Part shown: one piece after another, positions 1 to 39,134 of the stretch
Layout: each line of letters begins with the position of its first letter
Numbering within the stretch: the stretch's first letter is position 1
Source of the DNA: an uncultured Gammaproteobacteria bacterium
Lineage (GTDB): Bacteria > Patescibacteriota > Microgenomatia > UBA1406 > GWC2-37-13
Assembly (NCBI GenBank): GCA_964390735.1
Contig: CAYMIY010000004.1
Coordinates: 1-39,134 of the forward strand
Reading direction: 5' to 3'
Length of the DNA stretch: 39,134 bases
Notes under the pieces: model-generated
Seen by the model: only the letters and a program-made list of their open reading frames with translations
Told to the model about the DNA's origin: nothing
Database searches by the model: none
Program-made: the position numbers and the translations under genes

Positions 1-636
1 GAACTCAGCCTCATACCAGAGGTAACACACAACGAGCTTCAGAAATATGAACACTCATTTGAGGTGGTGGAAGATAGGGATAATTTTGATTATATTCACG
101 AAATAAATGAGTTCATAAAAATGGAAGGTCCAGTATATCAAAAAAAACGCCAGTTATGCAGAAAATTCGAGAAAGAGAATAATTGGAAACTAGAGCTAGT
201 TACAGGAATTAATAAAGATATTGAAAATGAAATGCTAGAGTTATTCGATTTATGGCGAAATAGAAAATCGAATGACCTAAGTTTATTTAACAATGAATTT
301 AATGCCCTTAAAAATTGTTTAGCTTTGAATAAAGGGCATTATTTAGACATTTTTTTACTATATGTAGATAATAAATTAGTTGCCTTCACTATAAATGAGG
401 TAATAAAAGAGGAACATGTTATAGGACATTTCGCAAAGTTTAACACTTCATATAAAGGAGTGTGGGACTTTTTACTTCTAAAGACGAATGAATATTATAG
501 TAATTCAAACTTAAGATTCTTCAATCAACAGCAAGATCTAGGTATAGATTTACTAAGAAAATCAAAAGAACAGAATAGCAACCTTACTTTCTTAAAAAAA
601 TTTAGAATAGCAAAAAGTAAGCTTGACAATATATAG
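1..636 (+). CDS. DUF2156-like protein (MprF / lysyl-PG synthase C-terminal-domain fold), N-terminus outside the window
   Basis: Frame 1 is open from nt 1 (ELSLIPEVTHNELQKYEHSFE...) and runs into listed ORF 64-636. EDRDNFDYIHEINEFIKMEGPVYQKKRQLCRKF resembles the DYIY...L.G....KRN core I associate with DUF2156. TAG stop at 634-636. Confidence 0.5.
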   Translation, partial: ELSLIPEVTHNELQKYEHSFEVVEDRDNFDYIHEINEFIKMEGPVYQKKRQLCRKFEKENNWKLELVTGINKDIENEMLELFDLWRNRKSNDLSLFNNEFNALKNCLALNKGHYLDIFLLYVDNKLVAFTINEVIKEEHVIGHFAKFNTSYKGVWDFLLLKTNEYYSNSNLRFFNQQQDLGIDLLRKSKEQNSNLTFLKKFRIAKSKLDNI

Positions 637-649
637 TGTTTTTTATAAT
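623..649 (+). promoter_or_regulatory. Possible sigma70-type promoter for the 661-1473 gene
   Basis: TTGACA at 623-628 and TATAAT at 644-649. The spacer is only 15 nt, so this is weak. Confidence 0.3.
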
Positions 650-660
650 CTGGTATTGAT

Positions 661-1473
661 ATGAGTAAACAGAATAAAATTGATTTGAAAACAAAAATTA
701 CAATAATACTTTTTGGTATATTTGGTCTATTCTGGTTGTATAATTTTGTTTTTATTCCTAAAACAGATATAAAATATCAAATATTTTCTGCAGTATATGG
801 CTTGATTGCAATTTATGGAGGTATAAACGGATTACTTATTGCTCGAAAATGGGGTGGTAATAAAAGCTTAATAGGAAAAGCATTAATCTATTTTTCATTA
901 GGTTTATTTGCTCAAGAATTCGGACAATTAACCTATTCATTTTATGCTTATTATTTACATATTGAGATTCCTTATCCATCAATTGGAGACATAGGTTATT
1001 TTGGAAGTATCCCGCTGTATTTTCTAGGTTTAATTAATTTAGCTAGAGCTTCGGGGGTACATCTCGTATTAAAGTCATATACAAACAAGATACAAGCTAT
1101 CTTAATCCCTCTTATCTTGCTTTTCTTATCCTATGTTCTTTTTTTGAGTAACTATCATTTTGATTGGACTAGTCCATTAACAATATTGCTAGATTTTGGA
1201 TATCCAATGGGACAGGCTATATACATCTCTTTAGCGATATTAATATATTTATTAACAAGGAGACAATTAGGAGGTTTGATGAAACCTAAAGTATTATTAC
1301 TTCTCTTTGCATTGTTCATACAGTACCTATCAGATTATACATATATTTATTTAGCACATAAAAACGTAGTGTATGTGGGTGGTCCAAATGATTTCCTTTA
1401 CTTAATGGCATATTTTTTCATGAGTATTGCTTTATTACAATTCGATTCACTATTCAATGAAGTTAAGAAATAA
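661..1473 (+). CDS. Polytopic membrane protein (about 7-8 hydrophobic helices), stand-alone paralog of the C-terminal domain of the STAND protein at 1809-4139
   Basis: Hydrophobic segments run throughout. It shares WGG/WRG..SLIG, PYPSIGDI.YFGSIP.Y, KIQ..LIP, LDFGYP.GQ.IY and LLQFD motifs, in the same order, with roughly the last 250 aa of ORF 1809-4139. Confidence 0.8.
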   Translation: MSKQNKIDLKTKITIILFGIFGLFWLYNFVFIPKTDIKYQIFSAVYGLIAIYGGINGLLIARKWGGNKSLIGKALIYFSLGLFAQEFGQLTYSFYAYYLHIEIPYPSIGDIGYFGSIPLYFLGLINLARASGVHLVLKSYTNKIQAILIPLILLFLSYVLFLSNYHFDWTSPLTILLDFGYPMGQAIYISLAILIYLLTRRQLGGLMKPKVLLLLFALFIQYLSDYTYIYLAHKNVVYVGGPNDFLYLMAYFFMSIALLQFDSLFNEVKK

Positions 1474-1515
1474 TAACGATGAGATGACGAATTATATAGT
1501 TTGTGGCAGTATAAT

Positions 1516-1788
1516 ATGAATTCATATGAAGAAGCAGTTGATAAAATAATTCAAGAACAGCAGCTTATTATTGGCCCACTTGCTTTTAGTCAGGCTAGTA
1601 AAGTTAATGGTATCACTATTGATGGAGAAAAAGTAACACTTACTGGAAATGGAAAAGAAATATTAAATAACTTAGTAAACAGATATTCAGAATTTTTTGG
1701 GCAAGCCTCAATAGAAGTATGTAAAGATGCCGTTCGTGATATTACAGCAAAAATGAAACCAGAGGAAATACCCGATTCCTTAAAATAA
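1516..1788 (+). CDS. Small hypothetical soluble protein (90 aa from ATG 1516; the listed ORF begins at TTG 1501)
   Basis: Open frame lying between the membrane protein gene and the STAND gene on the same strand. No motif recognised. Confidence 0.55.
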   Translation: MNSYEEAVDKIIQEQQLIIGPLAFSQASKVNGITIDGEKVTLTGNGKEILNNLVNRYSEFFGQASIEVCKDAVRDITAKMKPEEIPDSLK

Positions 1789-1808
1789 GTTCGCACAAAA
1801 CTACTCCC

Positions 1809-4139
1809 ATGTCAGAGAAAACCTACCTAGAAAGCTTTGCTTATTATTTTAAGCGGTATAGATTTAAAGCTAATATATCCACACTTAGACAGTTTGCAGA
1901 TCTTATGGCTGCTGAGGGACTATATTATGACGTAAGTAACTACACTCGATGGCAGAATGGCGAAAGGATACCCAATGATAGAAAAATACTACTAGGTATG
2001 ATTCGCGTGTTTATAGATAAGAATGCTATAAGCACAGTTGAGGACTGTAATATATTTTTACATGCCGCGAAACAACTACCGCTAAAAAAAGGTGAAATAA
2101 GTAACTTGCAGGTATTTAAAGAAAGTATTAGAAATATGCTGCCAATAGTTTTAGACGATTTTGTAGGGAGAGAAGATTTTTTGAAAGATATAAATTGGAG
2201 ACTGATAACTTATAACAAAATTTGTATAACAGGAACAGCGGGAATTGGCAAGACTAGTTTTGTTATATATTTAGCGTATCTGCTTCAGAAAACGTTTCAG
2301 GAAGGTGTTTTTTATTTCCGAGTTGATATACAGTATATAGATACTATTTTGCTTGATATAGCGCGTTTTTATGGAGAAGATGTTAGCACAATAAAGGGAT
2401 TAAATGATAGGTTAATTTTCGTAATGAGTATCTTAAAAAGCAAAAAGACTGTTATTATACTTGATAATATTGACAATTATAAAAACATAGATAGTCTTAT
2501 AAAATCACTTGATGGATATTGTAAGTTTATACTTGTATCACAATACTCACCTCCCTTGTATCGTGATTCATATCATTTTAATTTATCTGGATTCAGTGAG
2601 ACAGAGACGTTACAATTGGCCGAGCACAAACTTGGAGAAGAGTATGTAAGGAATAATAGGGCTGAAATACTAGAAGTTGCTAAATTATCAGGATATTCAC
2701 CTCTTGCTCTTGATATTATGTTTAGTTATCTTGACACTCAGAGAATTAATGCAAAGGAACTTCTAGAAAAAATAGATAATATAATGCTGCCGATCACTTA
2801 CCAAAGCACATATGATAATAAAACTGTTGCGTCCTCAATAGAAATAAGCTTATCAACTCTAGAAAATAATGAAAAAAAAGTAGTATCTTCTTTATCTATG
2901 TTTGAAGGAACGGATATTAGTATAAGTGCTTTAAGGTCAATCCATAATATTCGTGAAGAAGAAATACGCAAAATTTTAGCAAGATTGATTGATTTATCAC
3001 TCATAGAAAGGTCAAAAACTGATAGGGTTAGAATTCATCCACTCGTAAGAACATACCTCAGACAAAAAGTAGTCTCTTACAAATGGTATCTACTATTAAC
3101 TAAGTATTACCTTCATTTGAATAATTTTGAGTACGAACTTGACAATATAAGAGGCGTAATGCAATATCTGAGTTTAAATAAACAATCAAACAGCTTAGTT
3201 AGTCTATGGAATAAAGTGGCGGTCTCATTATTAGAGGAAGGTAGATATGAAGATATAAAAACATATAAAGATATGTTGCAAAATATTGCTTATAGAGACA
3301 CTTTACCCACAATAATTTTAATACTTATAACGCTTATATACCTTCTTGCTGGATTTTTTGTATTAGTAAATCCAAATCATAGCAAGTTCTTTTCAATGAT
3401 TTACTGGCCAATAGCGAGTTACGGTCTGATCTATGGATATGTTATATACCGAAAGTGGAGAGGTTTTAGTAGTTTAATAGGTAGATCAATTTTTTTGTTT
3501 ATACTTGGGCTTACATGTCAGGTACTAGGACAGATATTATATTCTATCCTAACAATAATGGAATCGAACATTACTCCGTATCCATATCCGTCAATAGGCG
3601 ATATCGCATACTTTGGCAGTATCCCCATGTACATAATTGCAACAATCTTACTAGGACAAGCTATAGGTATTAAAATAACGTTAAGATCCTTGAGTAGTAA
3701 AATTCAATCTGTACTTATTCCAATATTTATATTAACCGCTTCATATACTGTATTTTTAAAAGATTATTATTTTGATTTCTCAAATATTCCAAAAATAATT
3801 TTGGATTTTGGTTATCCATTGGGCCAATCTATTTATTTATCTTTTATAATATTGATCTTTGTTTTATCACAACAATATCTGCTTCCTATATTAAGAAAAG
3901 GCATTTTCTTAATTATGATAGCATTAGCCATACAGTTTACAGCGGACTTTATTTTCTTGTATCGTTTTAGCCACAATATGTGGAATATCTCAGGAGATTT
4001 TGGTGACCTGATATATCTTTTAGCCTATGCTACCATGGGTTTTGCGCTTCTTCAATTTGATTACACTTACAAACTCAAGAAGCTTAATAATACCGATTTG
4101 TTCACGAAAGTGAAGAAATACATCTTTTCAACTTCCTAA
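1809..4139 (+). CDS. HTH / NB-ARC-type STAND NTPase fused to a C-terminal multi-pass membrane domain
   Basis: N-terminal XRE-like HTH segment (ISTLRQFADLMAAEG..DVSNYTRWQNGERIP). FVGREDFL...ITGTAGIGKTS is a Walker A, KTVIILDNID a Walker B, GYSPLALDIM is GLPLAL-like, and RVRIHPLVRTYL sits at the MHD-like position. The C-terminal ~270 aa are hydrophobic helices paralogous to ORF 661-1473. Confidence 0.75.
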   Translation: MSEKTYLESFAYYFKRYRFKANISTLRQFADLMAAEGLYYDVSNYTRWQNGERIPNDRKILLGMIRVFIDKNAISTVEDCNIFLHAAKQLPLKKGEISNLQVFKESIRNMLPIVLDDFVGREDFLKDINWRLITYNKICITGTAGIGKTSFVIYLAYLLQKTFQEGVFYFRVDIQYIDTILLDIARFYGEDVSTIKGLNDRLIFVMSILKSKKTVIILDNIDNYKNIDSLIKSLDGYCKFILVSQYSPPLYRDSYHFNLSGFSETETLQLAEHKLGEEYVRNNRAEILEVAKLSGYSPLALDIMFSYLDTQRINAKELLEKIDNIMLPITYQSTYDNKTVASSIEISLSTLENNEKKVVSSLSMFEGTDISISALRSIHNIREEEIRKILARLIDLSLIERSKTDRVRIHPLVRTYLRQKVVSYKWYLLLTKYYLHLNNFEYELDNIRGVMQYLSLNKQSNSLVSLWNKVAVSLLEEGRYEDIKTYKDMLQNIAYRDTLPTIILILITLIYLLAGFFVLVNPNHSKFFSMIYWPIASYGLIYGYVIYRKWRGFSSLIGRSIFLFILGLTCQVLGQILYSILTIMESNITPYPYPSIGDIAYFGSIPMYIIATILLGQAIGIKITLRSLSSKIQSVLIPIFILTASYTVFLKDYYFDFSNIPKIILDFGYPLGQSIYLSFIILIFVLSQQYLLPILRKGIFLIMIALAIQFTADFIFLYRFSHNMWNISGDFGDLIYLLAYATMGFALLQFDYTYKLKKLNNTDLFTKVKKYIFSTS

Positions 4140-4146
4140 ATTCATT

Positions 4147-4184
4147 TGTCAACTTTCTTGACACATTTGTCAATTTTATTGACA
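4147..4184. promoter_or_regulatory. Two tandem 17-bp palindromes TGTCAA-N5-TTGACA (candidate operator pair) upstream of the hydrolase gene
   Basis: TGTCAActttcTTGACA at 4147-4163 and TGTCAAttttaTTGACA at 4168-4184. Their centres are 21 bp apart. ATG of the next gene is at 4209. Confidence 0.5.
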
Positions 4185-4208
4185 GATATTCTGTTTTAAT
4201 AGATCCAT

Positions 4209-4742
4209 ATGCATATATTATTTTTGACAGGTAATAACCAACGCAACGTGGAGTGGGCTCAAACACTCAAAAGTAAATTTGAACAGGTGGGGTATACGGC
4301 TTCGCTTATATACTCAGATACGTGGAAGATGGATACGTATGGAGATTTGGATATGTCCTATGAGTTCGAGGAATCAGCCAGGATCCTGAAAGGAATAAAG
4401 GATTATATCATTTGTTCAATTTCAACAGGGGGATTAATAGCACTAAAAGGTATGTATGAAAAGATATATTCTCCACAAAAATGTATATGTATCGGTATAC
4501 CTATTGTGTGGGGGTATGACAGATTCTCACACGAAAATGCATGGCTGGAACATTTGCATGTTCCTTCACTCTTTATTCAAAAGAACGCAGACCCGATTAC
4601 ATCTTCAGGAATGCTCAAGCGAATTCTCAAAAAAATGAACGTGCAAAACAGTAGACTGCATGAACTGGTAGGGCATACGCATACCTATAACGAAACGGAC
4701 GAGATTTTTGAGGAGTGTGTGGAATTCTTAGCTTCAAAATAG
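4209..4742 (+). CDS. Small alpha/beta-hydrolase-fold-like protein (177 aa)
   Basis: ILFLTGNN start, nucleophile-elbow-like CSISTGG, and late acidic (NADPI) and His (GHTH) residues in the usual order. The last ~15 codons (NETDEIFEEC.EFL) are repeated downstream as fragments. Confidence 0.6.
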   Translation: MHILFLTGNNQRNVEWAQTLKSKFEQVGYTASLIYSDTWKMDTYGDLDMSYEFEESARILKGIKDYIICSISTGGLIALKGMYEKIYSPQKCICIGIPIVWGYDRFSHENAWLEHLHVPSLFIQKNADPITSSGMLKRILKKMNVQNSRLHELVGHTHTYNETDEIFEECVEFLASK

Positions 4743-4752
4743 TCCTATAGTA

Positions 4753-4781
4753 TTGACAATTTCTGCTTTTTTTTATATAAT
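4753..4781 (+). promoter_or_regulatory. Consensus sigma70-type promoter of the first GC-rich cassette
   Basis: TTGACA at 4753-4758, 17-nt spacer, TATAAT at 4776-4781. It is preceded by CCTATAGT at 4744-4751, a module shared with the cassettes at 8373 and 9792. Confidence 0.6.
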
Positions 4782-4805
4782 TAGAACATAAACTGCAGAC
4801 TAATA

Positions 4806-4828
4806 GGTGGGCAAAAACCACCTTTATT
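4806..4828 (+). terminator. Short hairpin plus T-run. Either the hydrolase gene terminator or a 5' attenuator of the cassette transcript.
   Basis: GGTGG gcaaaaa CCACC followed by TTTATT. It lies about 20 nt downstream of the predicted start from the 4776 -10 box. Confidence 0.4.
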
Positions 4829-4859
4829 CTGCTTTGTGCACTTTTATATAATGCGTCTT

Positions 4860-4993
4860 CTGTACATCCTGAGAATCAGGGGCTTCTCTAGCTTATGCGT
4901 ATATTCGTAAGCTACAGGAGCCCTTGATTGGGTAGCTAGGCGTATGTCTAGCTGGATTAGTATGCGGTTGTAAGGCCGCTAAAGGAGTGTCAG
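4860..4993 (+). promoter_or_regulatory. Structured 5' leader (several hairpins) upstream of the 4994 ORF
   Basis: CCTGA-gaa-TCAGG at 4868-4880. Nested GGGCT..AGCTTA-loop-TAAGCT..AGCCC. AGCTAG-gcgtatgt-CTAGCT. GCGG-ttgtaagg-CCGC immediately before SD AAGGAG. Two of the loops contain GCGTAT. Confidence 0.3.
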
Positions 4994-5689
4994 ATGAAGA
5001 CCTACGACGTCAATGGTCGCGAAGTCACCGCCGGGATCAAAGTCGCGATGGAACCCCAGCCCCATGTGGTGCTGGGTGACGGTGGGAACAAGAGGGCGAC
5101 CTGGGTGGCCATTGGCCAACGGGACGCCGGTACGATCATCGTGCGGCCGGATATTCCCTGTCCGAAGCAGGGAGGTAGCGATTTCACCGCTGACCCCGCA
5201 ACCTGCGCAGCGGAGCATAGGTGCGATCAGTGTGGGGAAATGTATGGCCCATGGGAGTCAACCACAAAGCTATACAACTATCGCTACCACCCGAATGCTG
5301 GCACAGTGGCTGGCCCTGAGCAGATTCAGGATGCCGGCGTCATGCAGCTTGAGAGCGGGAAGATGCTGATCGTCGCCCCCCGGCAAGGTAACCGCATTCT
5401 GGTGCTCTGGCGCTTCGAGTCGGGCTACCGTGGCGGTGCCGAGATCACCGCTGGCGAAGGCGTCAAGGTCGTCGCTGCGGACAAAGCTTGGCATTCCGGC
5501 CGTGGCAACATGGGCGAGACCGCCGAGATGTTGGCCATCATGGAGCCAGGTCAGGAGCTCCGTGCCGAGCGGTCGGGACGCCACATTGAGGAGACGCATG
5601 CGCGTCTGCGATACGACGGAACGAACATCATCGTCGAGTACGGTGATGAAACGCTTTTCGCCGTTGAGGCACAGGGCCAGTACCTGTAG
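4994..5689 (+). CDS. GC-rich hypothetical protein (231 aa), possible Cys-cluster/zinc-ribbon-like element (PCP...C...CDQC)
   Basis: SD AAGGAG lies 7 nt upstream of the ATG. High third-position G+C. A hairpin terminator follows directly. The overlapping ORFs in other frames are expected from the GC-rich composition. Confidence 0.7.
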   Translation: MKTYDVNGREVTAGIKVAMEPQPHVVLGDGGNKRATWVAIGQRDAGTIIVRPDIPCPKQGGSDFTADPATCAAEHRCDQCGEMYGPWESTTKLYNYRYHPNAGTVAGPEQIQDAGVMQLESGKMLIVAPRQGNRILVLWRFESGYRGGAEITAGEGVKVVAADKAWHSGRGNMGETAEMLAIMEPGQELRAERSGRHIEETHARLRYDGTNIIVEYGDETLFAVEAQGQYL

Positions 5690-5713
5690 CACAGTTCACA
5701 GATTGTGCATTAT

Positions 5714-5768
5714 GACCAGGAACGAGTGCTTTTAGCTCTCGTTCCTGGTCCAACTACTTTATTTTTTT
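5714..5768 (+). terminator. Intrinsic terminator of the 4994-5689 cassette
   Basis: 13-bp stem GACCAGGAACGAG / CTCGTTCCTGGTC (5714-5726 / 5738-5750), followed by CAACTACTTTATTTTTTT. Confidence 0.7.
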
Positions 5769-5835
5769 ATACACACCTTCTTAATTATATTAATAACGAA
5801 ACGGACGAGATTTTTGAGGAGTGTATGGAGTTTCT
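5750..5835 (+). repeat. 86-bp direct repeat, copy 1 (identical to 7045-7130)
   Basis: CCAACTACTTTATTTTTTTATACACACCTTCTTAATTATATTAATAACGAAACGGACGAGATTTTTGAGGAGTGTATGGAGTTTCT read identically at both positions. The flanking bases differ: 5749 t vs 7044 c, and 5836 t vs 7131 g. Confidence 0.9.
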
Positions 5836-5845
5836 TAATGATTAG
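5768..5845 (+). pseudogene. Orphan 3'-end fragment of a hydrolase paralog (...NNETDEIFEECMEFLND*)
   Basis: A 32-nt core ATAACGAAACGGACGAGATTTTTGAGGAGTGT at 5793-5824 is identical to 4687-4718 of the intact gene. There is no upstream coding body. Confidence 0.75.
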
Positions 5846-5851
5846 TTGCGA

Positions 5852-6985
5852 CTAAGAAGCTAATTTCATTTCGTGGTCATTATTCACATCTCTTTCAGTT
5901 AAAAAAGCAGGTACACGACTGTCGATAAGCCATCGCTGATTTTCAGGAATGGTTGCCGTCCATTTCTGGTACATGTCTTTCATTCGTCCGGCAGTTTTTG
6001 GAAACTTATCTATAAACTCATCTATGTCAATTCGGTCTGAATTAACGTCTTCATCTGGGTAATATGAATTATCAGTTTCTATTTGATCAGTAAACTCTCC
6101 TACATCTTGCATAATGCCAGATACTAAATTGATGTTTAAATTTCTCCGATCCTCATTATAATCATACAAATCGTCTGAAAGTTGCCAGGCAAGCACAGTA
6201 TGAAGAAATGTTCGAGTTCTCATATGTGCAATTTGTTCACGTTTACCCGTAGAAACCGTATCAGGGGATACAGCAAAGATATTGGTGATAACATCAACAA
6301 ACGGTCCTACTGTACCGAAACGAAGTGCGTGAGCCTCGTCAAATGAGTAAGAGTAGCGCCCTTCAAAGCATTGTTGCATATATGTAGAGACATCTAGAAA
6401 GTTATCCATAAGCCAGGATATATGTCCGCATTCGGCTTCTGAATAAGAGTGGCTATGAACTAATATTTTTGTGAGTATATTCTTTAAGTCACTTACTGTA
6501 GCAGTTTTGTCTTCTTTGTATTTCAAAACAGGGATAGCTTCAACCACTTCAGGAGCAATATACATCAAGCCGCGCGATTCAAGTTGGCTTCTCTTTTCAT
6601 CAAAAACACTATCGGCTCGATTAAATGTATCTATAAACAGTAAGGTTGCCAAATGTTTAGCAGGATCTTTTGCATCCATATCTTGAAAGAATTTTTTTGT
6701 CATTTCGAACCAGGCGATCGAATTTGAACGTACGCCTTCTTTTAACCAGCCCGTAATAATTTCTTGCTGAGTAGTTGTCAACGAGTATTTTTCACCTAAC
6801 CGCTGAATTTCATCATTACCGGATATTCCTAGGAGCAGGCGGGCATTTATACCACCATATTCGCTTATCGCGGCATCTACTAATGCATTAGGATCCACGC
6901 TAAGTGGGTTTTTAGATTCATTATATTCAGCTATATATGCTCGTTGGTCAGAGTGACTTAATTCAGACATACTATTATTATACAC
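5852..6985 (-). CDS. Hypothetical acidic protein (377 aa from GTG 6985; 372 aa from ATG 6970), with a weak isoprenoid-synthase-like motif
   Basis: Long AT-rich ORF bracketed by the 86-bp repeats. AWQLSDDLYDYNEDRRN resembles the second Asp-rich motif of squalene/phytoene-synthase-type enzymes. On the minus strand TATAAT sits 6 nt before ATG 6970, so the mRNA may be leaderless. Confidence 0.7.
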   Translation of the reverse strand: MYNNSMSELSHSDQRAYIAEYNESKNPLSVDPNALVDAAISEYGGINARLLLGISGNDEIQRLGEKYSLTTTQQEIITGWLKEGVRSNSIAWFEMTKKFFQDMDAKDPAKHLATLLFIDTFNRADSVFDEKRSQLESRGLMYIAPEVVEAIPVLKYKEDKTATVSDLKNILTKILVHSHSYSEAECGHISWLMDNFLDVSTYMQQCFEGRYSYSFDEAHALRFGTVGPFVDVITNIFAVSPDTVSTGKREQIAHMRTRTFLHTVLAWQLSDDLYDYNEDRRNLNINLVSGIMQDVGEFTDQIETDNSYYPDEDVNSDRIDIDEFIDKFPKTAGRMKDMYQKWTATIPENQRWLIDSRVPAFLTERDVNNDHEMKLAS

Positions 6986-7044
6986 TCGTGTTTAAACAAA
7001 TTGATTTGTTAGTTTTTACTCCACACTACGGTAAAGTTCGGTGC

Positions 7045-7130
7045 CCAACTACTTTATTTTTTTATACACACCTTCTTAATTATATTAATAACGAAACGGA
7101 CGAGATTTTTGAGGAGTGTATGGAGTTTCT
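7045..7130 (+). repeat. 86-bp direct repeat, copy 2 (identical to 5750-5835)
   Basis: See copy 1. The offset between the copies is 1295 nt. Confidence 0.9.
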
Positions 7131-7155
7131 GGCTACAAATAAACCTATAGAATAA
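7063..7155 (+). pseudogene. Orphan 3'-end fragment of a hydrolase paralog (...YTHLLNYINNETDEIFEECMEFLATNKPIE*)
   Basis: This is the tail of listed ORF 6937-7155. It matches GHTHTYNETDEIFEECVEFLASK at the end of 4209-4742. The upstream part of that ORF is just the antisense of the 5852-6985 gene start region. Confidence 0.75.
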
Positions 7156-7170
7156 TTATCTATATAAATC

Positions 7171-7179
7171 TGGTATACT
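7171..7179 (+). promoter_or_regulatory. Extended -10 promoter (TGgTATACT) for 7214-7615
   Basis: TGGTATACT at 7171-7179. SD AGAGG lies upstream of ATG 7214. Confidence 0.45.
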
Positions 7180-7213
7180 ATTACTAGAAAAAGTAGATAA
7201 AAAGAGGTGTCCC

Positions 7214-7615
7214 ATGCCTAAAGTCAAGAAGCAAGCTGCACATGTTGTACCTTATGCCGAGGAACTTATGCAGTACAGTAAGATCGTAAGTGAATTACTA
7301 AATCTGTTCGGTCTCCAGCTTATTAAAAGGTTGGAACTTCAACGAGCCAGAGGAATACTTACTCTGAGCACAGAGCCTATAGATCCAAAGCGAGCTGAGT
7401 GGAACAAGCTTGCAGCAGCATGGCGGGCTGAAACAGCGGATGTTCTCAGGACAGCCAGAGATAAACAGAAGTCTTTCTGTGATCGACTAATGACCATCCG
7501 TGCGACTCTCGCTCCCTCTGCATATTCCGTGGTTACGAAACAGATCCAGAAAAATAACCGTCGCTATGCAAGGAGCGATTTGAAGCTTCGGCGGGCTAGG
7601 CTTGAGGATCTGTAA
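7214..7615 (+). CDS. Small helical/coiled-coil-like protein, family member 1 (133 aa)
   Basis: Shares AEWNKLAAAWR and the C-terminal LRRARLEDL with the ORFs at 7856 and 8900. Charged, heptad-like composition. Confidence 0.75.
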   Translation: MPKVKKQAAHVVPYAEELMQYSKIVSELLNLFGLQLIKRLELQRARGILTLSTEPIDPKRAEWNKLAAAWRAETADVLRTARDKQKSFCDRLMTIRATLAPSAYSVVTKQIQKNNRRYARSDLKLRRARLEDL

Positions 7616-7644
7616 TAGGAGCTGACAACTTTTTCCAAACTACA

Positions 7645-7675
7645 ACCAGTACTGGGCGACAAACTCAGTACTGGT
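7645..7675 (+). terminator. Hairpin after 7214-7615
   Basis: ACCAGTACTG ... CAGTACTGGT. The outer arms are homologous to the hairpin at 9302-9332. The downstream T-tract is weak. Confidence 0.5.
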
Positions 7676-7710
7676 AACATCTTTCTCAATTCCATAATAC
7701 GGATGCATAA

Positions 7711-7768
7711 AATAATAACGGACGATATTTTTGAGGAGTGGATAGAGGTTTTGAATGGTACTTTATGA
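7711..7768 (+). pseudogene. Most degraded hydrolase 3'-end fragment
   Basis: AATAATAACGGACGATATTTTTGAGGAGTGGATAGAGG aligns to the 4687-4725 core with a 5-nt deletion (frame-breaking) and several substitutions. Confidence 0.6.
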
Positions 7769-7774
7769 TATAAT
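7766..7774 (+). promoter_or_regulatory. Extended -10 promoter (TGaTATAAT) for 7856-8251
   Basis: TGATATAAT at 7766-7774. The leader contains the palindrome TGAACG-ca-CGTTCA. Confidence 0.45.
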
Positions 7775-7855
7775 ATATCACTTTGTGATAGATTGTTGGG
7801 AGGCTTGAACGCACGTTCATACGAACCTTACGTAATGTAGATAAGGAGAACGAAA

Positions 7856-8251
7856 GTGCAAAGAATGGACCAGGAAGCGATCAACCGCGAGCACAAGCTC
7901 GCGCGATATGTACGAATAGTAGAAAGGTTTGCGGAAGAGGTTGGCAAGCTAATTAAGCAGCAGGAAGCTCTCAAAAAGGAGCGCCGAAACATTGTGTCAG
8001 CGCGCACGCCAGACAAAGGAAAGATGGTCAACTGGAACGAGCGAGCTATCGCTTGGCGTAATCTCCAGTTTGGTGCTCTCAGAAAAATGAGAGCTAAGGA
8101 ACACGAGGTATTGACAGAACTTTCAGATATGCTTTCGCGACTTGAGGAAAACGAAAGAAGCGCATTCGAGAACAAAAAAAATCAGATCAAGCGAGCTTTC
8201 AAGAAAGAGTACCTGAGGCTCAGATCGCGGAATCTAGATGAGATTCAATAG
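7856..8251 (+). CDS. Small helical/coiled-coil-like protein, family member 2 (131 aa, GTG start)
   Basis: SD AGGAG lies 7 nt before GTG 7856. VNWNERAIAWR and the C-terminal LRLRSRNLDEIQ align with members 1 and 3. Confidence 0.75.
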   Translation: MQRMDQEAINREHKLARYVRIVERFAEEVGKLIKQQEALKKERRNIVSARTPDKGKMVNWNERAIAWRNLQFGALRKMRAKEHEVLTELSDMLSRLEENERSAFENKKNQIKRAFKKEYLRLRSRNLDEIQ

Positions 8252-8269
8252 ATTCCAGTCTGCACACAC

Positions 8270-8308
8270 ATTGGTGTCTGGTCTGGCTCCGCCAGACCAG
8301 ACACCAAT
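8270..8308 (+). terminator. Perfect 18-bp stem / 3-nt loop hairpin after 7856-8251
   Basis: ATTGGTGTCTGGTCTGGC tcc GCCAGACCAGACACCAAT, followed by ACTACTT rather than a clean T-run. Confidence 0.5.
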
Positions 8309-8381
8309 ACTACTTAAAATGACTCAAAACAATGAAATGATAATAGAGAATGCTAATTCATGATGAATAAGTCCTATAATA

Positions 8382-8410
8382 TTGAATTATAACATTGTAT
8401 TTGCTATACT
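8382..8410 (+). promoter_or_regulatory. Sigma70-type promoter of the second GC-rich cassette
   Basis: TTGAAT at 8382-8387, 17-nt spacer, TATACT at 8405-8410. CCTATAAT at 8373-8380 sits at the same 32-nt offset from the -10 box as in the 4744 module. Confidence 0.55.
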
Positions 8411-8419
8411 TTCTACATC

Positions 8420-8439
8420 TGGCCCTTATGCATGGGCCA
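8420..8439 (+). promoter_or_regulatory. Conserved 5'-UTR hairpin / inverted repeat TGGCCC-N8-GGGCCA
   Basis: Lies between the -10 box and the SD. A homologous element is at 9840-9859. Both are followed by (A)GGA(G/A)G..TCGACATG. Confidence 0.5.
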
Positions 8440-8456
8440 ATACACAAGGAGTCGAC

Positions 8457-8768
8457 ATGAAAATCCAGCTGATTGATGCAGAAGGCGTCCTGGTGCGTTC
8501 GGTGCTGGCGGCTATGCCCAATAGCCTCGATTCGGGGATGCGCGTCCAGATCACCGATGAGGTCTGGAGGCGCTCCGGGGAGGATATCCATCCTGATGCG
8601 CTCTTGTTCTCAATGATCGGCGATGCCTGGGCCCGGGTGGCCTGGGATGCCCTCACCCTCAAGTATGTCATTACTGTGGTGGGGAGGGACCTTGCCGCTG
8701 CTATGAACTGCTGGCGGGCGGCCCTTCTCCACGTGGGTGTGGAGGTTGCCCGGGTCGTCGCCTTGTAG
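8457..8768 (+). CDS. GC-rich hypothetical protein (103 aa), paralog of 9881-10198
   Basis: SD AAGGAG precedes ATG 8457; the listed ORF starts at TTG 8382, which lies inside the promoter. It aligns by eye with the 9881 product (MKIQLIDAEG / MTLHLVGKDG; RVQITDE / RLMITGT; ARVAWD...YVITVVGRDL.AA / ATLHWH...YFTVVSDNLTNA). Confidence 0.7.
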   Translation: MKIQLIDAEGVLVRSVLAAMPNSLDSGMRVQITDEVWRRSGEDIHPDALLFSMIGDAWARVAWDALTLKYVITVVGRDLAAAMNCWRAALLHVGVEVARVVAL

Positions 8769-8776
8769 CAGCACAG

Positions 8777-8815
8777 GGTTTGCGGGACGGAGTTTTCACT
8801 TTCGTCCCGCAAACC
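8777..8815 (+). terminator. GC-rich hairpin after 8457-8768
   Basis: GGTTTGCGGGACG ... CGTCCCGCAAACC. The arms are identical to those of the hairpin at 10208-10243. Confidence 0.55.
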
Positions 8816-8854
8816 TATAATCTTTCGCAATACGCATTATACCTACCTTCTATT

Positions 8855-8863
8855 TGATATAAT
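8855..8863 (+). promoter_or_regulatory. Extended -10 promoter (TGaTATAAT) for 8900-9292
   Basis: TGATATAAT at 8855-8863. SD AAGGAGG precedes ATG 8900. Confidence 0.45.
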
Positions 8864-8899
8864 ACCGTCAGGCAACAAAAACAAAAAGGAGGATGTCCA

Positions 8900-9292
8900 A
8901 TGGCTAAGTCAAAACTTCGCCCTGAACTCGCAAGTGCGATTGAGGCCTACAAAACGGTCGTCCTTGAGCAGAAAAAGAATCTGGACAGTGCTTTTAACAC
9001 ATTCGACCGTTTGAGGAAAAGGCGCAATGGGTTCATTCAAAAAAAGAACCAGGAAGAGGAAGTCCGGCAGAACTGGAACAAGAGCGCGGCAGAATGGCGC
9101 GTTACCAAAGAGCGAGTGTTGGCTGCAGCTCAGATGGCACATGGTCCGGCGCATGCTCGTATAACGGCAGTGTTGAATGGTCTGAACAATACAGAAGAGC
9201 ACTACAAATTTCAGCGGCAGTTTCATACGATAAATGGCTTTTTTACGGCTGCAGATAGAAAACTTCGGGAGGCTCAGCTCGAGGATCTGTAG
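8900..9292 (+). CDS. Small helical/coiled-coil-like protein, family member 3 (130 aa)
   Basis: QNWNKSAAEWR and the C-terminal KLREAQLEDL match member 1. Strong SD. Confidence 0.75.
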   Translation: MAKSKLRPELASAIEAYKTVVLEQKKNLDSAFNTFDRLRKRRNGFIQKKNQEEEVRQNWNKSAAEWRVTKERVLAAAQMAHGPAHARITAVLNGLNNTEEHYKFQRQFHTINGFFTAADRKLREAQLEDL

Positions 9293-9301
9293 CATTCATC
9301 A

Positions 9302-9332
9302 CACCAGTGCCGAGCAAAGCTCGGTACTGGTG
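9302..9332 (+). terminator. Hairpin after 8900-9292
   Basis: CACCAGTGCCGAGC aaa GCTCGGTACTGGTG. It overlaps the next promoter. Confidence 0.5.
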
Positions 9333-9339
9333 GTATAAT
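9331..9339 (+). promoter_or_regulatory. Extended -10 promoter (TGgTATAAT) for 9373-9738
   Basis: TGGTATAAT at 9331-9339. SD AAGGAGG precedes ATG 9373. Confidence 0.45.
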
Positions 9340-9372
9340 GGAGCAGGACAAGCAATCAATAAGGAGGATACG

Positions 9373-9738
9373 ATGGACGCTAGGATCAAAATCAAATTCA
9401 ACACGGTGATATTTCATCTAGAGGAGCTGGCGACAGATCTAAACCGTCTGAAATTGTTACTGCGCTACGTTACACCATTGAGGAGTAAACGCAAACGATC
9501 GAAGAAAGAGACCGATAAGCTGACAGGCTATTTGAGGTCAGCAGAAGGTACTCTCGAGGATGCTGAAAATCAGAAGAAGGATATAGATGAAGGTCTGAGA
9601 CTTATTGCTCAGCTCGTTCAGAAACATACCATTACTCTGAATAAACAAGATAAGGAAACTATCGCAAATGCGCGCACAACATGCGACACATTAATCGCAG
9701 ATTGCCGGGCGTTGTATAATAGAATTAGCAGCACATAG
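9373..9738 (+). CDS. Small helical hypothetical protein (121 aa), not obviously in the WN..A..WR family
   Basis: Start moved from listed 9307 to ATG 9373, because 9307-9332 is the preceding hairpin and AAGGAGG lies 5 nt before 9373. Charged, heptad-like sequence. Confidence 0.7.
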   Translation: MDARIKIKFNTVIFHLEELATDLNRLKLLLRYVTPLRSKRKRSKKETDKLTGYLRSAEGTLEDAENQKKDIDEGLRLIAQLVQKHTITLNKQDKETIANARTTCDTLIADCRALYNRISST

Positions 9739-9749
9739 ACTCACTATCA

Positions 9750-9776
9750 TCAGATCTGGGCTCAGCCCAGATCTGA
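9750..9776 (+). terminator. Perfect 12-bp stem / 3-nt loop hairpin after 9373-9738
   Basis: TCAGATCTGGGC tca GCCCAGATCTGA, followed by AACTACTTTTT. Confidence 0.55.
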
Positions 9777-9821
9777 AACTACTTTTTAAAACCTATAATA
9801 CTACACTTTTTTCCTATATTT

Positions 9822-9830
9822 TGATATAAT
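9822..9830 (+). promoter_or_regulatory. Extended -10 promoter (TGaTATAAT) of the third GC-rich cassette
   Basis: TGATATAAT at 9822-9830. CCTATAAT at 9792-9799 lies 33 nt upstream of the -10 hexamer. Confidence 0.5.
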
Positions 9831-9839
9831 TGCCAGATG

Positions 9840-9859
9840 TGGCCCACATGTAGAGGCCA
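9840..9859 (+). promoter_or_regulatory. Conserved 5'-UTR hairpin / inverted repeat TGGCC-N10-GGCCA
   Basis: Homologous in position and sequence to 8420-8439. Confidence 0.45.
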
Positions 9860-9880
9860 AGAACAGAGGAAGGTATCGAC

Positions 9881-10198
9881 ATGCCAATGACACTTCACTT
9901 GGTTGGTAAAGACGGGCGCAAAGCGGGTATGCCGCTCGATGCACTGCCCCAGGAACTGCCGCCGAATACGCGGCTGATGATCACCGGCACCCTCACAGAC
10001 GATGAGGGCTCGACTGACGGGCCCGATCACTTTCTGACCGCGTGCGGCAGCAATGGCTATGCCACGCTGCACTGGCATGATTGTGATTGCTATTTCACCG
10101 TCGTGTCGGACAACCTGACCAACGCGGCGGTGCTTCTGCAGGCCTGCTATAAGCTGGCTGGCGCGAACGTGGCGATGGTTTTGTCCTGCCAGATCTAG
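9881..10198 (+). CDS. GC-rich, Cys-containing hypothetical protein (105 aa), paralog of 8457-8768
   Basis: SD GGAAGG, then TCGAC ATG as in the 8457 cassette. High third-position G+C. Same terminator arms as the 8457 cassette. Confidence 0.7.
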   Translation: MPMTLHLVGKDGRKAGMPLDALPQELPPNTRLMITGTLTDDEGSTDGPDHFLTACGSNGYATLHWHDCDCYFTVVSDNLTNAAVLLQACYKLAGANVAMVLSCQI

Positions 10199-10207
10199 CT
10201 TTCCCTC

Positions 10208-10243
10208 GTTTGCGGGACGGAGCTTAGCTCACGTCCCGCAAAC
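10208..10243 (+). terminator. GC-rich hairpin after 9881-10198
   Basis: GTTTGCGGGACG ... CGTCCCGCAAAC, followed by TTATTCATT. Confidence 0.55.
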
Positions 10244-10275
10244 TTATTCATTCCTTAATTCTGGGATTAACCTGA

Positions 10276-10305
10276 TTGACTTTCTCCCTGTAGATCCGCT
10301 ATAAA
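10276..10305 (+). promoter_or_regulatory. Possible promoter of the histidine kinase gene
   Basis: TTGACT at 10276-10281, 18-nt spacer, TATAAA at 10300-10305. ATG 10312 would then be nearly leaderless. Confidence 0.3.
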
Positions 10306-10311
10306 TAATGT

Positions 10312-13116
10312 ATGAGTTCTTTCAGTAGCTATATTGTAATGGTGTCTTTTGTGATGACATCGATACTCTCGCTCATTGTCTATATTAACAATCCGAAATC
10401 GTGGACAAACAGACTTCTCTGTATGCTTGGCAGCATGCTGGCATACATCATTCTGTTCAATTATTTTGCAGTCACTGCAGAAACTGAAGTACAACGCGTA
10501 TTCTGGATACGATCCATCATGGCAATTACGTCGATTATACCAATCACCATGATTGTGCTGGCGCACACATTCCCGGAACGAGAAATAACTCTCAATAAAT
10601 ACTTCATTTTTTCAGGTATTTGTTTTTCACTTGCACTTGGCGTACTTTCTTATACTGAACAGATAATATCTCATTACACTCGAAGTGATCTTATCGCTCC
10701 GTTTATCCCTGGTTTATCTACCTTGTTGTATGGTATCTATTTTGCGACTTCCATGATATTAGCCATACTTATGTTATTTAAGAAGTATAAACATAGTGTT
10801 GGGATAGCACGTATGCAGATCAAATATTTCATCCTGGGTGTATTCCTGGTTTGGGGATTGATATTCGTTGCAAACATTATGTTTGTCGTTATACTTAAAA
10901 CCGTAGATTTTACGCTTTATGGACCTTCGATATCATTTATTCTTGTTGGACTTCTGACATATGCAATACTCAGACATCGATTTCTCGATGTCAGGATGGT
11001 TGCCATGAGATCGATCGTATATCTCATGGTAGGATTACTCCTAAGCATAGCATATGCGCTCAGCCTTTTTACTCTACGACTTTTTGTTTTCAATATACCA
11101 ATCAATCTATATAACCTGTTTACCTCTACGGTGCTTGCGTTAATTATGGCATATAGTTTTCATCCTCTGAGTAAGTTTTTTAAATCGCTTACTGATAAAT
11201 ACTTTTTTAAAAGTGGATATGATTCGAATAAACTGCTACGCATACTCGGAAGAATAATGTCATCAACCTATGTTCTTGCTGACTTAACGGATCTTATTTT
11301 GCATCAAATAATGCAGACGTTAAAAATATCATCCGGATATATCGTTCTTATTAAAGATGCAAAGATCACGTGGCATAAAGTGAACGGAGACAAGGAAGCG
11401 GATCTGAAAGATAATGAAATAGACTACCTTATCCAGGCAGCTCATATGAAAAAAACAGAAAACGTACTCATTTTCGAAGAAATGGAAGAAGAAAAAGAAA
11501 AAGAGATAATGAGAAAGTATCACGTCAGTATCGTTTTACCACTCATTGTAAAAAATGAAGTAATTGGAGGCATGCTTCTGGGGCCCAAAGAATCGGGTGA
11601 TATGTATTCAGTGGAAGACATTAACATTCTCAAAATCATAACGCCGGAGATTGCGATGGCCATTCAAAACTCCGAGTCATACGAAGAGATCAAAACATTT
11701 AACATGACTCTCGAAAACAAAATAGAACAGGCTACTGATGAGTTTAGACAGATCAATGAGGAAGTATATAAAAAAAATCTCGAACTCGCAGAGCGTAACA
11801 AAACACTCATGCTCTTGAGACAAATTGATGAAGTCGTACTGAGCTCAGTTACTGATACCAAGCAGATAGGACAGAAAGTAGTTGACCTCATAGCAGAAAC
11901 TGCTCATTTTAGATTTGTCATGATTTCAGTTATCGACAAAGAACATAAAAAAATAAACGATCTGGCGATTGCTGCGCAGAAAAATAATCTTCCTGCAACT
12001 CTTGTCGCGGGGAATATGAGTATTTCAATGTACGATGAATCAAATCTGATCGTCAAATCGATACGCCACAAAACAATCGAACGTACAACAAAAGGGAGTG
12101 AAATACTCGGAACAATACCCATACAAGAGCATATTAATGAATGGGTCGCATACCCCATGGTTGTTCGTGGCGAGGCAATGGGAGCGTTGGTGATCGGACT
12201 CGAGAAAGGTTATGCAGAGCTGAGTGAATATCAGAAGGATCTTATAGATCGGTTAGTAAGTGTTATAGGGATTTCACTTGATAACGCAGTCCTGTATCAG
12301 ACACTTCAGGATGCCAATGAGCGGCTCAAGCAGATTGATTACATGAAGGATGAATTCGTTTCAGTCGCATCACATGAACTGAGAACACCGATGACGGCAA
12401 TCAGATCCTACTTATGGCTTGCATTATCAGGAAAAGGTGGCGAACTCACCGAAAAGCAGAAATTCTATCTTGAAAGATCATATAACTCCACAACCCGTCT
12501 TATTAAGCTGGTAAACGACATGTTGAATGTATCTAGAATTGAGTCCGGACGTATGAGTTTTGAGATGCAAGAGGTAGACATGGCAAAACTGACTGATGAA
12601 GTGATCGGAGAAGTAAAGCCACGCGCTGATGAACTCGGGGTGATTCTCCGCGTCGAAAAAGCGTTATCTCAGTTACCCCATGTAGTAGCCGACCCTGACA
12701 AAATAAAGGAAGTAATGATTAATTTCATTGGTAATGCATTTAAATTTACGCCTAAAGAAGGAGAAATCGTTGTTCATTTCAAAATAGAAGGACAGGAACT
12801 TGTAACCACAGTAACAGATACGGGTGAAGGCATCGCAAACGATGATATAAGCAAACTATTCCAGAAATTCAGCCTCGTCAAAGGATCGTATCAGACTAAC
12901 CAGCAGGCATCACAGGGAACAGGCCTTGGCTTGTATATTTCAAAATCAATTATTACTGAACACCAAGGAAAGATCTGGGCTGCTTCACCCGGTCGGGGAA
13001 AAGGTGCGACATTTGGATTTACATTACCATTGTTTACTGAAAATATGCTTGCCATGATGAAAGAAGCCCACGGGGGAAGCGATAGTGGTCTGGGCATTAT
13101 TCACACGGAAATATAG
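10312..13116 (+). CDS. Sensor histidine kinase: N-terminal 7TM-type membrane domain, two GAF-like regions, HisKA and HATPase_c domains
   Basis: H-box FVSVASHELRTPMTAIRSY, N-box INFIGNAFKFTP, G1 VTDTGEGI, G2 GTGLGLYISKSI. The N-terminal ~300 aa are hydrophobic, with YINNPKSWTNRL as seen in 7TM kinase N-domains. No response regulator gene is in the window. Confidence 0.9.
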   Translation: MSSFSSYIVMVSFVMTSILSLIVYINNPKSWTNRLLCMLGSMLAYIILFNYFAVTAETEVQRVFWIRSIMAITSIIPITMIVLAHTFPEREITLNKYFIFSGICFSLALGVLSYTEQIISHYTRSDLIAPFIPGLSTLLYGIYFATSMILAILMLFKKYKHSVGIARMQIKYFILGVFLVWGLIFVANIMFVVILKTVDFTLYGPSISFILVGLLTYAILRHRFLDVRMVAMRSIVYLMVGLLLSIAYALSLFTLRLFVFNIPINLYNLFTSTVLALIMAYSFHPLSKFFKSLTDKYFFKSGYDSNKLLRILGRIMSSTYVLADLTDLILHQIMQTLKISSGYIVLIKDAKITWHKVNGDKEADLKDNEIDYLIQAAHMKKTENVLIFEEMEEEKEKEIMRKYHVSIVLPLIVKNEVIGGMLLGPKESGDMYSVEDINILKIITPEIAMAIQNSESYEEIKTFNMTLENKIEQATDEFRQINEEVYKKNLELAERNKTLMLLRQIDEVVLSSVTDTKQIGQKVVDLIAETAHFRFVMISVIDKEHKKINDLAIAAQKNNLPATLVAGNMSISMYDESNLIVKSIRHKTIERTTKGSEILGTIPIQEHINEWVAYPMVVRGEAMGALVIGLEKGYAELSEYQKDLIDRLVSVIGISLDNAVLYQTLQDANERLKQIDYMKDEFVSVASHELRTPMTAIRSYLWLALSGKGGELTEKQKFYLERSYNSTTRLIKLVNDMLNVSRIESGRMSFEMQEVDMAKLTDEVIGEVKPRADELGVILRVEKALSQLPHVVADPDKIKEVMINFIGNAFKFTPKEGEIVVHFKIEGQELVTTVTDTGEGIANDDISKLFQKFSLVKGSYQTNQQASQGTGLGLYISKSIITEHQGKIWAASPGRGKGATFGFTLPLFTENMLAMMKEAHGGSDSGLGIIHTEI

Positions 13117-13135
13117 ATTGGTATATACTGTAACT

Positions 13136-13960
13136 ATGTCATATAATCGGCGAAGTGGTTTTACCATGAGTGAAATACTGATCGTTATTTCGCTTATGAT
13201 TATCCTGCTTCTTGTCTCCATAGCTATTTTAAACCCGACAAAACAGATTGAGCGCGTATGGGATATTAAACGCAGACAGGAACTCTCGATACTTACACGA
13301 GTCATGGATGACTATTACAATGATCACCAGGCATATCCGACGAATAATGATATATGTTATGACACGCCGAAGTTTTCGCCCGAAACAAATAGCTGTTTCT
13401 GTCATATTTGCGGTATCGAAAGTTCACGTAATCCCTTCAAAAACTATTTACACAGTCTATACTGTGATCCACAGCATCCTACCAAAGAATATGTATACCA
13501 ATATGATTGCCGAGCAGGAGACGCACCACGATGGTACCGGGTATGTGCGGAACTTTCATGGCCGGACGTGAATTTAAAAGATGGTAATTTTAATTACGGT
13601 GTGGCGAGTCCGAACATCAGTCCAAATTATTGCTATTCAATACCGAAGGTAAATCCGGATACAGCACCCGCTGAAGAATTGCCAATGATTACACCGACTC
13701 CAACTGGCACATTCCATCCGTCTGCAACATCAACTCCTTCGCCTACGGGGACGTCGGGAGTCACGGGCACTCCAGTGCCTGGCACACCCACTCCTACGAG
13801 TGGCCCACCGCTATGTCAGAACGATCCTGCAGTAAAATACTGTATAAAGAATGGAATCTGTAATGCATGCGGAGATCAGTTCAACTGCCACGACTCACGC
13901 AGCTGCGATCAACCGCTTATCATGTATGCAGACTTTCAATGCAGAAACAGCTGTATATAA
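13136..13960 (+). CDS. Type IV pilin/pseudopilin-like protein with a Pro/Thr-rich linker and a Cys-rich C-terminus
   Basis: Prepilin-type leader and methylation motif RRSGFTMSEILIVISLMIILLLVSIAIL; G|FTxxE. Start set at ATG 13136 because the listed 13085 overlaps the kinase gene. Linker PTPTGTFHPSATSTPSPTGTSGVTGTPVPGTPTPT. Confidence 0.75.
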   Translation: MSYNRRSGFTMSEILIVISLMIILLLVSIAILNPTKQIERVWDIKRRQELSILTRVMDDYYNDHQAYPTNNDICYDTPKFSPETNSCFCHICGIESSRNPFKNYLHSLYCDPQHPTKEYVYQYDCRAGDAPRWYRVCAELSWPDVNLKDGNFNYGVASPNISPNYCYSIPKVNPDTAPAEELPMITPTPTGTFHPSATSTPSPTGTSGVTGTPVPGTPTPTSGPPLCQNDPAVKYCIKNGICNACGDQFNCHDSRSCDQPLIMYADFQCRNSCI

Positions 13961-14050
13961 CAGATCGATCTACTTAATACAACAAAAAAAGTGCAGTCAC
14001 TTTATGACTTCTGAGATCTAATGATATATTAAATACCTATTTATATATAG

Positions 14051-17000
14051 TTAAAATCTACCTTTTGTCAGGAATATGAAGGGCCTTTTATCTGCTTTCT
14101 GCATAAAACCAGGTACCCATGAGCTTGTAAATGTCTGAGTATTTCCTGGTGCATTGGGGAGAGACTTATCGCTCAGCTTGAGTTTTTCCATTTGTAGTTT
14201 TTCAAATTTGAAATTGCCGCATGTCTGTGCAGTCCCTAAGGTATAAAAAGTGCTGGGTGCATAGGTATTGTTGTAGCCCGTAGCTAACCAGTCGCTGGAA
14301 CGTGCATTATCAGAGATACGCACTTCATCTATCGTACCCTGTGCAAACTGGCCTGAAGAGCGAGAGCCTATAAATAAGTCAGAAGTAGAATTACCTATTC
14401 CTGATGTATATGCGGAGGTTGCAGGGTTTGAAAAAGTACCTGCATCCCCTTTGTATATATTTACATTCGAGTTATCACTTGTGCATGCAACATAATACCA
14501 GGTATTAAGATTAAAGTTGGCAGAGTCATTTGCATTTCCCGTACTTGCGCCATTAAACACCGAGCAATTAAATTTGGGACCTGTTGTATTTTCACGCAAG
14601 CGATAACCGTTACTTGCACCTGTTTCTTTATCGATCAGACTAGAGGAACTTCCTCCTACGGCTGTAGCATAGTTCCATACTTCAAACGTAATTGTATTTG
14701 TTCCATTCATATCAAGTCCTGTTTGAGTCCCGTCAGTTATAGTAAGTTTATTTGCGGCCCCGTCAAATCCGCCAGCTCCATCAATCTGTCCAGTAACAGC
14801 AGTTGTAGATGTTCCATCTGTTAGGCCATTATTATTACCGGTAGAATCTTGTCTAGTGCTATTGGTAGACTCCGATAAATGCCATACACCTTTATAATTT
14901 GAGTTCCATAACGATGTGGGATTGGCCAGACTTGATGCGTTTGCTGAATTACCATAGAAAATATAAATAGTAGTGTCAACACTGTTACTCAATGATGGAA
15001 TATTAACCCAGGCAATAAGTGATCCCGTAGTGTTTGTGTACTTTTCGATTTCAAAGTAAAGAATGGTTCCCGTAGAATCAGTGAAGACAATATCTGCTCC
15101 ATCAGATCTTGCTATTGATGCAAGATTACTATCATTCGATATAGAAATCATTACGGGAAAATTGGTAAGTGAAGAGCCTCCAGAGACTTTCGTATGGTCT
15201 ATGACTATTGATTTTCGTGTGCTCCACGCCGAATTATACCAGTTGGAAAAACATTGAGAAACGGGCGTAGGACCTGCCGGGGTAGGCGTCGGTGTAGCAG
15301 TGGCTGTCGGAGTAGGGGTGAATGTAGCGGTTGGTGTGGGTGTGTTGGTTGCGGCAAGAGGTGATTGAATTTCAACTGCAACGATAGAATAATCCACAGC
15401 ACCGCTAAATGTACCGTCCGTAGTAAGATTAGTAGAGGCAGATGCAAATGGCTTATCACTCACTTCCAGACCCGCAGTATTTCCTGTTGCACCTGACTGT
15501 ATATCTGTTCTTTCTGTCCACCCTGAACCCGGTGTAGTTGTACGAGCGCGTTCACCTACGGCTAGAAAAACATACGCATTATCACGACTTGTGTCCATAG
15601 TTGTATATGAGAATGATGTTGCATCATCAGCAGAATCAGTACCGGTACATGTAGATGTTCCTGCAGAATTTGATCCGTGCGTGTTGTATGAATCAAAGTT
15701 ACCTATAGGGTCAGTCGTATCAGTTCCACTATATCTGGCCACAGCAATGGCCGCACCTAAAGGTGCAGAGCTGAAATTTGCGGTTACGGCCCCATTGCCC
15801 GATACGGTGCCCAGTGCATACCAGACCTCTGTGCGTACTTGTTGTCTCCAGCTACACTGTGCCTGCACAAGATTCCACGTTAATCCAAGTCCGCTTACGG
15901 AGCTGACAGATTGATTAGGTTTAGTAGATACAGCGGCAAGATAAAGTTGGTTATTTACCCCTGTAATTGTTGCTGATGCAATAGATGTGCTTCCCGGCTC
16001 TGCCGTATTTGTCTGAATTTCCAGAAAACTGATAGCATCAGAAGCTATCTGCCAGCGACGTATTTCACCCGCAATAAGTTGGTTCCCTGATTTATCATAT
16101 AGTTCTAGAGGTCCAAGTAAAAAAAACTGGGGAGATATATCAGGAGCATCATATATATATCCAATCGTGATATTGTCACCTTTCTTGAATGATCCGTACC
16201 AAGAAATTACATGTGTATGATCTATTTTTGTAACTGAACTATATGGCAGGTTTGTACCCTGAAGAGGGGTAACTACGAATGAGTCAGGGGTATATTCTTT
16301 AATGGTACCTTCGTAATCTTCGTTTATTTTTATATGTATCTTTACTGTGTAAGCCTTTTCAGGGAAAATACGGGTAGCTGTTTCTCTCTCTATATCATAT
16401 GGGGTAGACGGGCGTACTTCAAATGAATCGCTGATTGCGTAACTCCCTTTACTGGTTGTGGCATTTAATGTCATCTGGTATGTGCCGGGAGCGGTTGTTT
16501 TGTAAGATGTTTCGAAATCTGGTTTATATGTCTGGTCTTTGGTGTGACACTCAGGATTTATTTTAATTGTGTCATTTCCCGTTGACACTTCTGTATTTGT
16601 TCCATACGGGTCCTTTATGCGTAGTTTTACATCGGCATCGCATACCATATTTCCCTGTTCATCGAGAACGGCGATAGCTAAAAACGCTGTTTCGTTTGGC
16701 ATAAATATAGACTTATTGGGGTTGATAGCAAGTACACCCCAGCTAAAGTCTTGTTCAAATTTGTTGTTACGATTATTTACTATCAGCTTATACTTTCCCG
16801 GACGGAAAAATCGGGGAGTACCGATCTGTATCTGGGCGTCGCCATTTTGTTGCATTTTGATAGTATATGATACATCTTCCTTTTTGCCAAACCCATTCAG
16901 AATAAGTATATTCTTTTTTAAGTCGGACGTGTTATATTCGGATGGAACAGTAATAACAGGATTCTGTTGAGGAGTATACTCGTGAACAGGGTCTCGTATC

Positions 17001-17170
17001 TCTGCATCATGTCTCAACCATATGATTGCTACAAAAAAAGGTATCGCGATAAGCATGGTCATCAAAATGATTTGCAGATTGCCTTTTTTCGACAGATGGT
17101 GTTTCAGTTTACTGTGCGTCGACATAGAGATATGAGTGATGTTTGTGGACTGTAGATACAGTCTCAGCAT
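14051..17170 (-). CDS. Large membrane-anchored surface protein: N-terminal TM, beta-rich region, PT linker, DUF2341-like and LamG/ConA-like lectin domains
   Basis: TM segment LQIILMTMLIAIPFFVAIIWL. Linker TNTPTPTATFTPTPTATATPTPTP. WSTRKSIVIDHTKV...NFPVMISI...DIVFTD...YFEIEKY...AWVNIP..TIYIFYGN is DUF2341-like. The segment starting GVWHLSE and containing DSTGNNNGL, FDG, TFEVW and IDEVRIS is LamG-like. The start could instead be ATG 17125. Confidence 0.75.
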   Translation of the reverse strand: MLRLYLQSTNITHISMSTHSKLKHHLSKKGNLQIILMTMLIAIPFFVAIIWLRHDAEIRDPVHEYTPQQNPVITVPSEYNTSDLKKNILILNGFGKKEDVSYTIKMQQNGDAQIQIGTPRFFRPGKYKLIVNNRNNKFEQDFSWGVLAINPNKSIFMPNETAFLAIAVLDEQGNMVCDADVKLRIKDPYGTNTEVSTGNDTIKINPECHTKDQTYKPDFETSYKTTAPGTYQMTLNATTSKGSYAISDSFEVRPSTPYDIERETATRIFPEKAYTVKIHIKINEDYEGTIKEYTPDSFVVTPLQGTNLPYSSVTKIDHTHVISWYGSFKKGDNITIGYIYDAPDISPQFFLLGPLELYDKSGNQLIAGEIRRWQIASDAISFLEIQTNTAEPGSTSIASATITGVNNQLYLAAVSTKPNQSVSSVSGLGLTWNLVQAQCSWRQQVRTEVWYALGTVSGNGAVTANFSSAPLGAAIAVARYSGTDTTDPIGNFDSYNTHGSNSAGTSTCTGTDSADDATSFSYTTMDTSRDNAYVFLAVGERARTTTPGSGWTERTDIQSGATGNTAGLEVSDKPFASASTNLTTDGTFSGAVDYSIVAVEIQSPLAATNTPTPTATFTPTPTATATPTPTPAGPTPVSQCFSNWYNSAWSTRKSIVIDHTKVSGGSSLTNFPVMISISNDSNLASIARSDGADIVFTDSTGTILYFEIEKYTNTTGSLIAWVNIPSLSNSVDTTIYIFYGNSANASSLANPTSLWNSNYKGVWHLSESTNSTRQDSTGNNNGLTDGTSTTAVTGQIDGAGGFDGAANKLTITDGTQTGLDMNGTNTITFEVWNYATAVGGSSSSLIDKETGASNGYRLRENTTGPKFNCSVFNGASTGNANDSANFNLNTWYYVACTSDNSNVNIYKGDAGTFSNPATSAYTSGIGNSTSDLFIGSRSSGQFAQGTIDEVRISDNARSSDWLATGYNNTYAPSTFYTLGTAQTCGNFKFEKLQMEKLKLSDKSLPNAPGNTQTFTSSWVPGFMQKADKRPFIFLTKGRF

Positions 17171-17206
17171 ACCATATTTTTCAGGTGATTTGAAGGGGAC
17201 AATAGC

Positions 17207-17899
17207 TTATAAGTGTCCTATACACGTATTGCCATCATTGTCGCTATTAGTTCCGTCCGGACATATTGTATTGACCCATATTACGCCACTTAAATTAGCT
17301 CCTGTCATTGTGGAGCCAGTGAAGTCTGTGTTTTTGATTGTAGAGTTAATAAAGTTCGTATTTGTAAAGTTTGAATTCGCAAAATTTACTCCATCAATGC
17401 TTGATATAGGTAAAAGTGCATCGGTAAAGTCTGTATGAGAGAAGTTTGGCATAGATTGTTCATTATTAATGGTGGAGGCTGTTAAGTCTGCTCTTATAAA
17501 TCTTGTACCAGAAAAGTCACCGCCGTTTATCTTTGTTTCTGTCATATAAGCATCGCTAAGATTTCGATTTTTGAGTCTATTGCCAAATATTTCATCGCCT
17601 GAGCCAGCTCCATTAAGTGCGCAATGAGGACATATGAAAGGTGTGTCAGTATTCCCACCAGCAGGGCCGGGAGGTCCTTGAATGCCTTCTTTATTCCAAT
17701 CAAGCGCTGTTTCTTTTTTCTTACACGTATCATTTGCACTAACAATACGAATGTTACCTTCTTTATCTACGCATGAATGAATCAGGTTCATATCACCACC
17801 GTGAGCAAATGAATAAGCGATCAGATTTGAGAAAATCATCCCTGCGAGTACAAGTGTTATGATCTTCCCGTTGGTTTTAACTTCGTTTAAAATATTCAT
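17207..17899 (-). CDS. Exported or membrane-anchored pentapeptide-repeat protein
   Basis: Start set at ATG 17899 (MNILNEVKTNGKIITLVLAGMIFSNLIAYSFAHG) to avoid overlap with the giant gene. The C-terminal half is pentapeptide-like (FSGTRFIRADLTAS...DGVNFANSNFTNTNFINSTIKNTDFTGSTMTGANLSG). Confidence 0.7.
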   Translation of the reverse strand: MNILNEVKTNGKIITLVLAGMIFSNLIAYSFAHGGDMNLIHSCVDKEGNIRIVSANDTCKKKETALDWNKEGIQGPPGPAGGNTDTPFICPHCALNGAGSGDEIFGNRLKNRNLSDAYMTETKINGGDFSGTRFIRADLTASTINNEQSMPNFSHTDFTDALLPISSIDGVNFANSNFTNTNFINSTIKNTDFTGSTMTGANLSGVIWVNTICPDGTNSDNDGNTCIGHL

Positions 17900-17991
17900 T
17901 ATCTTAAGCCTAAATCTGAAAACTGCTAATGTCAATATGTATTTGTCATCGTGAAATAAATTCGGGATGACATGCTTTCGATGAAAGCATG

Positions 17992-20900
17992 TCAATTCAC
18001 AATCCACCAGTTGAAGGTGATATCTGTTGGCATTGGCCCGCCTGAGATTGAGACTTTGAAATATGGTTTACAAGCTGTATCACCTTCGGCGCAGGTATGC
18101 TTGTCAGCGACAAACAAATTCTTGTTCTGGAGTGCAGAGGTAGATGTCACATAAATCAGGGAACCTGTCTTTACTTTCTCGTTATAGATAATGATCTCAC
18201 TCTGACTGGCAGGTAGTCGACCGACACCGATTGTCTTGCGATTCGTTTGCAAGGCAGGTGCATAAATACCGTTATTGGTAAAGTTTGTTGCGGCAGGAAT
18301 CACGGCCGCAGAATTTGTGGCATCAAGGTATTTATCGAGTGACAGATCTTTAAATTGTGCAGATCCTGATGCATCGATTGAAGCTACTTCCAGTCCCTGA
18401 TTATTCTGGACGGCTAATTTTGTATTTTGTACGTCCGGCTGACCGGCCACATCACTTGAAGCTAATTTCACATTTATATTATCATTCGGTATGATTGCTT
18501 CGATGATATTTGTTTTAACACCACCTTTTGCGATGATTGTTCCCTGTGTGGTTATAGTACCATCCTTAGCAATGACTACACCTCCGTCAAATAGATTGAT
18601 CGTTGAGAGTGATGAGAGCTTCAATTCCCATGAAAGTGAGAGAATACTTCCATCAGTGATTATCATACTACCGACTGATAGGTTGTGGGCAATTGAGACA
18701 TCATACATATTCGCATTATCGGTGACCGTGAGTTTTTCCAGATTTATAGCACTTGCTTGCGTAGCCACACTTACGGGTTGATTCAGGTTTTGATAATATG
18801 ATGGATCGGGGAGTGGTTGATTCTTAAGATCGGTTAATATCTTCTGAATATCGTTTACATTGGTGCTCAATTGCTGCAGATTCGAAGATTGACTTGCGAT
18901 TGAGTTCTGCGTGAGACCAAGATTATTTGCCAATGCATCGATATTATCAGCTTTGATTTCTTTTGCGGTAAGAGTTCCTGATACCGAAGCTTCATTCGTA
19001 TTCAGCGAACCCGCTGCTAACTGACCAGATATACTTGCCTCTTTTGTTTCTACTTTATGTGATGTAACTGTGCCACTAAAAGTTGCATTACCTGCGGCAT
19101 CAAGAGTGGTGACAGTTTTCCCTTCCATACCCTTAATAATGACGTTCGCGAGTGCACCCTGATTGGTTGGATTGCTCAGGTCGATGGTAATTGTGTCTTC
19201 CTGTGGCTTAATCGTATTCGTCTCGACATTATTAATCTGAGCAGTATCTCTTACGTTCAGATTATCTGTTTCCACAACAGGTGATGTAATCCTTTCTGAC
19301 ACCGTAAGCCTTTGGATCGTTCCATCAAGTGCGGTAAAGGATGTGGACGTGAGTGATATAAACGAACCAGTTGCAGACTTAATTGAAGTTGCCAGTATAG
19401 TCTTCGCTGACAACATATTACTCACGATCGCATTCTGTGTATCGGTTAACCCTGTGAGAATTGTGCCGGCAACTACTTTTGCGTAACCGGTTGTTGCACT
19501 GAGCACATCGCCGCTTGCGTTGGTTACAGTTGAGGCTGTGGCGCGAGTGACCGTAACCTGTCTATCATAGTCTGGCTGAGGTAAGAGTGCATTCTGACTC
19601 TGTGATAAGGTGAGCGTTCCGTCAGAATTAATTGCTACCTGAGGATCGTACCATGTTAAGTTAGTAAATACGAGTATTTTTCCTACTTTATTTGTATCCT
19701 GCTCAGTATAGCTTTCAAGCGCCTTACCGATAACAATTCCGGGCGTAATTGCTTTTACAGCTACACCAGGTATAGTGGAAGTAGTTAAGTAATCACCTTC
19801 ATAAATAGGACCATTTTGAGTAGATACTTTAGTGGGTATACGTCCATTTAAAGCTAGTTTAGCCACATTTATATAGTCATCTGAGCCAAGTGTTATTCCC
19901 GGACTTGTAGAAATAATACCCATTACTTTTGAGTCATGCTGTACGGTTGATTTATTTAATCTTCCGTTATCAATTTTTACGATGTCTCCCGGTTCAAGTA
20001 TTACACCGGGGGTTGTTGGATAATTCTCAGCTATATCAGCACGATCGATCATATTACCTGAAGTATTACTTGTAGGTATGGTAGGTCCAACTGAGCCCGT
20101 TGGAGGATCATCTTGCCATGTTCTTATGTAATCCACATCATGAGTTGCTGCTGTTCCCGTGGATTCGGTACGGGCAAATAAGTCCATAGCATTGCCTGTA
20201 CCTGGGAGAGTAGCAGTAACCGAGACAGATGTTCCATCAACACTACATACAACCTGTGGAGTAGAACCGTTCATAATCTGAACTCTTAAATTCTGAAAAG
20301 CGCTTGTAGAAATATTTACCCCTGTAGAAGTAAATGTTTCACTACTAGCATTTGCTGTCACACACTGCCATACCGTATCCGCGGCTCTTTTACCAATCCA
20401 TGCATGACGTGAACCGGTGTTTGCATCACTTGTTGGAAGCGCTGATGAAAAACCAAAGAATGCTCTCTGTGTACTAGCAGTAGAGCCCATTTTTATAGCA
20501 GCTTCGTATACTGGATTGTTATCCTGTTTATAAAATCCGTTTGTAAGAGTACTTTGTGAGCTGAGTGAACATCCTGCACCTGCCGTACTACTTGAAGTCA
20601 CCATACGGAAGACGCCACCAACAACTCCTGCTGTAAACGTGCTACTACATGACGCTCCTGTACCTACTACAGGAGAGGTCCATCTGTTTGTTGTATCAAG
20701 TACTTTTCCTGTAAAGTCGTCCTGAAATGTATTAATTCCTTGCTGATTCACCATTCCTCTTACGAGCTCAAGATCAAAAAAACCCGTACCACCATTTTGC
20801 ATATTTAATCTTGTCCAGTTGTTCTGAGAAGTGGACGCGATATTTCCTATATTCATGGTTACTGTATTTCCTGTATTGGCATTTGTTGTATCCAAATATA

Positions 20901-23900
20901 ATTTTCCTCCTGATACAGGAGAAGCACCGATACCTACATTACCTGAAGTAATAACTAAGTCAGCAGTTGGAGTAATATTAATATTTCCGGCCGTGTTACT
21001 TATAGTCGAAGTCGTACCTCCGATTTCAAGTTTTGCACCGGGTGCAGTCGTACCAATACCTACGTTTCCGTTGTGCTTTACGGTAAATACTGGTGTACCA
21101 GATGCAGAAGCAGTAAATATGTCCTGATCTCCTGTTTCATTAAATATGGCTAGTGCTTTTCCTTTAACGGCTCCGTCTAGATGTAATTTTGCTACAGGTG
21201 TATTTGTTCCTATGCCTAACAAACTATTTGTAATATCCCAGTAAAAACTGTTACTACCTGCCTGAGTTGTAGTACCGTTCCAGTAAGCAACCTGTCCGGA
21301 CGCACCTGTACCTGTGAGGGTTCCTACGGAGGACCATGTAAGAGTTCCCGAGCCGTTATTTGTAAGTACAGTGCTAGAACCGCCTTGAGAACCAGGCCAT
21401 GAGTAAGTCACACCGTTAATCCCTGTTAAATTTCCAGTTGAATTGACCTGAAACTGTGATGTTGATCCAACGGAAAATTGTGCTAATGGGTTTGTCGTTC
21501 CAATACCCACATTTCCACCTGATGCCAAGACGAGCTGTGTATTGTTAGTACCTGCCTGAAGTCGGAGTCCTGCAGATGAGCCTACGTATATTCTACCTGT
21601 GTTAGCACTCGCATCGGTTAAGTAAATGCCGTCAGTACTAGTTGTCGAAGATTGTCCGATCGTTAGTTTACCTGGTACAGTTGTCGAACCTATACCCACA
21701 TTGCCAGTATAATCAACGATAAATTTCGTGCTACCTGAAGCCGAAGCAGCTATAATGGGCTGATTTTCAGATTGATCAAGTATAGCTAATGATTTACCAA
21801 GCGCACCATCAGTTAACGTTCGTGTTAGATAAAACTGAGAAACCATATTTGATGTTGTTGTAGAGCCAATACCTATGCGTGATGTTGTAGCTGAAGGATA
21901 TAAATTATTGCCCGTCAAAGTCCATGAAGATGCTCCGGCAGGGCAGTTATTGCCGTTGGCGTCGCAGACTGCAACACCGTTTACGAAAACAGTCTGACCA
22001 TAAATACTTGAATACTGATTTGTCGTGGCCGTACCGAGACTGCGTGTATTAGCTGACGTTGGATTTAGGTTTGTAGCTACACCGGCTATGTTGTTTAAGT
22101 TTCGGGATGAATCAATTACTGTTGTCCCTGCAAAATTCAGAGCTCCTGCCACAATATTTAAGTTCCCAGTTGTATCAAGGCGCACCCGAGCGTTACCGCT
22201 TGCAGAATCATATATTTGATAATCAGTACTATTTGCTCTTAATCCTACCTCCCAAACATTAGTACCAGCTGTCGCATAATAGTTTTCTGCATAGCCGTTT
22301 GTTAAATCTCCTCGGCTAAGTACTGAAGCTGCAACATTTGTAGACCCAGTGAGTGTAGTCGCTGTATAGTTTCCTACCGTGGCAGCGCTACCTGTAACCA
22401 CAAGTTTATACGTAGGACTTGTTGTTCCAATACCCACATTGCCGTTATGTTTTATGGTGAACACAGGCGTACCAGAGGCAGATGCGGTAAATATGTCCTG
22501 GTCTGTACCGTTGTCGTTAAATATGGCAAGAGCTTTACCAATAGCAGCTGAATCCACATGTAGTTTTCCTACTGGTGTACCGGTACCGATACCGACATTA
22601 CCAGAATCAAGCGCTAGTAACGATGCTCCTGTAACTTTTAGTGAAAAGCCCCCAAAATTTGATGTTCCCGCAGGATCAATGCCATAGTTTGAATTGGAAG
22701 TATCAGCCAAATAGCCTACTAAAGCCGCTCCAGAGATATTTAAATTACCAGTTTGCTGAGAGCCAGGCGTTGATCCTTGTAACTGTATGAAACCATCAGA
22801 TATAGTTGTGCCGTTTACGTAAATGTTCTGGCCATATATATTTCTGAATTGTAAAGAAGCTGAACCAAGATCTGTAACGTTTGTAGTATTGGGGGCAACC
22901 AGCCCGCCGGCAACAGCATTTCCTGGATTTAAAATAATATTACCTGTAGTGGTCCCACCTATTGTTAACGAATTAAAATCTGAAGATTGGATAGATCTAT
23001 TAGAACCAGCTAAATTAATATTTCCTGATACTGATGCATTCCCTCGTATATCTAGTTTAGATACGGGTATTGTTGTCCCAATTCCTACATTTCCTGATAT
23101 TGCATTTAGGCCGGTATCTCCGTTTACCATCAATCGTAATTGCCGATTAGACGCCGCTCCCATATATAAGAATTCATTATTAGTATCTATTTCAGAGTTG
23201 CCCGTATCTGCAGTTAAAATAACGGACGTATTATTGGTCGCATTCCTTATTTCAGCACGTGAGGTACTTGTTCCTTGGACGTATAAATAGGTGTTAGTGT
23301 TGTATATAGGGCTATCAGATGCTCCACCATTAGCTATCTCCAGATTTGCGCGGGGACTGGTTGTTCCAATACCAACATTGCCATCATTTTTGATAACAAA
23401 ACGAGTCGTCCCTGATGCAGAGGCGGTCAATAGATCCTGATTTTCTGTTTGATTAAAAATCGCTAATGCTTTTCCTACTGCTCCATCCGCGATAGTTCTG
23501 GTAACATACAACTGAGATACCATTTCAGACGCGGTTGTCGTACCAATACCTATACGGTAAAGCGATTGAGCAGGATACAAATTAGGGGAAGCAAGAGTCC
23601 AGCCACTTGTACTTGCTGGGCAGTTGTTCCCGTTGGCATCGCAGACTGCAACACCGTTTACGAAAATGGATTGACCATAGATTGTCGAATACTGATTAGT
23701 GGTAGCTGTACCGAGAGCATAGGTGTTAGCTGCTGTAGGTGTGAGTGAAGTTGTAACACCAGCGATGTTATTTAACTGACGTGAACTGTTTATGACCGTG
23801 GTACCACCAAATGCGAGTGCACCAGATACGATGTTGAAATCATCGCCTGTGCCTATGTCCAGTCTATTTGCAGCACCTCTATAAAGATCAACGTCTGTAC

Positions 23901-26616
23901 CGAAATTAATTCCCTGTGCGGCTGTTGTACCGGCGCCGAGCTCCAAACGATGTGTTGGGGTGCTTGTTCCGATGCCTACATTCCCAGAGAATCCTGCATT
24001 TCCGGGACCTGGAGCAACTGAGTTATAGCCAACTGCAAGAGAAGCGGCTACTGTAGCGTATTTACTTATATTCAAATTACCTGTAATGGTTGTATCACCG
24101 GTAATATCAGTATTATCGTTAATGGCCACATTTCCATCGATGTCTGAGATAGCGCCTGCAGTTGTGATACGTAAGCCTGTTGTAGCAGAACCAATATCAG
24201 TCTGATCATTCAAAACGAGGTTAGCATCGATGTCTATCAAGGCTCCAGCAGTGTCAATACGAATACCTGTAGATGAGGAACCGATGTCGGTCGTATCATT
24301 TAGGACAAGGTTCCCTGTCGAATTGGATATGGTACCCTGGAAATCAGATGTACCAGTTACTACTGCATTATCACTTATTGTTGTAGTTCCACCTGTTGAA
24401 TCGAGAGTAAGATTGCCTGTTGTTGTGGTTATAGAAGATGACTGATGAAACTGGAGTGTGCCGTTATTCAGAACAGTCATGCGTGGCGTACCGGAAGCAG
24501 ATGCAGTAAGAATAGCCTGATCACCCGTTTCATTAAAGATGGTCAATGCTTTACCTATGACAGCACCAGCAACATCAAGCTTACCAACCGGTGTCCCATT
24601 TCCTATACCTAACAATTTATTTGTATTGTCCCAATAGAAAGCATTATCACCCGTTATGGCACTGGTACCATTCCAGAAAGTTACCTGACCAGCTACACCA
24701 GATCCCGTGATACTTCCAGCTCCAATACAGTTAGTCCAGCTTCCATTTTCATAACATCTGAATTTATTGGTATTAGCGTTGTAATAGATAAATCCGTTAG
24801 AACCAAGTGTTGGATCTCCTGAGTCAGATTTTACATCTACGCCGAATAGATCGGGAGTGGTCGAGCCACTGCCACCAGCGCCAACCTGGACTATTGCTGA
24901 AGTGGCTGTACCTTTTGGCTGGAGATAGATATCGCCAGTACTGGTGCCACCAATAGTAAAGGTATTGTATGCAGTTGTCTGTATGGCTCGTGCACCACCT
25001 GCTAACGTGAGATTACCAGATACGGTAGCATTTCCCTGGACATCAAGCTTTTCGAGGGGATTTGTTGTCCCAACTCCTATATTTCCACTTACTGCCAGTC
25101 CGTTTGAAGGTCCGGCGCTTGAGCCCGCGTATGTTCCGATAACCGTAGATCCTGCGATGTCTAGAATGTTACCTGGATTTGTCACACCGATTCCTACATT
25201 GCCAGCATGATTTATTAAGAATTTAGTAAGTCCTGATGCCGATGCAGCTAAAATTGCCTGATCACCGGTTTCATTGAATACGGTGAGTGCTTTTCCGGTT
25301 ATCGCACCGTTGACCTGTAGCTTTGAAATAGGGTTCGTTGTCCCGATTCCTACCTGGTCTGTTGAGGTTGTAAGTCGTACTACCTGACCATCGTCAGTCC
25401 ACCCCCCAGCGATAGAGCAGTTTGTTCCTAAGGCATCGCAGACTGCGGCTCCATTCTGATAAAGTGCTTGACCGTATATATTGCGCCATTCTTTAGAAAT
25501 AGATCCTAAATCATAGGTATCTGTTGCATTTGGTCCTACCGTGCCTGCAATCTGGACATTAAACGAAGAAGGGTTAGTCACGTTGCCTATTCCTATGTTT
25601 CCACCGTTAACGATCGTGATTCTGTCCGTATTAGCTGTCTGCAGTTTAAGAGTACCACTTTGGCTTGCATTCAAGGTAACATCACCTGATCCAGCTGAAG
25701 CGATTGTCACTGCATTAGCTGATGATATATTGAATGTTGCACTTGCGTAGGTCGAGCGTATACCTGGTGTGGCAGCTGCCATTAGCACATCACCCTGGTT
25801 ATTGATATAAGGGATTGATCCAGGTGTTTGTGCTGGAGGGAGGCCCTGAAGCGTTTCAGTATTTAGCGCATATCCTACGTTCGCAATTTGTTGGCGTGGA
25901 GTCATTTCAGAGTCAGATCCGACAGTAACTCCAAGATAAACGTTCGCGTTTTCTGTAAATACAGAAGAGGGGATTTCAGTCATGCTACAATCCTGACCAA
26001 CTAAGGCATTGAATATACCATCCTGGTCGGGTGTCAGACCACTGCCCCCTGTACATGAGCCTGTATAGAGAGGACTGCCTCCAGAAGACACGTTATAGAG
26101 TTTAAACACGACATCTGTCTGTGCCACGATTGGATTCCCTAAGGAATCGGTGAGTCTACCCTGGAACGAAATGATTCGTGTTCCTCGAGTAAGCGTATTG
26201 GGGAAAGCGAATGGTGTCGAAACTTTTATAAAGAACTGGTTATATATACCTGCACCCAAAAAAGATATCAGTATGATCAATAAAGCGTATCCTATGAGCG
26301 CCTGAGGGGTGTAAGCTGATTGTTTTACCTTTAGATTTGGATCCTTGACTGTCTGTGCTTTCTTCTTAGGTAGTAGCTCTGAGATTTTATATTGAATGCG
26401 CTGAATAATAGACTCGTGGAGGTCTACTATCTCGTGATCAATGAAATAGGAGAGATTACGAAACGTCTCACCGTCAATTATTTTTTCCTCAGCAGACCAA
26501 ATAATGAACTTCTTCAGGGATGCTAGCTTTGATGCCACTATAGAGGGACGAACTCCGGCTAAGCGGAGATTCTGTATATATTTGCGAATTAAAGTTTTAT
26601 CAAAGATAGGGTTCAT
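17992..26616 (-). CDS. Giant (2874 aa) surface fibre protein: cytoplasmic integrase-SAM-like N-domain, one TM, long tail-fibre-like repeat region, ConA-like jelly-roll domain and C-terminal stalk
   Basis: aa 1-65 (LIRKYIQNLRLAGVRPSIVASKLASLKKFIIWSAEE) look like a tyrosine-recombinase core-binding (SAM-like) domain. A TM segment ALIGYALLIILISFLGAGIY lies near aa 105-127. There are many GNVGIGTT.P..KL.V.G and GKAL.IFNETGDQ.I.TASASG modules. A ConA-like segment spans about nt 20105-20740, followed by ADIAENYP...EPGDIVKID. Confidence 0.9.
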   Translation of the reverse strand: MNPIFDKTLIRKYIQNLRLAGVRPSIVASKLASLKKFIIWSAEEKIIDGETFRNLSYFIDHEIVDLHESIIQRIQYKISELLPKKKAQTVKDPNLKVKQSAYTPQALIGYALLIILISFLGAGIYNQFFIKVSTPFAFPNTLTRGTRIISFQGRLTDSLGNPIVAQTDVVFKLYNVSSGGSPLYTGSCTGGSGLTPDQDGIFNALVGQDCSMTEIPSSVFTENANVYLGVTVGSDSEMTPRQQIANVGYALNTETLQGLPPAQTPGSIPYINNQGDVLMAAATPGIRSTYASATFNISSANAVTIASAGSGDVTLNASQSGTLKLQTANTDRITIVNGGNIGIGNVTNPSSFNVQIAGTVGPNATDTYDLGSISKEWRNIYGQALYQNGAAVCDALGTNCSIAGGWTDDGQVVRLTTSTDQVGIGTTNPISKLQVNGAITGKALTVFNETGDQAILAASASGLTKFLINHAGNVGIGVTNPGNILDIAGSTVIGTYAGSSAGPSNGLAVSGNIGVGTTNPLEKLDVQGNATVSGNLTLAGGARAIQTTAYNTFTIGGTSTGDIYLQPKGTATSAIVQVGAGGSGSTTPDLFGVDVKSDSGDPTLGSNGFIYYNANTNKFRCYENGSWTNCIGAGSITGSGVAGQVTFWNGTSAITGDNAFYWDNTNKLLGIGNGTPVGKLDVAGAVIGKALTIFNETGDQAILTASASGTPRMTVLNNGTLQFHQSSSITTTTGNLTLDSTGGTTTISDNAVVTGTSDFQGTISNSTGNLVLNDTTDIGSSSTGIRIDTAGALIDIDANLVLNDQTDIGSATTGLRITTAGAISDIDGNVAINDNTDITGDTTITGNLNISKYATVAASLAVGYNSVAPGPGNAGFSGNVGIGTSTPTHRLELGAGTTAAQGINFGTDVDLYRGAANRLDIGTGDDFNIVSGALAFGGTTVINSSRQLNNIAGVTTSLTPTAANTYALGTATTNQYSTIYGQSIFVNGVAVCDANGNNCPASTSGWTLASPNLYPAQSLYRIGIGTTTASEMVSQLYVTRTIADGAVGKALAIFNQTENQDLLTASASGTTRFVIKNDGNVGIGTTSPRANLEIANGGASDSPIYNTNTYLYVQGTSTSRAEIRNATNNTSVILTADTGNSEIDTNNEFLYMGAASNRQLRLMVNGDTGLNAISGNVGIGTTIPVSKLDIRGNASVSGNINLAGSNRSIQSSDFNSLTIGGTTTGNIILNPGNAVAGGLVAPNTTNVTDLGSASLQFRNIYGQNIYVNGTTISDGFIQLQGSTPGSQQTGNLNISGAALVGYLADTSNSNYGIDPAGTSNFGGFSLKVTGASLLALDSGNVGIGTGTPVGKLHVDSAAIGKALAIFNDNGTDQDIFTASASGTPVFTIKHNGNVGIGTTSPTYKLVVTGSAATVGNYTATTLTGSTNVAASVLSRGDLTNGYAENYYATAGTNVWEVGLRANSTDYQIYDSASGNARVRLDTTGNLNIVAGALNFAGTTVIDSSRNLNNIAGVATNLNPTSANTRSLGTATTNQYSSIYGQTVFVNGVAVCDANGNNCPAGASSWTLTGNNLYPSATTSRIGIGSTTTSNMVSQFYLTRTLTDGALGKSLAILDQSENQPIIAASASGSTKFIVDYTGNVGIGSTTVPGKLTIGQSSTTSTDGIYLTDASANTGRIYVGSSAGLRLQAGTNNTQLVLASGGNVGIGTTNPLAQFSVGSTSQFQVNSTGNLTGINGVTYSWPGSQGGSSTVLTNNGSGTLTWSSVGTLTGTGASGQVAYWNGTTTQAGSNSFYWDITNSLLGIGTNTPVAKLHLDGAVKGKALAIFNETGDQDIFTASASGTPVFTVKHNGNVGIGTTAPGAKLEIGGTTSTISNTAGNINITPTADLVITSGNVGIGASPVSGGKLYLDTTNANTGNTVTMNIGNIASTSQNNWTRLNMQNGGTGFFDLELVRGMVNQQGINTFQDDFTGKVLDTTNRWTSPVVGTGASCSSTFTAGVVGGVFRMVTSSSTAGAGCSLSSQSTLTNGFYKQDNNPVYEAAIKMGSTASTQRAFFGFSSALPTSDANTGSRHAWIGKRAADTVWQCVTANASSETFTSTGVNISTSAFQNLRVQIMNGSTPQVVCSVDGTSVSVTATLPGTGNAMDLFARTESTGTAATHDVDYIRTWQDDPPTGSVGPTIPTSNTSGNMIDRADIAENYPTTPGVILEPGDIVKIDNGRLNKSTVQHDSKVMGIISTSPGITLGSDDYINVAKLALNGRIPTKVSTQNGPIYEGDYLTTSTIPGVAVKAITPGIVIGKALESYTEQDTNKVGKILVFTNLTWYDPQVAINSDGTLTLSQSQNALLPQPDYDRQVTVTRATASTVTNASGDVLSATTGYAKVVAGTILTGLTDTQNAIVSNMLSAKTILATSIKSATGSFISLTSTSFTALDGTIQRLTVSERITSPVVETDNLNVRDTAQINNVETNTIKPQEDTITIDLSNPTNQGALANVIIKGMEGKTVTTLDAAGNATFSGTVTSHKVETKEASISGQLAAGSLNTNEASVSGTLTAKEIKADNIDALANNLGLTQNSIASQSSNLQQLSTNVNDIQKILTDLKNQPLPDPSYYQNLNQPVSVATQASAINLEKLTVTDNANMYDVSIAHNLSVGSMIITDGSILSLSWELKLSSLSTINLFDGGVVIAKDGTITTQGTIIAKGGVKTNIIEAIIPNDNINVKLASSDVAGQPDVQNTKLAVQNNQGLEVASIDASGSAQFKDLSLDKYLDATNSAAVIPAATNFTNNGIYAPALQTNRKTIGVGRLPASQSEIIIYNEKVKTGSLIYVTSTSALQNKNLFVADKHTCAEGDTACKPYFKVSISGGPMPTDITFNWWIVN
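20900..25650 (-). repeat. Coding repeat region of the giant gene (short GNVGIGTT-type motif nested in diverged super-repeats of roughly 1.7-1.8 kb)
   Basis: The plus-strand motif CC(A/G)AT(A/T)CC(C/T)AC(A/G)TT(G/T)CC recurs at about 20930, 21055, 21490, 21663, 22425, 22585, 23085, 23365, 23965, 25075, 25190 and 25590. The GVAVCDANGNNCP segment occurs at about 21962 and 23640, with a diverged copy near 25440. Boundaries are approximate. Confidence 0.75.
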
Positions 26617-26782
26617 CAGAATCTGATTGAAATTCTCTTTCTACTGGTAAATGAAAATTTAGGTCGCTGAGGTTCATTGTGCATGTGACTATGAGGAACG
26701 TCATATGGTCCAAACTCAGCTGCAGGATCTAGATTTGATTTGACGCTTTTTAAAGCCCCAAACAATATGCTTTTTACTGTAT

Positions 26783-27253
26783 TCATACGTTGCTAGAATT
26801 AATAATTTCGTAAAATTCGTTTACATCTGCGAGAATTTTCTTCTGCTCAGGACCCGAAAGAGATGAATTATGTAAATTTAGTTCGAAATCAGACATGATA
26901 TGTTCAACCGATATATGAGAGGCATGTATATCCTTTGCTGGATTTCGTGAAAGCCAGCCTTGCTGAATACATAAGGAGCAAAGTTTACGGAGTGTAGAGA
27001 AGCGTCGGTTAATGGTCTTCTCAGGTATGCCGGAAGCCTGCTGATACTCTTTGTATTCATGAAAGTTCACCTCATTCAATAATTCGTTTAACTCAAAGGA
27101 ATTTGCGATATTTTTCTTATAACTGGTGATCCATCCTGCATAATGCCTGTAGTCTGAGAGATAACTCGTCAAGGTAGAAGCAGAAATATTTTCCGCAAGT
27201 AGATAAGTTTTGAACGTAGCTTCGATATTATGAAAATTATATGTGTTACTCAT
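26783..27253 (-). CDS. Stand-alone integrase-SAM-like (core-binding) domain protein, no catalytic domain (156 aa)
   Basis: FKTYLLAENISASTLTSYLSDYRHYAGWI and TINRRFSTLRKLCSLCIQQGWLSRNPAKDI fit the N-terminal SAM-like domain of tyrosine recombinases. The protein ends with no R..HxxR..Y catalytic region. Confidence 0.65.
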   Translation of the reverse strand: MSNTYNFHNIEATFKTYLLAENISASTLTSYLSDYRHYAGWITSYKKNIANSFELNELLNEVNFHEYKEYQQASGIPEKTINRRFSTLRKLCSLCIQQGWLSRNPAKDIHASHISVEHIMSDFELNLHNSSLSGPEQKKILADVNEFYEIINSSNV

Positions 27254-27264
27254 GTATCTTCTAT

Positions 27265-27292
27265 ATTAATACAATAATAAAAAAGAAGTCAA
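27265..27292 (-). promoter_or_regulatory. Candidate promoter of the 26783-27253 / giant-gene cluster
   Basis: The minus strand reads TTGACT (27292-27287), 16-nt spacer ending TGT, ATTAAT (27270-27265). ATG is at 27253. Confidence 0.4.
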
Positions 27293-27817
27293 GAGCTATT
27301 TAGTATACATTTTGATACAGTTTACAGCTTCAAGGGCGAGGGTTATAAACAATCTCATAATAATATTTATTTAAATTTAATTATATATATGCGGTAATTA
27401 ATAACTTACTTTAATAGTCTTAAATATATCAATAGACTTATAATATATAAGCAATATAATAAAATTTCCGATGTGGTTTCAGGCGAGTATGACTTTGAAC
27501 AAAAAACATATGACTTATTTACTCAAAAACTCAGTAGTCCGCTGCTGGAACTAAACAACATGGGACATAAAATTATTTTATAGTCATTCTCAGTGCGTTT
27601 AGACTGTATAAAAATAGGCGTGGACCATCACCAACGTTCATAATTGATAAGAATTCTGTAATGAATGAGTAATGAATTTGGCAAATTATTGATCTATCTG
27701 ATAAAAGTTATTTTTGCAATTTAAGGCTAATAGAACGGTCCAAATATTTTATATAATACTGACGTTAAAATATTGACTATCTTATAATTTTATTCCTTTT
27801 ATCTGATAAGGCTAATA

Positions 27818-27846
27818 TTGACTTGTATATATATCTCATATAAGAT
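27818..27846 (+). promoter_or_regulatory. Candidate promoter for 27862-28275
   Basis: TTGACT at 27818-27823, 17-nt spacer, TAAGAT at 27841-27846. Confidence 0.45.
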
Positions 27847-27861
27847 GTATGTTAGGTACAT

Positions 27862-28275
27862 ATGAAAAAAAATATTGGAATTTTACTATTTTTAACTACA
27901 TTTTTGATGCTTTTAACAAGTTTCTTTTGGCTTCGTAGCAATCAAATTACCGTGGGTAGAGCAGATGTTTCACGTAGAGATATTTCAGTAGAAAATTCAT
28001 ATGTTTTTGTCACTCCTATCCGTGCTAGAGCCAACGGTCTCGAGAAAATACGCATAACAGTCTTTGCTCTTAATAATCAAGGTCTAGGCGTATTAGGAAA
28101 GCGTGTCTCACTTGCTAATACAGGGACCTTAAGTGTAGATCTCGTCCAGAATATCTCTGATGATCTCGGTAAATCGATATTTGATGTAGCTACTTCCCAG
28201 GCGGGAGAATACTATCTTGAAGTACAGGTAGACGGTCAAACTCTTCCTCAAAAAGCCCATTTATCTTTCTATTGA
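27862..28275 (+). CDS. Membrane-anchored bacterial Ig-like (Big_1-like) domain protein (137 aa)
   Basis: N-terminal TM IGILLFLTTFLMLLTSFFWL. The rest (SYVFVTPIRARANGLEKIRITVFALNNQGLGVLGKRVSL...GEYYLEVQVDG) follows the invasin/intimin-type Ig pattern. Confidence 0.6.
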   Translation: MKKNIGILLFLTTFLMLLTSFFWLRSNQITVGRADVSRRDISVENSYVFVTPIRARANGLEKIRITVFALNNQGLGVLGKRVSLANTGTLSVDLVQNISDDLGKSIFDVATSQAGEYYLEVQVDGQTLPQKAHLSFY

Positions 28276-28276
28276 T

Positions 28277-29224
28277 TTATTTGAGTTTAATCAAGCTGTT
28301 TGTTTTTACATAAGGTACAATATCGTTTTGAGCAATAACCATTAACTCTGAGCTCCTGCGTTTTGCAAGAATCATGTTTTTGTGAAGGATTAATGGATGA
28401 GTAAATCTTTTGTAACAGTAAATGAGTAATATCACTAATTCAAGAATGAGAGAACTATTAAACAGATTATTTTTGATGATATTGAAAATGAGTGTCAGGA
28501 ACTCCACAATAATATACCAAATGGGTAGTACACGTAATAGGAGTGTTATGCTACGAGGAGAAGGTTGAGAATCATACACTGTTTGGGTGAACATCCGAAA
28601 TGATGCAACAGACGCAGATGGTAACTGGAAAGAGAAATTTCCTTTATCATCAGACTTGGTTGATATAGGAGGGAAGCTATAAGCGTCGACAGGACCCACG
28701 GGGCTTATGTGATCAATTACATATTGAGCTTTTGCCAGAATCGAAGATTTATTGTTAAAGAAAGATATAGTGACAGGAGAGTTCGGGATTGCCTGACCGG
28801 TTAATAACACTTGATCTGAAACAAAATAATCATTTTTATCAAGTGATATGGTGGGAGGTAATAAAATGGGCCCTATATCGTTGCTGGACTGGTAAGGAAT
28901 GGGTGGTATACAAATTGACGGCGTTAGCCTTCCAAACTGATCCTGCGAACTCAAACATAAGTCAGCAGGGTTCACAGGTATAAGCAAATCAGTAAATTCA
29001 AAATAGCCATCTGCTCTTGAGAATGTACTGTCCTGGAGTCCTGATGATTCGATACGTACGAGAGCGTTGGGAGAACTATACCCAAACAGTTTAAAATTGC
29101 CGGCTCTTCCGAAACGCAAGCTCACATCTACATTCTTATATATGGGTGGAAATTCAGCACCAAATACAGGAGGTGAGGTCAAGAGTATTCCTGCGAATAT
29201 GAATAAGAGAATATATTTATTCAT
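28277..29224 (-). CDS. Secreted beta-rich protein with C-terminal TM helices (315 aa)
   Basis: Signal peptide MNKYILLFIFAGILLTSPPVFGA. C-terminal hydrophobic segments (LPIWYIIVEFLTLIF, LILELVILLIYCY). Last gene of the surface-protein operon. Confidence 0.65.
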   Translation of the reverse strand: MNKYILLFIFAGILLTSPPVFGAEFPPIYKNVDVSLRFGRAGNFKLFGYSSPNALVRIESSGLQDSTFSRADGYFEFTDLLIPVNPADLCLSSQDQFGRLTPSICIPPIPYQSSNDIGPILLPPTISLDKNDYFVSDQVLLTGQAIPNSPVTISFFNNKSSILAKAQYVIDHISPVGPVDAYSFPPISTKSDDKGNFSFQLPSASVASFRMFTQTVYDSQPSPRSITLLLRVLPIWYIIVEFLTLIFNIIKNNLFNSSLILELVILLIYCYKRFTHPLILHKNMILAKRRSSELMVIAQNDIVPYVKTNSLIKLK

Positions 29225-29240
29225 ATATTGAGGCCTGGCA

Positions 29241-30260
29241 TCAATCCGGGCGGCCCTTTAACTGTTTCTTCAATTTTTCGATTTCTTCCTTCTCAAGCTC
29301 TATTTCTTTTTCAAGCTGAGATGTTTTCATATCAGTTTTGCCGGTGATAGTCTTGATAAGAATGCCTAATATAACGATAGCTAAGATGATAACGAGCGCT
29401 AGTCTCCATGGAAATACGATTACGGTAGCATATGAAGTCAATGCTTTTCCTGTTTTACCATATCCACCAGCTACTTCGACCTTATACTGTCCAAACATCC
29501 AGTGTTGTCCAAGACTTGTGGAGTAGACACGTACGGCGTCAGGGAAGATGTTATTTTGTGGGAAAGGTTTCGCGTCAATTTCTTTTCCTGACATGTTTGA
29601 TAATGTACCTACGATCTGTGGTGTTACGTGATAATCAGAGCGATTAAGTACTTCGAATGATACGGGAATAGGTCCATATTCCATGAATGAAGGAAGCGTA
29701 AATTTTGAGATAAAGGCACTTTCTTTACACTGTCCTGCAACATTCATATACATAAGGCTTGCAAGCTTGAATGCTACAGATGTTTGTGTTTCTACACGAA
29801 CAGGTTTACCACCAAGCTGTGGAGGGGTTGGTTCAAAATAAACACTTGTGTAGCGTGCGCATGGATATGCATCTGCAGGTACTTTAATTTGTGCTGATAC
29901 GATTACCTGTGTCTTAGCTGGAATAGTTACTCGATCCTGTGACAAGGTCATCCAAGAACTTGCTGCAAATCTATTGTTTGCAGTTGATGTATCAAAAAGA
30001 GTAGGTGAACCTTCTTTATCGAGTACGAGAAAGTCGGCTTTTTTAAACATACCTGTCAGATTTTCATCTGTGCGATTATAAAATTTAATTTGAACTGTCT
30101 TTTCCTCGCCAGGTGTCAGAGCAATATCCTGAGATGGGGGAGATACGGTAAGATCGATTGTACTTTGCGCATGAACAGGTAATGTACTTATAGAAACAAA
30201 AAGGGCAGTTAATAATGCTAACCCTGTAACCTTCATCGTGACCTTATCTATCTTTTTCAT
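29241..30260 (-). CDS. DUF916/DUF3324-like (CscA-like) cell-surface protein: signal peptide, two beta-sandwich-like halves, C-terminal TM anchor
   Basis: Signal peptide ending VHAQS. DLTVSPPSQDIALTPGEEKTVQIKFYNRTDENL is a chaperone/DUF916-like first strand pattern. C-terminal WRLALVIILAIVILGILI plus a charged tail. Confidence 0.6.
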   Translation of the reverse strand: MKKIDKVTMKVTGLALLTALFVSISTLPVHAQSTIDLTVSPPSQDIALTPGEEKTVQIKFYNRTDENLTGMFKKADFLVLDKEGSPTLFDTSTANNRFAASSWMTLSQDRVTIPAKTQVIVSAQIKVPADAYPCARYTSVYFEPTPPQLGGKPVRVETQTSVAFKLASLMYMNVAGQCKESAFISKFTLPSFMEYGPIPVSFEVLNRSDYHVTPQIVGTLSNMSGKEIDAKPFPQNNIFPDAVRVYSTSLGQHWMFGQYKVEVAGGYGKTGKALTSYATVIVFPWRLALVIILAIVILGILIKTITGKTDMKTSQLEKEIELEKEEIEKLKKQLKGRPD

Positions 30261-30275
30261 ATGTTTCTCAAAATA

Positions 30276-31742
30276 TTAAAATGTACCTGATGCAAAGTAC
30301 AGGATACGAGTCTGGTAATAAGCTGCTTGCTGAGTTGCACTCACATTTAGTCTATAACACACATATAACTGCTGGGTTGATGATGGTGCTGTAGAAGATG
30401 CGATCTGCTGAGCTGCGGTAACGCCTGCACAATTGGTAGAATTGTTACAGGCAAATTGTTTCGCGCAGTAAGATCCTCCCGAACAGTTTCCCGAAGTTGT
30501 ACTGTACTGGAAGGGTACCGTAGAAGTAGAATTCTCAAGCGAATATCCCCATCCATTTGTTGTAGTAGTATTCCATCTACCTGTTGTTGTTGCACTACAG
30601 TTGGCACCATCGCATGTCGTATCAGATAAGGTTGTATCAGGAGTGCCATCTCCGTTAGTATCTGCAGAAAGTTCATCGTCCTCAGCGACTTTTACCACAT
30701 ATCCCGAAGTTGCGTTCGTAGAAACGGCAAGTAAATGTGCTGCATCATAGAATGCACCTGTGGTTGTGATATCACCGAATGGAACTGCCGTTGCGGTGGT
30801 TGTAACCGATGTTGAAACACCGCAATGAGTAGCAGCAGCAGCTACACCAGAAATCTGGAATGTAAGCGATGGGTTTACCGTGGCAGAAACGAGCACCGCT
30901 TCAATTGGTGATACGGTAACTATGACACTATCGACTACGTTATAACTTGGATACTGTAGTAGTTGAATTCTTAGGTTATACGTATCGGCGAGTCCCTGTG
31001 TATGACCTGTTTTAGGAGCAGGATTAATGAGTGCACGTGAAGTATTGCCAACTGTCATTGTAAGGGCCTGTGCAGCACTCAACGTTCCTGCAAATCTACA
31101 TTCAAATGCGTGATAGTTACTACCAAAAGTTGAAGATGCCGTCGCGGTAGCAGTTTGCCATGTGCCTACTCCGCCGCCTGTTGGGCATGTAATATTTGCT
31201 GCAGCAATACTGTTAAAGTCAAAGCCTGCACTTGATAGTCCATCAGGTGCACCATCGTTCGAACCTGAAGTATTACTGCCTGCAGGTATAAGTACACGAA
31301 TTGCTCCCTGATTAATTGATGACTGATTCGTAAAGGCTAAGGTATGTGACGCTGACTGTGAAGCATACACCGTATCACCGTTCGCAACACCAATAGTAGA
31401 TGCTGTAACGGTACTGAATGTCGTTGTACCTGAAACTGTAGCGACCTTTAGGCTACCCATATTTCCAATGGAGATCGTATCCTGTGGAAAGAGGTGACTT
31501 GTATTCACATCAGGGTTTCCTGAGTTCTGGATTGTCCAGTTTGATGTACCCACTGACTGTGCACCAGAGACTTTCGCATAATACGAAAGACGAGAGTTAG
31601 AAAGAGTGTCAGATGCAGAGTACAAATTTCCTGAATCCGTAACAGGAGGTATTTTTACAAGAAAAAGATATGTTCCCTGAAAAAATATAAAAAAGTACAG
31701 CAAAATTTTATACACAAGACGACCAGAAAATAGCTTTTTCAT
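30276..31742 (-). CDS. Surface-fibre subunit-like protein (488 aa), tandem paralog A; WxL-like C-terminal domain
   Basis: N-terminal hydrophobic anchor or signal. The C-terminal half (LTFQISGV...VPFGDI...GYVVKVAEDD...NGWGYSLEN...LYVCYRLNVS...AAYYQTRILYFASGTF) has the order of motifs seen in WxL / fimbrial-type beta-sandwich subunits. Confidence 0.6.
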   Translation of the reverse strand: MKKLFSGRLVYKILLYFFIFFQGTYLFLVKIPPVTDSGNLYSASDTLSNSRLSYYAKVSGAQSVGTSNWTIQNSGNPDVNTSHLFPQDTISIGNMGSLKVATVSGTTTFSTVTASTIGVANGDTVYASQSASHTLAFTNQSSINQGAIRVLIPAGSNTSGSNDGAPDGLSSAGFDFNSIAAANITCPTGGGVGTWQTATATASSTFGSNYHAFECRFAGTLSAAQALTMTVGNTSRALINPAPKTGHTQGLADTYNLRIQLLQYPSYNVVDSVIVTVSPIEAVLVSATVNPSLTFQISGVAAAATHCGVSTSVTTTATAVPFGDITTTGAFYDAAHLLAVSTNATSGYVVKVAEDDELSADTNGDGTPDTTLSDTTCDGANCSATTTGRWNTTTTNGWGYSLENSTSTVPFQYSTTSGNCSGGSYCAKQFACNNSTNCAGVTAAQQIASSTAPSSTQQLYVCYRLNVSATQQAAYYQTRILYFASGTF

Positions 31743-31882
31743 TATATGTATATTAAAGTGGAAATTTAAACCTATGTCAATAACAATTATTCCAAAATTA
31801 TAATCTTACATATGTTAAGTAATTTATACATACTTAATATATAAGTAAATTACTATATATAAGTTTTTGAATAAAGTAAAGA

Positions 31883-33349
31883 TTAAAATGTACCTGTTGC
31901 AATATAAAGTAAGCGTGTCTGGTAATATGCTGCTTGTTGTGAAGCACTAACATTTAATCTGTAACAGACATATAGATTCTGAGTCGAGGAGGGAGCTGCG
32001 GATGATGCAATTTGTTGCGCAGCAGTTACACTTGAGCAATTCGTTGAGTTGTTACAGGCAAACTGCTTTGCACAATAGGTTCCTCCTGCACAATTTCCTG
32101 ATGTTGTACTGTACTGGAATGGAACAGTAGATGATGAATTCTCAAGTGAGTAACCCCATCCATTTGTTGTAGTAGTGTTCCATCTGCCGGTAGTCGTTGC
32201 ACTACAGTTAGCTCCGTCGCAGGTGGTATCAGATAATGTCGTATCAGGCGTTCCATCGCCATTTGTGTCGGCTGAAAGCTCGTCATCTTCAGCAACTTTA
32301 ACGACATATCCAGAAACTGCGTTAGTGGATACAGATAACTGGTGTGCGGCATCATAGAATGCCCCTGTAGCAGTTATATCTCCAAATGGTACTGCAGTTG
32401 CAGTTGTTGTTACAGAAGTTGATACGCCGCAGAGAGTTGTTGCGGCTGATACACCGGTTATCTGGAAGGTAAGTGAGGGGTTGACTGTGGCAGAAACAAG
32501 GACTGCTTCTACAGGGGAGACGGTAACGATAACACTGTCAACTACGTTATAGCTTGGGTACTGAAGAAGCTGTATTCTTACGTTATATGTGTCTGCTAAA
32601 CCCTGAGTATGGCCAGTTTTAGGTGCAGGATTTATAATACCTCGTGATGAATTGCCTATGGTAAACGTGAGCGCTTGAGCTGCGCTTAGATTTCCTGCAA
32701 ACCTACATTCAAATGCGTGATAGTTACTACCGAACGTTGATGAAGGAGTAGCAGTGGCAGTCTGCCATGCCCCCACGCCCCCTCCAGTAGGACATGTAAT
32801 ATTCGCTGAGGCTATATTATTAAAGTCAAAACCAGAAGTGGATAATCCATCTGGTGCACCATCATTCGAAGCAGATGTATTTGTTCCCGCAGGAATAAGA
32901 ACGCGTATGGCACCTTGAGTAATCGCAGACTGATTAGTAAAAGTAAGGACATGTGCTGCTGATTGTGAAGCATAGATCGTATCTCCGTTTGCTACGCCGA
33001 TAGTTGATGACCCAACTGTGCTAAATGAAGTACTCCCAGATATTGTTGCTACCTGATAGTTACCCATGTTTCCAATCGATATATAATCCTGTGGGAATAG
33101 GTGATTTGTATTTGTATCAGGGTTACCTGAATTCTGTATCGTCCAGTTTGTAGTACCAACAGACTGAGCGCCCGAAACTTTGGCGTAATAGGAAAGTCTT
33201 GAGTTTGAGAGTGTATCAGAAGCGGAATAGAGGTTTCCGGAATCTATAGCAACAGGAGCTTTTGTGAGAAACAGAAATGTTCCCTGAAAGAGAACAAATC
33301 CATACAACGTTAATTTATATATTAATCTCTTTTGACGAAATATAAACAT
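31883..33349 (-). CDS. Surface-fibre subunit-like protein (488 aa), tandem paralog B
   Basis: Collinear with paralog A and of the same length, roughly 85-90 percent aa identity by eye. Confidence 0.6.
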   Translation of the reverse strand: MFIFRQKRLIYKLTLYGFVLFQGTFLFLTKAPVAIDSGNLYSASDTLSNSRLSYYAKVSGAQSVGTTNWTIQNSGNPDTNTNHLFPQDYISIGNMGNYQVATISGSTSFSTVGSSTIGVANGDTIYASQSAAHVLTFTNQSAITQGAIRVLIPAGTNTSASNDGAPDGLSTSGFDFNNIASANITCPTGGGVGAWQTATATPSSTFGSNYHAFECRFAGNLSAAQALTFTIGNSSRGIINPAPKTGHTQGLADTYNVRIQLLQYPSYNVVDSVIVTVSPVEAVLVSATVNPSLTFQITGVSAATTLCGVSTSVTTTATAVPFGDITATGAFYDAAHQLSVSTNAVSGYVVKVAEDDELSADTNGDGTPDTTLSDTTCDGANCSATTTGRWNTTTTNGWGYSLENSSSTVPFQYSTTSGNCAGGTYCAKQFACNNSTNCSSVTAAQQIASSAAPSSTQNLYVCYRLNVSASQQAAYYQTRLLYIATGTF

Positions 33350-33429
33350 AGTGCACTCCTGGTTTAATTAGTATATACATCATAATAGGAGACGACAATA
33401 AAATGCAATGTCAAAATTGGAATTGCCTC

Positions 33430-33458
33430 TTGACAATAAAATTTGCGTCTGTTACATT
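33430..33458 (+). promoter_or_regulatory. Promoter of the PaaX-like regulator gene
   Basis: TTGACA at 33430-33435, 17-nt spacer, TACATT at 33453-33458. This places the real start at ATG 33468 rather than the listed 33408. Confidence 0.5.
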
Positions 33459-33467
33459 TTTACTTAT

Positions 33468-34232
33468 ATGGGAATAAAAGAAAGACGGACGAAAATTTTA
33501 TTAGCTTTGTTTCTGCTATCAGACGTTAATTTTTCGTATGTAAGTTTGAATGAAGGTCTTCAGAAAGCATTTGATCTCTCGATGAATCAGAAAACAAAAG
33601 GTTCACTTAGTGGTCTCATAAAGGAAGGGCTTCTTGAAAAAGAATCTAGTACACAATCAGGGAAAAAAGATTCTTCTCATGTATATAGACTTACTCAAAA
33701 AGGATTTGATGAATTATGCTTAACATTTCCCGTATTCCGCTATTTAAAAGAAACATGGGACGGTAAGTGGAGAATACTATCATATGAAATTCCTGAGAAG
33801 AAAAGAGAACTCCGCGATAAGCTGAGAAGAGAAGTTGCAGGTTGGGGATTAGGGCCTTGGCATAGATCTTTTTGGGTAACACCGCATCCTATCATCGGCA
33901 ACCTTCGTACACTCGTTTCTCAGAAAGAAGAAGAACAGTATATACAGGCATTTGAAGCAAGCCATGTATTTGGTGTTACTGATATTCTTATTGAAAAAGT
34001 ATGGCAGAAATCGGCACTCGATAAAAAATATCGTGAAGTATTTAAGAGATGGCACGATATTCTCTCACGAGATGGCGAAAAAATGATGAAATTCGAACGA
34101 ATAGTAAATGAATACGTAAGTATCATCCGCTTAGATCCAGGTCTACCTTCAGAACTACTGGGCAAAAGCTGGATTGGATACGAGGCATTCAATATTTTTA
34201 AAGAGATTCGCGGTATTCTTCTGTCTGCGTAA
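33468..34232 (+). CDS. PaaX-family-like transcriptional regulator
   Basis: N-terminal winged-helix-like part, then WDGKWRILSYEIPEKKRELRDKLRREVAGWGLGPWHRSFWVTPHP, which matches the characteristic PaaX C-terminal-domain signature. Divergent from the surface-protein operon. Confidence 0.65.
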   Translation: MGIKERRTKILLALFLLSDVNFSYVSLNEGLQKAFDLSMNQKTKGSLSGLIKEGLLEKESSTQSGKKDSSHVYRLTQKGFDELCLTFPVFRYLKETWDGKWRILSYEIPEKKRELRDKLRREVAGWGLGPWHRSFWVTPHPIIGNLRTLVSQKEEEQYIQAFEASHVFGVTDILIEKVWQKSALDKKYREVFKRWHDILSRDGEKMMKFERIVNEYVSIIRLDPGLPSELLGKSWIGYEAFNIFKEIRGILLSA

Positions 34233-34428
34233 TAAAACGAGTGATTAAATATTATATCTGGTGTTATCACTCGCCTAAGCTAAATGCCAAGGCCTACTAT
34301 CGAATTCATATACTTATACGATGCCCCAAACTAAAAACATCATGTATAACGGGTTGATATATTAAGCTGTTGCCACGTTCGTGCTAATCAACTATATATG
34401 TTAGCTGTGCCAATTGACAGACGTTATT

Positions 34429-35319
34429 TCATTTTTTGTCATAGTCTATAGAAACAGTAGTGGCATAGAGGGTTAGAATTATTGTTCCTAATAAGTCTGT
34501 TCGTAGATAAGATCTGTGTTGAGTTTCAAGCAGGTGAATAATTTCTTTTGAAGGGTGATGAAATTTGTTATTTTTCCCTACACTTATCACAGATAATTGG
34601 GGGTTTGCTAACTCAAGAAAATAATCGCTTAAGCCATTTATAGAGCCGTGATGTGGTACTTTTAAGATAGTTGTATCATGTATACCCTCAACAGGAAGCT
34701 GATTGAGTACGGACGGCGAGGCATCACCCGTAAATAAGATCGTATGGAGGCCCTCCTTTAATCGAGTAACAACTGAAAAATCGTTATCATCCAGTCTGGA
34801 TAGATGCATATTACTATCTGTAGTAGTTATATGTTCTTCCTGAAACTTACGTGAAGGCCATAGAATGTCTAGTTCATCAGCACCTATCATCACTTTATCT
34901 CCGGCATTCACATAAGTAACGGGAACAGCGTTTTTTCTCATTGTGTATGAAATCCGCTTAAATAAACTGCTTGTATTTGTGAGCCGGGACATAAGTATAT
35001 TTTTAATTTCGTAGTGGCTTAATAGATATGCAAGTCCTCCAATGTGATCTTCTTGGGGATGCGTGACGATTACCATATCAATAGTTCTATCATTAAATGG
35101 CATATATGTGCCAAGACACTTAAGTATTCTGTTGTCGGGACCTGTATCAATCACAATATCAAATGAGTCTTTAATCCTTATATATATTCCATCACCTTGA
35201 CCAACATTACAGAAAACTATAACTGTATTTTTTTGATGATACAAAAAGAAGGGTACTGAGATGCATAAGGAAACTGCTATGCAGATTACTATCAATTTAC
35301 TGTTTATACTGTTTCCCAT
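34429..35319 (-). CDS. comEC: ComEC C-terminal part: TM helix plus metallo-beta-lactamase domain
   Basis: FCNVGQGDGIYI, VIVTHPQEDHIGGL, FTGDAS and KVPHHGS are the MBL motifs of ComEC/Rec2. ATG 35319 overlaps the upstream stop by 1 nt (TAATG). Confidence 0.8.
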   Translation of the reverse strand: MGNSINSKLIVICIAVSLCISVPFFLYHQKNTVIVFCNVGQGDGIYIRIKDSFDIVIDTGPDNRILKCLGTYMPFNDRTIDMVIVTHPQEDHIGGLAYLLSHYEIKNILMSRLTNTSSLFKRISYTMRKNAVPVTYVNAGDKVMIGADELDILWPSRKFQEEHITTTDSNMHLSRLDDNDFSVVTRLKEGLHTILFTGDASPSVLNQLPVEGIHDTTILKVPHHGSINGLSDYFLELANPQLSVISVGKNNKFHHPSKEIIHLLETQHRSYLRTDLLGTIILTLYATTVSIDYDKK

Positions 35320-36110
35320 TAGAGTTGTATATATGAAAATGGAATTTGAATGAGAACATGCACGACAAAAAGTATCCAACTGATGAGCATATATGCAGTA
35401 ATCGTAAAGGGAAACACAATTTGTGGGCAAAATGTCCCAATGAACGTAATAATAAACCCTAAAAACATAAGGGGTCCGATGGTCCATGATATGAGAAGAT
35501 TTGTTAAGGGAGCGATTATTGATATTTGATGAAAATAGAAATAGATAATGGGAATCGTAAATAGCTGCGCACTGAGTGAACAGGTAACTTCTTCATAACA
35601 GTAGGTGAGTAACGTATTCTTGAATGGTGATTTGTGCTTAAACAGGATGAGACCCAAACAGGCAGCATACGATAATTGGAACGAAATAGAGGTAATCCAT
35701 GACGGAAATAAGATGCATGAGAAAAATGCGCTCAAAAAAAGAATATAAAGAGCTGACGATCTACGACCATATATAATTGCTACGTACGTTAATGTACTAC
35801 TTATACTTGCTCTCATAATTGGGGCCTGCAGACCTACAAAAAAAGTAAAAAATACAACTAAAATGATGCTTATCAGAATTGATTTATTTCTGCTAATTCT
35901 AGCTGTAAATAGATGTACTATTTCGACAAGGAGTGTTATATTAGCCCCTGATAAGACTGCTATATGTATAATTCCCGCCTGTTTCAATTCATTTACTAGA
36001 TGTGGATCAGATGTAAGAGGAATACCCCATACGATTCCATTTAATAGTGACGCATGTGGCTCCGGTAGGAGTCTTGATATAACCTGGGTTGCATCTGTTA
36101 GCGATATCAT
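35319..36110 (-). CDS. comEC: ComEC membrane (competence) domain, separate ORF
   Basis: LLPEPHASLLNGIVWGIPLTSD...AGIIHIAVLSGANITLL is the conserved ComEC channel-domain signature. Several TM helices. ATG 36110 overlaps the comEA stop (ATGA). Confidence 0.8.
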   Translation of the reverse strand: MISLTDATQVISRLLPEPHASLLNGIVWGIPLTSDPHLVNELKQAGIIHIAVLSGANITLLVEIVHLFTARISRNKSILISIILVVFFTFFVGLQAPIMRASISSTLTYVAIIYGRRSSALYILFLSAFFSCILFPSWITSISFQLSYAACLGLILFKHKSPFKNTLLTYCYEEVTCSLSAQLFTIPIIYFYFHQISIIAPLTNLLISWTIGPLMFLGFIITFIGTFCPQIVFPFTITAYMLISWILFVVHVLIQIPFSYIQL

Positions 36111-36700
36111 AGGTGAATATATTTTTCGATCTTTCCAAAAGTAGTTTTACTTACTGCTTTCTTTATAATCAGATCATTCAAAGACGAATAGGGTCTGTTC
36201 TGAATAATCTTGAGTGCTGTTGTTTTTCCTATACCAGGTATAATGTCAATCTCGTCAAGCGTAGCTTTGTTTATACTTACTGATTTGTACGTTACCGGGG
36301 TTATCTTAGATGGGGATATAGCAACTATTCTTTCACCTTTGCGAGGGATATAGATTTTATCCTGATCATGGATGTAGCTGGCGAGGTTTATTTCGTGATA
36401 CACATACTCTCTATCAGCGTTATCGGCAAGCCCTCCAGCTTCCCTAATAGCTTCGAAAAGGCGTTTTCTTGATGATAATCTATATATTCCCGGTTTATTA
36501 AGTGCACCTTCCAGGTCAATAGTTACAATTGATTCAAGAGATAAAGACTTTTCCTTGACAATACTGACTACAGAAGCTGATTCATGTTTGCTATCAATGG
36601 ATATCGTAATAATGATCATAATGATCGCAACTGTAATGATAGTAATCTCTACCTTACTGTGTGATAATATGTTCACAATAGATGTTACATGCGGTGACAT
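36107..36700 (-). CDS. comEA: ComEA-like DNA receptor: TM anchor, SLBB-like domain, C-terminal helix-hairpin-helix
   Basis: IDLEGALNKPGIYRLSSRKRLFEAIREAGGL is SLBB-like. INKATLDEIDIIPGIGKTTALKIIQNRPYSSLNDL is the HhH motif. Confidence 0.8.
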   Translation of the reverse strand: MSPHVTSIVNILSHSKVEITIITVAIIMIIITISIDSKHESASVVSIVKEKSLSLESIVTIDLEGALNKPGIYRLSSRKRLFEAIREAGGLADNADREYVYHEINLASYIHDQDKIYIPRKGERIVAISPSKITPVTYKSVSINKATLDEIDIIPGIGKTTALKIIQNRPYSSLNDLIIKKAVSKTTFGKIEKYIHL

Positions 36701-36751
36701 GATTTAAGATATTCTGTGGTACGTTATTTATCCACGGACTATAAACTACAA

Positions 36752-37411
36752 ATGAAAACACTACCTCAATTTATTTATGAGAAAACATGGTGGGAGAATG
36801 ACTGCCTTGTCATAGGTATTGATGAGGTGGGTAAAGGGGCTCTGGCGGGCCCTGTATATTCAGCAGCTGTATGCTTCGACCCTTTACTCATTCACGATGC
36901 GTACTCGATAATAGAGTCATGGGGGATTACTGATTCGAAACAACTTACTCCACACAAACGACAGGAGATTGATGCTCTATTAAGAAATAATGTGTGCTAT
37001 TTTGGAATTGGATCTGCAGATGTAGAATGCATTAATTCAGCAGGAATAACATCAGCAACAAAACGTTCTATGCAGAGAGCTATTGAAATGGTTATGTCTT
37101 CGATCGATAAGAAGCGTGAAATCAAATTAGTCGTAGATGGCTACGGATTCTCGCTGGAAAATAGTCAAGGATCTCCCTGGGAACTTGAAGGTATTATAAA
37201 AGGAGATAGCAAAATACTATCTATATCAGCAGCATCGATAATTGCAAAGGTTGCGAGAGATAGGTATATGTCAGAACTTGCAACAATGTATCCTGTATAT
37301 GGATTTGAAAAACATAAAGGATATGGCACCATTACTCATAGGAAAGCAATACGAGAATATGGAGAATGTGAATATCATCGCACTCTGTTTATACGTAAAA
37401 TTAAGGCTTAA
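36752..37411 (+). CDS. rnhB: Ribonuclease HII
   Basis: GIDEVGKGALAGPVYSAAV, DSKQLTPHKR, KGDS...SIAAASIIAKVARDRYM and YGFEKHKGYGTITH are canonical RNase HII motifs. The start could be GTG 36716 or ATG 36752. Confidence 0.9.
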   Translation: MKTLPQFIYEKTWWENDCLVIGIDEVGKGALAGPVYSAAVCFDPLLIHDAYSIIESWGITDSKQLTPHKRQEIDALLRNNVCYFGIGSADVECINSAGITSATKRSMQRAIEMVMSSIDKKREIKLVVDGYGFSLENSQGSPWELEGIIKGDSKILSISAASIIAKVARDRYMSELATMYPVYGFEKHKGYGTITHRKAIREYGECEYHRTLFIRKIKA

Positions 37412-37423
37412 TAAAGCCCTATA

Positions 37424-38464
37424 TTATCCTTTCTTCATCATTTTAAGTATGGCCAATACAACAATCATTATGATAATAAAAGCGGTTGTGAATTTTAGTG
37501 GAAGAGCGAGGAACGTAGCTGATCCATAAATCGTTGGAGTGTCATCGCCGAAATTAATGATTGCATTGAGGGAATATCTCCCAATAAAAAATGACTTTAA
37601 TAATAATGTAAAAGGCTGAGAACATGAAACATCTGATGCATGCTGCTTACTATCACAGTCAATAGATGCAGAAGGAGTTGCTACGAGCAATCGTTGACCA
37701 TTCGATAACACATTCTGTGGAAGTATGTTATACGAGCTTTTTTCACCAAATGTACTGTTAAGTTCAATGGTACCTTGGGGCTTAACAACATTACGTCCAT
37801 AATTAGTAATCAGTAACTTTACCGGCACAATATCATTACTATCTATAAGATTGAGCGTCTTACCAAACAAAGAAAGTTTATATCGGGGAAGCACATCAAA
37901 ACCGGTAACTGCGGTTTTATATTCTGTATGTCCACTGGTTGAAACAGTAATGAGAAGGTTTGCACCGATTGAGGCTTTAGAACGAGAAAGTGCGACACCC
38001 TCGATTGTCGGAGGAGGTTGGCTTTCAGACACGAATGTATAGTAGTAGTCACCTTCAGGTGCATTCTCAGGGACGCGTACAAACAGGAGCAGTTGCTGAC
38101 TTCCGCCCGACTTCAGAACATAAGATTGATTTAGTGTTATTTCTGAATTATCGAGATTAAATCGAACTGGACCTTCAAACCTGTCTTTAAGTCTGATGTT
38201 ACCCAGCTCATCACGGGGCTCAAACGGAAGCATATACGACTTCATAATGAGCGGGTCACCATAGTTAGTGAGGGTATAAGCGATGAGTAGCGATTTTCCT
38301 GGTTTAATAACCATCTCAACAAGCGGTGGAGAAATGCTCAATGAAAGTTGCTGAGCGAAGGAACGTGGAGCTTGGAACGTGAAACATAGCACAAATAATA
38401 AAAGAGATACAAGTATATGCTTTGTAAGTAACTCCTTACGTGTTCCACGTTCTATGTTTTTCAT
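37424..38464 (-). CDS. DUF916/DUF3324-like (CscA-like) cell-surface protein, second copy
   Basis: Signal peptide. LSLSISPPLVEMVIKPGKSLLIAYTLTNYGDPL. C-terminal TM FTTAFIIIMIVVLAILKMM. Same architecture as 29241-30260. Confidence 0.6.
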   Translation of the reverse strand: MKNIERGTRKELLTKHILVSLLLFVLCFTFQAPRSFAQQLSLSISPPLVEMVIKPGKSLLIAYTLTNYGDPLIMKSYMLPFEPRDELGNIRLKDRFEGPVRFNLDNSEITLNQSYVLKSGGSQQLLLFVRVPENAPEGDYYYTFVSESQPPPTIEGVALSRSKASIGANLLITVSTSGHTEYKTAVTGFDVLPRYKLSLFGKTLNLIDSNDIVPVKLLITNYGRNVVKPQGTIELNSTFGEKSSYNILPQNVLSNGQRLLVATPSASIDCDSKQHASDVSCSQPFTLLLKSFFIGRYSLNAIINFGDDTPTIYGSATFLALPLKFTTAFIIIMIVVLAILKMMKKG

Positions 38465-38465
38465 A

Positions 38466-39134
38466 TTAATAACTCGGGGTTGCTACAAAATGAATAATAG
38501 TTTGATATGTCCCGGCCGCTTGCACACTTGATACATTAACTTTCATAGTCATAGTGGAACTTCTGTTTTTACCTACATCTACATTAGACATAACCGTAAC
38601 TGGGTTATCTCCATTTGCGGTGTTTGCAAACGGACGATAATAGGTACTATTAGTAAAAGTAGCAGGAATATCATTTCCCGACATGCTGTATCCAAAACCA
38701 TATGCCGAGGAAGCTGTCCAAGGCTTCGCAGTTGAAATAGTACAGGTATTTGCTCCGCCATCACAACTAGTGTCCGGTATATTATTTGCCCCTGTTATCG
38801 TTCGTAGTTTATCCTCTTCTATAGCAGTTACGAGATATTGACCAGCGCCACCAAAATTGACAGTTAAATTAGTAGTTGCAGTCACAGGGGTATCGGAATT
38901 AAGAGATCCAAAGTTGATATTCGTATTAGAAACGGTAAATCTAAAGCGAATAATGGAATGGATATACTGAAACCCTGCCTTCACTATATATCCGGCAGAG
39001 GAAAACTGGTTTGCAGCAGACTGGCCAAGAGTTGTTGAAAGATTATAGTTACTTGATGTTTGTTCTTTTGCACCTATATTTACATTTCCGCCCTGGATCA
39101 TAAACTGGGAAGATTCCATATTAAGTGCATAGGC
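38466..39134 (-). CDS. WxL-like / fimbrial-subunit-like surface protein, N-terminus probably outside the window
   Basis: The reading frame stays open upstream of M at 39119 to the window edge, and no signal peptide is seen. INFGSL...YLVTAIEEDKL...YGFGYSMSG...KVNVSSVQAAGTYQTIIHFVATPSY parallels the C-terminal halves of the 488-aa proteins. Confidence 0.6.
   Translation of the reverse strand, partial: AYALNMESSQFMIQGGNVNIGAKEQTSSNYNLSTTLGQSAANQFSSAGYIVKAGFQYIHSIIRFRFTVSNTNINFGSLNSDTPVTATTNLTVNFGGAGQYLVTAIEEDKLRTITGANNIPDTSCDGGANTCTISTAKPWTASSAYGFGYSMSGNDIPATFTNSTYYRPFANTANGDNPVTVMSNVDVGKNRSSTMTMKVNVSSVQAAGTYQTIIHFVATPSY

What the first reader, a model, noticed from the sequence alone, without database searches (positions are those of the whole stretch)
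661..4139. NB-ARC STAND ATPase with an N-terminal HTH and a C-terminal 7-8-TM domain, plus a free-standing copy of that membrane domain upstream
STAND NTPases normally carry soluble repeat sensors (TPR, WD40, LRR) at the C-terminus. Here the position after the winged-helix/MHD-like region (RVRIHPLVRTYL) is occupied by a polytopic membrane domain. That domain has a stand-alone paralog at 661-1473 (shared PYPSIGDI.YFGSIP.Y and LDFGYP.GQ.IY). The protein could be a membrane-embedded one-component switch, with the HTH as output and the membrane domain as sensor. Alternatively it could be an Avs-like defence protein with a membrane-disrupting effector.
Basis: partly seen in the sequence, partly recalled or inferred. 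Interest (0 to 1): 0.6.

Follow-up and report, generated by a model that had tools for sequence, protein, structure and literature searches.

The report
Membrane-embedded NB-ARC gene regulator of CPR bacteria
This gene of an ultra-small (CPR/Patescibacteria) bacterium joins a probable DNA-binding head and an Apaf-1/plant-NLR-type ATP switch to an undescribed eight-helix membrane sensor domain. The same sensor domain normally feeds a histidine kinase, so the gene is probably a membrane-anchored transcription switch and not an immune protein.

Summary
ORF 1809-4139 (776 aa) is an intact, conserved fusion. It has an N-terminal five/six-helix HTH-like domain, an NB-ARC-type STAND module (AfsR E 2e-20; Apaf-1 fold E 7e-11), a four-helix arm and an eight-TM domain. 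That domain is 43% identical (E 5e-56) to the free-standing ORF 661-1473.

The eight-TM family ('TM8') has no Pfam model. It is the first gene of a conserved CPR cassette: LPG_synthase_C | TM8 - 95-aa protein - soluble GAF histidine kinase (72/80 and 59/80 species loci). Natural fusions exist (TM8+95aa; TM8+95aa+GAF+kinase; HTH+TM8). TM8 is therefore a signalling input domain.

The palindrome TGTCAA-N5-TTGACA, 10 nt upstream of a -10-like hexamer, recurs in front of the HTH-bearing gene in at least six diverged lineages. In this window it sits in tandem before the small hydrolase gene. This supports a membrane-anchored STAND transcription regulator (about 70%). An Avs-like defence role is unlikely (about 4%).

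The HTH assignment, the ligand and the sign of regulation are inferred. The flanking genes and an outer-face aspartate cluster hint at amines or envelope charge as the signal.

Earlier reports of this scan described the same family on other DNA. I found no published description. Specific to this window: the regulator occupies the kinase's slot, the region is a low-GC island, and the operator controls a hydrolase gene.

The parts
1..636 (+). 3' part of a stand-alone LPG_synthase_C (DUF2156, MprF synthase-domain-like) gene, cut by the contig end
   Evidence: Pfam PF09924 E 5.4e-22. The same family lies next to the TM8 gene in 73 of 80 CPR species loci.
661..1473 (+). Free-standing TM8 protein (270 aa, eight TM helices), the membrane input subunit of the split sensor kinase cassette
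   Evidence: ORF. More than 650 homologues of 262-303 aa at 48-59% identity, none with a Pfam domain. Followed by the 95-aa gene in 72/80 loci. Predicted to bind the 95-aa protein through its cytoplasmic loops.
1501..1788 (+). Small soluble 'connector' protein (95 aa from TTG 1501; more likely 90 aa from ATG 1516, as in L003). No known family.
   Evidence: 42% identical to the 94-aa gene after TM8 in L005. Fused C-terminally to TM8 in P0136, and between TM8 and GAF-HisKA-HATPase in P0139. 89-91% identical among window, L003 and L004. No Pfam.
1809..2123 (+). N-terminal HTH-like domain of the STAND protein (residues 1-105), the probable DNA-binding output
   Evidence: AF2 helices 10-20, 26-35, 42-49, 58-70, 77-86 and 94-99 at pLDDT 88-96. 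Language-model neighbours are all HTH_3/HTH_31/HTH_26 clusters, scores up to 0.85. A distant relative (P0006) carries HTH_31 at residues 4-68, its N-terminus, although the hhalign comparison with it failed. No Pfam hit for this copy.
2136..3068 (+). NB-ARC-type nucleotide-binding oligomerisation module (residues 110-420: NBD, HD1, winged helix). Walker A GTAGIGKT at 2232-2255; MHD-like His410-Pro411.
   Evidence: AfsR NOD NCBIfam E 7.3e-25. PDB 8K60 E 1.9e-20. Foldseek Apaf-1 1z6t E 7e-11 and NRC1 NB-ARC TM 0.72. Invariant G142, G145, G147, K148, D219, P298, H410, P411 in alignment A1.
3078..3296 (+). Four-helix 'arm' between the winged helix and the membrane domain (residues 424-496)
   Evidence: AF2 helices 424-435, 441-456, 460-476 and 480-496. 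Shared with the HTH-NB-ARC-TPR relatives P0004/P0005 and absent from P0145/P0186.
3303..4079 (+). TM8 domain of the STAND protein (residues 499-757, eight TM helices, N-in/C-in), the presumed sensor
   Evidence: 43% identical to ORF 661-1473. AF2 pLDDT 90.9 alone and 89.5 in the full-length model. Positive-inside count 10 against 1. Conserved polar residues on the outer half.
4147..4163 (.). Operator palindrome 1, TGTCAA-CTTTC-TTGACA
   Evidence: Exact. Invariant in L003 and L004.
4168..4184 (.). Operator palindrome 2, TGTCAA-TTTTA-TTGACA. Its centre is 21 bp from palindrome 1. It is followed after 10 nt by the -10-like TTTAAT (4195-4200), with the ATG at 4209.
   Evidence: The same palindrome-N10-TAnAAT geometry precedes the HTH-bearing genes of L004, L105, L106, L046, L070, L036/L041 and L056.
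4209..4742 (+). 177-aa small alpha/beta-hydrolase-like gene, the presumed target of the operator pair
   Evidence: ORF. Weak Hydrolase_4 match, E 0.0049. Conserved after the STAND gene in L003 and L004.
10312..13116 (+). Histidine kinase (HisKA_7TM, GAF x2, HisKA, HATPase_c), probably the kinase of the cassette, now separated by inserted genes
Evidence: Pfam. 44% identical, E 7e-96, to the kinase that directly follows TM8 and the 94-aa gene in L005.

Best explanation
ORF 1809-4139 encodes a membrane-anchored STAND transcription regulator, a one-component signalling protein. Its order is the AfsR logic (DNA-binding head, NB-ARC switch, arm, sensor), but the soluble TPR sensor is replaced by an eight-helix membrane domain, TM8.

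Proposed mechanism (inferred):
1. In the resting state the TM8 domain and the arm hold the ADP-bound NOD closed.
2. A signal perceived at the outer face or outer leaflet of TM8 releases this lock. A cluster of near-invariant Asp, Gln and Tyr residues lies there.
3. Nucleotide exchange and NOD-driven self-association follow.
4. The N-terminal HTH-like domains are brought together on the tandem TGTCAA-N5-TTGACA operators that overlap the -35 region of the hydrolase promoter.
5. In most other lineages the same operator lies on the regulator's own promoter.

The free-standing TM8 (661-1473), the 95-aa connector (1501-1788) and a GAF histidine kinase form the ancestral three-piece sensor kinase of the same cassette. 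The regulator is therefore a second, direct-to-DNA output for the same kind of input.

Shown: the architecture, its conservation, the paralogy, the cassette and its fusions, and the co-occurrence of operator and HTH domain.

Inferred: DNA binding, ATP-dependent switching, the signal, and whether binding activates or represses.
For: Architecture and reality of the fusion.

NB-ARC module:
- AfsR NOD E 7.3e-25 and PDB 8K60 E 1.9e-20.
- Apaf-1, plant NLR and MalT folds.
- Invariant Walker A, Walker B Asp, GxP and His-Pro motifs.

TM8 as a signalling input:
- Order TM8 - small protein - soluble GAF kinase in 59/80 species loci, and TM8 - small protein in 72/80.
- Natural fusions TM8+connector (P0136), TM8+connector+GAF+HisKA+HATPase (P0139), TrmB-HTH...TM8 (P0130) and HTH+TM8 without a NOD (L056).
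- Nearest predicted folds are the membrane domains of GGDEF and histidine-kinase proteins, TM 0.67-0.74.
- HTH-NB-ARC-TPR relatives have TPR where this protein has TM8.

DNA binding:
- The palindrome occurs 4 times in the genome, against a mean of 0.21 for 180 permuted half-sites.
- The 46-nt operator block is invariant in L003 and L004, although the STAND proteins are only 59-68% identical.
- The module palindrome-N10-TAnAAT-start precedes the HTH-bearing gene in L004, L105, L106, L046, L070, L036/L041 and L056. In one clade both half-sites change symmetrically (TGTCAG...CTGACA).
- The genome holds only one copy of this HTH-like domain.

Topology places both ends of TM8 in the cytoplasm. That fits attachment to the NOD by its N-terminus and to the connector or kinase by its C-terminus.
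Against: - No Pfam HTH model matches the N-terminal domain in this protein or eight relatives.
- A profile comparison with the HTH_31 region of P0006 failed, hhalign probability 2%.
- The best PDB sequence hit of the HTH type is a POU-specific domain at only E 0.1.
- In this window and in L003 there is no operator in front of the regulator's own gene.
- The operator centre lies near -31 relative to the inferred start. That suits a repressor better than the activator role typical of STAND regulators, so the sign is open.
- The sensor-I arginine is Gln in this clade (VSQ), so hydrolysis may be weak.
- Another operator-type promoter precedes an ImmA/IrrE-type peptidase gene on a contig that is cut 44 nt upstream. 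An unseen XRE repressor could be the binder there.
Confidence: 0.7

Rival explanations
1. TM8 is primarily a transporter or membrane enzyme. It could be the lipid- or amine-handling partner of the neighbouring LPG_synthase_C-like enzyme, i.e. a split MprF-like system. The kinase and STAND fusions would then monitor its activity, as co-sensing transporters such as BceAB-BceS or LysP-CadC do. Alternatively the STAND ATPase regulates transport rather than transcription.
For: LPG_synthase_C is adjacent to TM8 in 73/80 loci. EamA transporters and amino-acid or SAM decarboxylases are frequent neighbours. There is a weak fold resemblance to the YhhN family, TM 0.60. TM8 has conserved intramembrane polar residues, as transporters do.
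Against: None of 95 members matches any transporter or LPG_synthase_TM model. No MprF or transporter fold appears among the best PDB matches, which are generic 7TM bundles at Z up to 12.2. The nearest predicted folds belong to signalling proteins. The fusion partners are all signalling or DNA-binding modules. Even under this reading TM8 would still be the input of the STAND protein.
Confidence: 0.12
2. The STAND protein is not the protein that binds the palindromes. The sites would be bound by another regulator, for example an XRE repressor paired with the ImmA/IrrE-type peptidase, or they would be plain promoter elements. The N-terminal domain would be a protein-interaction module.
For: No profile detects an HTH. 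TTGACA is also the sigma-70 -35 consensus. One operator-type site precedes a Peptidase_M78 gene whose upstream partner is lost at the contig end. An exact copy inside EamA genes occurs in genomes without this domain.
Against: The palindrome sits 10 nt from the -10-like hexamer, so its TTGACA arm cannot serve as a -35 at the canonical 17-nt spacing. It precedes the gene carrying this very domain in at least six lineages down to 34% identity, including an HTH-TM8 protein without a NOD, and the half-sites change symmetrically. The EamA copies coincide with a conserved VN(Y/F)IDK peptide, so coding constraint can explain them.
Confidence: 0.1
3. The protein is an Avs/bNACHT-like antiphage STAND whose membrane domain is a membrane-disrupting effector, activated on sensing a phage protein.
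For: STAND NTPases are common defence sensors, and bacterial NACHT proteins with C-terminal TM regions are described (bioRxiv 10.1101/2022.07.19.500537, read). The region is a low-GC island.
Against: PADLOC gives only one non-significant hit, E 0.0048. Defence STANDs carry the sensor C-terminally and the effector N-terminally, whereas here the N-terminus is HTH-like. TM8 is a conserved, mostly single-copy component of a kinase cassette across CPR classes. The gene keeps a fixed signalling and amine-metabolism neighbourhood in unrelated lineages.
Confidence: 0.04
4. The long ORF is an artefactual fusion of two genes, by misassembly or a sequencing frameshift.
For: None beyond the unusual architecture.
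Against: The same uninterrupted architecture occurs in more than ten independent assemblies at 32-68% identity.
Confidence: 0.01

Closest known systems
AfsR of Streptomyces coelicolor (SARP - NB-ARC/NOD - arm - TPR; PDB 8K60, 8JKE; PMC10936776) and, by architecture, MalT and GutR (from my own knowledge)
   Same: Domain order DNA-binding head, NOD, arm, sensor. The NOD matches AfsR at E 1.9e-20 over residues 110-418. The AfsR paper describes autoinhibition by the C-terminal domains and activation by ATP (read).
   Different: The head is an XRE-like helical bundle, not a SARP/OmpR-type or LuxR-type domain. The sensor is an eight-helix integral membrane domain instead of soluble TPR repeats, so the whole switch is tethered to the membrane. 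The operator is a 17-bp palindrome rather than direct repeats.
Transmembrane transcription regulators (one-component, membrane-bound): BcrR, AguR, CadC, ToxR (census in PMC10269533)
   Same: A DNA-binding domain and a membrane-embedded sensor in one polypeptide that acts on promoters from the membrane. [quoted passage not shown] That it has an N-terminal HTH and several TM helices is my recollection.
   Different: None of these has a STAND/NB-ARC switch between head and membrane domain. A search of the census text found no occurrence of 'NB-ARC'. The L056 protein (HTH+TM8 without a NOD) is the form closest to BcrR.
Membrane-embedded input domains of histidine kinases and diguanylate cyclases (MASE-type domains, HisKA_7TM)
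   Same: A polytopic, ligand-unknown membrane domain placed before cytoplasmic transmitter modules. TM8's nearest predicted folds are such domains of actinobacterial GGDEF and kinase proteins.
   Different: No sequence relation to any Pfam family or to the HisKA_7TM region of the window's own kinase, hhalign probability 0.4%. TM8 is usually a separate polypeptide joined to its kinase through a 95-aa connector.
Bacterial NACHT/Avs defence STANDs with TM regions (bioRxiv 10.1101/2022.07.19.500537)
   Same: A STAND NTPase with transmembrane segments in the C-terminal region.
   Different: NB-ARC/AfsR-type rather than NACHT. HTH-like N-terminus instead of a toxic effector. Conserved housekeeping-like signalling context. 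No PADLOC match.

Membership tests
STAND NTPase, NB-ARC (AP-ATPase) clade | P-loop NTPase with Walker A GxxxxGK[ST] and Walker B hhhhD | tested here: met
   GTAGIGKT at residues 142-149 and IILD at 216-219. G142, G145, G147, K148 and D219 are invariant in nine diverged homologues.
STAND NTPase, NB-ARC (AP-ATPase) clade | Helical domain with a GxP (GLPL-like) motif and a winged helix ending in an MHD-like His | tested here: met
   SGYSPLAL with invariant P298. RIHPLVRTYL with invariant H410-P411. The model shows the NBD, HD1 and WHD secondary structure.
STAND NTPase, NB-ARC (AP-ATPase) clade | Significant profile or structure match to NB-ARC proteins | tested here: met
   Pfam NB-ARC is only 18.5-21.9 bits against a cut-off of 23.5 for this copy. 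But: AfsR NOD E 7.3e-25, PDB 8K60 E 1.9e-20, Apaf-1 Foldseek E 7e-11, and same-architecture relatives at 40-63 bits.
STAND NTPase, NB-ARC (AP-ATPase) clade | Sensor-I arginine (TTR/TSR motif) | tested here: not met
   This clade has VSQ (Gln245). P0156, P0164 and P0186 keep an Arg after the invariant Ser (TSR, TSR, LSR). This bears on hydrolysis rate, not on fold membership.
XRE/Cro-C1-type helix-turn-helix domain (HTH_3 / HTH_31) | Profile match to an HTH model | tested here: not met
   No HTH family at E <= 5 for this protein or eight relatives. hhalign against the P0006 HTH_31 region gives probability 2%. POU-specific domain E 0.1 only.
XRE/Cro-C1-type helix-turn-helix domain (HTH_3 / HTH_31) | Five-helix bundle fold | tested here: inconclusive
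   The AF2 model gives five to six short helices at high confidence, and the language-model neighbours are all HTH_3/HTH_31/HTH_26 at scores up to 0.85.
XRE/Cro-C1-type helix-turn-helix domain (HTH_3 / HTH_31) | Binds a palindromic operator as a dimer | not testable with these tools
   Indirect support only: the palindrome co-occurs with genes carrying the domain in at least six lineages.
Transmembrane transcription regulator (one-component, membrane-bound) | DNA-binding domain and TM region in one polypeptide | tested here: inconclusive
   The TM region is firmly predicted. The DNA-binding domain is probable but not shown (see above).
Avs / bNACHT antiphage STAND | Match to defence-system models, toxic effector domain, defence-island context | tested here: not met
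   PADLOC best hit mad8 at E 0.0048. The N-terminus is HTH-like. The signalling and amine-metabolism context is conserved.
MprF flippase / LPG_synthase_TM | Sequence or fold similarity of TM8 to the MprF membrane domain | tested here: inconclusive
   No PF03706 hit in 95 members, and no MprF chain among the 50 best structural matches. Absence from a list does not exclude distant kinship.

The most novel reading that the evidence does not exclude
TM8 is an amine- or cation-sensing, receptor-like eight-helix domain that CPR bacteria wire to two outputs at once. One output is a split histidine kinase, reached through the 95-aa connector. The other is an NLR-type ATP switch that reads the membrane signal straight into transcription. 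The connector may dock on both TM8 paralogues, because its predicted docking loop (KWGG.KS) is kept in most of the STAND-fused copies (KWRGFSS in this one). This would be the first NLR/Apaf-1-type switch known to be gated by an integral membrane receptor. It would control envelope-charge or polyamine homeostasis in bacteria that depend on a host cell surface.
Probability: 0.25. Interest if true: 0.8.

Novelty: new variant of a known kind. Interest (0 to 1): 0.62.

Why it matters
STAND/NLR switches are thought of as soluble machines that read cytoplasmic ligands through repeat domains. Here the sensor position is taken by a polytopic membrane domain. If the model holds, an Apaf-1-type nucleotide switch can be driven from within the membrane and can deliver its output directly to DNA.

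The work also defines two protein families without any database model: TM8 and its 95-aa connector. These form one of the most conserved signalling cassettes of CPR/Patescibacteria, organisms with very few regulators whose sensing of their hosts is unknown.

The conserved operator-promoter module gives a concrete, testable regulon. The link to arginine and SAM decarboxylases, EamA transporters and an aminoacyl-lipid-synthase-like enzyme suggests what is being controlled.

Tried and rejected
- Pfam, NCBIfam and PADLOC on TM8 and the 95-aa protein gave no family.
- TM8 against the HisKA_7TM region of the window's own kinase showed no relation.
- TM8 against the soluble kinases of other cassettes showed no shared domain, so those kinases lack TM8.
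- PDB fold searches of TM8 gave only generic 7TM (GPCR/rhodopsin-like) superpositions: Foldseek E > 0.05, and VIA Z up to 12.2, below the level the tool calls meaningful for helical bundles.
- A profile of the N-terminal domain against PDB and against P0006's HTH_31 gave no convincing match.
- I first counted the exact palindrome inside the EamA-like gene on contig C43 as a fourth operator. I rejected it because the same sequence encodes a conserved VN(Y/F)IDK peptide, and it occurs exactly in genomes (L040, L062) where the HTH domain was not found.
- A recent local duplication as the origin of the fused TM8 is not supported. The two window copies are not sisters in the quick tree. The careful tree search and the one-clade test did not finish.
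- The search for related loci with the 95-sequence alignment failed for lack of a conserved stretch. It worked with 14 sequences.
- DNA of the P0004 and P0005 contigs was not available, so the operator could not be checked for the TPR-bearing relatives.

Full report
**Observation**

The window is the whole contig C4 of a 1.27-Mb, 120-contig genome, 87% complete. Its relatives by protein similarity are CPR/Patescibacteria, such as Roizmanbacteria, Levybacteria, Daviesbacteria and Saccharimonadales.

- 661-1473, 270 aa
- 1501-1788, 95 aa
- 1809-4139, 776 aa

They are preceded by the 3' part of an LPG_synthase_C-like gene (1-636) and followed by a 177-aa hydrolase-like gene (4209-4742).

The C-terminal part of the 776-aa protein is 43% identical over 246 residues to the 270-aa protein, E 5e-56. 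These are the only two copies in the genome.

**The fusion is real**

Full-length orthologues at 68% (P0002) and 59% (P0003) identity come from other samples. They show the same order: LPG_synthase_C, 270-aa, ~95-aa, 775-aa, 177-aa.

The same architecture occurs in much more distant proteins at 32-36% identity (P0156, P0164, P0145, P0186, P0212). It also occurs in species genomes L036/L041, L046 and L070. In L105 (P0164) the local order LPG_synthase_C - TM8 - 91 aa - STAND-TM8 is repeated.

**The NTPase**

Pfam NB-ARC covers positions 21-246 of 248 but scores 18.5 bits, or 21.9 on the six-frame search, under the 23.5 cut-off.

Stronger evidence comes from other sources:
- NCBIfam AfsR aligns residues 110-419 at E 7.3e-25.
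- AfsR chains 8K60/8JKE match at E 1.9e-20.
- The full-length AF2 model (pLDDT 89.5, pTM 0.70) hits Apaf-1 (E 7e-11), a STAND-TPR protein, plant NRC NB-ARC domains, CED-4 and MalT.
- Walker A, the Walker B Asp, the GxP proline and a His-Pro in the MHD position are invariant in nine homologues.
- Relatives with the same architecture pass Pfam's cut-off at 40-63 bits.

The sensor-I Arg is Gln in this clade.

**The membrane domain (TM8)**

An AF2 model built on 95 sequences has pLDDT 90.9 and eight long helices. In the full-length model these are residues 499-757.

With the N-terminus inside, cytoplasmic segments hold 10 K+R and outer loops hold 1. Near-invariant polar residues lie on the outer half: Q575, Y593-P-S595, D598, D666, P670, Q709, D713, D733 and Y740.

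None of 95 members matches a Pfam family. PDB searches give only generic 7TM superpositions. The ESM Atlas places TM8 next to unnamed membrane proteins and the membrane domains of GGDEF/HD and HisKA-HATPase proteins, TM 0.67-0.76.

**What TM8 normally does**

The free-standing form is a large family: more than 650 hits in one search and 350 clusters at 50% identity. It was found in 40 of 401 evenly sampled genomes of the phylum.

Gene order in 80 species loci:

| Feature | Loci |
|---|---|
| LPG_synthase_C-like gene adjacent to TM8 | 73 |
| TM8 followed by the ~93-aa gene | 72 |
| ...and then by a soluble GAF-HisKA-HATPase kinase | 59 |

Many of the remaining loci are cut by contig ends.

Natural fusions give the same picture:
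- P0136 is TM8 plus connector.
- P0139 is TM8 plus connector plus GAF plus HisKA plus HATPase, in gene order.

A complex prediction for the window's ORF270 with the 95-aa protein gave a median ipSAE of 0.75, with the best of three controls at 0.00. That mark was reached by 58 of 80 solved complexes and 2 of 110 mismatched pairs. The runs agreed in at least 98% of contacts, and the partner's pLDDT was at least 82. The contacts are the cytoplasmic loops of TM8 (63-72, 129-136, 199-208, 265-269) with the invariant IIGP and FFGQ motifs of the small protein. The model supports binding but does not show it.

TM8 is thus the membrane input of a three-piece sensor kinase.

**Other partners of TM8**

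- TrmB-type HTH (P0130).
- In L056, the same N-terminal domain as in the STAND protein, joined directly to TM8 without a NOD.
- Conversely, P0004 and P0005 have the same head and NOD with TPR repeats where this protein has TM8.

These swaps are what one expects of an input module and an output module.

**The head and its operator**

No HTH profile matches the N-terminal 105 residues. Three observations still point to an HTH:
- The model shows a compact bundle of short helices at high confidence.
- The nearest language-model clusters are all HTH_3/HTH_31/HTH_26, as leads only.
- A distant relative (P0006) carries HTH_31 at residues 4-68, its N-terminus, though the direct profile comparison with it failed.

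The stronger argument is comparative. The two exact palindromes TGTCAA-N5-TTGACA at 4147-4163 and 4168-4184 have centres 21 bp apart. They lie in a 46-nt block that is invariant in L003 and L004, while the flanking coding DNA diverges. In the genome the palindrome occurs 4 times, against a mean of 0.21 for 180 permuted half-sites.

The second palindrome is followed after exactly 10 nt by a -10-like TTTAAT, and 8 nt later by the hydrolase ATG. The same module (palindrome, 10 nt, TAnAAT, 6-12 nt, start codon) stands in front of the gene that carries this head domain in several loci:
- L004
- L105 (P0164)
- L106 (P0156)
- L046 and L070
- L036/L041
- L056

In the L046/L070/L036 clade both half-sites are changed symmetrically (TGTCAG gaaag CTGACA). 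The 10-nt spacing excludes the TTGACA arm as a -35 hexamer.

The genome has a single copy of the head domain. I therefore regard the head as the operator-binding domain, inferred at about 80%.

In this window and in L003 the regulator's own promoter lacks the site, and the controlled gene is the hydrolase. A further module of the same geometry precedes a Peptidase_M78 (ImmA/IrrE) gene on contig C119.

**Context and possible signal**

Genes within 5 kb of TM8 in the 80 loci:

| Neighbour | Loci |
|---|---|
| Pyruvoyl arginine decarboxylase | 40 |
| SAM decarboxylase | 16 |
| Either decarboxylase | 56 |
| EamA transporter | 57 |
| Receiver domain | 49 |

In L046 the regulator gene is followed by arginine decarboxylase and EamA. 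In L056 it is followed by EamA. In L070 it is followed by an EamA-like gene and an NNMT/PNMT-type methyltransferase.

Together with the outer-face aspartates, this suggests a cationic amine, or envelope charge or pH, as the signal. It also suggests aminoacyl-lipid and amine metabolism as the output. This is inference only, and I put it at about 35%.

**This window's peculiarities**

The first 4.8 kb have 31.3% G+C, the lowest of 363 such windows in a genome of 39.9% (sd 1.8). L004 shows the same switch. TM8 was not found in the two sampled genomes of the same family, the one of the same order, or the listed genomes of the same class. The cassette may therefore have been acquired laterally.

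The cassette's kinase is not adjacent. A kinase 44% identical to cassette kinases lies at 10312-13116 and carries an extra HisKA_7TM and a second GAF domain. Earlier notes on this window describe a gene-cassette island inserted between the hydrolase gene and this kinase. I did not re-test that.

In the quick tree the fused TM8 domains fall into at least three clusters, and the window's two copies are not sisters.

**Comparison with what is known**

The protein works like AfsR, MalT or GutR in layout: head, NOD, arm, sensor (PMC10936776). It also resembles transmembrane transcription regulators such as BcrR or AguR, in acting from the membrane (PMC10269533).

A search of that census for 'NB-ARC' found no occurrence. 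The bacterial NACHT survey mentions TM-containing C-terminal regions only for NACHT defence proteins. I found no published description of TM8, of the connector or of this fusion.

Within this scan the same family was reported before on other DNA (e1-1007816, e1-1106881, e1-2176605), as was the three-piece kinase (e1-5098492, e1-5063222). My tests were made independently of those notes and agree with them.

**Verdict**

- This is a new variant of known kinds (STAND transcription regulators and membrane-bound one-component regulators), built on an undescribed membrane sensor family.

Noticed in passing
own genome contig C119:44-60 and ORF 92-610 (locus L024): A third promoter of the operator type (TGTCAA-tttaa-TTGACA, 10 nt, TATCAT, then ATG) precedes a Peptidase_M78 (ImmA/IrrE-type) gene. 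Such peptidases usually cleave XRE-type repressors, so proteolytic control of the STAND protein's head is conceivable. The contig is cut 44 nt upstream, and an unseen repressor gene cannot be excluded.
   Followed up: partly
own genome contig C43:889-905 (locus L023); also L040, L056, L062: An exact TGTCAA-N5-TTGACA lies 50 nt inside an EamA-like gene, next to SAM decarboxylase and a receiver gene. It encodes a conserved VN(Y/F)IDK peptide. It recurs exactly in genomes where the HTH domain was not found, so it is probably a coding coincidence rather than an operator.
   Followed up: yes
window 1-4800: This is the lowest-GC 4.8-kb stretch of the whole genome (31.3% against 39.9%, sd 1.8), and the orthologous contig L004 shows the same switch. 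TM8 was not found in the sampled genomes of the same family, order or class. This suggests lateral acquisition of the cassette.
   Followed up: partly
window 1501-1788 versus L003:1786-2055 and L004:2028-2327: The 95-aa connector is 89-91% identical among the three orthologous loci, while the STAND protein is only 59-68% identical. In the quick tree L004's free-standing TM8 does not group with the window's. The cassette seems to evolve as a mosaic.
   Followed up: no
window 10312-13116: The kinase related to the cassette kinases carries its own HisKA_7TM membrane region and two GAF domains. This differs from the soluble kinases that follow TM8 and the connector in the other CPR loci examined (L005, L007).
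   Followed up: partly
loci L005, L006, L007, L046, L056, L070 and 80 survey loci: The TM8 cassette is embedded in a conserved neighbourhood: receiver genes, pyruvoyl arginine decarboxylase or SAM decarboxylase, an EamA transporter and an LPG_synthase_C-like enzyme. This points to amine and envelope-charge metabolism.
   Followed up: partly
window 14051-17170 and 17992-26616, minus strand: Very large ORFs of 1039 aa (Laminin_G_3 and DUF2341 domains) and 2874 aa lie downstream. They are probably surface proteins. The 2874-aa ORF was not examined.
   Followed up: no

Follow-up and report, generated by a model that had tools for sequence, protein, structure and literature searches.

A strain-variable array of small gene cassettes at the 3′ end of a hydrolase gene, with the last codons as probable docking site

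Organization of the locus

The window, i.e., the whole analyzed stretch of 39,134 nucleotides, contains 5.6 kb of DNA between a hydrolase gene and a histidine kinase gene, and this DNA is made up of seven small cassettes in an array (Table 1). The gene on the left flank of the hydrolase gene is syntenic in the related contig L001 as judged by gene order, with a blastn identity of 65-70%, and the matches of its product to Pfam AAA_22, NACHT and NB-ARC are weak. For the hydrolase, which is the anchor of the array, an AlphaFold model (pLDDT 75, pTM 0.76) was compared to PDB structures with Foldseek, resulting in matches to esterases and lipases (carboxylesterase Est30, monoacylglycerol lipases) with a probability of 1.0 and TM-scores of 0.67-0.72. 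The match to Pfam Hydrolase_4 (16.6 bits) is below the cutoff. According to the predicted model, the product has the alpha/beta-hydrolase fold, with S70/S72, D128 and H156 as putative catalytic residues. On the right side, the histidine kinase gene begins at 10312.

Table 1. Features of the hydrolase-kinase locus and their positions in the window.
Feature	Position	Strand	Description
Left-flank gene	1809..4139	+	776 aa; STAND/AAA-type NTPase region and multi-pass membrane C-terminus
Anchor gene	4209..4742	+	177-aa alpha/beta-fold hydrolase (predicted model and Foldseek)
Core copy 1	4687..4730	+	Within hydrolase gene, codons Y-N-E-T-D-E-I-F-E-E-C-V-E-F-L
Cassette 1	4731..5836	+	Tail ASK and stop; promoter-like perfect TTGACA-17-TATAAT 4753-4781; structured 5′ leader; 231-aa ORF 4994-5689 (GC 61%, GC3 0.72); hairpin 5714-5750; AACTAC/AT-rich arm 5750-5792 ahead of core copy 2
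Core copy 2	5793..5836	+	32 nt exact, Met-type continuation, then displaced tail ND*
Cassette 2	5837..7131	.	Displaced tail ND*; 377-aa ORF on minus strand, 5852-6985; AT-rich arm 7045-7087; core copy 3
Core copy 3	7088..7131	+	32 nt exact, then displaced tail ATNKPIE*
Cassette 3	7132..7753	+	Tail ATNKPIE*; extended -10 sequence; 133-aa ORF 7214-7615 (WN..A..WR family); hairpin 7645-7675; core copy 4
Core copy 4 (degraded)	7712..7753	+	5 nt shorter at left side
Cassette 4	7754..8359	+	Promoter-like sequence TGATATAAT; 131-aa ORF 7856-8251; 18-bp perfect hairpin 8270-8308, then ACTAC
Faint fifth remnant	8348..8388	+	Tail and -35 part only, GAATGCTAA..AGTCCTATAATATTGAATT
Cassette 5	8360..8815	+	103-aa ORF 8457-8768 (GC 61%, GC3 0.75); hairpin 8776-8816
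Cassette 6	8816..9790	+	130-aa ORF 8900-9292 (WN..A..WR family); 143-aa ORF 9307-9738; hairpin 9750-9776, then AACTAC
Cassette 7	9791..10296	+	105-aa ORF 9881-10198 (GC3 0.74); hairpin 10208-10243
Right flank	10297..13116	+	7TM-GAF histidine kinase gene

The cassettes have a size of 0.45-1.3 kb and contain one or two ORFs each. Read from the sequence, they appear to follow a common frame of promoter-like sequence, ORF, hairpin and conserved AT-rich motif. Perfect hairpins follow 5 of the 7 cassettes, one apiece, and of the eight perfect hairpins of at least 10 bp in the 39-kb window, five fall in the array. The hairpin of cassette 5 is imperfect (17 pairs), its stem sequence being identical to that of cassette 7, and no hairpin was found on the distal side of the reverse-oriented cassette 2.

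In three cassettes GC3 reaches 0.72-0.75, compared to 0.26-0.40 in the flanking genes, so that the codon usage of several cassette ORFs is foreign; a Paceibacterota homologue has a host-like GC3 of 0.40. Paralogues of one family of about 130 aa, with the motif WN..A..WR, occur in three cassettes (ORFs at 7214, 7856, and 8900). This family, extremely rare, occurs at the hydrolase-kinase locus only. A homologue of the cassette 7 ORF is located in L001 at 8018-8323, and the minus-strand protein of cassette 2 has 94% amino acid identity to its copy in contig L016.

Copies of the hydrolase gene end

A 32-nt core, ATAACGAAACGGACGAGATTTTTGAGGAGTGT, is present in three exact copies (4687-4718, 5793-5824, and 7088-7119), as stated in the preliminary description of this DNA. 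The number of exact copies expected by chance is 0, and no match with up to three mismatches was obtained in 100 dinucleotide-preserving shuffles. The homology of the gene ends spans 44 nt (4687-4730), ending at the Leu codon of ..EFL, and the core encodes the last helix of the hydrolase (residues 162-175). A degraded fourth copy with a 5-nt deletion, likewise described before, could be verified; 20 of 21 bases match ACGGACGAGATTTTTGAGGAG at 7718, with one mismatch. The faint fifth remnant scores 36 against a shuffle mean of 22.5 (sd 3.9, z ~3.5), and a second faint remnant of tail and promoter was detected at 9774-9830 (z ~4.6 against shuffles). When the entire window was scanned by local alignment, no further core copies stood out above background.

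Across four independent junction types, the left edges of the remnant copies lie no more than about 7 nt apart (4687 to 4694), and an AT-rich motif that is not derived from the gene, ACTAC..TTCATATAAATG, adjoins the left edge of the core. Conserved dyad symmetry, as is usual for core sites of recombinases, is absent from the core. Copies 2 and 3 are part of a 95-nt repeat (5741-5835 and 7036-7130, 96% identity), of which the approximately 51 nt 5′ of the core have no counterpart in the hydrolase gene and therefore represent no upstream coding remnant. These arms of 51-52 nt are identical inside each genome and differ at 8 positions between genomes, which shows homologous exchange at the variable positions; the two 95-nt repeats undergo concerted evolution. 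Furthermore, the gene copy and copy 2 of L016 have two SNPs in common, and a GATATTT variant of the core occurs both in the gene copy of contig L025 and in copy 2 of contig L002.

The displaced tails ..EECMEFLND* and ..EECMEFLATNKPIE*, which had been reported as alternative gene ends, indeed result from the ORFs 5705-5845 and 6937-7155. Their assignment to paralogous alleles has to be refined: ATGGAGTTT (Met type) is found in copies 2 and 3 and GTGGAATTC (Val type) in the resident hydrolase gene, so the fragments are not of the current gene's allele, but they correspond to alleles of other strains (L001, L003, and L016) and not to paralogues. The Val/Met codon after the core tracks the hydrolase lineage, and the tail tracks the cassette. 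Among the alleles, the mean pairwise nucleotide identity is 0.98 in the core and about 0.75 in the gene body, and the fraction of identical codons is 0.80-0.93 compared to 0.39-0.46. Conservation of the core thus far exceeds that of the rest of the gene, synonymous sites included. Core copy 1 is proposed as the candidate recombination site.

Comparison with related contigs

Five related metagenome contigs were compared with the window. Behind the same hydrolase, six array variants could be distinguished (window, L001, L002, L003/L011, L016, and L025) with about 25 cassettes in all, so that the locus does vary at strain level, a point on which the preliminary description had made its reading depend. 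The segment between hydrolase and kinase is replaced from strain to strain. The flank homologies to L001, L002 and L003 all break off at 4729-4731 and set in again at 10297, and in all seven allele comparisons the variable DNA starts right after the EFL codons, at 4731. The tail of the hydrolase varies with the first cassette (ASK, ASI, RMG, RDV, EDGK or E), so that the incoming DNA does bring a replacement 3′ end, as had been postulated together with serial insertion at the gene end.

The hydrolase bodies of the window and L016 are 69-74% identical, whereas the identity is 85-97% from approximately 4731 across cassettes 1 and 2 and falls to 31-36% beyond 7113, within core copy 3. This common two-cassette block has core copies at both ends. 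L016 and its sister strain L003 in turn have 92.6% identity in the hydrolase gene, ending just past the EFL codons; their first cassettes differ, and L003 contains neither cassette 1 nor cassette 2. The same block is therefore found at the same site in differing backgrounds, which is the mark of mobility in tandem accretion. Window versus L016 is the decisive case for serial insertion.

Cassette 4 of the window together with the degraded core has 86.7% identity to the cassette in second place in L011; there, too, the 5-nt-shorter core form precedes the 131-aa cassette, and the cassette before it differs from that of the window. Since this junction stands behind different cassettes, the distal part is older and the proximal part lineage-specific, in line with the age order formerly deduced from the decay of the copies. 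An empty, array-free site, which was to be looked for in relatives, was not found among the related contigs. Neither a circle junction nor a deletion variant was observed. The protein collection contains no hydrolase that ends in ND or ATNKPIE, the tails predicted for recombinants, a weak negative indication.

Search for a recombinase

In agreement with the preliminary description, the 39-kb window encodes no integrase, and it encodes no transposase either, as searched with Pfam and NCBIfam for the ORFs around the array and the larger window ORFs. The only match in the recombinase scan is a stand-alone SAM-like N-domain protein (26783-27253) without a catalytic domain. Likewise, no recombinase or mobility gene was detected in the approximately 25 cassettes of the six arrays and no integrase in the related contigs, and a scan of genome and metagenome contig collections with the core yielded chance matches only. 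The window encodes ComEC, with Competence and MBL domains, and a ComEA-like protein.

Proposed mechanism and alternative explanations

Very probably, successive insertions by recombination at the 3′ end of the hydrolase gene gave rise to the array. The comparisons support the last 15 codons of this gene as the docking site of an integron-like, strain-variable array whose cassettes are without a recombinase gene. Two candidate mechanisms come into question, one with a recombinase from another part of the genome and one with RecA at the short repeat.

In the first mechanism, a cassette would be at least transiently circular and consist of core, tail codons and stop, promoter, ORF, perfect hairpin, and AACTAC/AT-rich arm. 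The circle would recombine with the core of about 44 nt in the hydrolase gene, which would retain its own core and gain the tail and stop of the cassette, and the core copy of the cassette would land at the distal end, before the previous tail. Every newcomer would shift the older cassettes toward the kinase gene, where unselected core copies would decay. The likeliest catalyst would be a site-specific recombinase that acts in trans from a gene located elsewhere in the genome, like IntI on integron cassettes. We infer the circular intermediate, the restriction of insertion to the proximal site, and the recombinase with its identity and kind; for such a trans-acting enzyme the chances are estimated as slightly short of even.

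Alternatively, DNA of other strains might be taken up by competence and recombined at the short core by RecA, without a dedicated recombinase, either as a circle entering through one crossover or as a linear block exchanged through crossovers in two cores or in one core and the flank on the kinase side. In this case, the repeats would serve as homology, and gene conversion would keep neighboring copies alike. This reading is plausible, if doubtful. It is favored by the encoded ComEC and ComEA-like proteins, by the concerted evolution of the neighboring arms, by the core SNPs common to gene copy and downstream copies, by the core-bounded block common to the window and L016, as expected from a double crossover, and by the lack of a recombinase in the window and of dyad symmetry in the core. 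However, the 32-44 nt of homology are close to the lower limit for RecA-dependent exchange, and the start is fixed at 4731 in seven of seven allele comparisons despite hundreds of bases of better upstream homology in pairs such as L016/L003 or window/L002. In unrelated cassettes, the core occurs together with a conserved motif of non-genic origin and a hairpin, a combination that resembles a recognized site, and the foreign GC-rich ORFs inside the standard cassette frame are left unexplained.

It is highly improbable that the array represents C-terminal displacement as in polymorphic toxins (Rhs, CdiA orphan arrays), with the cassette ORFs as immunity-like partners. Formally the layout is the same, with a repeated gene end before displaced tails and then a small, fast-evolving ORF, and the rarity and confinement of the ~130-aa family would fit. 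On the other hand, the variable tails of 1-7 residues hold no toxin domain, the defining feature of such systems, and the anchor is a cytoplasmic-looking hydrolase of 177 aa without a delivery region. The cassette ORFs are mutually unrelated (231, 377, 103, and 105 aa), one of them being on the opposite strand, and PADLOC, Pfam and NCBIfam gave no matches to toxin or immunity families.

More improbable still is a tandem duplication in situ, either of the hydrolase gene alone or together with a neighbor, followed by decay, in which case the copies would be the final remains of dead paralogues. Some duplication within the array probably occurred, as indicated by the paralogous ORFs of three cassettes and the common hairpin stem of cassettes 5 and 7. 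Whole-gene duplication is not supported, since no hydrolase-like coding sequence lies upstream of any copy; moreover, the copies begin at the same place across unrelated junctions, the cassette ORFs are unrelated and foreign in GC3, and the same block stands behind alleles that are ~70% identical.

Least probable of all is an assembly artefact joining unrelated GC-rich contigs via a short common repeat: Logan contigs of other samples (L009, L010, L012-L015) do break off within the core or within the 95-nt repeat, which marks the repeat as an assembly branch point, but in L016, an independent assembly from JGI, the hydrolase is joined without a gap to cassette 1, cassette 2 and a third core, in the order of the window, cassettes 3 to 7 are confirmed by L009 and L010, L001 covers the whole array from hydrolase to kinase, and the repeats, at 32-95 nt, do not reach the length of ordinary reads.

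Relation to known systems

The array was rated as tandem accretion at a gene 3′ end, an already-known kind of structure, in a new form. Such accretion, including cis-mobilizable elements (CIMEs), is described for ICESt1-type elements at fda and for the ssrA islands of Dehalococcoides (PMC3146451; PMC5704250), and as there, direct repeats of the target gene 3′ end bound the units, here at 4687, 5793, 7088, and 7712. The tandem ssrA islands have a dozen 20-bp gene-end repeats and a conserved adjacent motif (PMC3146451); here, too, a conserved motif that cannot be aligned to the target gene lies beside the repeat. The incoming unit restores the gene end, the tail codons changing with the first cassette, and units accumulate downstream, differing between strains; as in CIMEs, units without an integrase of their own persist between att sites. 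In contrast to the known islands of 10-100 kb, the units have only 0.45-1.3 kb, each with a stereotyped frame of promoter, ORF and hairpin, and the target is the last helix of a protein-coding gene. CIMEs are decayed kin of adjacent integrase-bearing elements, whereas 0 of the ~25 cassettes carry an integrase.

Integrons consist of IntI, attI and arrays of attC cassettes, and CALINs are attC clusters without an integrase. The hydrolase array resembles them in its many small, mostly single-ORF cassettes of foreign composition and without assigned function, its apparent growth at the proximal site, its strain-specific content, the recombination site at the distal cassette end beside a sequence-variable hairpin, and a recombinase not carried by the cassettes. 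Unlike in integrons, Pfam and NCBIfam searches found no intI beside the array, the cassettes have promoter-like sequences of their own, and a gene has its final codons rewritten upon insertion. attC sites are imperfect inverted repeats with R″/L″ and L′/R′ boxes (RYYYAAC...GTTRRRY) and extrahelical bases, conserved in structure and not in sequence. The repeated site described here is a conserved 44-nt sequence copied from a coding gene, and the hairpins of the cassettes form perfect palindromes (10-18 bp) with AACTAC/ACTTC behind them, in which no GTTRRRY/RYYYAAC boxes were seen by inspection.

In orphan C-termini of Rhs and CdiA, older 3′ ends are serially displaced, each with a piece of the conserved region and a small gene after it. 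The hydrolase array has the same serial displacement with a small gene behind each end, but it differs in its short tails without a domain, its small hydrolase anchor and its heterogeneous cassette genes. In the minimal mobile elements of Neisseria, the exchange of which is attributed to transformation and homologous recombination, different whole-gene cassettes without mobility genes likewise lie between the same two conserved genes, depending on the strain; there, each site has one alternative cassette and no serial flank-end repeats, whereas in the hydrolase array every junction has a duplicate of the flank end.

A more far-reaching view, to be regarded as tentative and rather unlikely, is that of a new gene-capture platform. 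A recombinase from elsewhere would put cassettes, each with a single self-expressed gene, into the final codons of the hydrolase, using a composite site on each cassette made up of a variable perfect hairpin, the conserved AT-rich motif and the 44-nt mimic of the gene end. The platform would be an integron analogue of independent origin in a small-genome, probably CPR-type lineage that samples high-GC donors. If true, this would be a functional integron analogue that was previously undescribed.

Core repeat and anchor gene

The exact 32-nt string at the end of the hydrolase gene occurs three times in the window, starting at 4687, 5793 and 7088 as given in the preliminary description, and was not found in any of 100 dinucleotide-preserving shuffles, even with up to three mismatches allowed. 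The degraded fourth copy was confirmed at 7712-7753, with one mismatch in the central 21 nt and a left side that is 5 nt shorter. The similarity to the gene extends over 44 nt (4687-4730), which comprise the codons for YNETDEIFEECVEFL and end with a Leu codon. Beyond this codon each copy carries its own short tail and stop codon, ASK in the gene and, as had been read before, the alternative tails ND and ATNKPIE downstream. Copies 2 and 3 have 95 nt in common, of which the approximately 51 nt upstream of the core have no equivalent in the hydrolase gene. Local alignment across the entire window detected nothing above background beyond the four core copies; faint traces at two further junctions (8348-8388 and 9774-9830) comprise the tail and promoter part only. 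Immediately 5′ of copy 4, ATAATACGGATGC (7693-7705) resembles a further, incomplete copy of the core's left end. This sequence is missing at the homologous junction of the related contig L011 and may be the scar left by a lost cassette.

Among four full-length alleles, the mean pairwise nucleotide identity of the core (4689-4718) is 0.98, whereas the gene body reaches about 0.75. At residues conserved in the most distant allele pairs, the codon is identical in a fraction of 0.80-0.93 within the core vs. 0.39-0.46 elsewhere. No dyad symmetry is conserved in the core, by which a Xer/dif-type or other dyad-symmetric core site was rejected.

The anchor protein is scarcely recognised by sequence profiles, and its structural model is an alpha/beta hydrolase similar to small esterases and lipases. 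A PDB sequence search returned nothing useful and an exact-protein look-up found no record of the hydrolase of the window. The array extends from the Leu codon (4730) to 10297, 15 nt upstream of a 7TM-GAF histidine kinase gene. As neither tRNA or tmRNA genes nor Rfam families could be detected in the window, a tRNA-type insertion target is excluded. Judged from the gene content, the host looks like a small-genome, CPR-type bacterium. Elsewhere in the window, a cluster encoding secreted and surface-type proteins includes two paralogous 488-aa genes in tandem (30276-33349), which have a 300-nt repeat of 78% identity (D1).

Architecture of the cassettes

Between 4730 and 10297 (5.6 kb), seven units are built on one plan. 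Each begins with some tail codons that end in a stop, after which come a promoter-like sequence and a Shine-Dalgarno sequence. The promoter-like sequence at 4753-4781 agrees with the consensus at 12 of 12 positions and other units contain TGnTATAAT, often preceded by CCTATARTATTGAM; these are individual and not statistical matches, as a generic promoter/terminator scan showed no enrichment over shuffles. The units contain one ORF each, except for two in cassette 6, and the unit of the 377-aa ORF is inverted relative to the common frame. Downstream of the ORF there is a perfect hairpin of 10-18 bp, which varies in sequence between units, followed by an AACTAC/ACTTC motif, an AT-rich stretch and, in the proximal units, the core copy. 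Of the eight perfect hairpins of at least 10 bp in the 39-kb window, five are located in the 5.6-kb array.

The hairpins of the 103-aa cassette (8776-8816) and the 105-aa cassette (10208-10243) have the stem GTTTGCGGGACG/CGTCCCGCAAAC in common, and their ORFs resemble distant paralogues, suggesting that a cassette was duplicated within the array. In cassette 1, the 231-aa ORF is separated from a perfect sigma-70-type promoter by a 251-nt leader (4743-4996). The RNA of this leader has a minimum free energy of -83.3 kcal/mol (z = -6.3 vs. shuffles) and is predicted to fold into a three-stem junction and a small hairpin resembling a terminator. The leader has no Rfam match, is 87-95% conserved in the related contig L016 and may be an undescribed cis-regulatory RNA.

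Cassette proteins

No credible family could be assigned to any cassette protein using Pfam, NCBIfam, PHROGs and PADLOC. A search of a phage collection resulted in one weak match and that of a plasmid collection in none. The 231-, 103- and 105-aa ORFs are compositionally foreign, since their GC3 of 0.72-0.75 exceeds that of the flanking genes (0.26-0.40); the 231-aa protein has a Paceibacterota homologue whose GC3 is host-like.

Three ORFs of the window belong to a helical family of about 130 aa with an invariant W..A..W (WN..A..WR), for which six matches were found in 5.8 billion proteins, all of this locus type. Copies in the same array are only 20-30% identical, so the family diverges very fast. 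The 231-, 377-, 103-, 143- and 105-aa proteins are unrelated to it.

The 231-aa family comprises at least 60 proteins from CPR and other metagenome bins. The protein carries a CxxC-type pair (CDQCGE), and its very confident model, for which nothing significant was found in the PDB (best E = 0.05), may represent a new fold. The loci of its distant homologues (L020-L024) are ordinary contexts without an array, often beside TrmB regulators; a 372-aa neighbour in L020 has no relation to the 377-aa cassette protein. For the latter, 15 relatives were found among 1.84 billion representatives and nothing useful by PDB sequence search. Its aspartate-rich DDLYD motif is reminiscent of class I isoprenoid synthases. 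In L016, the 377-aa ORF is truncated at its 5′ end.

Coordinates and properties of the anchor gene, cassette ORFs and related loci
Feature	Sequence	Position	Properties
Hydrolase (anchor gene)	window	4209-4742	177 aa; core encodes last helix
231-aa cassette protein	window	4994-5689	model all-beta, pLDDT 92.5
377-aa cassette protein	window	5852-6985	minus strand
~130-aa family	window	7214-7615	
~130-aa family	window	7856-8251	
~130-aa family	window	8900-9292	
~130-aa family	L001	5370-6928	
~130-aa family	L002	814-1200	
~130-aa family	L011		
~130-aa family	L025	631-954	
Related array	L002		hydrolase 92% identical; tail RMG; own first cassette
Related array	L025		hydrolase 93% identical; tail E; own first cassette
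Related array	L003		hydrolase 72% identical; tail EDGK; own first cassette

Related arrays

All relatives were obtained by exact-protein look-ups in Logan, ENA and JGI, which yielded five related loci. The strain-level variation proposed as a test of insertion was thereby found, the hydrolase gene being followed by six differing arrays. Scans of GTDB-representative and JGI contigs for the core pattern gave only chance matches in unrelated phyla (L004-L008, e.g., the end of a RimO-like gene); the lineage is therefore absent from these collections.

In L001, a hydrolase gene with 84% nucleotide identity and the same two flanks enclose ten wholly different cassettes; homology to the window ends at 4729 and restarts at 10297. 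A core copy follows the first cassette in L002, L011 and L001. It is well kept in the first two and decayed in L001, where no core copies were found further downstream. In L002 (1249-1733), this copy is directly followed by a gene whose product starts in an IS30-type HTH_38 domain, and a transposase appears to have landed beside the core.

The hydrolase of L016 belongs to the lineage of L003 (92.6% identity, compared to 69-74% with the window), and behind it lie cassettes 1 and 2 of the window with 85-97% identity. This high identity extends from directly after the EFL codons ending the core to approximately 7113 inside the third core copy, beyond which the sequences are unrelated, and L016 diverges from L003 exactly after EFL. 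The Val/Met codon right after the 32-nt core tracks the hydrolase lineage, whereas the tail (ASK/ASI) tracks the cassette; the crossover in L016 is therefore placed at the right edge of the core. The tail thus agrees with the earlier proposal that incoming DNA brings a replacement 3′ end.

Cassette 4 of the window and its degraded core (7706-8257) share 86.7% identity with the second cassette of L011, where the preceding cassette differs, and both have the 5-nt-shorter core form. For this reason, the distal junctions are old and common to lineages, and the proximal cassettes lineage-specific or recently exchanged, which is the order expected for insertion at a gene end. The most distal copy had been taken as the oldest, in line with this common junction. 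Serial insertion at the 3′ end of the gene is hence supported by the window/L016 block, the L016/L003 divergence after EFL and cassette 4 in L011.

Upstream of copies 2 and 3, the two 51-52-nt arms of the window match each other fully, as do those of L016, but eight positions differ between the genomes. This is concerted evolution. Furthermore, core SNPs are common to the gene copy and the downstream copies within one genome. Recombination among the repeats is therefore ongoing.

Mechanism of cassette exchange

The pattern shown by the compared arrays is one of cassettes exchanged, singly or in blocks, by recombination in the core, with incoming DNA supplying the last codons of the gene and with older junctions distal and decaying. 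A circular cassette intermediate would be inserted at the proximal site, and a site-specific recombinase acting in trans is tentatively favoured as the catalyst, at somewhat less than even confidence. This is because the variable region starts at the same nucleotide in all comparisons, also where there is long and better homology further upstream, because in four independent types of junction the left edges of remnants differ by no more than about 7 nt, and because cassettes unrelated to one another have a hairpin and a conserved non-genic motif next to the core. This resembles the conserved motif adjoining the ssrA repeats of Dehalococcoides islands (PMC3146451). None of eight predicted excision products (hydrolase with tail ND or ATNKPIE) was found by exact-protein look-up.

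The main rival, judged somewhat less likely, is RecA-dependent recombination on the short repeat following DNA uptake. The concerted evolution of the repeats demonstrates homologous exchange, the core is without conserved dyad symmetry, and no recombinase gene could be found in the 39-kb window, in agreement with the preliminary description, which saw no integrase. ComEC and a ComEA-like protein encoded in the window likewise bear on this explanation; the constant starting nucleotide despite better upstream homology speaks for the trans-acting recombinase. Whole-gene tandem duplication was rejected, since the upstream hydrolase remnants by which it would be recognised were looked for beside the copies and none were found. 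An assembly chimera was rejected because independent assemblies agree, and orphan modules of polymorphic toxins because the tails are too short.

In the stretch 33408-36700, the DNA-uptake genes adjoin a gene for a PaaX-like protein whose middle domain is Cas2-like, and ComEC (Competence and MBL domains) seems to be divided between two ORFs (35319-36110 and 34429-35487). The stretch 17992-27253 encodes two proteins, of which one is repetitive and 2874 aa long (repeat families D2-D5); its start resembles an integrase N-terminal SAM-like domain (putative). The other, encoded ahead of it, is a stand-alone protein of 156 aa consisting of a SAM-like domain only (Pfam Phage_int_SAM_1/5). No catalytic domain was detected in either protein.

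Comparison with known systems and significance

To our knowledge, arrays gaining cassettes one by one are known essentially from integrons. Accretion at the 3′ end of genes is known for large islands with their own integrase or derived from integrase-bearing elements. The array described here is integron-like in its small single-gene cassettes, its apparently proximal growth and the lack of a recombinase gene in the cassettes, but membership was rejected as no intI was found in the window and inspection showed no attC features. The closest known kind is the tandem accretion of integrative elements or integrase-less CIMEs at a gene 3′ end (PMC3146451, PMC5704250), of which the defining repeats, the restored gene end and evidence of mobility are present. 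The array is distinct from these systems in that its cassettes are integron-sized and self-promoted and its site is defined by sequence and copied from a coding gene. A limited literature search, including Patescibacteria/CPR, found no description of comparable arrays.

The locus joins integron-type cassettes, several with foreign codon usage and none with a mobility gene, to stacking where a protein-coding gene ends. Its cargo families (the ~130-aa family and the 231-aa all-beta protein) are nearly unknown. By either mechanism, the site is defined and testable (4687-4730), and six arrays are available for comparison. With a dedicated recombinase, cassette capture would have been invented independently, along with a new short attachment site. 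Should RecA and natural transformation be sufficient, the locus would show how a conserved 44-nt gene end can provide a reduced genome relying on DNA uptake with a portable handle for recombination.

Follow-up and report, generated by a model that had tools for sequence, protein, structure and literature searches.

A putative hypervariable cassette island built on the 3' end of a hydrolase gene

The window (the whole 39,134-nucleotide stretch of DNA analysed here) contains an interval, 4730–10296, that is flanked by the genes of a small hydrolase and a sensor kinase. We judge with moderate confidence that this interval is a hypervariable cassette island resting on a site of ~45 nt, formed by the final ~14 codons of the hydrolase. 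The flanking hydrolase and kinase were conserved among sibling contigs (82–84% amino-acid identity), the interval between them varied in content and order, and three breakpoints fell inside or at the edge of a repeat of the hydrolase end, in line with the recombination hot spot proposed in a first-pass annotation of this DNA. The arrangement, single-gene units separated by remnants of the hydrolase end, resembles the product of cassette capture, with no recombinase encoded close by.

Layout, cargo and expression signals of the island

The eight ORFs annotated previously were all recovered at the same places, downstream of the hydrolase stop (4742) and upstream of the kinase start (10312). The left anchor (4209–4742, plus strand, from the ORF list) encodes a small hydrolase of the alpha/beta type (177 aa) with a weak Hydrolase_4 match; its homologs formed three clusters only (93, 84 and 71% identity), and it is lineage-restricted. 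The right anchor (10297–13116, plus strand) includes a 7TM-GAF-HisKA-HATPase sensor kinase (10312–13116). G+C content was 46% in the island (4743–10250), compared with 31% and 40% in its left and right flanks, and the counts given earlier (42/60 at 5401–5460, 13/60 at 721–780) were exact. As had been noted, three plus-strand ORFs showed high GC3 (0.72–0.75) compared with host genes (0.22–0.40, about 0.3): GC1 (4994–5689, 231 aa, GC 0.61, GC3 0.72), GC2 (8457–8768, 103 aa, GC3 0.75) and GC3orf (9881–10198, 105 aa, GC3 0.74). Intermediate values (0.43–0.53) were found, also as described, for the four helical plus-strand ORFs, which however comprise the paralogs hel1 (7214–7615, with a WN..A..WR motif), hel2 (7856–8251) and hel3 (8900–9292), pairwise 22–33% identical, and the unrelated orphan hel4 (9373–9738). 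The minus-strand ORF m377 (5852–6985) is host-like in composition (GC3 0.30), as stated, but at 377 aa it is not short; its translation probably begins at the ATG of position 6970, with TATAAT 6 nt upstream.

None of the island proteins matched PADLOC, PHROG, Pfam or NCBIfam, so that the suggested candidates for defence or anti-defence functions received no backing from these searches. The GC1 protein, all-beta with a Cys-rich insert (AlphaFold2 pLDDT 92.5), had homologs in 60 clusters, two of them named (from Paceibacterota and Anaerolineae MAGs); its model gave no fold match in the PDB and one match in BFVD, an uncharacterised SIRV11 protein. GC2 is a weak paralog of GC3orf, whose model (pLDDT 70) was without a match in the PDB, and the family search with m377 was likewise without a match. 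The hel family, with 14 clusters among 1.84 billion representatives, appears from this search to be nearly confined to the lineage. The cargo is a locus-specific repertoire of three families (hel, GC1 and GC2/GC3) plus orphans, and its rapid turnover may point to a role in some form of biological conflict.

The claim that every gene has its own promoter, Shine-Dalgarno site and hairpin was largely borne out: an extended -10 promoter together with a Shine-Dalgarno site precedes most ORFs, and a hairpin follows seven of them; m377 was the one without a hairpin. TGNTATAAT occurred four times on the plus strand of the island (7766, 8855, 9331 and 9822), 40–90 nt upstream of the starts of hel2, hel3, hel4 and GC3orf, compared with ~0.26 expected at the window-wide shuffle rate; the element reads TGATATAAT at 7766 and 8855 and TGGTATAAT at 9331. 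TGnTATACT was found upstream of hel1 and GC2. The head of the GC1 cassette (4743–4993, plus strand) contains a CCTATAGTATTGA motif, a perfect TTGACA-17-TATAAT promoter (4753–4781) and a highly structured 5' leader (4853–4993; -64.5 kcal/mol, z = -6.2), in which every substitution in the sibling contig L008 was located in a loop or preserved pairing.

The seven strong hairpins lie directly 3' of stops (-18.8 to -34.2 kcal/mol), downstream of GC1 (5714–5750, 17 bp, assigned to neither strand, -28.3 kcal/mol), hel1 (7645–7675), hel2 (8270–8308, a perfect 18-bp stem), GC2 (8776–8816), hel3 (9302–9335, overlapping the hel4 promoter), hel4 (9750–9776) and GC3orf (10208–10243), and 16 of the 24 strongest 45-nt folds of the window fell inside the island. 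The hairpin at 5714–5750 is probably a two-way terminator common to GC1 and m377. Those of GC2 and GC3orf have the same arms, and the cassette hairpins are homologous, as they could be aligned between different cassettes and strains; in our reading of the alignment, stem differences are matched on both arms so that pairing is kept, with conservation of the outer CCAG…CTGG and of the linker.

Site copies and sibling breakpoints

The proposed recombination site (4687–4732, plus strand; copy 1 of the repeat, 4687–4738) comprises the final ~14 hydrolase codons (…YNETDEIFEECVEF), and further copies were detected at 5793–5844, 7088–7139 and 7710–7761; identities to copy 1 were 100, 79, 88 and 63% for copies 1 to 4 in order, and copies 1–3 have one identical 32-nt core. 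In a profile search of the 39 kb window the three downstream copies scored E values of 1e-10 to 1e-15 (copy 4, 1.3e-10), and nothing else was found below E = 1. Copies 2 and 3 belong to 95-nt direct repeats (5741–5839, E 1.7e-15, and 7036–7133, from the repeat search and the site profile; both plus strand) that are 96% identical and flank m377. A fifth, very degenerate relic, below detection by the profile, is likely on sequence grounds at ~8325–8385 (plus strand), where the candidate reads NNEMIIENANS* and is followed by CCTATAATATTGA, the same as downstream of the hydrolase stop. All five have the same orientation, and similarity to the hydrolase end drops with distance (100; 79 and 88; 63%; barely recognisable). 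In the window and in L008, L019, L034 and L035, site copies begin at about the same base (…ATAACG(AA)ACGGACG) and are mostly similar as far as ~GAGTTTYT, common limits that speak for a defined site and against truncation of duplicated genes at random. GAGTTTYT is also where homology with all sibling hydrolases ends: the last 4–5 codons and the stop vary with the next cassette, the tails being LASK* or LASI* where GC1 comes next and LRDV*, LRMG* and LEDGK* where the next gene is one of three different hel genes. With regard to the recurring boundary sequences reported earlier, the hydrolase 3'-end copies were recovered as such, and the other two turned out to be part of the common promoter region (CCTATAAT) and the linker joining a cassette hairpin to a site copy (AACTACTT). 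Inspection of the site by eye revealed no dyad symmetry as in Xer or integrase core sites. Recognisable copies were absent from the distal half of the island (8400–10250) and from most of the L034 island; in these parts, copies have either fully decayed, or the cassettes arrived or originated by another route.

Polymorphism in cassette content and order was evident at the hydrolase–kinase interval of five sibling contigs, most of them short. In L034, whose hydrolase is 84% identical, homology with the left flank ends at window position 4729, inside the hydrolase-end site, and returns at 10297, 15 nt upstream of the kinase start; the interval between the flanks shows no similarity at the nucleotide level and a different gene order. 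The hel, GC1 and GC2/GC3 families each recur at this locus in L034 (38% identity for GC3orf), which argues against the random accumulation of foreign small genes that had been envisaged. L008 (88% identical) has hydrolase–GC1–m377 in common with the window and loses homology at 7115, inside copy 3; m377 is 88–89% identical at the nucleotide level in L008 and L009. As the shared segment of L008 has diverged about as much as the flanks, some cassettes are inherited stably. A different helical gene replaces GC1, m377 and hel1 in L019 and L036, the gene of L019 being placed directly 3' of the hydrolase in L036; both contigs regain homology to the window exactly at copy 4, L019 at 7706, where this copy starts. 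The first cassette of L035 is again a different one, and in both L034 and L035 a second site copy follows the first cassette.

Proposed mechanism and alternative explanations

In the cassette reading, the mobile unit would be one gene as a complete expression unit, ordered as a few replacement hydrolase codons and stop, extended -10 promoter, Shine-Dalgarno site, ORF, conserved hairpin, short ACTAxCTT linker and site copy. We infer that such a unit would recombine with the site in the hydrolase gene, restoring the gene end and displacing the former site copy downstream, where, freed from selection, it would decay. Site copies could then recombine with each other in one genome or with those on incoming DNA, and cassettes would be deleted, replaced or reordered in this way. 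The anatomy, the repeats, the decay gradient and the inter-strain breakpoints at the repeats are observed; the insertion direction, the form of the mobile intermediate and the enzyme are inferred. The position of m377 between 95-nt direct repeats is as expected from a circle integrating there by one crossover; searches for cassettes in free or circular form and for viral site copies found neither. Consistent with the earlier statement that the window lacks an integrase catalytic domain, only a tyrosine integrase fragment was present (156 aa, N-terminal domain only, 26783–27253, 16.5 kb away), and no other recombinase gene was found in the window, nor any in the upstream flank of L034 (4.8 kb). 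Since no such enzyme is encoded nearby, an unlinked site-specific recombinase may act in trans, or RecA may use the identical 32-nt cores once DNA has been taken up, the window encoding ComEC and ComEA.

The view that the island fits no known class was too strong. It resembles integrons, rAID-1 arrays, tycheposon-type growth, Neisseria minimal mobile elements and phage morons but satisfies the definition of none, and parts of it are explained in turn by island growth through repeated integration at the 3' end of a gene, by rAID-1 arrays, by minimal mobile elements and by morons. Tycheposon-type growth, in which newer elements have been described as displacing older ones into the island, with partial target copies left over, is a precedent for older site copies displaced downstream, and morons share with each island gene the promoter-gene-terminator anatomy and deviant GC by which they are defined.

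An account without a dedicated site, which we consider possible but clearly less probable, is an interval of the minimal mobile element type, an established concept in Neisseria, combined with a locally expanding paralog family: cassettes would be exchanged via natural transformation and ordinary homologous recombination within the two conserved anchor genes, and the relics would be traces of unequal crossing-over or of hydrolase-plus-hel units duplicated in tandem, followed by deletion. The Com genes, the missing recombinase, cores long enough for RecA, the paralogy of hel1–3 with hel genes commonest right after a site copy, and the whole-interval replacement in L034 with endpoints at the two conserved genes all agree with it. 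Random deletion, however, would not give independent relics identical 5' and 3' limits; unrelated genes (m377 and GC1-type cassettes) also follow relics, the breakpoints at 7115 and 7706 are in relics rather than flanking genes, and the last hydrolase codons vary with the cassette. That the hydrolase serves as an effector or toxin to which the hel family supplies cognate and orphan immunity proteins appears quite improbable, even though orphans in immunity arrays and rAID-1 clusters keep a stub of the toxin gene 3' end, such stubs here precede small, diverse, co-directional genes, the hel paralogs have diversified fast, the hydrolase is restricted to the lineage, and rAID-1 arrays have skewed GC and repetitive intergenic sequences. 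Against it, the hydrolase is small and without a secretion or delivery domain by Pfam, NCBIfam and PADLOC, the lack of Pfam matches extends to the immunity families that Pfam includes, the stubs are all one conserved C-terminal end instead of variable toxin domains and also precede GC1, GC2/GC3 and m377, and every gene carries a promoter of its own instead of being operon-coupled to a toxin. Least credible is a chimera of assembly or binning, or a prophage or satellite remnant with moron-like genes, to which the sharp AT/GC junctions and the moron anatomy would correspond. Four Logan assemblies matched 4689–5779, two of them exactly over their own whole length, and one covered 7101–9987 at 99.97% identity; as most of these junctions were reproduced in assemblies made independently from other samples, in at least five other runs, a chimera is very unlikely. 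Phage families gave no match, a search of IMG/VR found neither GC1 or hel relatives nor a site copy, and the only phage tblastn match was weak and failed profile comparison, so that both variants are largely refuted.

A foreign origin is plausible only for the GC-rich genes, and even there GC-biased gene conversion may be an alternative. That such conversion, or selection, raised the GC3 of residents in place at a hyper-recombining locus is rather unlikely, and it would address only the foreign-gene part of the interpretation. It would accommodate the GC enrichment of the whole island, lineage-specific hel genes included, the lower GC3 of the L034 counterparts of GC1 (0.65) and GC3orf (0.51), and a GC3 of GC1 still at 0.72 after 12% nucleotide divergence, that is, no drift toward host composition. 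Composition nevertheless changes abruptly at cassette borders, with m377 host-like in mid-island, and GC1-family genes were GC-richer than their surroundings in nine of ten other loci on unrelated contigs, which fits a travelling family.

Gene content, composition and expression signals of the island

The island, which lies between the stop of a gene coding for a 177-aa alpha/beta-hydrolase (4209-4742, + strand) and a gene coding for a 7TM-GAF-HisKA sensor kinase (10312-13116), contains eight ORFs: GC1 (4994-5689, +, 231 aa), m377 (5852-6985, -, 377 aa), the helical paralogs hel1 (7214-7615, +, 133 aa) and hel2 (7856-8251, +, 131 aa), GC2 (8457-8768, +, 103 aa), a third helical paralog, hel3 (8900-9292, +, 130 aa), the helical orphan hel4 (9373-9738, +, 121 aa) and GC3orf (9881-10198, +, 105 aa). 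The overall G+C content of the window is about 40%. Third-position GC reached 0.72-0.75 in GC1, GC2 and GC3orf, 0.43-0.53 in the helical ORFs and 0.30 in m377, compared with 0.22-0.40 in the other genes of the window. In view of this contrast the compositional mosaic is real; the base counts with which the first-pass annotation had described the jump were exact on recounting, and its account of anatomy and composition was confirmed as a whole. It resides in the third positions of codons, which is what coding DNA of another compositional regime should show.

Scans with generic sigma-70 and terminator consensus sequences revealed no enrichment over shuffled sequences. Enrichment was confined to an extended -10 motif and to long perfect hairpins, and for these specific motifs the expression signals proposed earlier exceeded shuffle expectation. 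TGNTATAAT occurs four times on the plus strand of the island, 40-90 nt upstream of hel2, hel3, hel4 and GC3orf, against about 0.26 expected (scaled from the window-wide shuffle mean). A TGnTATACT promoter precedes hel1 and GC2 and a perfect TTGACA-17-TATAAT promoter precedes GC1; altogether, seven of the eight ORFs have a TGnTATAAT, TGnTATACT or TTGACA-17-TATAAT promoter at their 5' side, and all plus-strand ORFs are preceded by good Shine-Dalgarno sequences. Directly after the stop codons lie seven hairpins that are perfect or nearly so (-18.8 to -34.2 kcal/mol, stems of 12-18 bp, 3-nt loops). The minus-strand ORF m377 has no hairpin of its own and faces that of GC1; with a TATAAT 6 nt 5' of the ATG at 6970, it is probably leaderless.

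Hairpins following different hel cassettes in different strains can be aligned with each other, all of them with an outer CCAG…CTGG and then an ACTAxCTT linker, and in our reading of the alignment their stems appear to differ by changes in both arms that preserve pairing. The terminator hairpins of GC2 (8776-8816) and GC3orf (10208-10243) have identical 10-nt arms (TTGCGGGACG) despite only 25% identity between the two proteins, which points to gene conversion, a common donor or a sequence-specific role of the hairpin. In addition, the promoter-region motif CCTATARTATTGA is common to the GC-family cassettes of the window and of the sibling contig L034. On the basis of the alignable hairpins and linker, the identical arms and this common motif, the cassette is a unit with a recognisable head (hydrolase tail codons and promoter) and a recognisable tail (hairpin, linker and site copy).

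The 5' leader of GC1 (4853-4996, +) is predicted to adopt a very stable three-stem fold (-64.5 kcal/mol, z = -6.2), the closing helix of which would pair with the Shine-Dalgarno and AUG region. All 12 substitutions that the leader shows in the sibling contig L008 are located in loops or keep the pairs. The leader, which has no Rfam match, may be a cis-regulatory RNA. No match to Rfam at gathering thresholds was obtained in the window, and none that was credible in the island at E < 1.

Variation among sibling contigs and copies of the hydrolase gene end

The stretch 4689-5779 (or 4719-5779), which spans the AT-rich promoter, GC1 and the GC1 hairpin, is matched by four Logan assemblies of different runs, two of which are exact along their entire length. 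A further assembly carries 7101-9987 at 99.97% identity, and the sibling L008/L009 (88-89% identical) covers the hydrolase gene, GC1, m377 and the third copy of the repeat described below. Independent assemblies thus reproduce the junctions at which chimeric assembly had been considered, except that between GC3orf and the kinase gene (9987-10312), the sole one without independent coverage, as exact-sequence look-ups of hydrolase, kinase and GC3orf found no record. The island is not an assembly artefact. Searches of viral contigs found no relatives of GC1 or hel and no copy of the repeat, searches against plasmids gave no match, and an assembly chimera or a prophage remnant is nearly excluded. 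In Logan assemblies the cassettes appear as contigs of about 1-3 kb ending in or beside repeats, and loci of this kind are missed by short-read assemblies.

Homologs of the hydrolase form only three clusters among 5.8 billion proteins, and all three led to informative contigs; no relatives were present in GTDB genomes or in the JGI metagenome collection. In L034, the hydrolase gene has the same left neighbours as in the window (an LPG-synthase-like gene, a 276-aa ORF and a STAND ATPase gene), the kinase gene lies to the right, and the flanking proteins are 51-84% identical. Nucleotide homology to L034 ends within the repeat (window position 4729) and resumes at 10297, 15 nt 5' of the kinase start, and the 5.6 kb of L034 between these limits have no nucleotide similarity to the window. 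This L034 segment encodes, in a different gene order, three hel-family proteins, one member each of the GC1 and GC2/GC3 families (the latter in an uncalled ORF at L034 8016-8324) and five helical orphans, and the family members are only 31-38% identical in amino acid sequence to those of the window. A second copy of the repeat follows the first L034 cassette. In L035 (91% identical), the hydrolase gene is followed by a different hel gene, a hairpin, a copy of the repeat and, about 50 nt after that copy, an ORF (1326-1733) which, in our reading of its N-terminus, resembles the beginning of an IS-type transposase of the IS30 kind. In L036 and L019 the order is hydrolase, a hel gene 'X', the ortholog of the fourth repeat copy of the window and hel2; in other words, one other cassette replaces the GC1-m377-hel1 segment. 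The island, which lies between conserved genes and varies among close relatives, bears out the recombination hot spot proposed by the first-pass annotation. Different whole-gene cassettes occupy one position in the window, L034, L035, L036 and L019, without mobility genes, and an empty hydrolase-kinase junction was found in none of the five siblings.

The repeat consists of the 3'-terminal ~45 nt of the hydrolase gene (…AACGAAACGGACGAGATTTTTGAGGAGTGTRTGGARTTY…), which recur at 5793, 7088 and 7710 with 79, 88 and 63% identity, respectively, to the first copy at 4687; a profile of this site detected only these copies in the window. Copies 1-3 have a 32-nt identical core in common, and copies 2 and 3 belong to direct repeats of 95 nt, 96% identical, on either side of m377. 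What is probably a fifth relic, almost effaced, lies around 8325-8385 and is followed by CCTATAATATTGA, the motif that also follows the true hydrolase stop. The copies in the window and its siblings nearly coincide in their first base, similarity extends in most of them to around GAGTTTYT, and the four or five hydrolase codons 3' of the site vary with the following cassette. Breakpoints between strains coincide with the copies: homology of L036 and L019 to the window starts exactly at copy 4, and L008 diverges within copy 3. All copies are in direct orientation and, as judged by eye, the site seems to have no XerC/XerD-type dyad. No tRNA or tmRNA was found as a target of the island.

Proposed recombination at the hydrolase end and related systems

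We slightly favour a model in which the island grows and is shuffled by recombination at the hydrolase-end site. Each incoming unit would regenerate the end of the hydrolase gene, and the old site copy would be displaced and then decay; such a sequence of events would account for the identity gradient and the common limits of the relics, for hydrolase tails that vary with the cassette, for the 95-nt repeat on both sides of m377 and for the breakpoints between strains. The site could be acted on by an unlinked site-specific recombinase, or RecA could mediate exchange on the repeated cores after DNA uptake, in which case the locus would come close to a minimal mobile element of the Neisseria type. 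No recombinase is encoded in the window or in the sibling flanks, apart from an integrase N-terminal fragment 16.5 kb away, a 156-aa ORF (26783-27253, -) with only the SAM-like N-terminal domain of a tyrosine integrase, and no catalytic domain (Phage_integrase) was found among the window proteins scanned. The window does encode ComEC and ComEA. Exchange and duplication without any dedicated site is a possible but doubtful alternative, under which the locus would be an ordinary flexible island of mainly descriptive value; the internal breakpoints fall in repeats rather than in the flanking genes. That the hydrolase is a toxin, the hel proteins its immunity partners and the relics toxin stubs is very improbable; no island protein matches a known immunity family in Pfam, NCBIfam or PADLOC. 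The boldest form of the site-based model, an integron-like capture platform of a previously undescribed type that has an unlinked recombinase and uses the last ~14 codons of a host hydrolase as its site, seems unlikely. In such a platform the cassettes would be complete expression units, each with a conserved hairpin and a portable site copy, and would supply the host with a lineage-specific, fast-diversifying set of small proteins (the hel, GC1 and GC2/GC3 families). The host is probably a Patescibacteria/CPR-like bacterium, a CPR/Paceibacterota-like character being suggested by gene content and by one GC1 homolog. Should the site-based model hold, small-genome, probably episymbiotic bacteria could gain and shuffle single genes without local integrases or transposases, an added route of gene flux.

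The origin of the GC richness is a separate matter. A foreign origin of the GC1 family is plausible: in nine of ten other loci the GC1-family gene is richer in GC than its surroundings, and a similar picture of isolated GC-rich ORFs was seen in one AT-rich genome. GC-biased gene conversion at the hot spot is a live alternative, because GC enrichment is island-wide and includes lineage-specific genes, the counterparts in L034 are less GC-rich than the window members, and the third-position GC of GC1 shows no drift toward the host value in an 88%-identical sibling. The locus offers a natural test of whether such conversion can yield 'foreign-looking' genes.

Several known systems resemble parts of this arrangement. 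The model follows the logic of tRNA-anchored islands and, in part, that of integrons and rAID-1 arrays, by analogy. As in the tycheposon islands of Prochlorococcus, which are anchored at tRNA genes (bioRxiv 10.1101/2020.12.28.424599), successive insertions are marked by direct repeats of the 3' end of the target; here these flank the inserted segments and the hydrolase gene itself is intact. The newest element adjoins the intact gene, older elements are pushed inward with degenerate partial target copies, and the island lies between conserved genes and is variable among close relatives. Unlike in tycheposons, the target encodes a protein, each unit comprises a single gene in 0.6-1.3 kb, and no integrase, integrase remnant or replication gene was found in the island of the window or of the siblings L034, L035 and L008. 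Integrons and the rAID-1 arrays of Bacteroidales (bioRxiv 10.1101/471110) have in common with the locus co-directional, small and diverse genes with repeats between them, a deviant GC content and an apparent addition at one end beside a fixed platform, but here no IntI-type or 5' XerD-like recombinase is adjacent and the repeat duplicates the 3' end of a coding sequence. Integron cassettes are mostly promoterless and driven by Pc, whereas the cassettes here have their own promoters, and attC sites, which are imperfect hairpins with extrahelical bases on the 3' side of each integron cassette, are lacking, as judged by reading the sequence: the perfect terminator-like stems end in GTTTGCG…CGCAAAC or CCAG…CTGG, not AAC…GTT, and have no R''/R' (RYYYAAC…GTTRRRY) ends. 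Integrons, rAID-1 arrays and integrase-bearing islands therefore do not accommodate the locus, no recombinase being present. Phage morons (PMC3594210) are likewise independent promoter-gene-terminator units with a GC content unlike that of their neighbours, but the units here are arrayed at a chromosomal site with site copies between them, and the absence of a phage or prophage context sets them apart. The pdif/dif modules of Acinetobacter plasmids also carry one to few genes with short recombination sites at their ends; they are moved by a recombinase encoded elsewhere and their sites attract insertion sequences (PMC6449649, PMC10132070), which the apparent transposase ORF beside the L035 site copy recalls. 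The present site differs in its apparent lack of a Xer-type dyad, in the uniformly direct copies and in its chromosomal location.

In common with the minimal mobile elements of Neisseria, as outlined in a passage of PMC1797815 that cites Saunders and Snyder, different whole-gene cassettes alternate at a single syntenic place flanked by two conserved genes, mobility genes are not associated with them, and the host has DNA-uptake genes. Compared with the elements outlined there, the locus comprises as many as ten arrayed units, and its internal repeats act as extra exchange points. The locus fits the definition of such an element, which is descriptive, and adds internal site copies and a cassette architecture. 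Of the overall interpretation in the first-pass annotation, the hot spot stands, whereas two other parts do not: the cargo is no random collection of foreign genes, as the hel, GC1 and GC2/GC3 families recur at the locus in L034, and the layout has precedents in gene-end islands, rAID-1 arrays, minimal mobile elements and morons.

Protein families and neighbouring genes

Searches of all eight products against Pfam, PHROGs, PADLOC and NCBIfam gave nothing usable, PHROGs returning a single, insignificant match, and neither m377 nor the hel and GC1 profiles matched any PDB sequence. The well-conserved family of GC1 comprises at least 60 clusters, mostly on short metagenomic contigs; two of these clusters are named as Paceibacterota and Anaerolineae MAGs. 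The family occurs in only one GTDB species genome, and a CxxC…CxxC insert is seen in some of its members. The AlphaFold2 model of GC1 is confident (pLDDT 92.5) and predicts an all-beta protein that matches no PDB structure, its sole BFVD match being an uncharacterised SIRV11 (rudivirus) protein (TM 0.42/0.51). The model of GC3orf (pLDDT 70) had no PDB match either. A similarity of GC1 to a Phapecoctavirus protein (tblastn E 6e-4) failed profile comparison (probability 1.4%) and was taken as chance. The hel family, with 14 clusters among 1.84 billion representatives, is nearly confined to the lineage; the five distal ORFs of L034 fall outside it, as does hel4, and are likewise orphans. Among the fetched loci, the GC2/GC3 family was seen only at the hydrolase-kinase locus, and in fetched GC1-family loci outside the lineage GC1 did not co-occur with hel or GC2/GC3. 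The turnover pattern of these three unannotated families makes them candidates for interaction or conflict functions.

A two-gene module of GC1 and a neighbour of ~370-390 aa, considered for contigs L005 and L024 and for m377 in the window, was rejected since the neighbours are unrelated; that of L005 has only weak similarity, to the C-terminal half of GC1. In L012, an unrelated AT-rich contig (~32% GC), a GC1-family gene and an unrelated 129-aa ORF stand out as two isolated islets of high GC (9025-9414 and 10001-10630; 0.52-0.56) separated by long AT-rich, hairpin-containing spacers, which resembles the mosaic of the window; serine recombinase genes lie 6-8 kb away. In L024, an 8-kb GC-rich block (5548-13254) 3' of the GC1-family gene encodes a DEAD/ResIII helicase, a MoxR-type AAA+ ATPase and a VWA protein, and the left half of the contig is AT-rich.

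Directly 5' of the hydrolase start, two tandem operator-like dyads (TTGTCAAnTTTnTTGACA; 4142-4200, +), also kept in L034 (4717-4771) and L035 (167-215), suggest repressor control of the hydrolase. The gene directly 5' of the hydrolase (1809-4139, +), conserved in position in L034, codes for a 776-aa protein with weak mid-protein Pfam matches to AAA_22, NACHT and NB-ARC, which by eye has a helix-turn-helix-like N-terminus and a multi-pass hydrophobic C-terminal region. The integrase-fragment ORF lies so close to the next gene, which codes for a 2874-aa protein, that a catalytic domain would not fit in between. Within the DNA-uptake genes (34429-36700), ComEA lies at 36107-36700 (-) and ComEC is represented by two overlapping minus-strand ORFs with the Competence domain (35319-36110) and the metallo-beta-lactamase domain (34429-35487), possibly because of a frameshift or because the gene is split. 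Finally, two tandem 488-aa ORFs (30276-31742 and 31883-33349, -) of equal length and near-identical composition, without Pfam match, are probable paralogs and lie among probable surface-protein genes (WxL-interacting, Big_1, Laminin_G_3 and DUF2341 domains).

Follow-up and report, generated by a model that had tools for sequence, protein, structure and literature searches.

The locus described here raises the question of how two single-gene cassettes could retain the same promoter, leader and terminator parts while the proteins encoded between them have strongly diverged. The window, i.e. the whole stretch of 39,134 nucleotides deposited under the name of an uncultured Gammaproteobacteria bacterium (GCA_964390735.1 CAYMIY010000004.1:1-39134), carries cassette A at 8373-8816 and cassette B at 9792-10243, both on the plus strand and each running from promoter to terminator around a single ORF. 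The preliminary description of this DNA had offered diversifying selection on the protein or modular exchange of payloads as explanations. Here we analyzed the coding and non-coding parts of both cassettes along with related loci, and the reading that we favor, as a probable one, is that a single complete, self-sufficient transcription unit was duplicated long ago to give A and B, and that selection has held its regulatory parts. Read in this way, they would be a clean natural example of regulatory DNA outliving the protein it served, as the two proteins are left with 27% identity.

All five of the shared elements listed in that description (upstream box, palindrome, Shine-Dalgarno and start codon, ORFs and hairpin arms) were found in place. 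In cassette A the CCTATAAT box (8373-8380) lies directly before a -35-like hexamer TTGAAT (8382-8387) and stands 32 nt before the -10 hexamer TATACT (8405-8410), which is preceded by TGn and so forms an extended -10 (TGCTATACT, 8402-8410) in the arrangement TTGAAT-17-TATACT. The predicted transcription start is at about 8417. The leader palindrome or 5′-terminal stem-loop TGGCCC-TTATGCAT-GGGCCA (8420-8439) begins 10 nt past the -10 and is followed by the Shine-Dalgarno AAGGAG (8446-8451, 5 nt ahead of the ATG), the ORF (8457-8768; 103 aa, GC 0.61, GC3 0.75; an orphan) and the 3′ hairpin (8776-8816), whose arms GTTTGCGGGACGGAG and CGTCCCGCAAAC lie at 8778-8814 and whose end runs into the CCTATAAT box (8814-8821) of the cassette that follows. 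All of these features are on the plus strand, as are those of cassette B.

In cassette B the CCTATAAT box (9792-9799) stands 33 nt before the -10 hexamer TATAAT (9825-9830), which again is preceded by TGn (extended -10 TGATATAAT, 9822-9830), and transcription is predicted to start at about 9837. The palindrome TGGCC(C)-ACATGTAG(A)-GGCCA (9840-9859) begins 10 nt past the -10 and is followed by the Shine-Dalgarno GAGGAAGG (9866-9873) and by the ORF (9881-10198; 105 aa, GC 0.59, GC3 0.74), a paralogue of that of A, for which an alternative start at 9887 gives 103 aa. The 3′ hairpin (10208-10243) has exactly the arms of A and is the last element before the promoter of a histidine-kinase gene.

The mechanism proposed for these units is as follows. 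A sigma-70-type promoter, made of the CCTATAAT box, a weak -35 and the TGn-extended -10, would start the RNA about 3 nt before a GC stem-loop of 5-6 bp, and this stem-loop at the extreme 5′ end may shield the mRNA from 5′-end-dependent decay; the palindrome may also, or instead, serve as operator for a dimeric repressor. The Shine-Dalgarno would drive translation of a cytosolic protein of ~104 aa with a beta-sheet and a C-terminal helix, and the GC-rich hairpin of 13-17 bp would terminate the transcript and guard its 3′ end. The whole unit would have been duplicated, after which the proteins drifted to 27% identity and the regulatory elements stayed nearly fixed by selection.

The two ORFs, which had been noted to align only loosely, are homologous. 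BLASTP aligned the proteins over their full length (25% identity, E = 4e-8), and the codon alignment gave 27% amino-acid and 45% nucleotide identity, with 48% at third codon positions. Structure prediction, which had been proposed as a check, agreed with this: the AlphaFold2 models of A (pLDDT 73) and B (pLDDT 81) both have five to six strands in matching order and a helix at the C terminus. The GC contents at the three codon positions are 0.66, 0.42 and 0.75 in A and 0.59, 0.44 and 0.74 in B, so that a GC3 of 0.74-0.75 stands against 0.26-0.39 in host genes; in three genomes the ORFs of the family have a GC3 of 0.59-0.75 and their neighbours are AT-rich. Comparison of A with its orthologue A′ (locus L001) gave a dS of 0.80, a dN of 0.17 and an omega of 0.215, with 17, 14 and 42 substitutions at first, second and third codon positions. 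The low omega and the excess at third positions (42 of 73) indicate purifying selection, and across all homologues the plus frame is the sole open one. The ORFs of A and B are real coding genes.

The idea that the ORFs are open by chance in GC-rich sequence, or that the units make a non-coding RNA, was rejected on the codon-position pattern, the omega of 0.215 and the single open frame. Folding of the whole transcripts reached a z of only -1.8 to -2.0, and Rfam gave no match at gathering thresholds or at E <= 1. Antisense overlapping genes on the minus strand (8426-8830 and 9779-10078) were also discarded, being closed in the homologues, and so was a mini-ORF in the leader loop, which spans 10 codons in A and 6 codons in the further member C, consists only of ATG-TAG in B and is thus unconserved. 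A function was sought by homology in Pfam, NCBIfam, PADLOC, PHROGs and PDB sequence profiles, where no match was better than E = 0.17, and by Foldseek of the two models against PDB and BFVD, where likewise nothing was better than E = 0.17.

The search for relatives added one member to the family. A full HMMER search over 1.84 billion representative proteins returned a single further distinct member, C, from a different metagenome (locus L006), which is matched by the family profile at E = 1.5e-15; the other HMMER matches are long proteins aligned only in multiple short stretches and were taken as spurious. Member C links the two, being 49% identical to B and 29% identical to A. It also retains AAGTCCTATAATATTGAATT, the palindrome as TGGCCC-N8-GGGTCA (with a G.U pair) and a GGGTTTGCAGGAC...GTCCCGCAAACC hairpin. 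Beyond A, A′, B and C no relative was found in a word-seeded search of 5.8 billion proteins or in the HMMER search, and IMG/VR, plasmid and phage records (50,697 of the latter) held no protein relative. The search with DNA motifs that had been recommended for finding more of the family returned zero matches in JGI metagenome contigs (two scans) and IMG/VR. The number of distinct members is four (A, A′, B and C), at which all statistics of the family are thin. Loci L007, L008 and L009 belong to the strain of the window (99.9-100% identity) and added no comparative information.

The statement that the non-coding scaffold is more conserved than the coding part holds. Between A and B the identity is 66% in the promoter-leader and 86% in the terminator hairpin, against 45% in the ORF. 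Between the window and L001 it is 90% for the box and -35, 44% for the promoter spacer, 88% for the -10 and leader up to the ATG, 77% for the ORF and 91% for the terminator with the next promoter. In a divergent tract shared with locus L003 the spacer differs by 26% and codons 1-25 by 10.7%, and the leader by only 3.4%. Conservation is higher in the functional boxes than in spacers, in loops and at synonymous sites.

The similarity of the flanks exceeds chance. Local alignment of the A and B downstream regions scored 46 against 13.5 +/- 2.4 after shuffling (reached by 0 of 1000 shuffles), and that of the upstream regions scored 30 against 15.4 +/- 2.5 (1 of 1000). The downstream regions of the 133-aa and 130-aa cassettes of the same array form a similar pair (score 23, reached by 0 of 1000 shuffles), whereas A or B compared with the downstream regions of other cassettes gave chance-level scores. 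Terminators are thus family-specific, and together with the end-to-end homology of the payloads this indicates that ORF and flanks descended together by duplication of the whole unit. Neither in the window nor among 18 loci did the flanks behave as a common dispersed repeat, which had been the contrary possibility.

Not every part of the shared upstream region is specific to the pair. The CCTATAAT/promoter module is present in A and B, as had been claimed, but it also stands ahead of the 231-aa (4744), 133-aa (7144) and 130-aa (8814) cassettes, and the upstream regions of A or B aligned with those of the 231-aa and 130-aa cassettes at scores of 22-28, reached by 3-13 of 1000 shuffles. In the same manner the Shine-Dalgarno followed by TCGACATG occurs in both cassettes, but TCGACATG is not conserved, reading TCTATCATG in A′, TCGATATG in B of L003 and TTTCTCATG in C; its presence in both A and B is probably coincidental. 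The AGTCCTATAATATTGAA block of A is unchanged in both L001 (A′) and L006 (C). The palindrome is more restricted, as the pattern TGGCCC-N8-10-GGYCA matches only the A and B leaders in 39 kb (0.04 expected; 0 of 100 shuffles reach 3 matches) and in every fetched locus the palindrome occurs only before genes of the A/B/C family.

In A, A′, B and C alike the palindrome begins 9-10 nt past the -10 hexamer. It starts about 3 nt past the predicted transcription start, which is indeed where one would expect an operator, or an element acting on RNA stability, to work. The rival that survives best takes it as a DNA operator, through which a dimeric repressor at +4 to +23 would co-regulate A, B and C with the RNA hairpin being incidental. 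We regard this as possible, though held only tentatively. In its favor the 20-bp palindrome TGGCCC-N8-GGGCCA keeps a constant spacing to the -10 throughout the family, the sequence itself is conserved without compensatory change, the alignment of A, B and C shows a CATG/ATGCAT sub-palindrome kept at the loop centre, and the leader folds with an unremarkable energy (z = -1.5 in A and -0.04 in B). In the stem no pair has changed on both sides in a compensatory way, and B lacks the sixth pair, so that a DNA operator is equally possible. Against it, the array holds no candidate regulator gene, the GGGTCA of C breaks the DNA symmetry while preserving a G.U pair, which RNA tolerates, and A′ has lost the outer T-A pair; moreover, an operator would be compatible with a role in RNA and not exclusive of it.

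For such a role there are precedents. As established mRNA stabilisers, 5′-terminal stem-loops are represented by ompA of E. coli (Emory, Bouvet and Belasco 1992) and aprE of B. subtilis (Hambraeus et al. 2002), both cited in the review PMC3997798. The leaders of A and B resemble those of ompA and papA of E. coli and aprE of B. subtilis in having a short GC stem-loop ~3-4 nt from the predicted 5′ end and a strong Shine-Dalgarno next to it; they differ in that the sequence is kept beyond the needs of pairing and shows no covariation, and their 5′ end is placed from the -10 spacing.

The 3′ hairpin behaves as a structured element. Both copies fold at -29 kcal/mol (z = -6.4 in A and -7.3 in B) with stems of 13-17 bp, and 95% of the cells in the alignment are paired, whereas slid registers pair only 25-50%. 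Three two-sided pair changes were seen (G-C to U-A, U-A to C-G and G-C/G.U/A-U), which 6 of 500 shuffles equalled. A core of 8 bp is invariant, and the hairpins of A′ and C carry 1-3 arm changes each. The tails are moderately U-rich without a clean U tract (CUAUAAUCUUUC in A, UUAUUCAUUCC in B), and a terminator consensus scan classed the hairpin of A as terminator-like and left that of B unflagged. Terminators normally depend on pairing rather than on sequence; the invariant core, along with identical arms in A and B at 27% protein identity, amounts to more sequence conservation than a terminator model requires. The window holds only two such hairpins, each directly 3′ of A or B, and among the 18 loci the motif is found only behind A, B or C genes, apart from one variant in L004, where a related hairpin with a GCGGGACGG core stands at the boundary of the array and the histidine-kinase gene behind a different gene. 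No exact match to the hairpin motif was obtained in JGI metagenome or IMG/VR contigs.

Both cassettes belong to a co-directional array of 6 kb (4209-10311, plus strand) composed of an alpha/beta-hydrolase-like gene and single-gene units of 231, 133, 131, 103 (A), 130, 121 and 105 (B) aa, each with a promoter-like site and a strong hairpin; one 377-aa gene on the minus strand is the exception. The array lies between the hydrolase-like gene and the histidine-kinase gene, its 5′ side has a STAND NTPase-like ORF along with the hydrolase-like ORF, and its neighbours are chromosomal (ComEC, ComEA, RNase HII and histidine kinase). The 3′ end of the hydrolase-like gene, AACGGACGAGATTTTTGAGGAGTG, occurs four times in the window, where none is expected, and is present also in loci L010, L013 and L016. 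Its remnants are at 5793, 7088 and 7710, and the last stops at 7761; none flanks A or B. This serial re-duplication points to an insertion hot spot. In L001 a 130-aa-type gene is upstream of A′, and in L002 the homology to the window starts at 9819, in the -10 region of B, with unrelated sequence upstream. Cassette order and neighbourhood vary between strains. Ordinary horizontal transfer with amelioration does not account for coding sequence that stays GC-rich within AT-rich, host-like flanks, and neither does the favored model of a duplicated unit.

These features could suggest that the units are mobile gene cassettes, with the hairpin and/or the CCTATAAT box recombined by a trans-acting recombinase in an integron-like or island-accretion manner, which we consider unlikely. 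The co-directional single-gene units with repeated junction motifs, the four hydrolase 3′ ends as a signature of serial site-specific insertion, the strain-dependent neighbours of A and B, the base composition unlike that of the host and the GCGGGACGG-core hairpin behind a different gene in L004 are all consistent with mobility. But Pfam, NCBIfam, PADLOC and PHROGs revealed no recombinase in or beside the array, and of integrase-like sequence there is only an N-terminal, SAM-like fragment of 156 aa at 26783-27253, 16 kb off. Moreover, the hairpins are gene-family-specific and not universal, the arms as read from the sequence are not attC-like and lack RYYYAAC...GTTRRRY, each unit carries a promoter of its own, the only rearrangement breakpoint that was mapped (L002) falls by the -10 box within the promoter spacer and not in a hairpin, and the hydrolase remnants do not reach A or B.

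Three known systems may be compared with the array. Phage morons, described by Hendrix, Juhala and colleagues, are reportedly autonomous promoter-ORF-terminator units between prophage genes. Like them, A and B have a single ORF, their own predicted promoter and hairpin terminator and a composition unlike the surrounding DNA; unlike them, they have chromosomal neighbours with no prophage, and the units are paralogous and arrayed. No significant PHROGs match was found, nor any DNA or protein match in 50,697 phage records or IMG/VR. Integron cassettes are served by the IntI tyrosine recombinase, an attI site and a Pc promoter, end at the 3′ side in an attC site with RYYYAAC...GTTRRRY cores and are generally promoterless. 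The present units resemble them in ending with an imperfect inverted repeat, in being co-directional and in their strain-variable order. They differ in having no IntI, attI or Pc and a predicted promoter of their own in each unit; in the A/B hairpin GTTTGCG comes first and CGCAAAC last, the reverse of the attC order and without R″/R′ cores, and the other cassettes of the array bear unrelated, family-specific hairpins. The rAID-1 arrays of Bacteroidales consist of orphan immunity genes with a 5′ XerD-like recombinase (Ross et al., bioRxiv 10.1101/471110), and these genes are of low GC (criterion 41% or lower) and homologous to immunity families (bioRxiv 10.1101/471110). Co-directional small genes, skewed GC, repetitive intergenic sequence and strain differences are common to both, but the genes of the A/B array are GC-richer than the host and have no adjacent recombinase. 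No match of the array genes to immunity, defence or other families was found in Pfam, NCBIfam, PADLOC, PHROGs, PDB or by Foldseek.

A broader and quite improbable proposal is that A and B belong to an undescribed cassette-accretion system, in which self-contained modules of promoter, ORF and hairpin, persistently foreign in their GC-rich composition, are stacked behind a hydrolase gene whose 3′ end is re-duplicated at one junction after another, the hairpin core and CCTATAAT are sites for a trans-acting factor and the GC content is actively maintained. Such maintenance would come, for example, from a recombination hot spot with biased gene conversion or from repeated re-import from a high-GC partner. 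If the array is an acquisition system of this kind, bacteria dependent on other cells would have a relative of integrons and rAID arrays that lacks a recombinase or is served in trans; if not, what is left is an orphan family with well-conserved regulatory signals, valuable for annotation and unsurprising.

The explanations given in the preliminary description, by which the scaffold stays fixed and the payloads are either exchanged between cassettes or pushed apart by diversifying selection, are very unlikely. They could be drawn from the flanks being closer than the ORFs, from the repeated differences of A and A′ at residues 8-22 and from the alleles of B, where 8 of 10 coding differences, mostly non-synonymous, fall within codons 1-25 with an omega of about 0.6; a sample of ten differences is too small to test, and this clustering is a hint only. 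Against them, A and A′ evolve at the omega of 0.215, and homology extends through the entire payloads, with one predicted order of strands and helix and with family-specific terminators, so no unrelated payload was brought in. Concerted evolution, in which gene conversion between the A and B of a single genome rather than selection would have made the flanks alike, can hardly be credited: the arms of A and B are identical in the same genome while A′ and C carry 1-3 arm changes, but loops, promoter spacer and arm-flanking bases differ between A and B and would leave patches of only 12-15 nt, the flanks of A are nearer to those of A′ (81% upstream, 94% in the hairpin) than to those of B (66% and 86%), and C, from another organism, has the same motifs.

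The neighbouring 231-aa gene has a homologue in Candidatus Paceibacterota, and from this homologue and the gene content the host lineage is probably CPR/Patescibacteria. A scan of genome contigs gave a single match, a contig of 2.8 kb assigned to 'uncultured Gammaproteobacteria', an assignment that is probably a binning error. Promoters, mRNA decay and termination are barely known in the lineage, and the conserved box, palindrome and hairpin provide specific, testable control elements.

Direct reading of positions 8000-10700 recovered all the elements that the preliminary description had listed as shared by the two GC-rich cassettes, A and B, both on the plus strand. Cassette A consists of the box CCTATAAT (8373-8380), a -35-like TTGAAT (8382-8387), an extended -10 TGCTATACT (8402-8410), the leader palindrome TGGCCC-TTATGCAT-GGGCCA (8420-8439), the Shine-Dalgarno sequence AAGGAG (8446-8451), an ORF of 103 aa (ATG 8457, stop 8768) and the 3' GCGGGACGG hairpin (8776-8816). 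Cassette B carries the same box (9792-9799), an extended -10 TGATATAAT (9822-9830), the palindrome TGGCCC-ACATGTAG-AGGCCA (9840-9859), the Shine-Dalgarno sequence GAGGAAGG (9866-9873), an ORF of 105 aa (ATG 9881, alternative 9887; stop 10198) and its own 3' hairpin (10208-10243); the two hairpins have exactly the same arms, GTTTGCGGGACGGAG / CGTCCCGCAAAC. The similarity of the flanks is above chance, the downstream local alignment scoring 46 (dinucleotide shuffles 13.5 +/- 2.4, reached by 0 of 1000) and the upstream one 30 (15.4 +/- 2.5, reached by 1 of 1000). The palindrome pattern has two sites in 39 kb, those of A and B, where 0.04 are expected. The promoter module with CCTATAAT is present in A and B but is not specific to them: it also precedes the genes of 231, 133 and 130 aa and is a property of the array that holds both cassettes. 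Likewise, TCGACATG after the Shine-Dalgarno sequence was found in A and B but not in the orthologues. The case is genuine and clean: within a cassette array that varies, regulatory scaffolds have been conserved around paralogues that diverged. We consider, with moderate confidence, that A and B arose when an autonomous expression module was duplicated as a whole unit, with selection acting on its regulatory parts.

The two ORFs are genes and are homologous to each other, BLASTP aligning them end to end (25% identity, E = 4e-8), and their AlphaFold2 models (pLDDT 73 for A and 81 for B) have an identical strand order with a helix at the C-terminus. The annotated frame is the one frame that stays open throughout the homologues; long antisense ORFs opposite A and B were rejected as genes, their frames being unconserved in the homologues. 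No match was found for the proteins among the families, solved structures and predicted viral structures searched. The family is very small. Among 5.8 billion proteins, a seeded search recovered only A, B and A' (the orthologue of A on a contig from another assembly), and a full HMMER search of 1.84 billion representatives added one member, C (P0004, E = 1.5e-15), which shares 49% of its residues with B and 29% with A. C was encoded in an unrelated ENA assembly and has the upstream elements AAGTCCTATAATATTGAATT and TTGATACAAT, the palindrome TGGCCC-GCATGTAT-GGGTCA and the 3' hairpin GGGTTTGCAGGACAGG-TTTAT-CCTTGTCCCGCAAACC.

The 3' hairpin was analyzed for covariation over 13 pairs in five hairpins (those of A, A', B and C, and one at the array boundary of a related contig, L004), and 95% of the cells were paired, against 25-50% in slid registers. 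Three pairs were changed on both sides, which was equalled by 6 of 500 shuffles, and in the core 8 bp are invariant, in sequence as well as in pairing. Whole-mRNA folding was unremarkable (z about -2). Pairing of the leader stem is plausible, and a DNA operator would fit equally well: C has one G.U pair, B lacks the sixth pair and A' the outer one, and no compensatory double change was seen among the family members compared. Across all 18 loci the palindrome sits solely ahead of A/B-family genes. The -10 spacing puts the predicted start about 3 nt ahead of the stem-loop in all four members, in line with the earlier proposal that the palindrome lies where an operator or an RNA stability element would act. 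This geometry matches that of 5'-terminal mRNA stabilisers (references in PMC3997798), with the start here taken from the -10 spacing; a stem-loop so placed may stabilise the mRNA, and with the 3' hairpin at its other end the message would be bracketed by protective structures. That the palindrome is an operator, instead of or besides this RNA role, is possible but the less probable reading.

A and B lie in an array of 6 kb (4209-10311) with units on the plus strand, each having a promoter-like site and a perfect hairpin of 12-18 bp. It begins with an alpha/beta-hydrolase-like gene of 177 aa (4209-4742, plus strand; weak C-terminal matches), followed by a GC-rich 231-aa gene (4994-5689, plus strand) and a 377-aa gene on the minus strand. 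Thereafter A and B are interleaved with the genes of four paralogous helical orphan proteins of about 120-133 aa (7214-7615, 7856-8251, 8900-9292 and 9373-9738), which have a WN..A..W motif and the C-terminus ...LEDL. This family is as rare as that of A and B, only some five members being known among 5.8 billion proteins, and C is located behind one of them. The 133-aa and 130-aa genes have a common terminator type, CCAGTAC(C/T)GGG..., from which the hairpins of the 131-aa and 121-aa genes differ. In a same-strain contig (L008, 1800-2159; 99.97% identical) a 1-nt indel turns the 130-aa gene (8900-9292) into one for a 119-aa product, for which a polymorphic frameshift or an error of assembly may account, and in another metagenome (L016, 383-1698) an IS256-type Transposase_mut insertion cuts the 131-aa orthologue after about 65 codons. 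Behind the hairpins of four different cassettes (at 5751, 7046, 8309 and 9777) stands the motif (A)ACTACTTT, a further repeated junction element.

The array could also have been built by an integron-like or island-accretion mechanism, the main rival on its origin, which we hold to be improbable. In its favour, three further copies of the hydrolase gene's final 24-50 nt lie at 5793, 7088 and 7710, against an expectation of none (with the original, 4687-4738, 5793-5844, 7088-7139 and 7710-7761; core AACGGACGAGATTTTTGAGGAGTG, coding for ...NETDEIFEEC...). Two of the copies are 96% identical over 95 nt, remnants are present in three further loci (L010, L013 and L016), and the repeats look as if insertions had occurred one after another at the end of a single gene. 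The cassette order is also strain-variable: A' is preceded by a 130-aa-type gene and, in L002, B by unrelated sequence. Against it, the breakpoint in L002 is at the -10 box, away from the hairpin, the hairpins are family-specific and have no attC cores, and no recombinase was detected in or beside the array. The array looks similar to integron arrays, but the IntI and attC that define integrons were searched for and not found here; it also looks similar to rAID-1 arrays, but the same holds for the defining XerD-like recombinase and immunity homologues. With their predicted promoters and hairpins the A/B units work like phage morons, but the prophage context that defines morons was sought and is absent here. 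The larger significance hinges on the array being an active acquisition system.

Conservation is higher in the flanks of A and B than in the genes, and it follows function. Between A and B, identity is 66% from box to ATG and 86% in the hairpin, against 45% in the ORF and 48% at third codon positions. Between A and A' it is 90% in the box and -35, 44% in the promoter spacer, 88% in the -10 and leader, 77% in the ORF and 91% in the terminator and next promoter, while the genes downstream show essentially no alignment past their ATGGCTAAG. In the comparison with strain L003, 20 of 23 differences fall inside a 180-nt tract (9777-9956, promoter spacer to B codon 25), with rates of 26% in the spacer, 10.7% in B codons 1-25 and 3.4% in the intervening leader; elsewhere the rate is at most 0.8%, except in the 53 nt immediately 5' of the box (3.8%) and in the box (2 of 8). 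Either the tract was imported by recombination or it comprises two hypervariable patches. Taken together, spacers and loops are free to vary and boxes, stems and Shine-Dalgarno sequences are held, a pattern that marks regulatory elements under selection and not recent copying. A and A' are 69% identical in amino acids and 76.6% in nucleotides, with 17, 14 and 42 changes at codon positions 1, 2 and 3 (dS 0.80, dN 0.17, omega 0.215); diversifying selection or payload swapping, which the preliminary description had offered for the divergence of A and B, is graded unlikely. That gene conversion made the flanks alike is very unlikely, since orthologue flanks are closer than paralogue flanks and the hairpin loops differ.

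The codon usage of A and B is strongly unlike that of host genes (GC 0.61 and 0.59, GC3 0.75 and 0.74; GC3 of the histidine kinase 0.39 and of a STAND-like gene 0.26). All members of the family have GC3 of 0.59-0.75, against 0.37-0.48 in neighbours in three genomes, despite saturated divergence, and the 231-aa gene is GC-rich in the window and in L013 and of host-like composition in Candidatus Paceibacterota; such persistence is not what simple transfer with later amelioration would predict. For the leader of the 231-aa gene (4785-4993, about 200 nt) the fold is a multiloop of three hairpins (-87 kcal/mol, z = -6.7). L013 has this leader at about 90% identity, the changes lying mainly within loops or beside them, and Rfam gave no match for it. 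On other CPR contigs homologues of the 231-aa gene follow intergenic regions of 400-1000 nt beside TrmB-type regulators. One of the gene's 60 homologues lies in a Candidatus Paceibacterota MAG; from this and from the gene content of the window we infer that the host is probably a CPR bacterium. Samples in which the strain is present include SRR16481186, SRR4000971 and SRR32548942. The contig L004 (CAYXCP010000171.1, 2.8 kb) carries a histidine kinase orthologue (95% identical), upstream of which are a different gene and then the hairpin CTGCGGGACGGAA...TTCCGTCCCGCAG, related to that of A and B; its place in an 'uncultured Gammaproteobacteria' MAG is probably mis-binning.

Outside the array the window is chromosomal, with genes for ComEC, ComEA, RNase HII, PaaX, a histidine kinase and giant surface proteins. 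A gene of very low GC (0.31, GC3 0.26) for a 776-aa STAND/NACHT/NB-ARC-like NTPase (1809-4139) immediately precedes the array, which may indicate a defence-island context. A 156-aa ORF (26783-27253, minus strand), adjoining the 2874-aa giant gene, has an N-terminal SAM-like phage-integrase domain alone and is a putative truncated recombinase remnant. ComEC is split into overlapping ORFs (34429-35487 and 35319-36110, minus strand) with a Competence and a metallo-beta-lactamase domain, a split that a frameshift, pseudogene formation or an error of sequencing could explain. Two tandem 488-aa genes (30276-31742 and 31883-33349, minus strand), 86% identical and with no Pfam match, encode Ser/Thr-rich products that are probably surface proteins.
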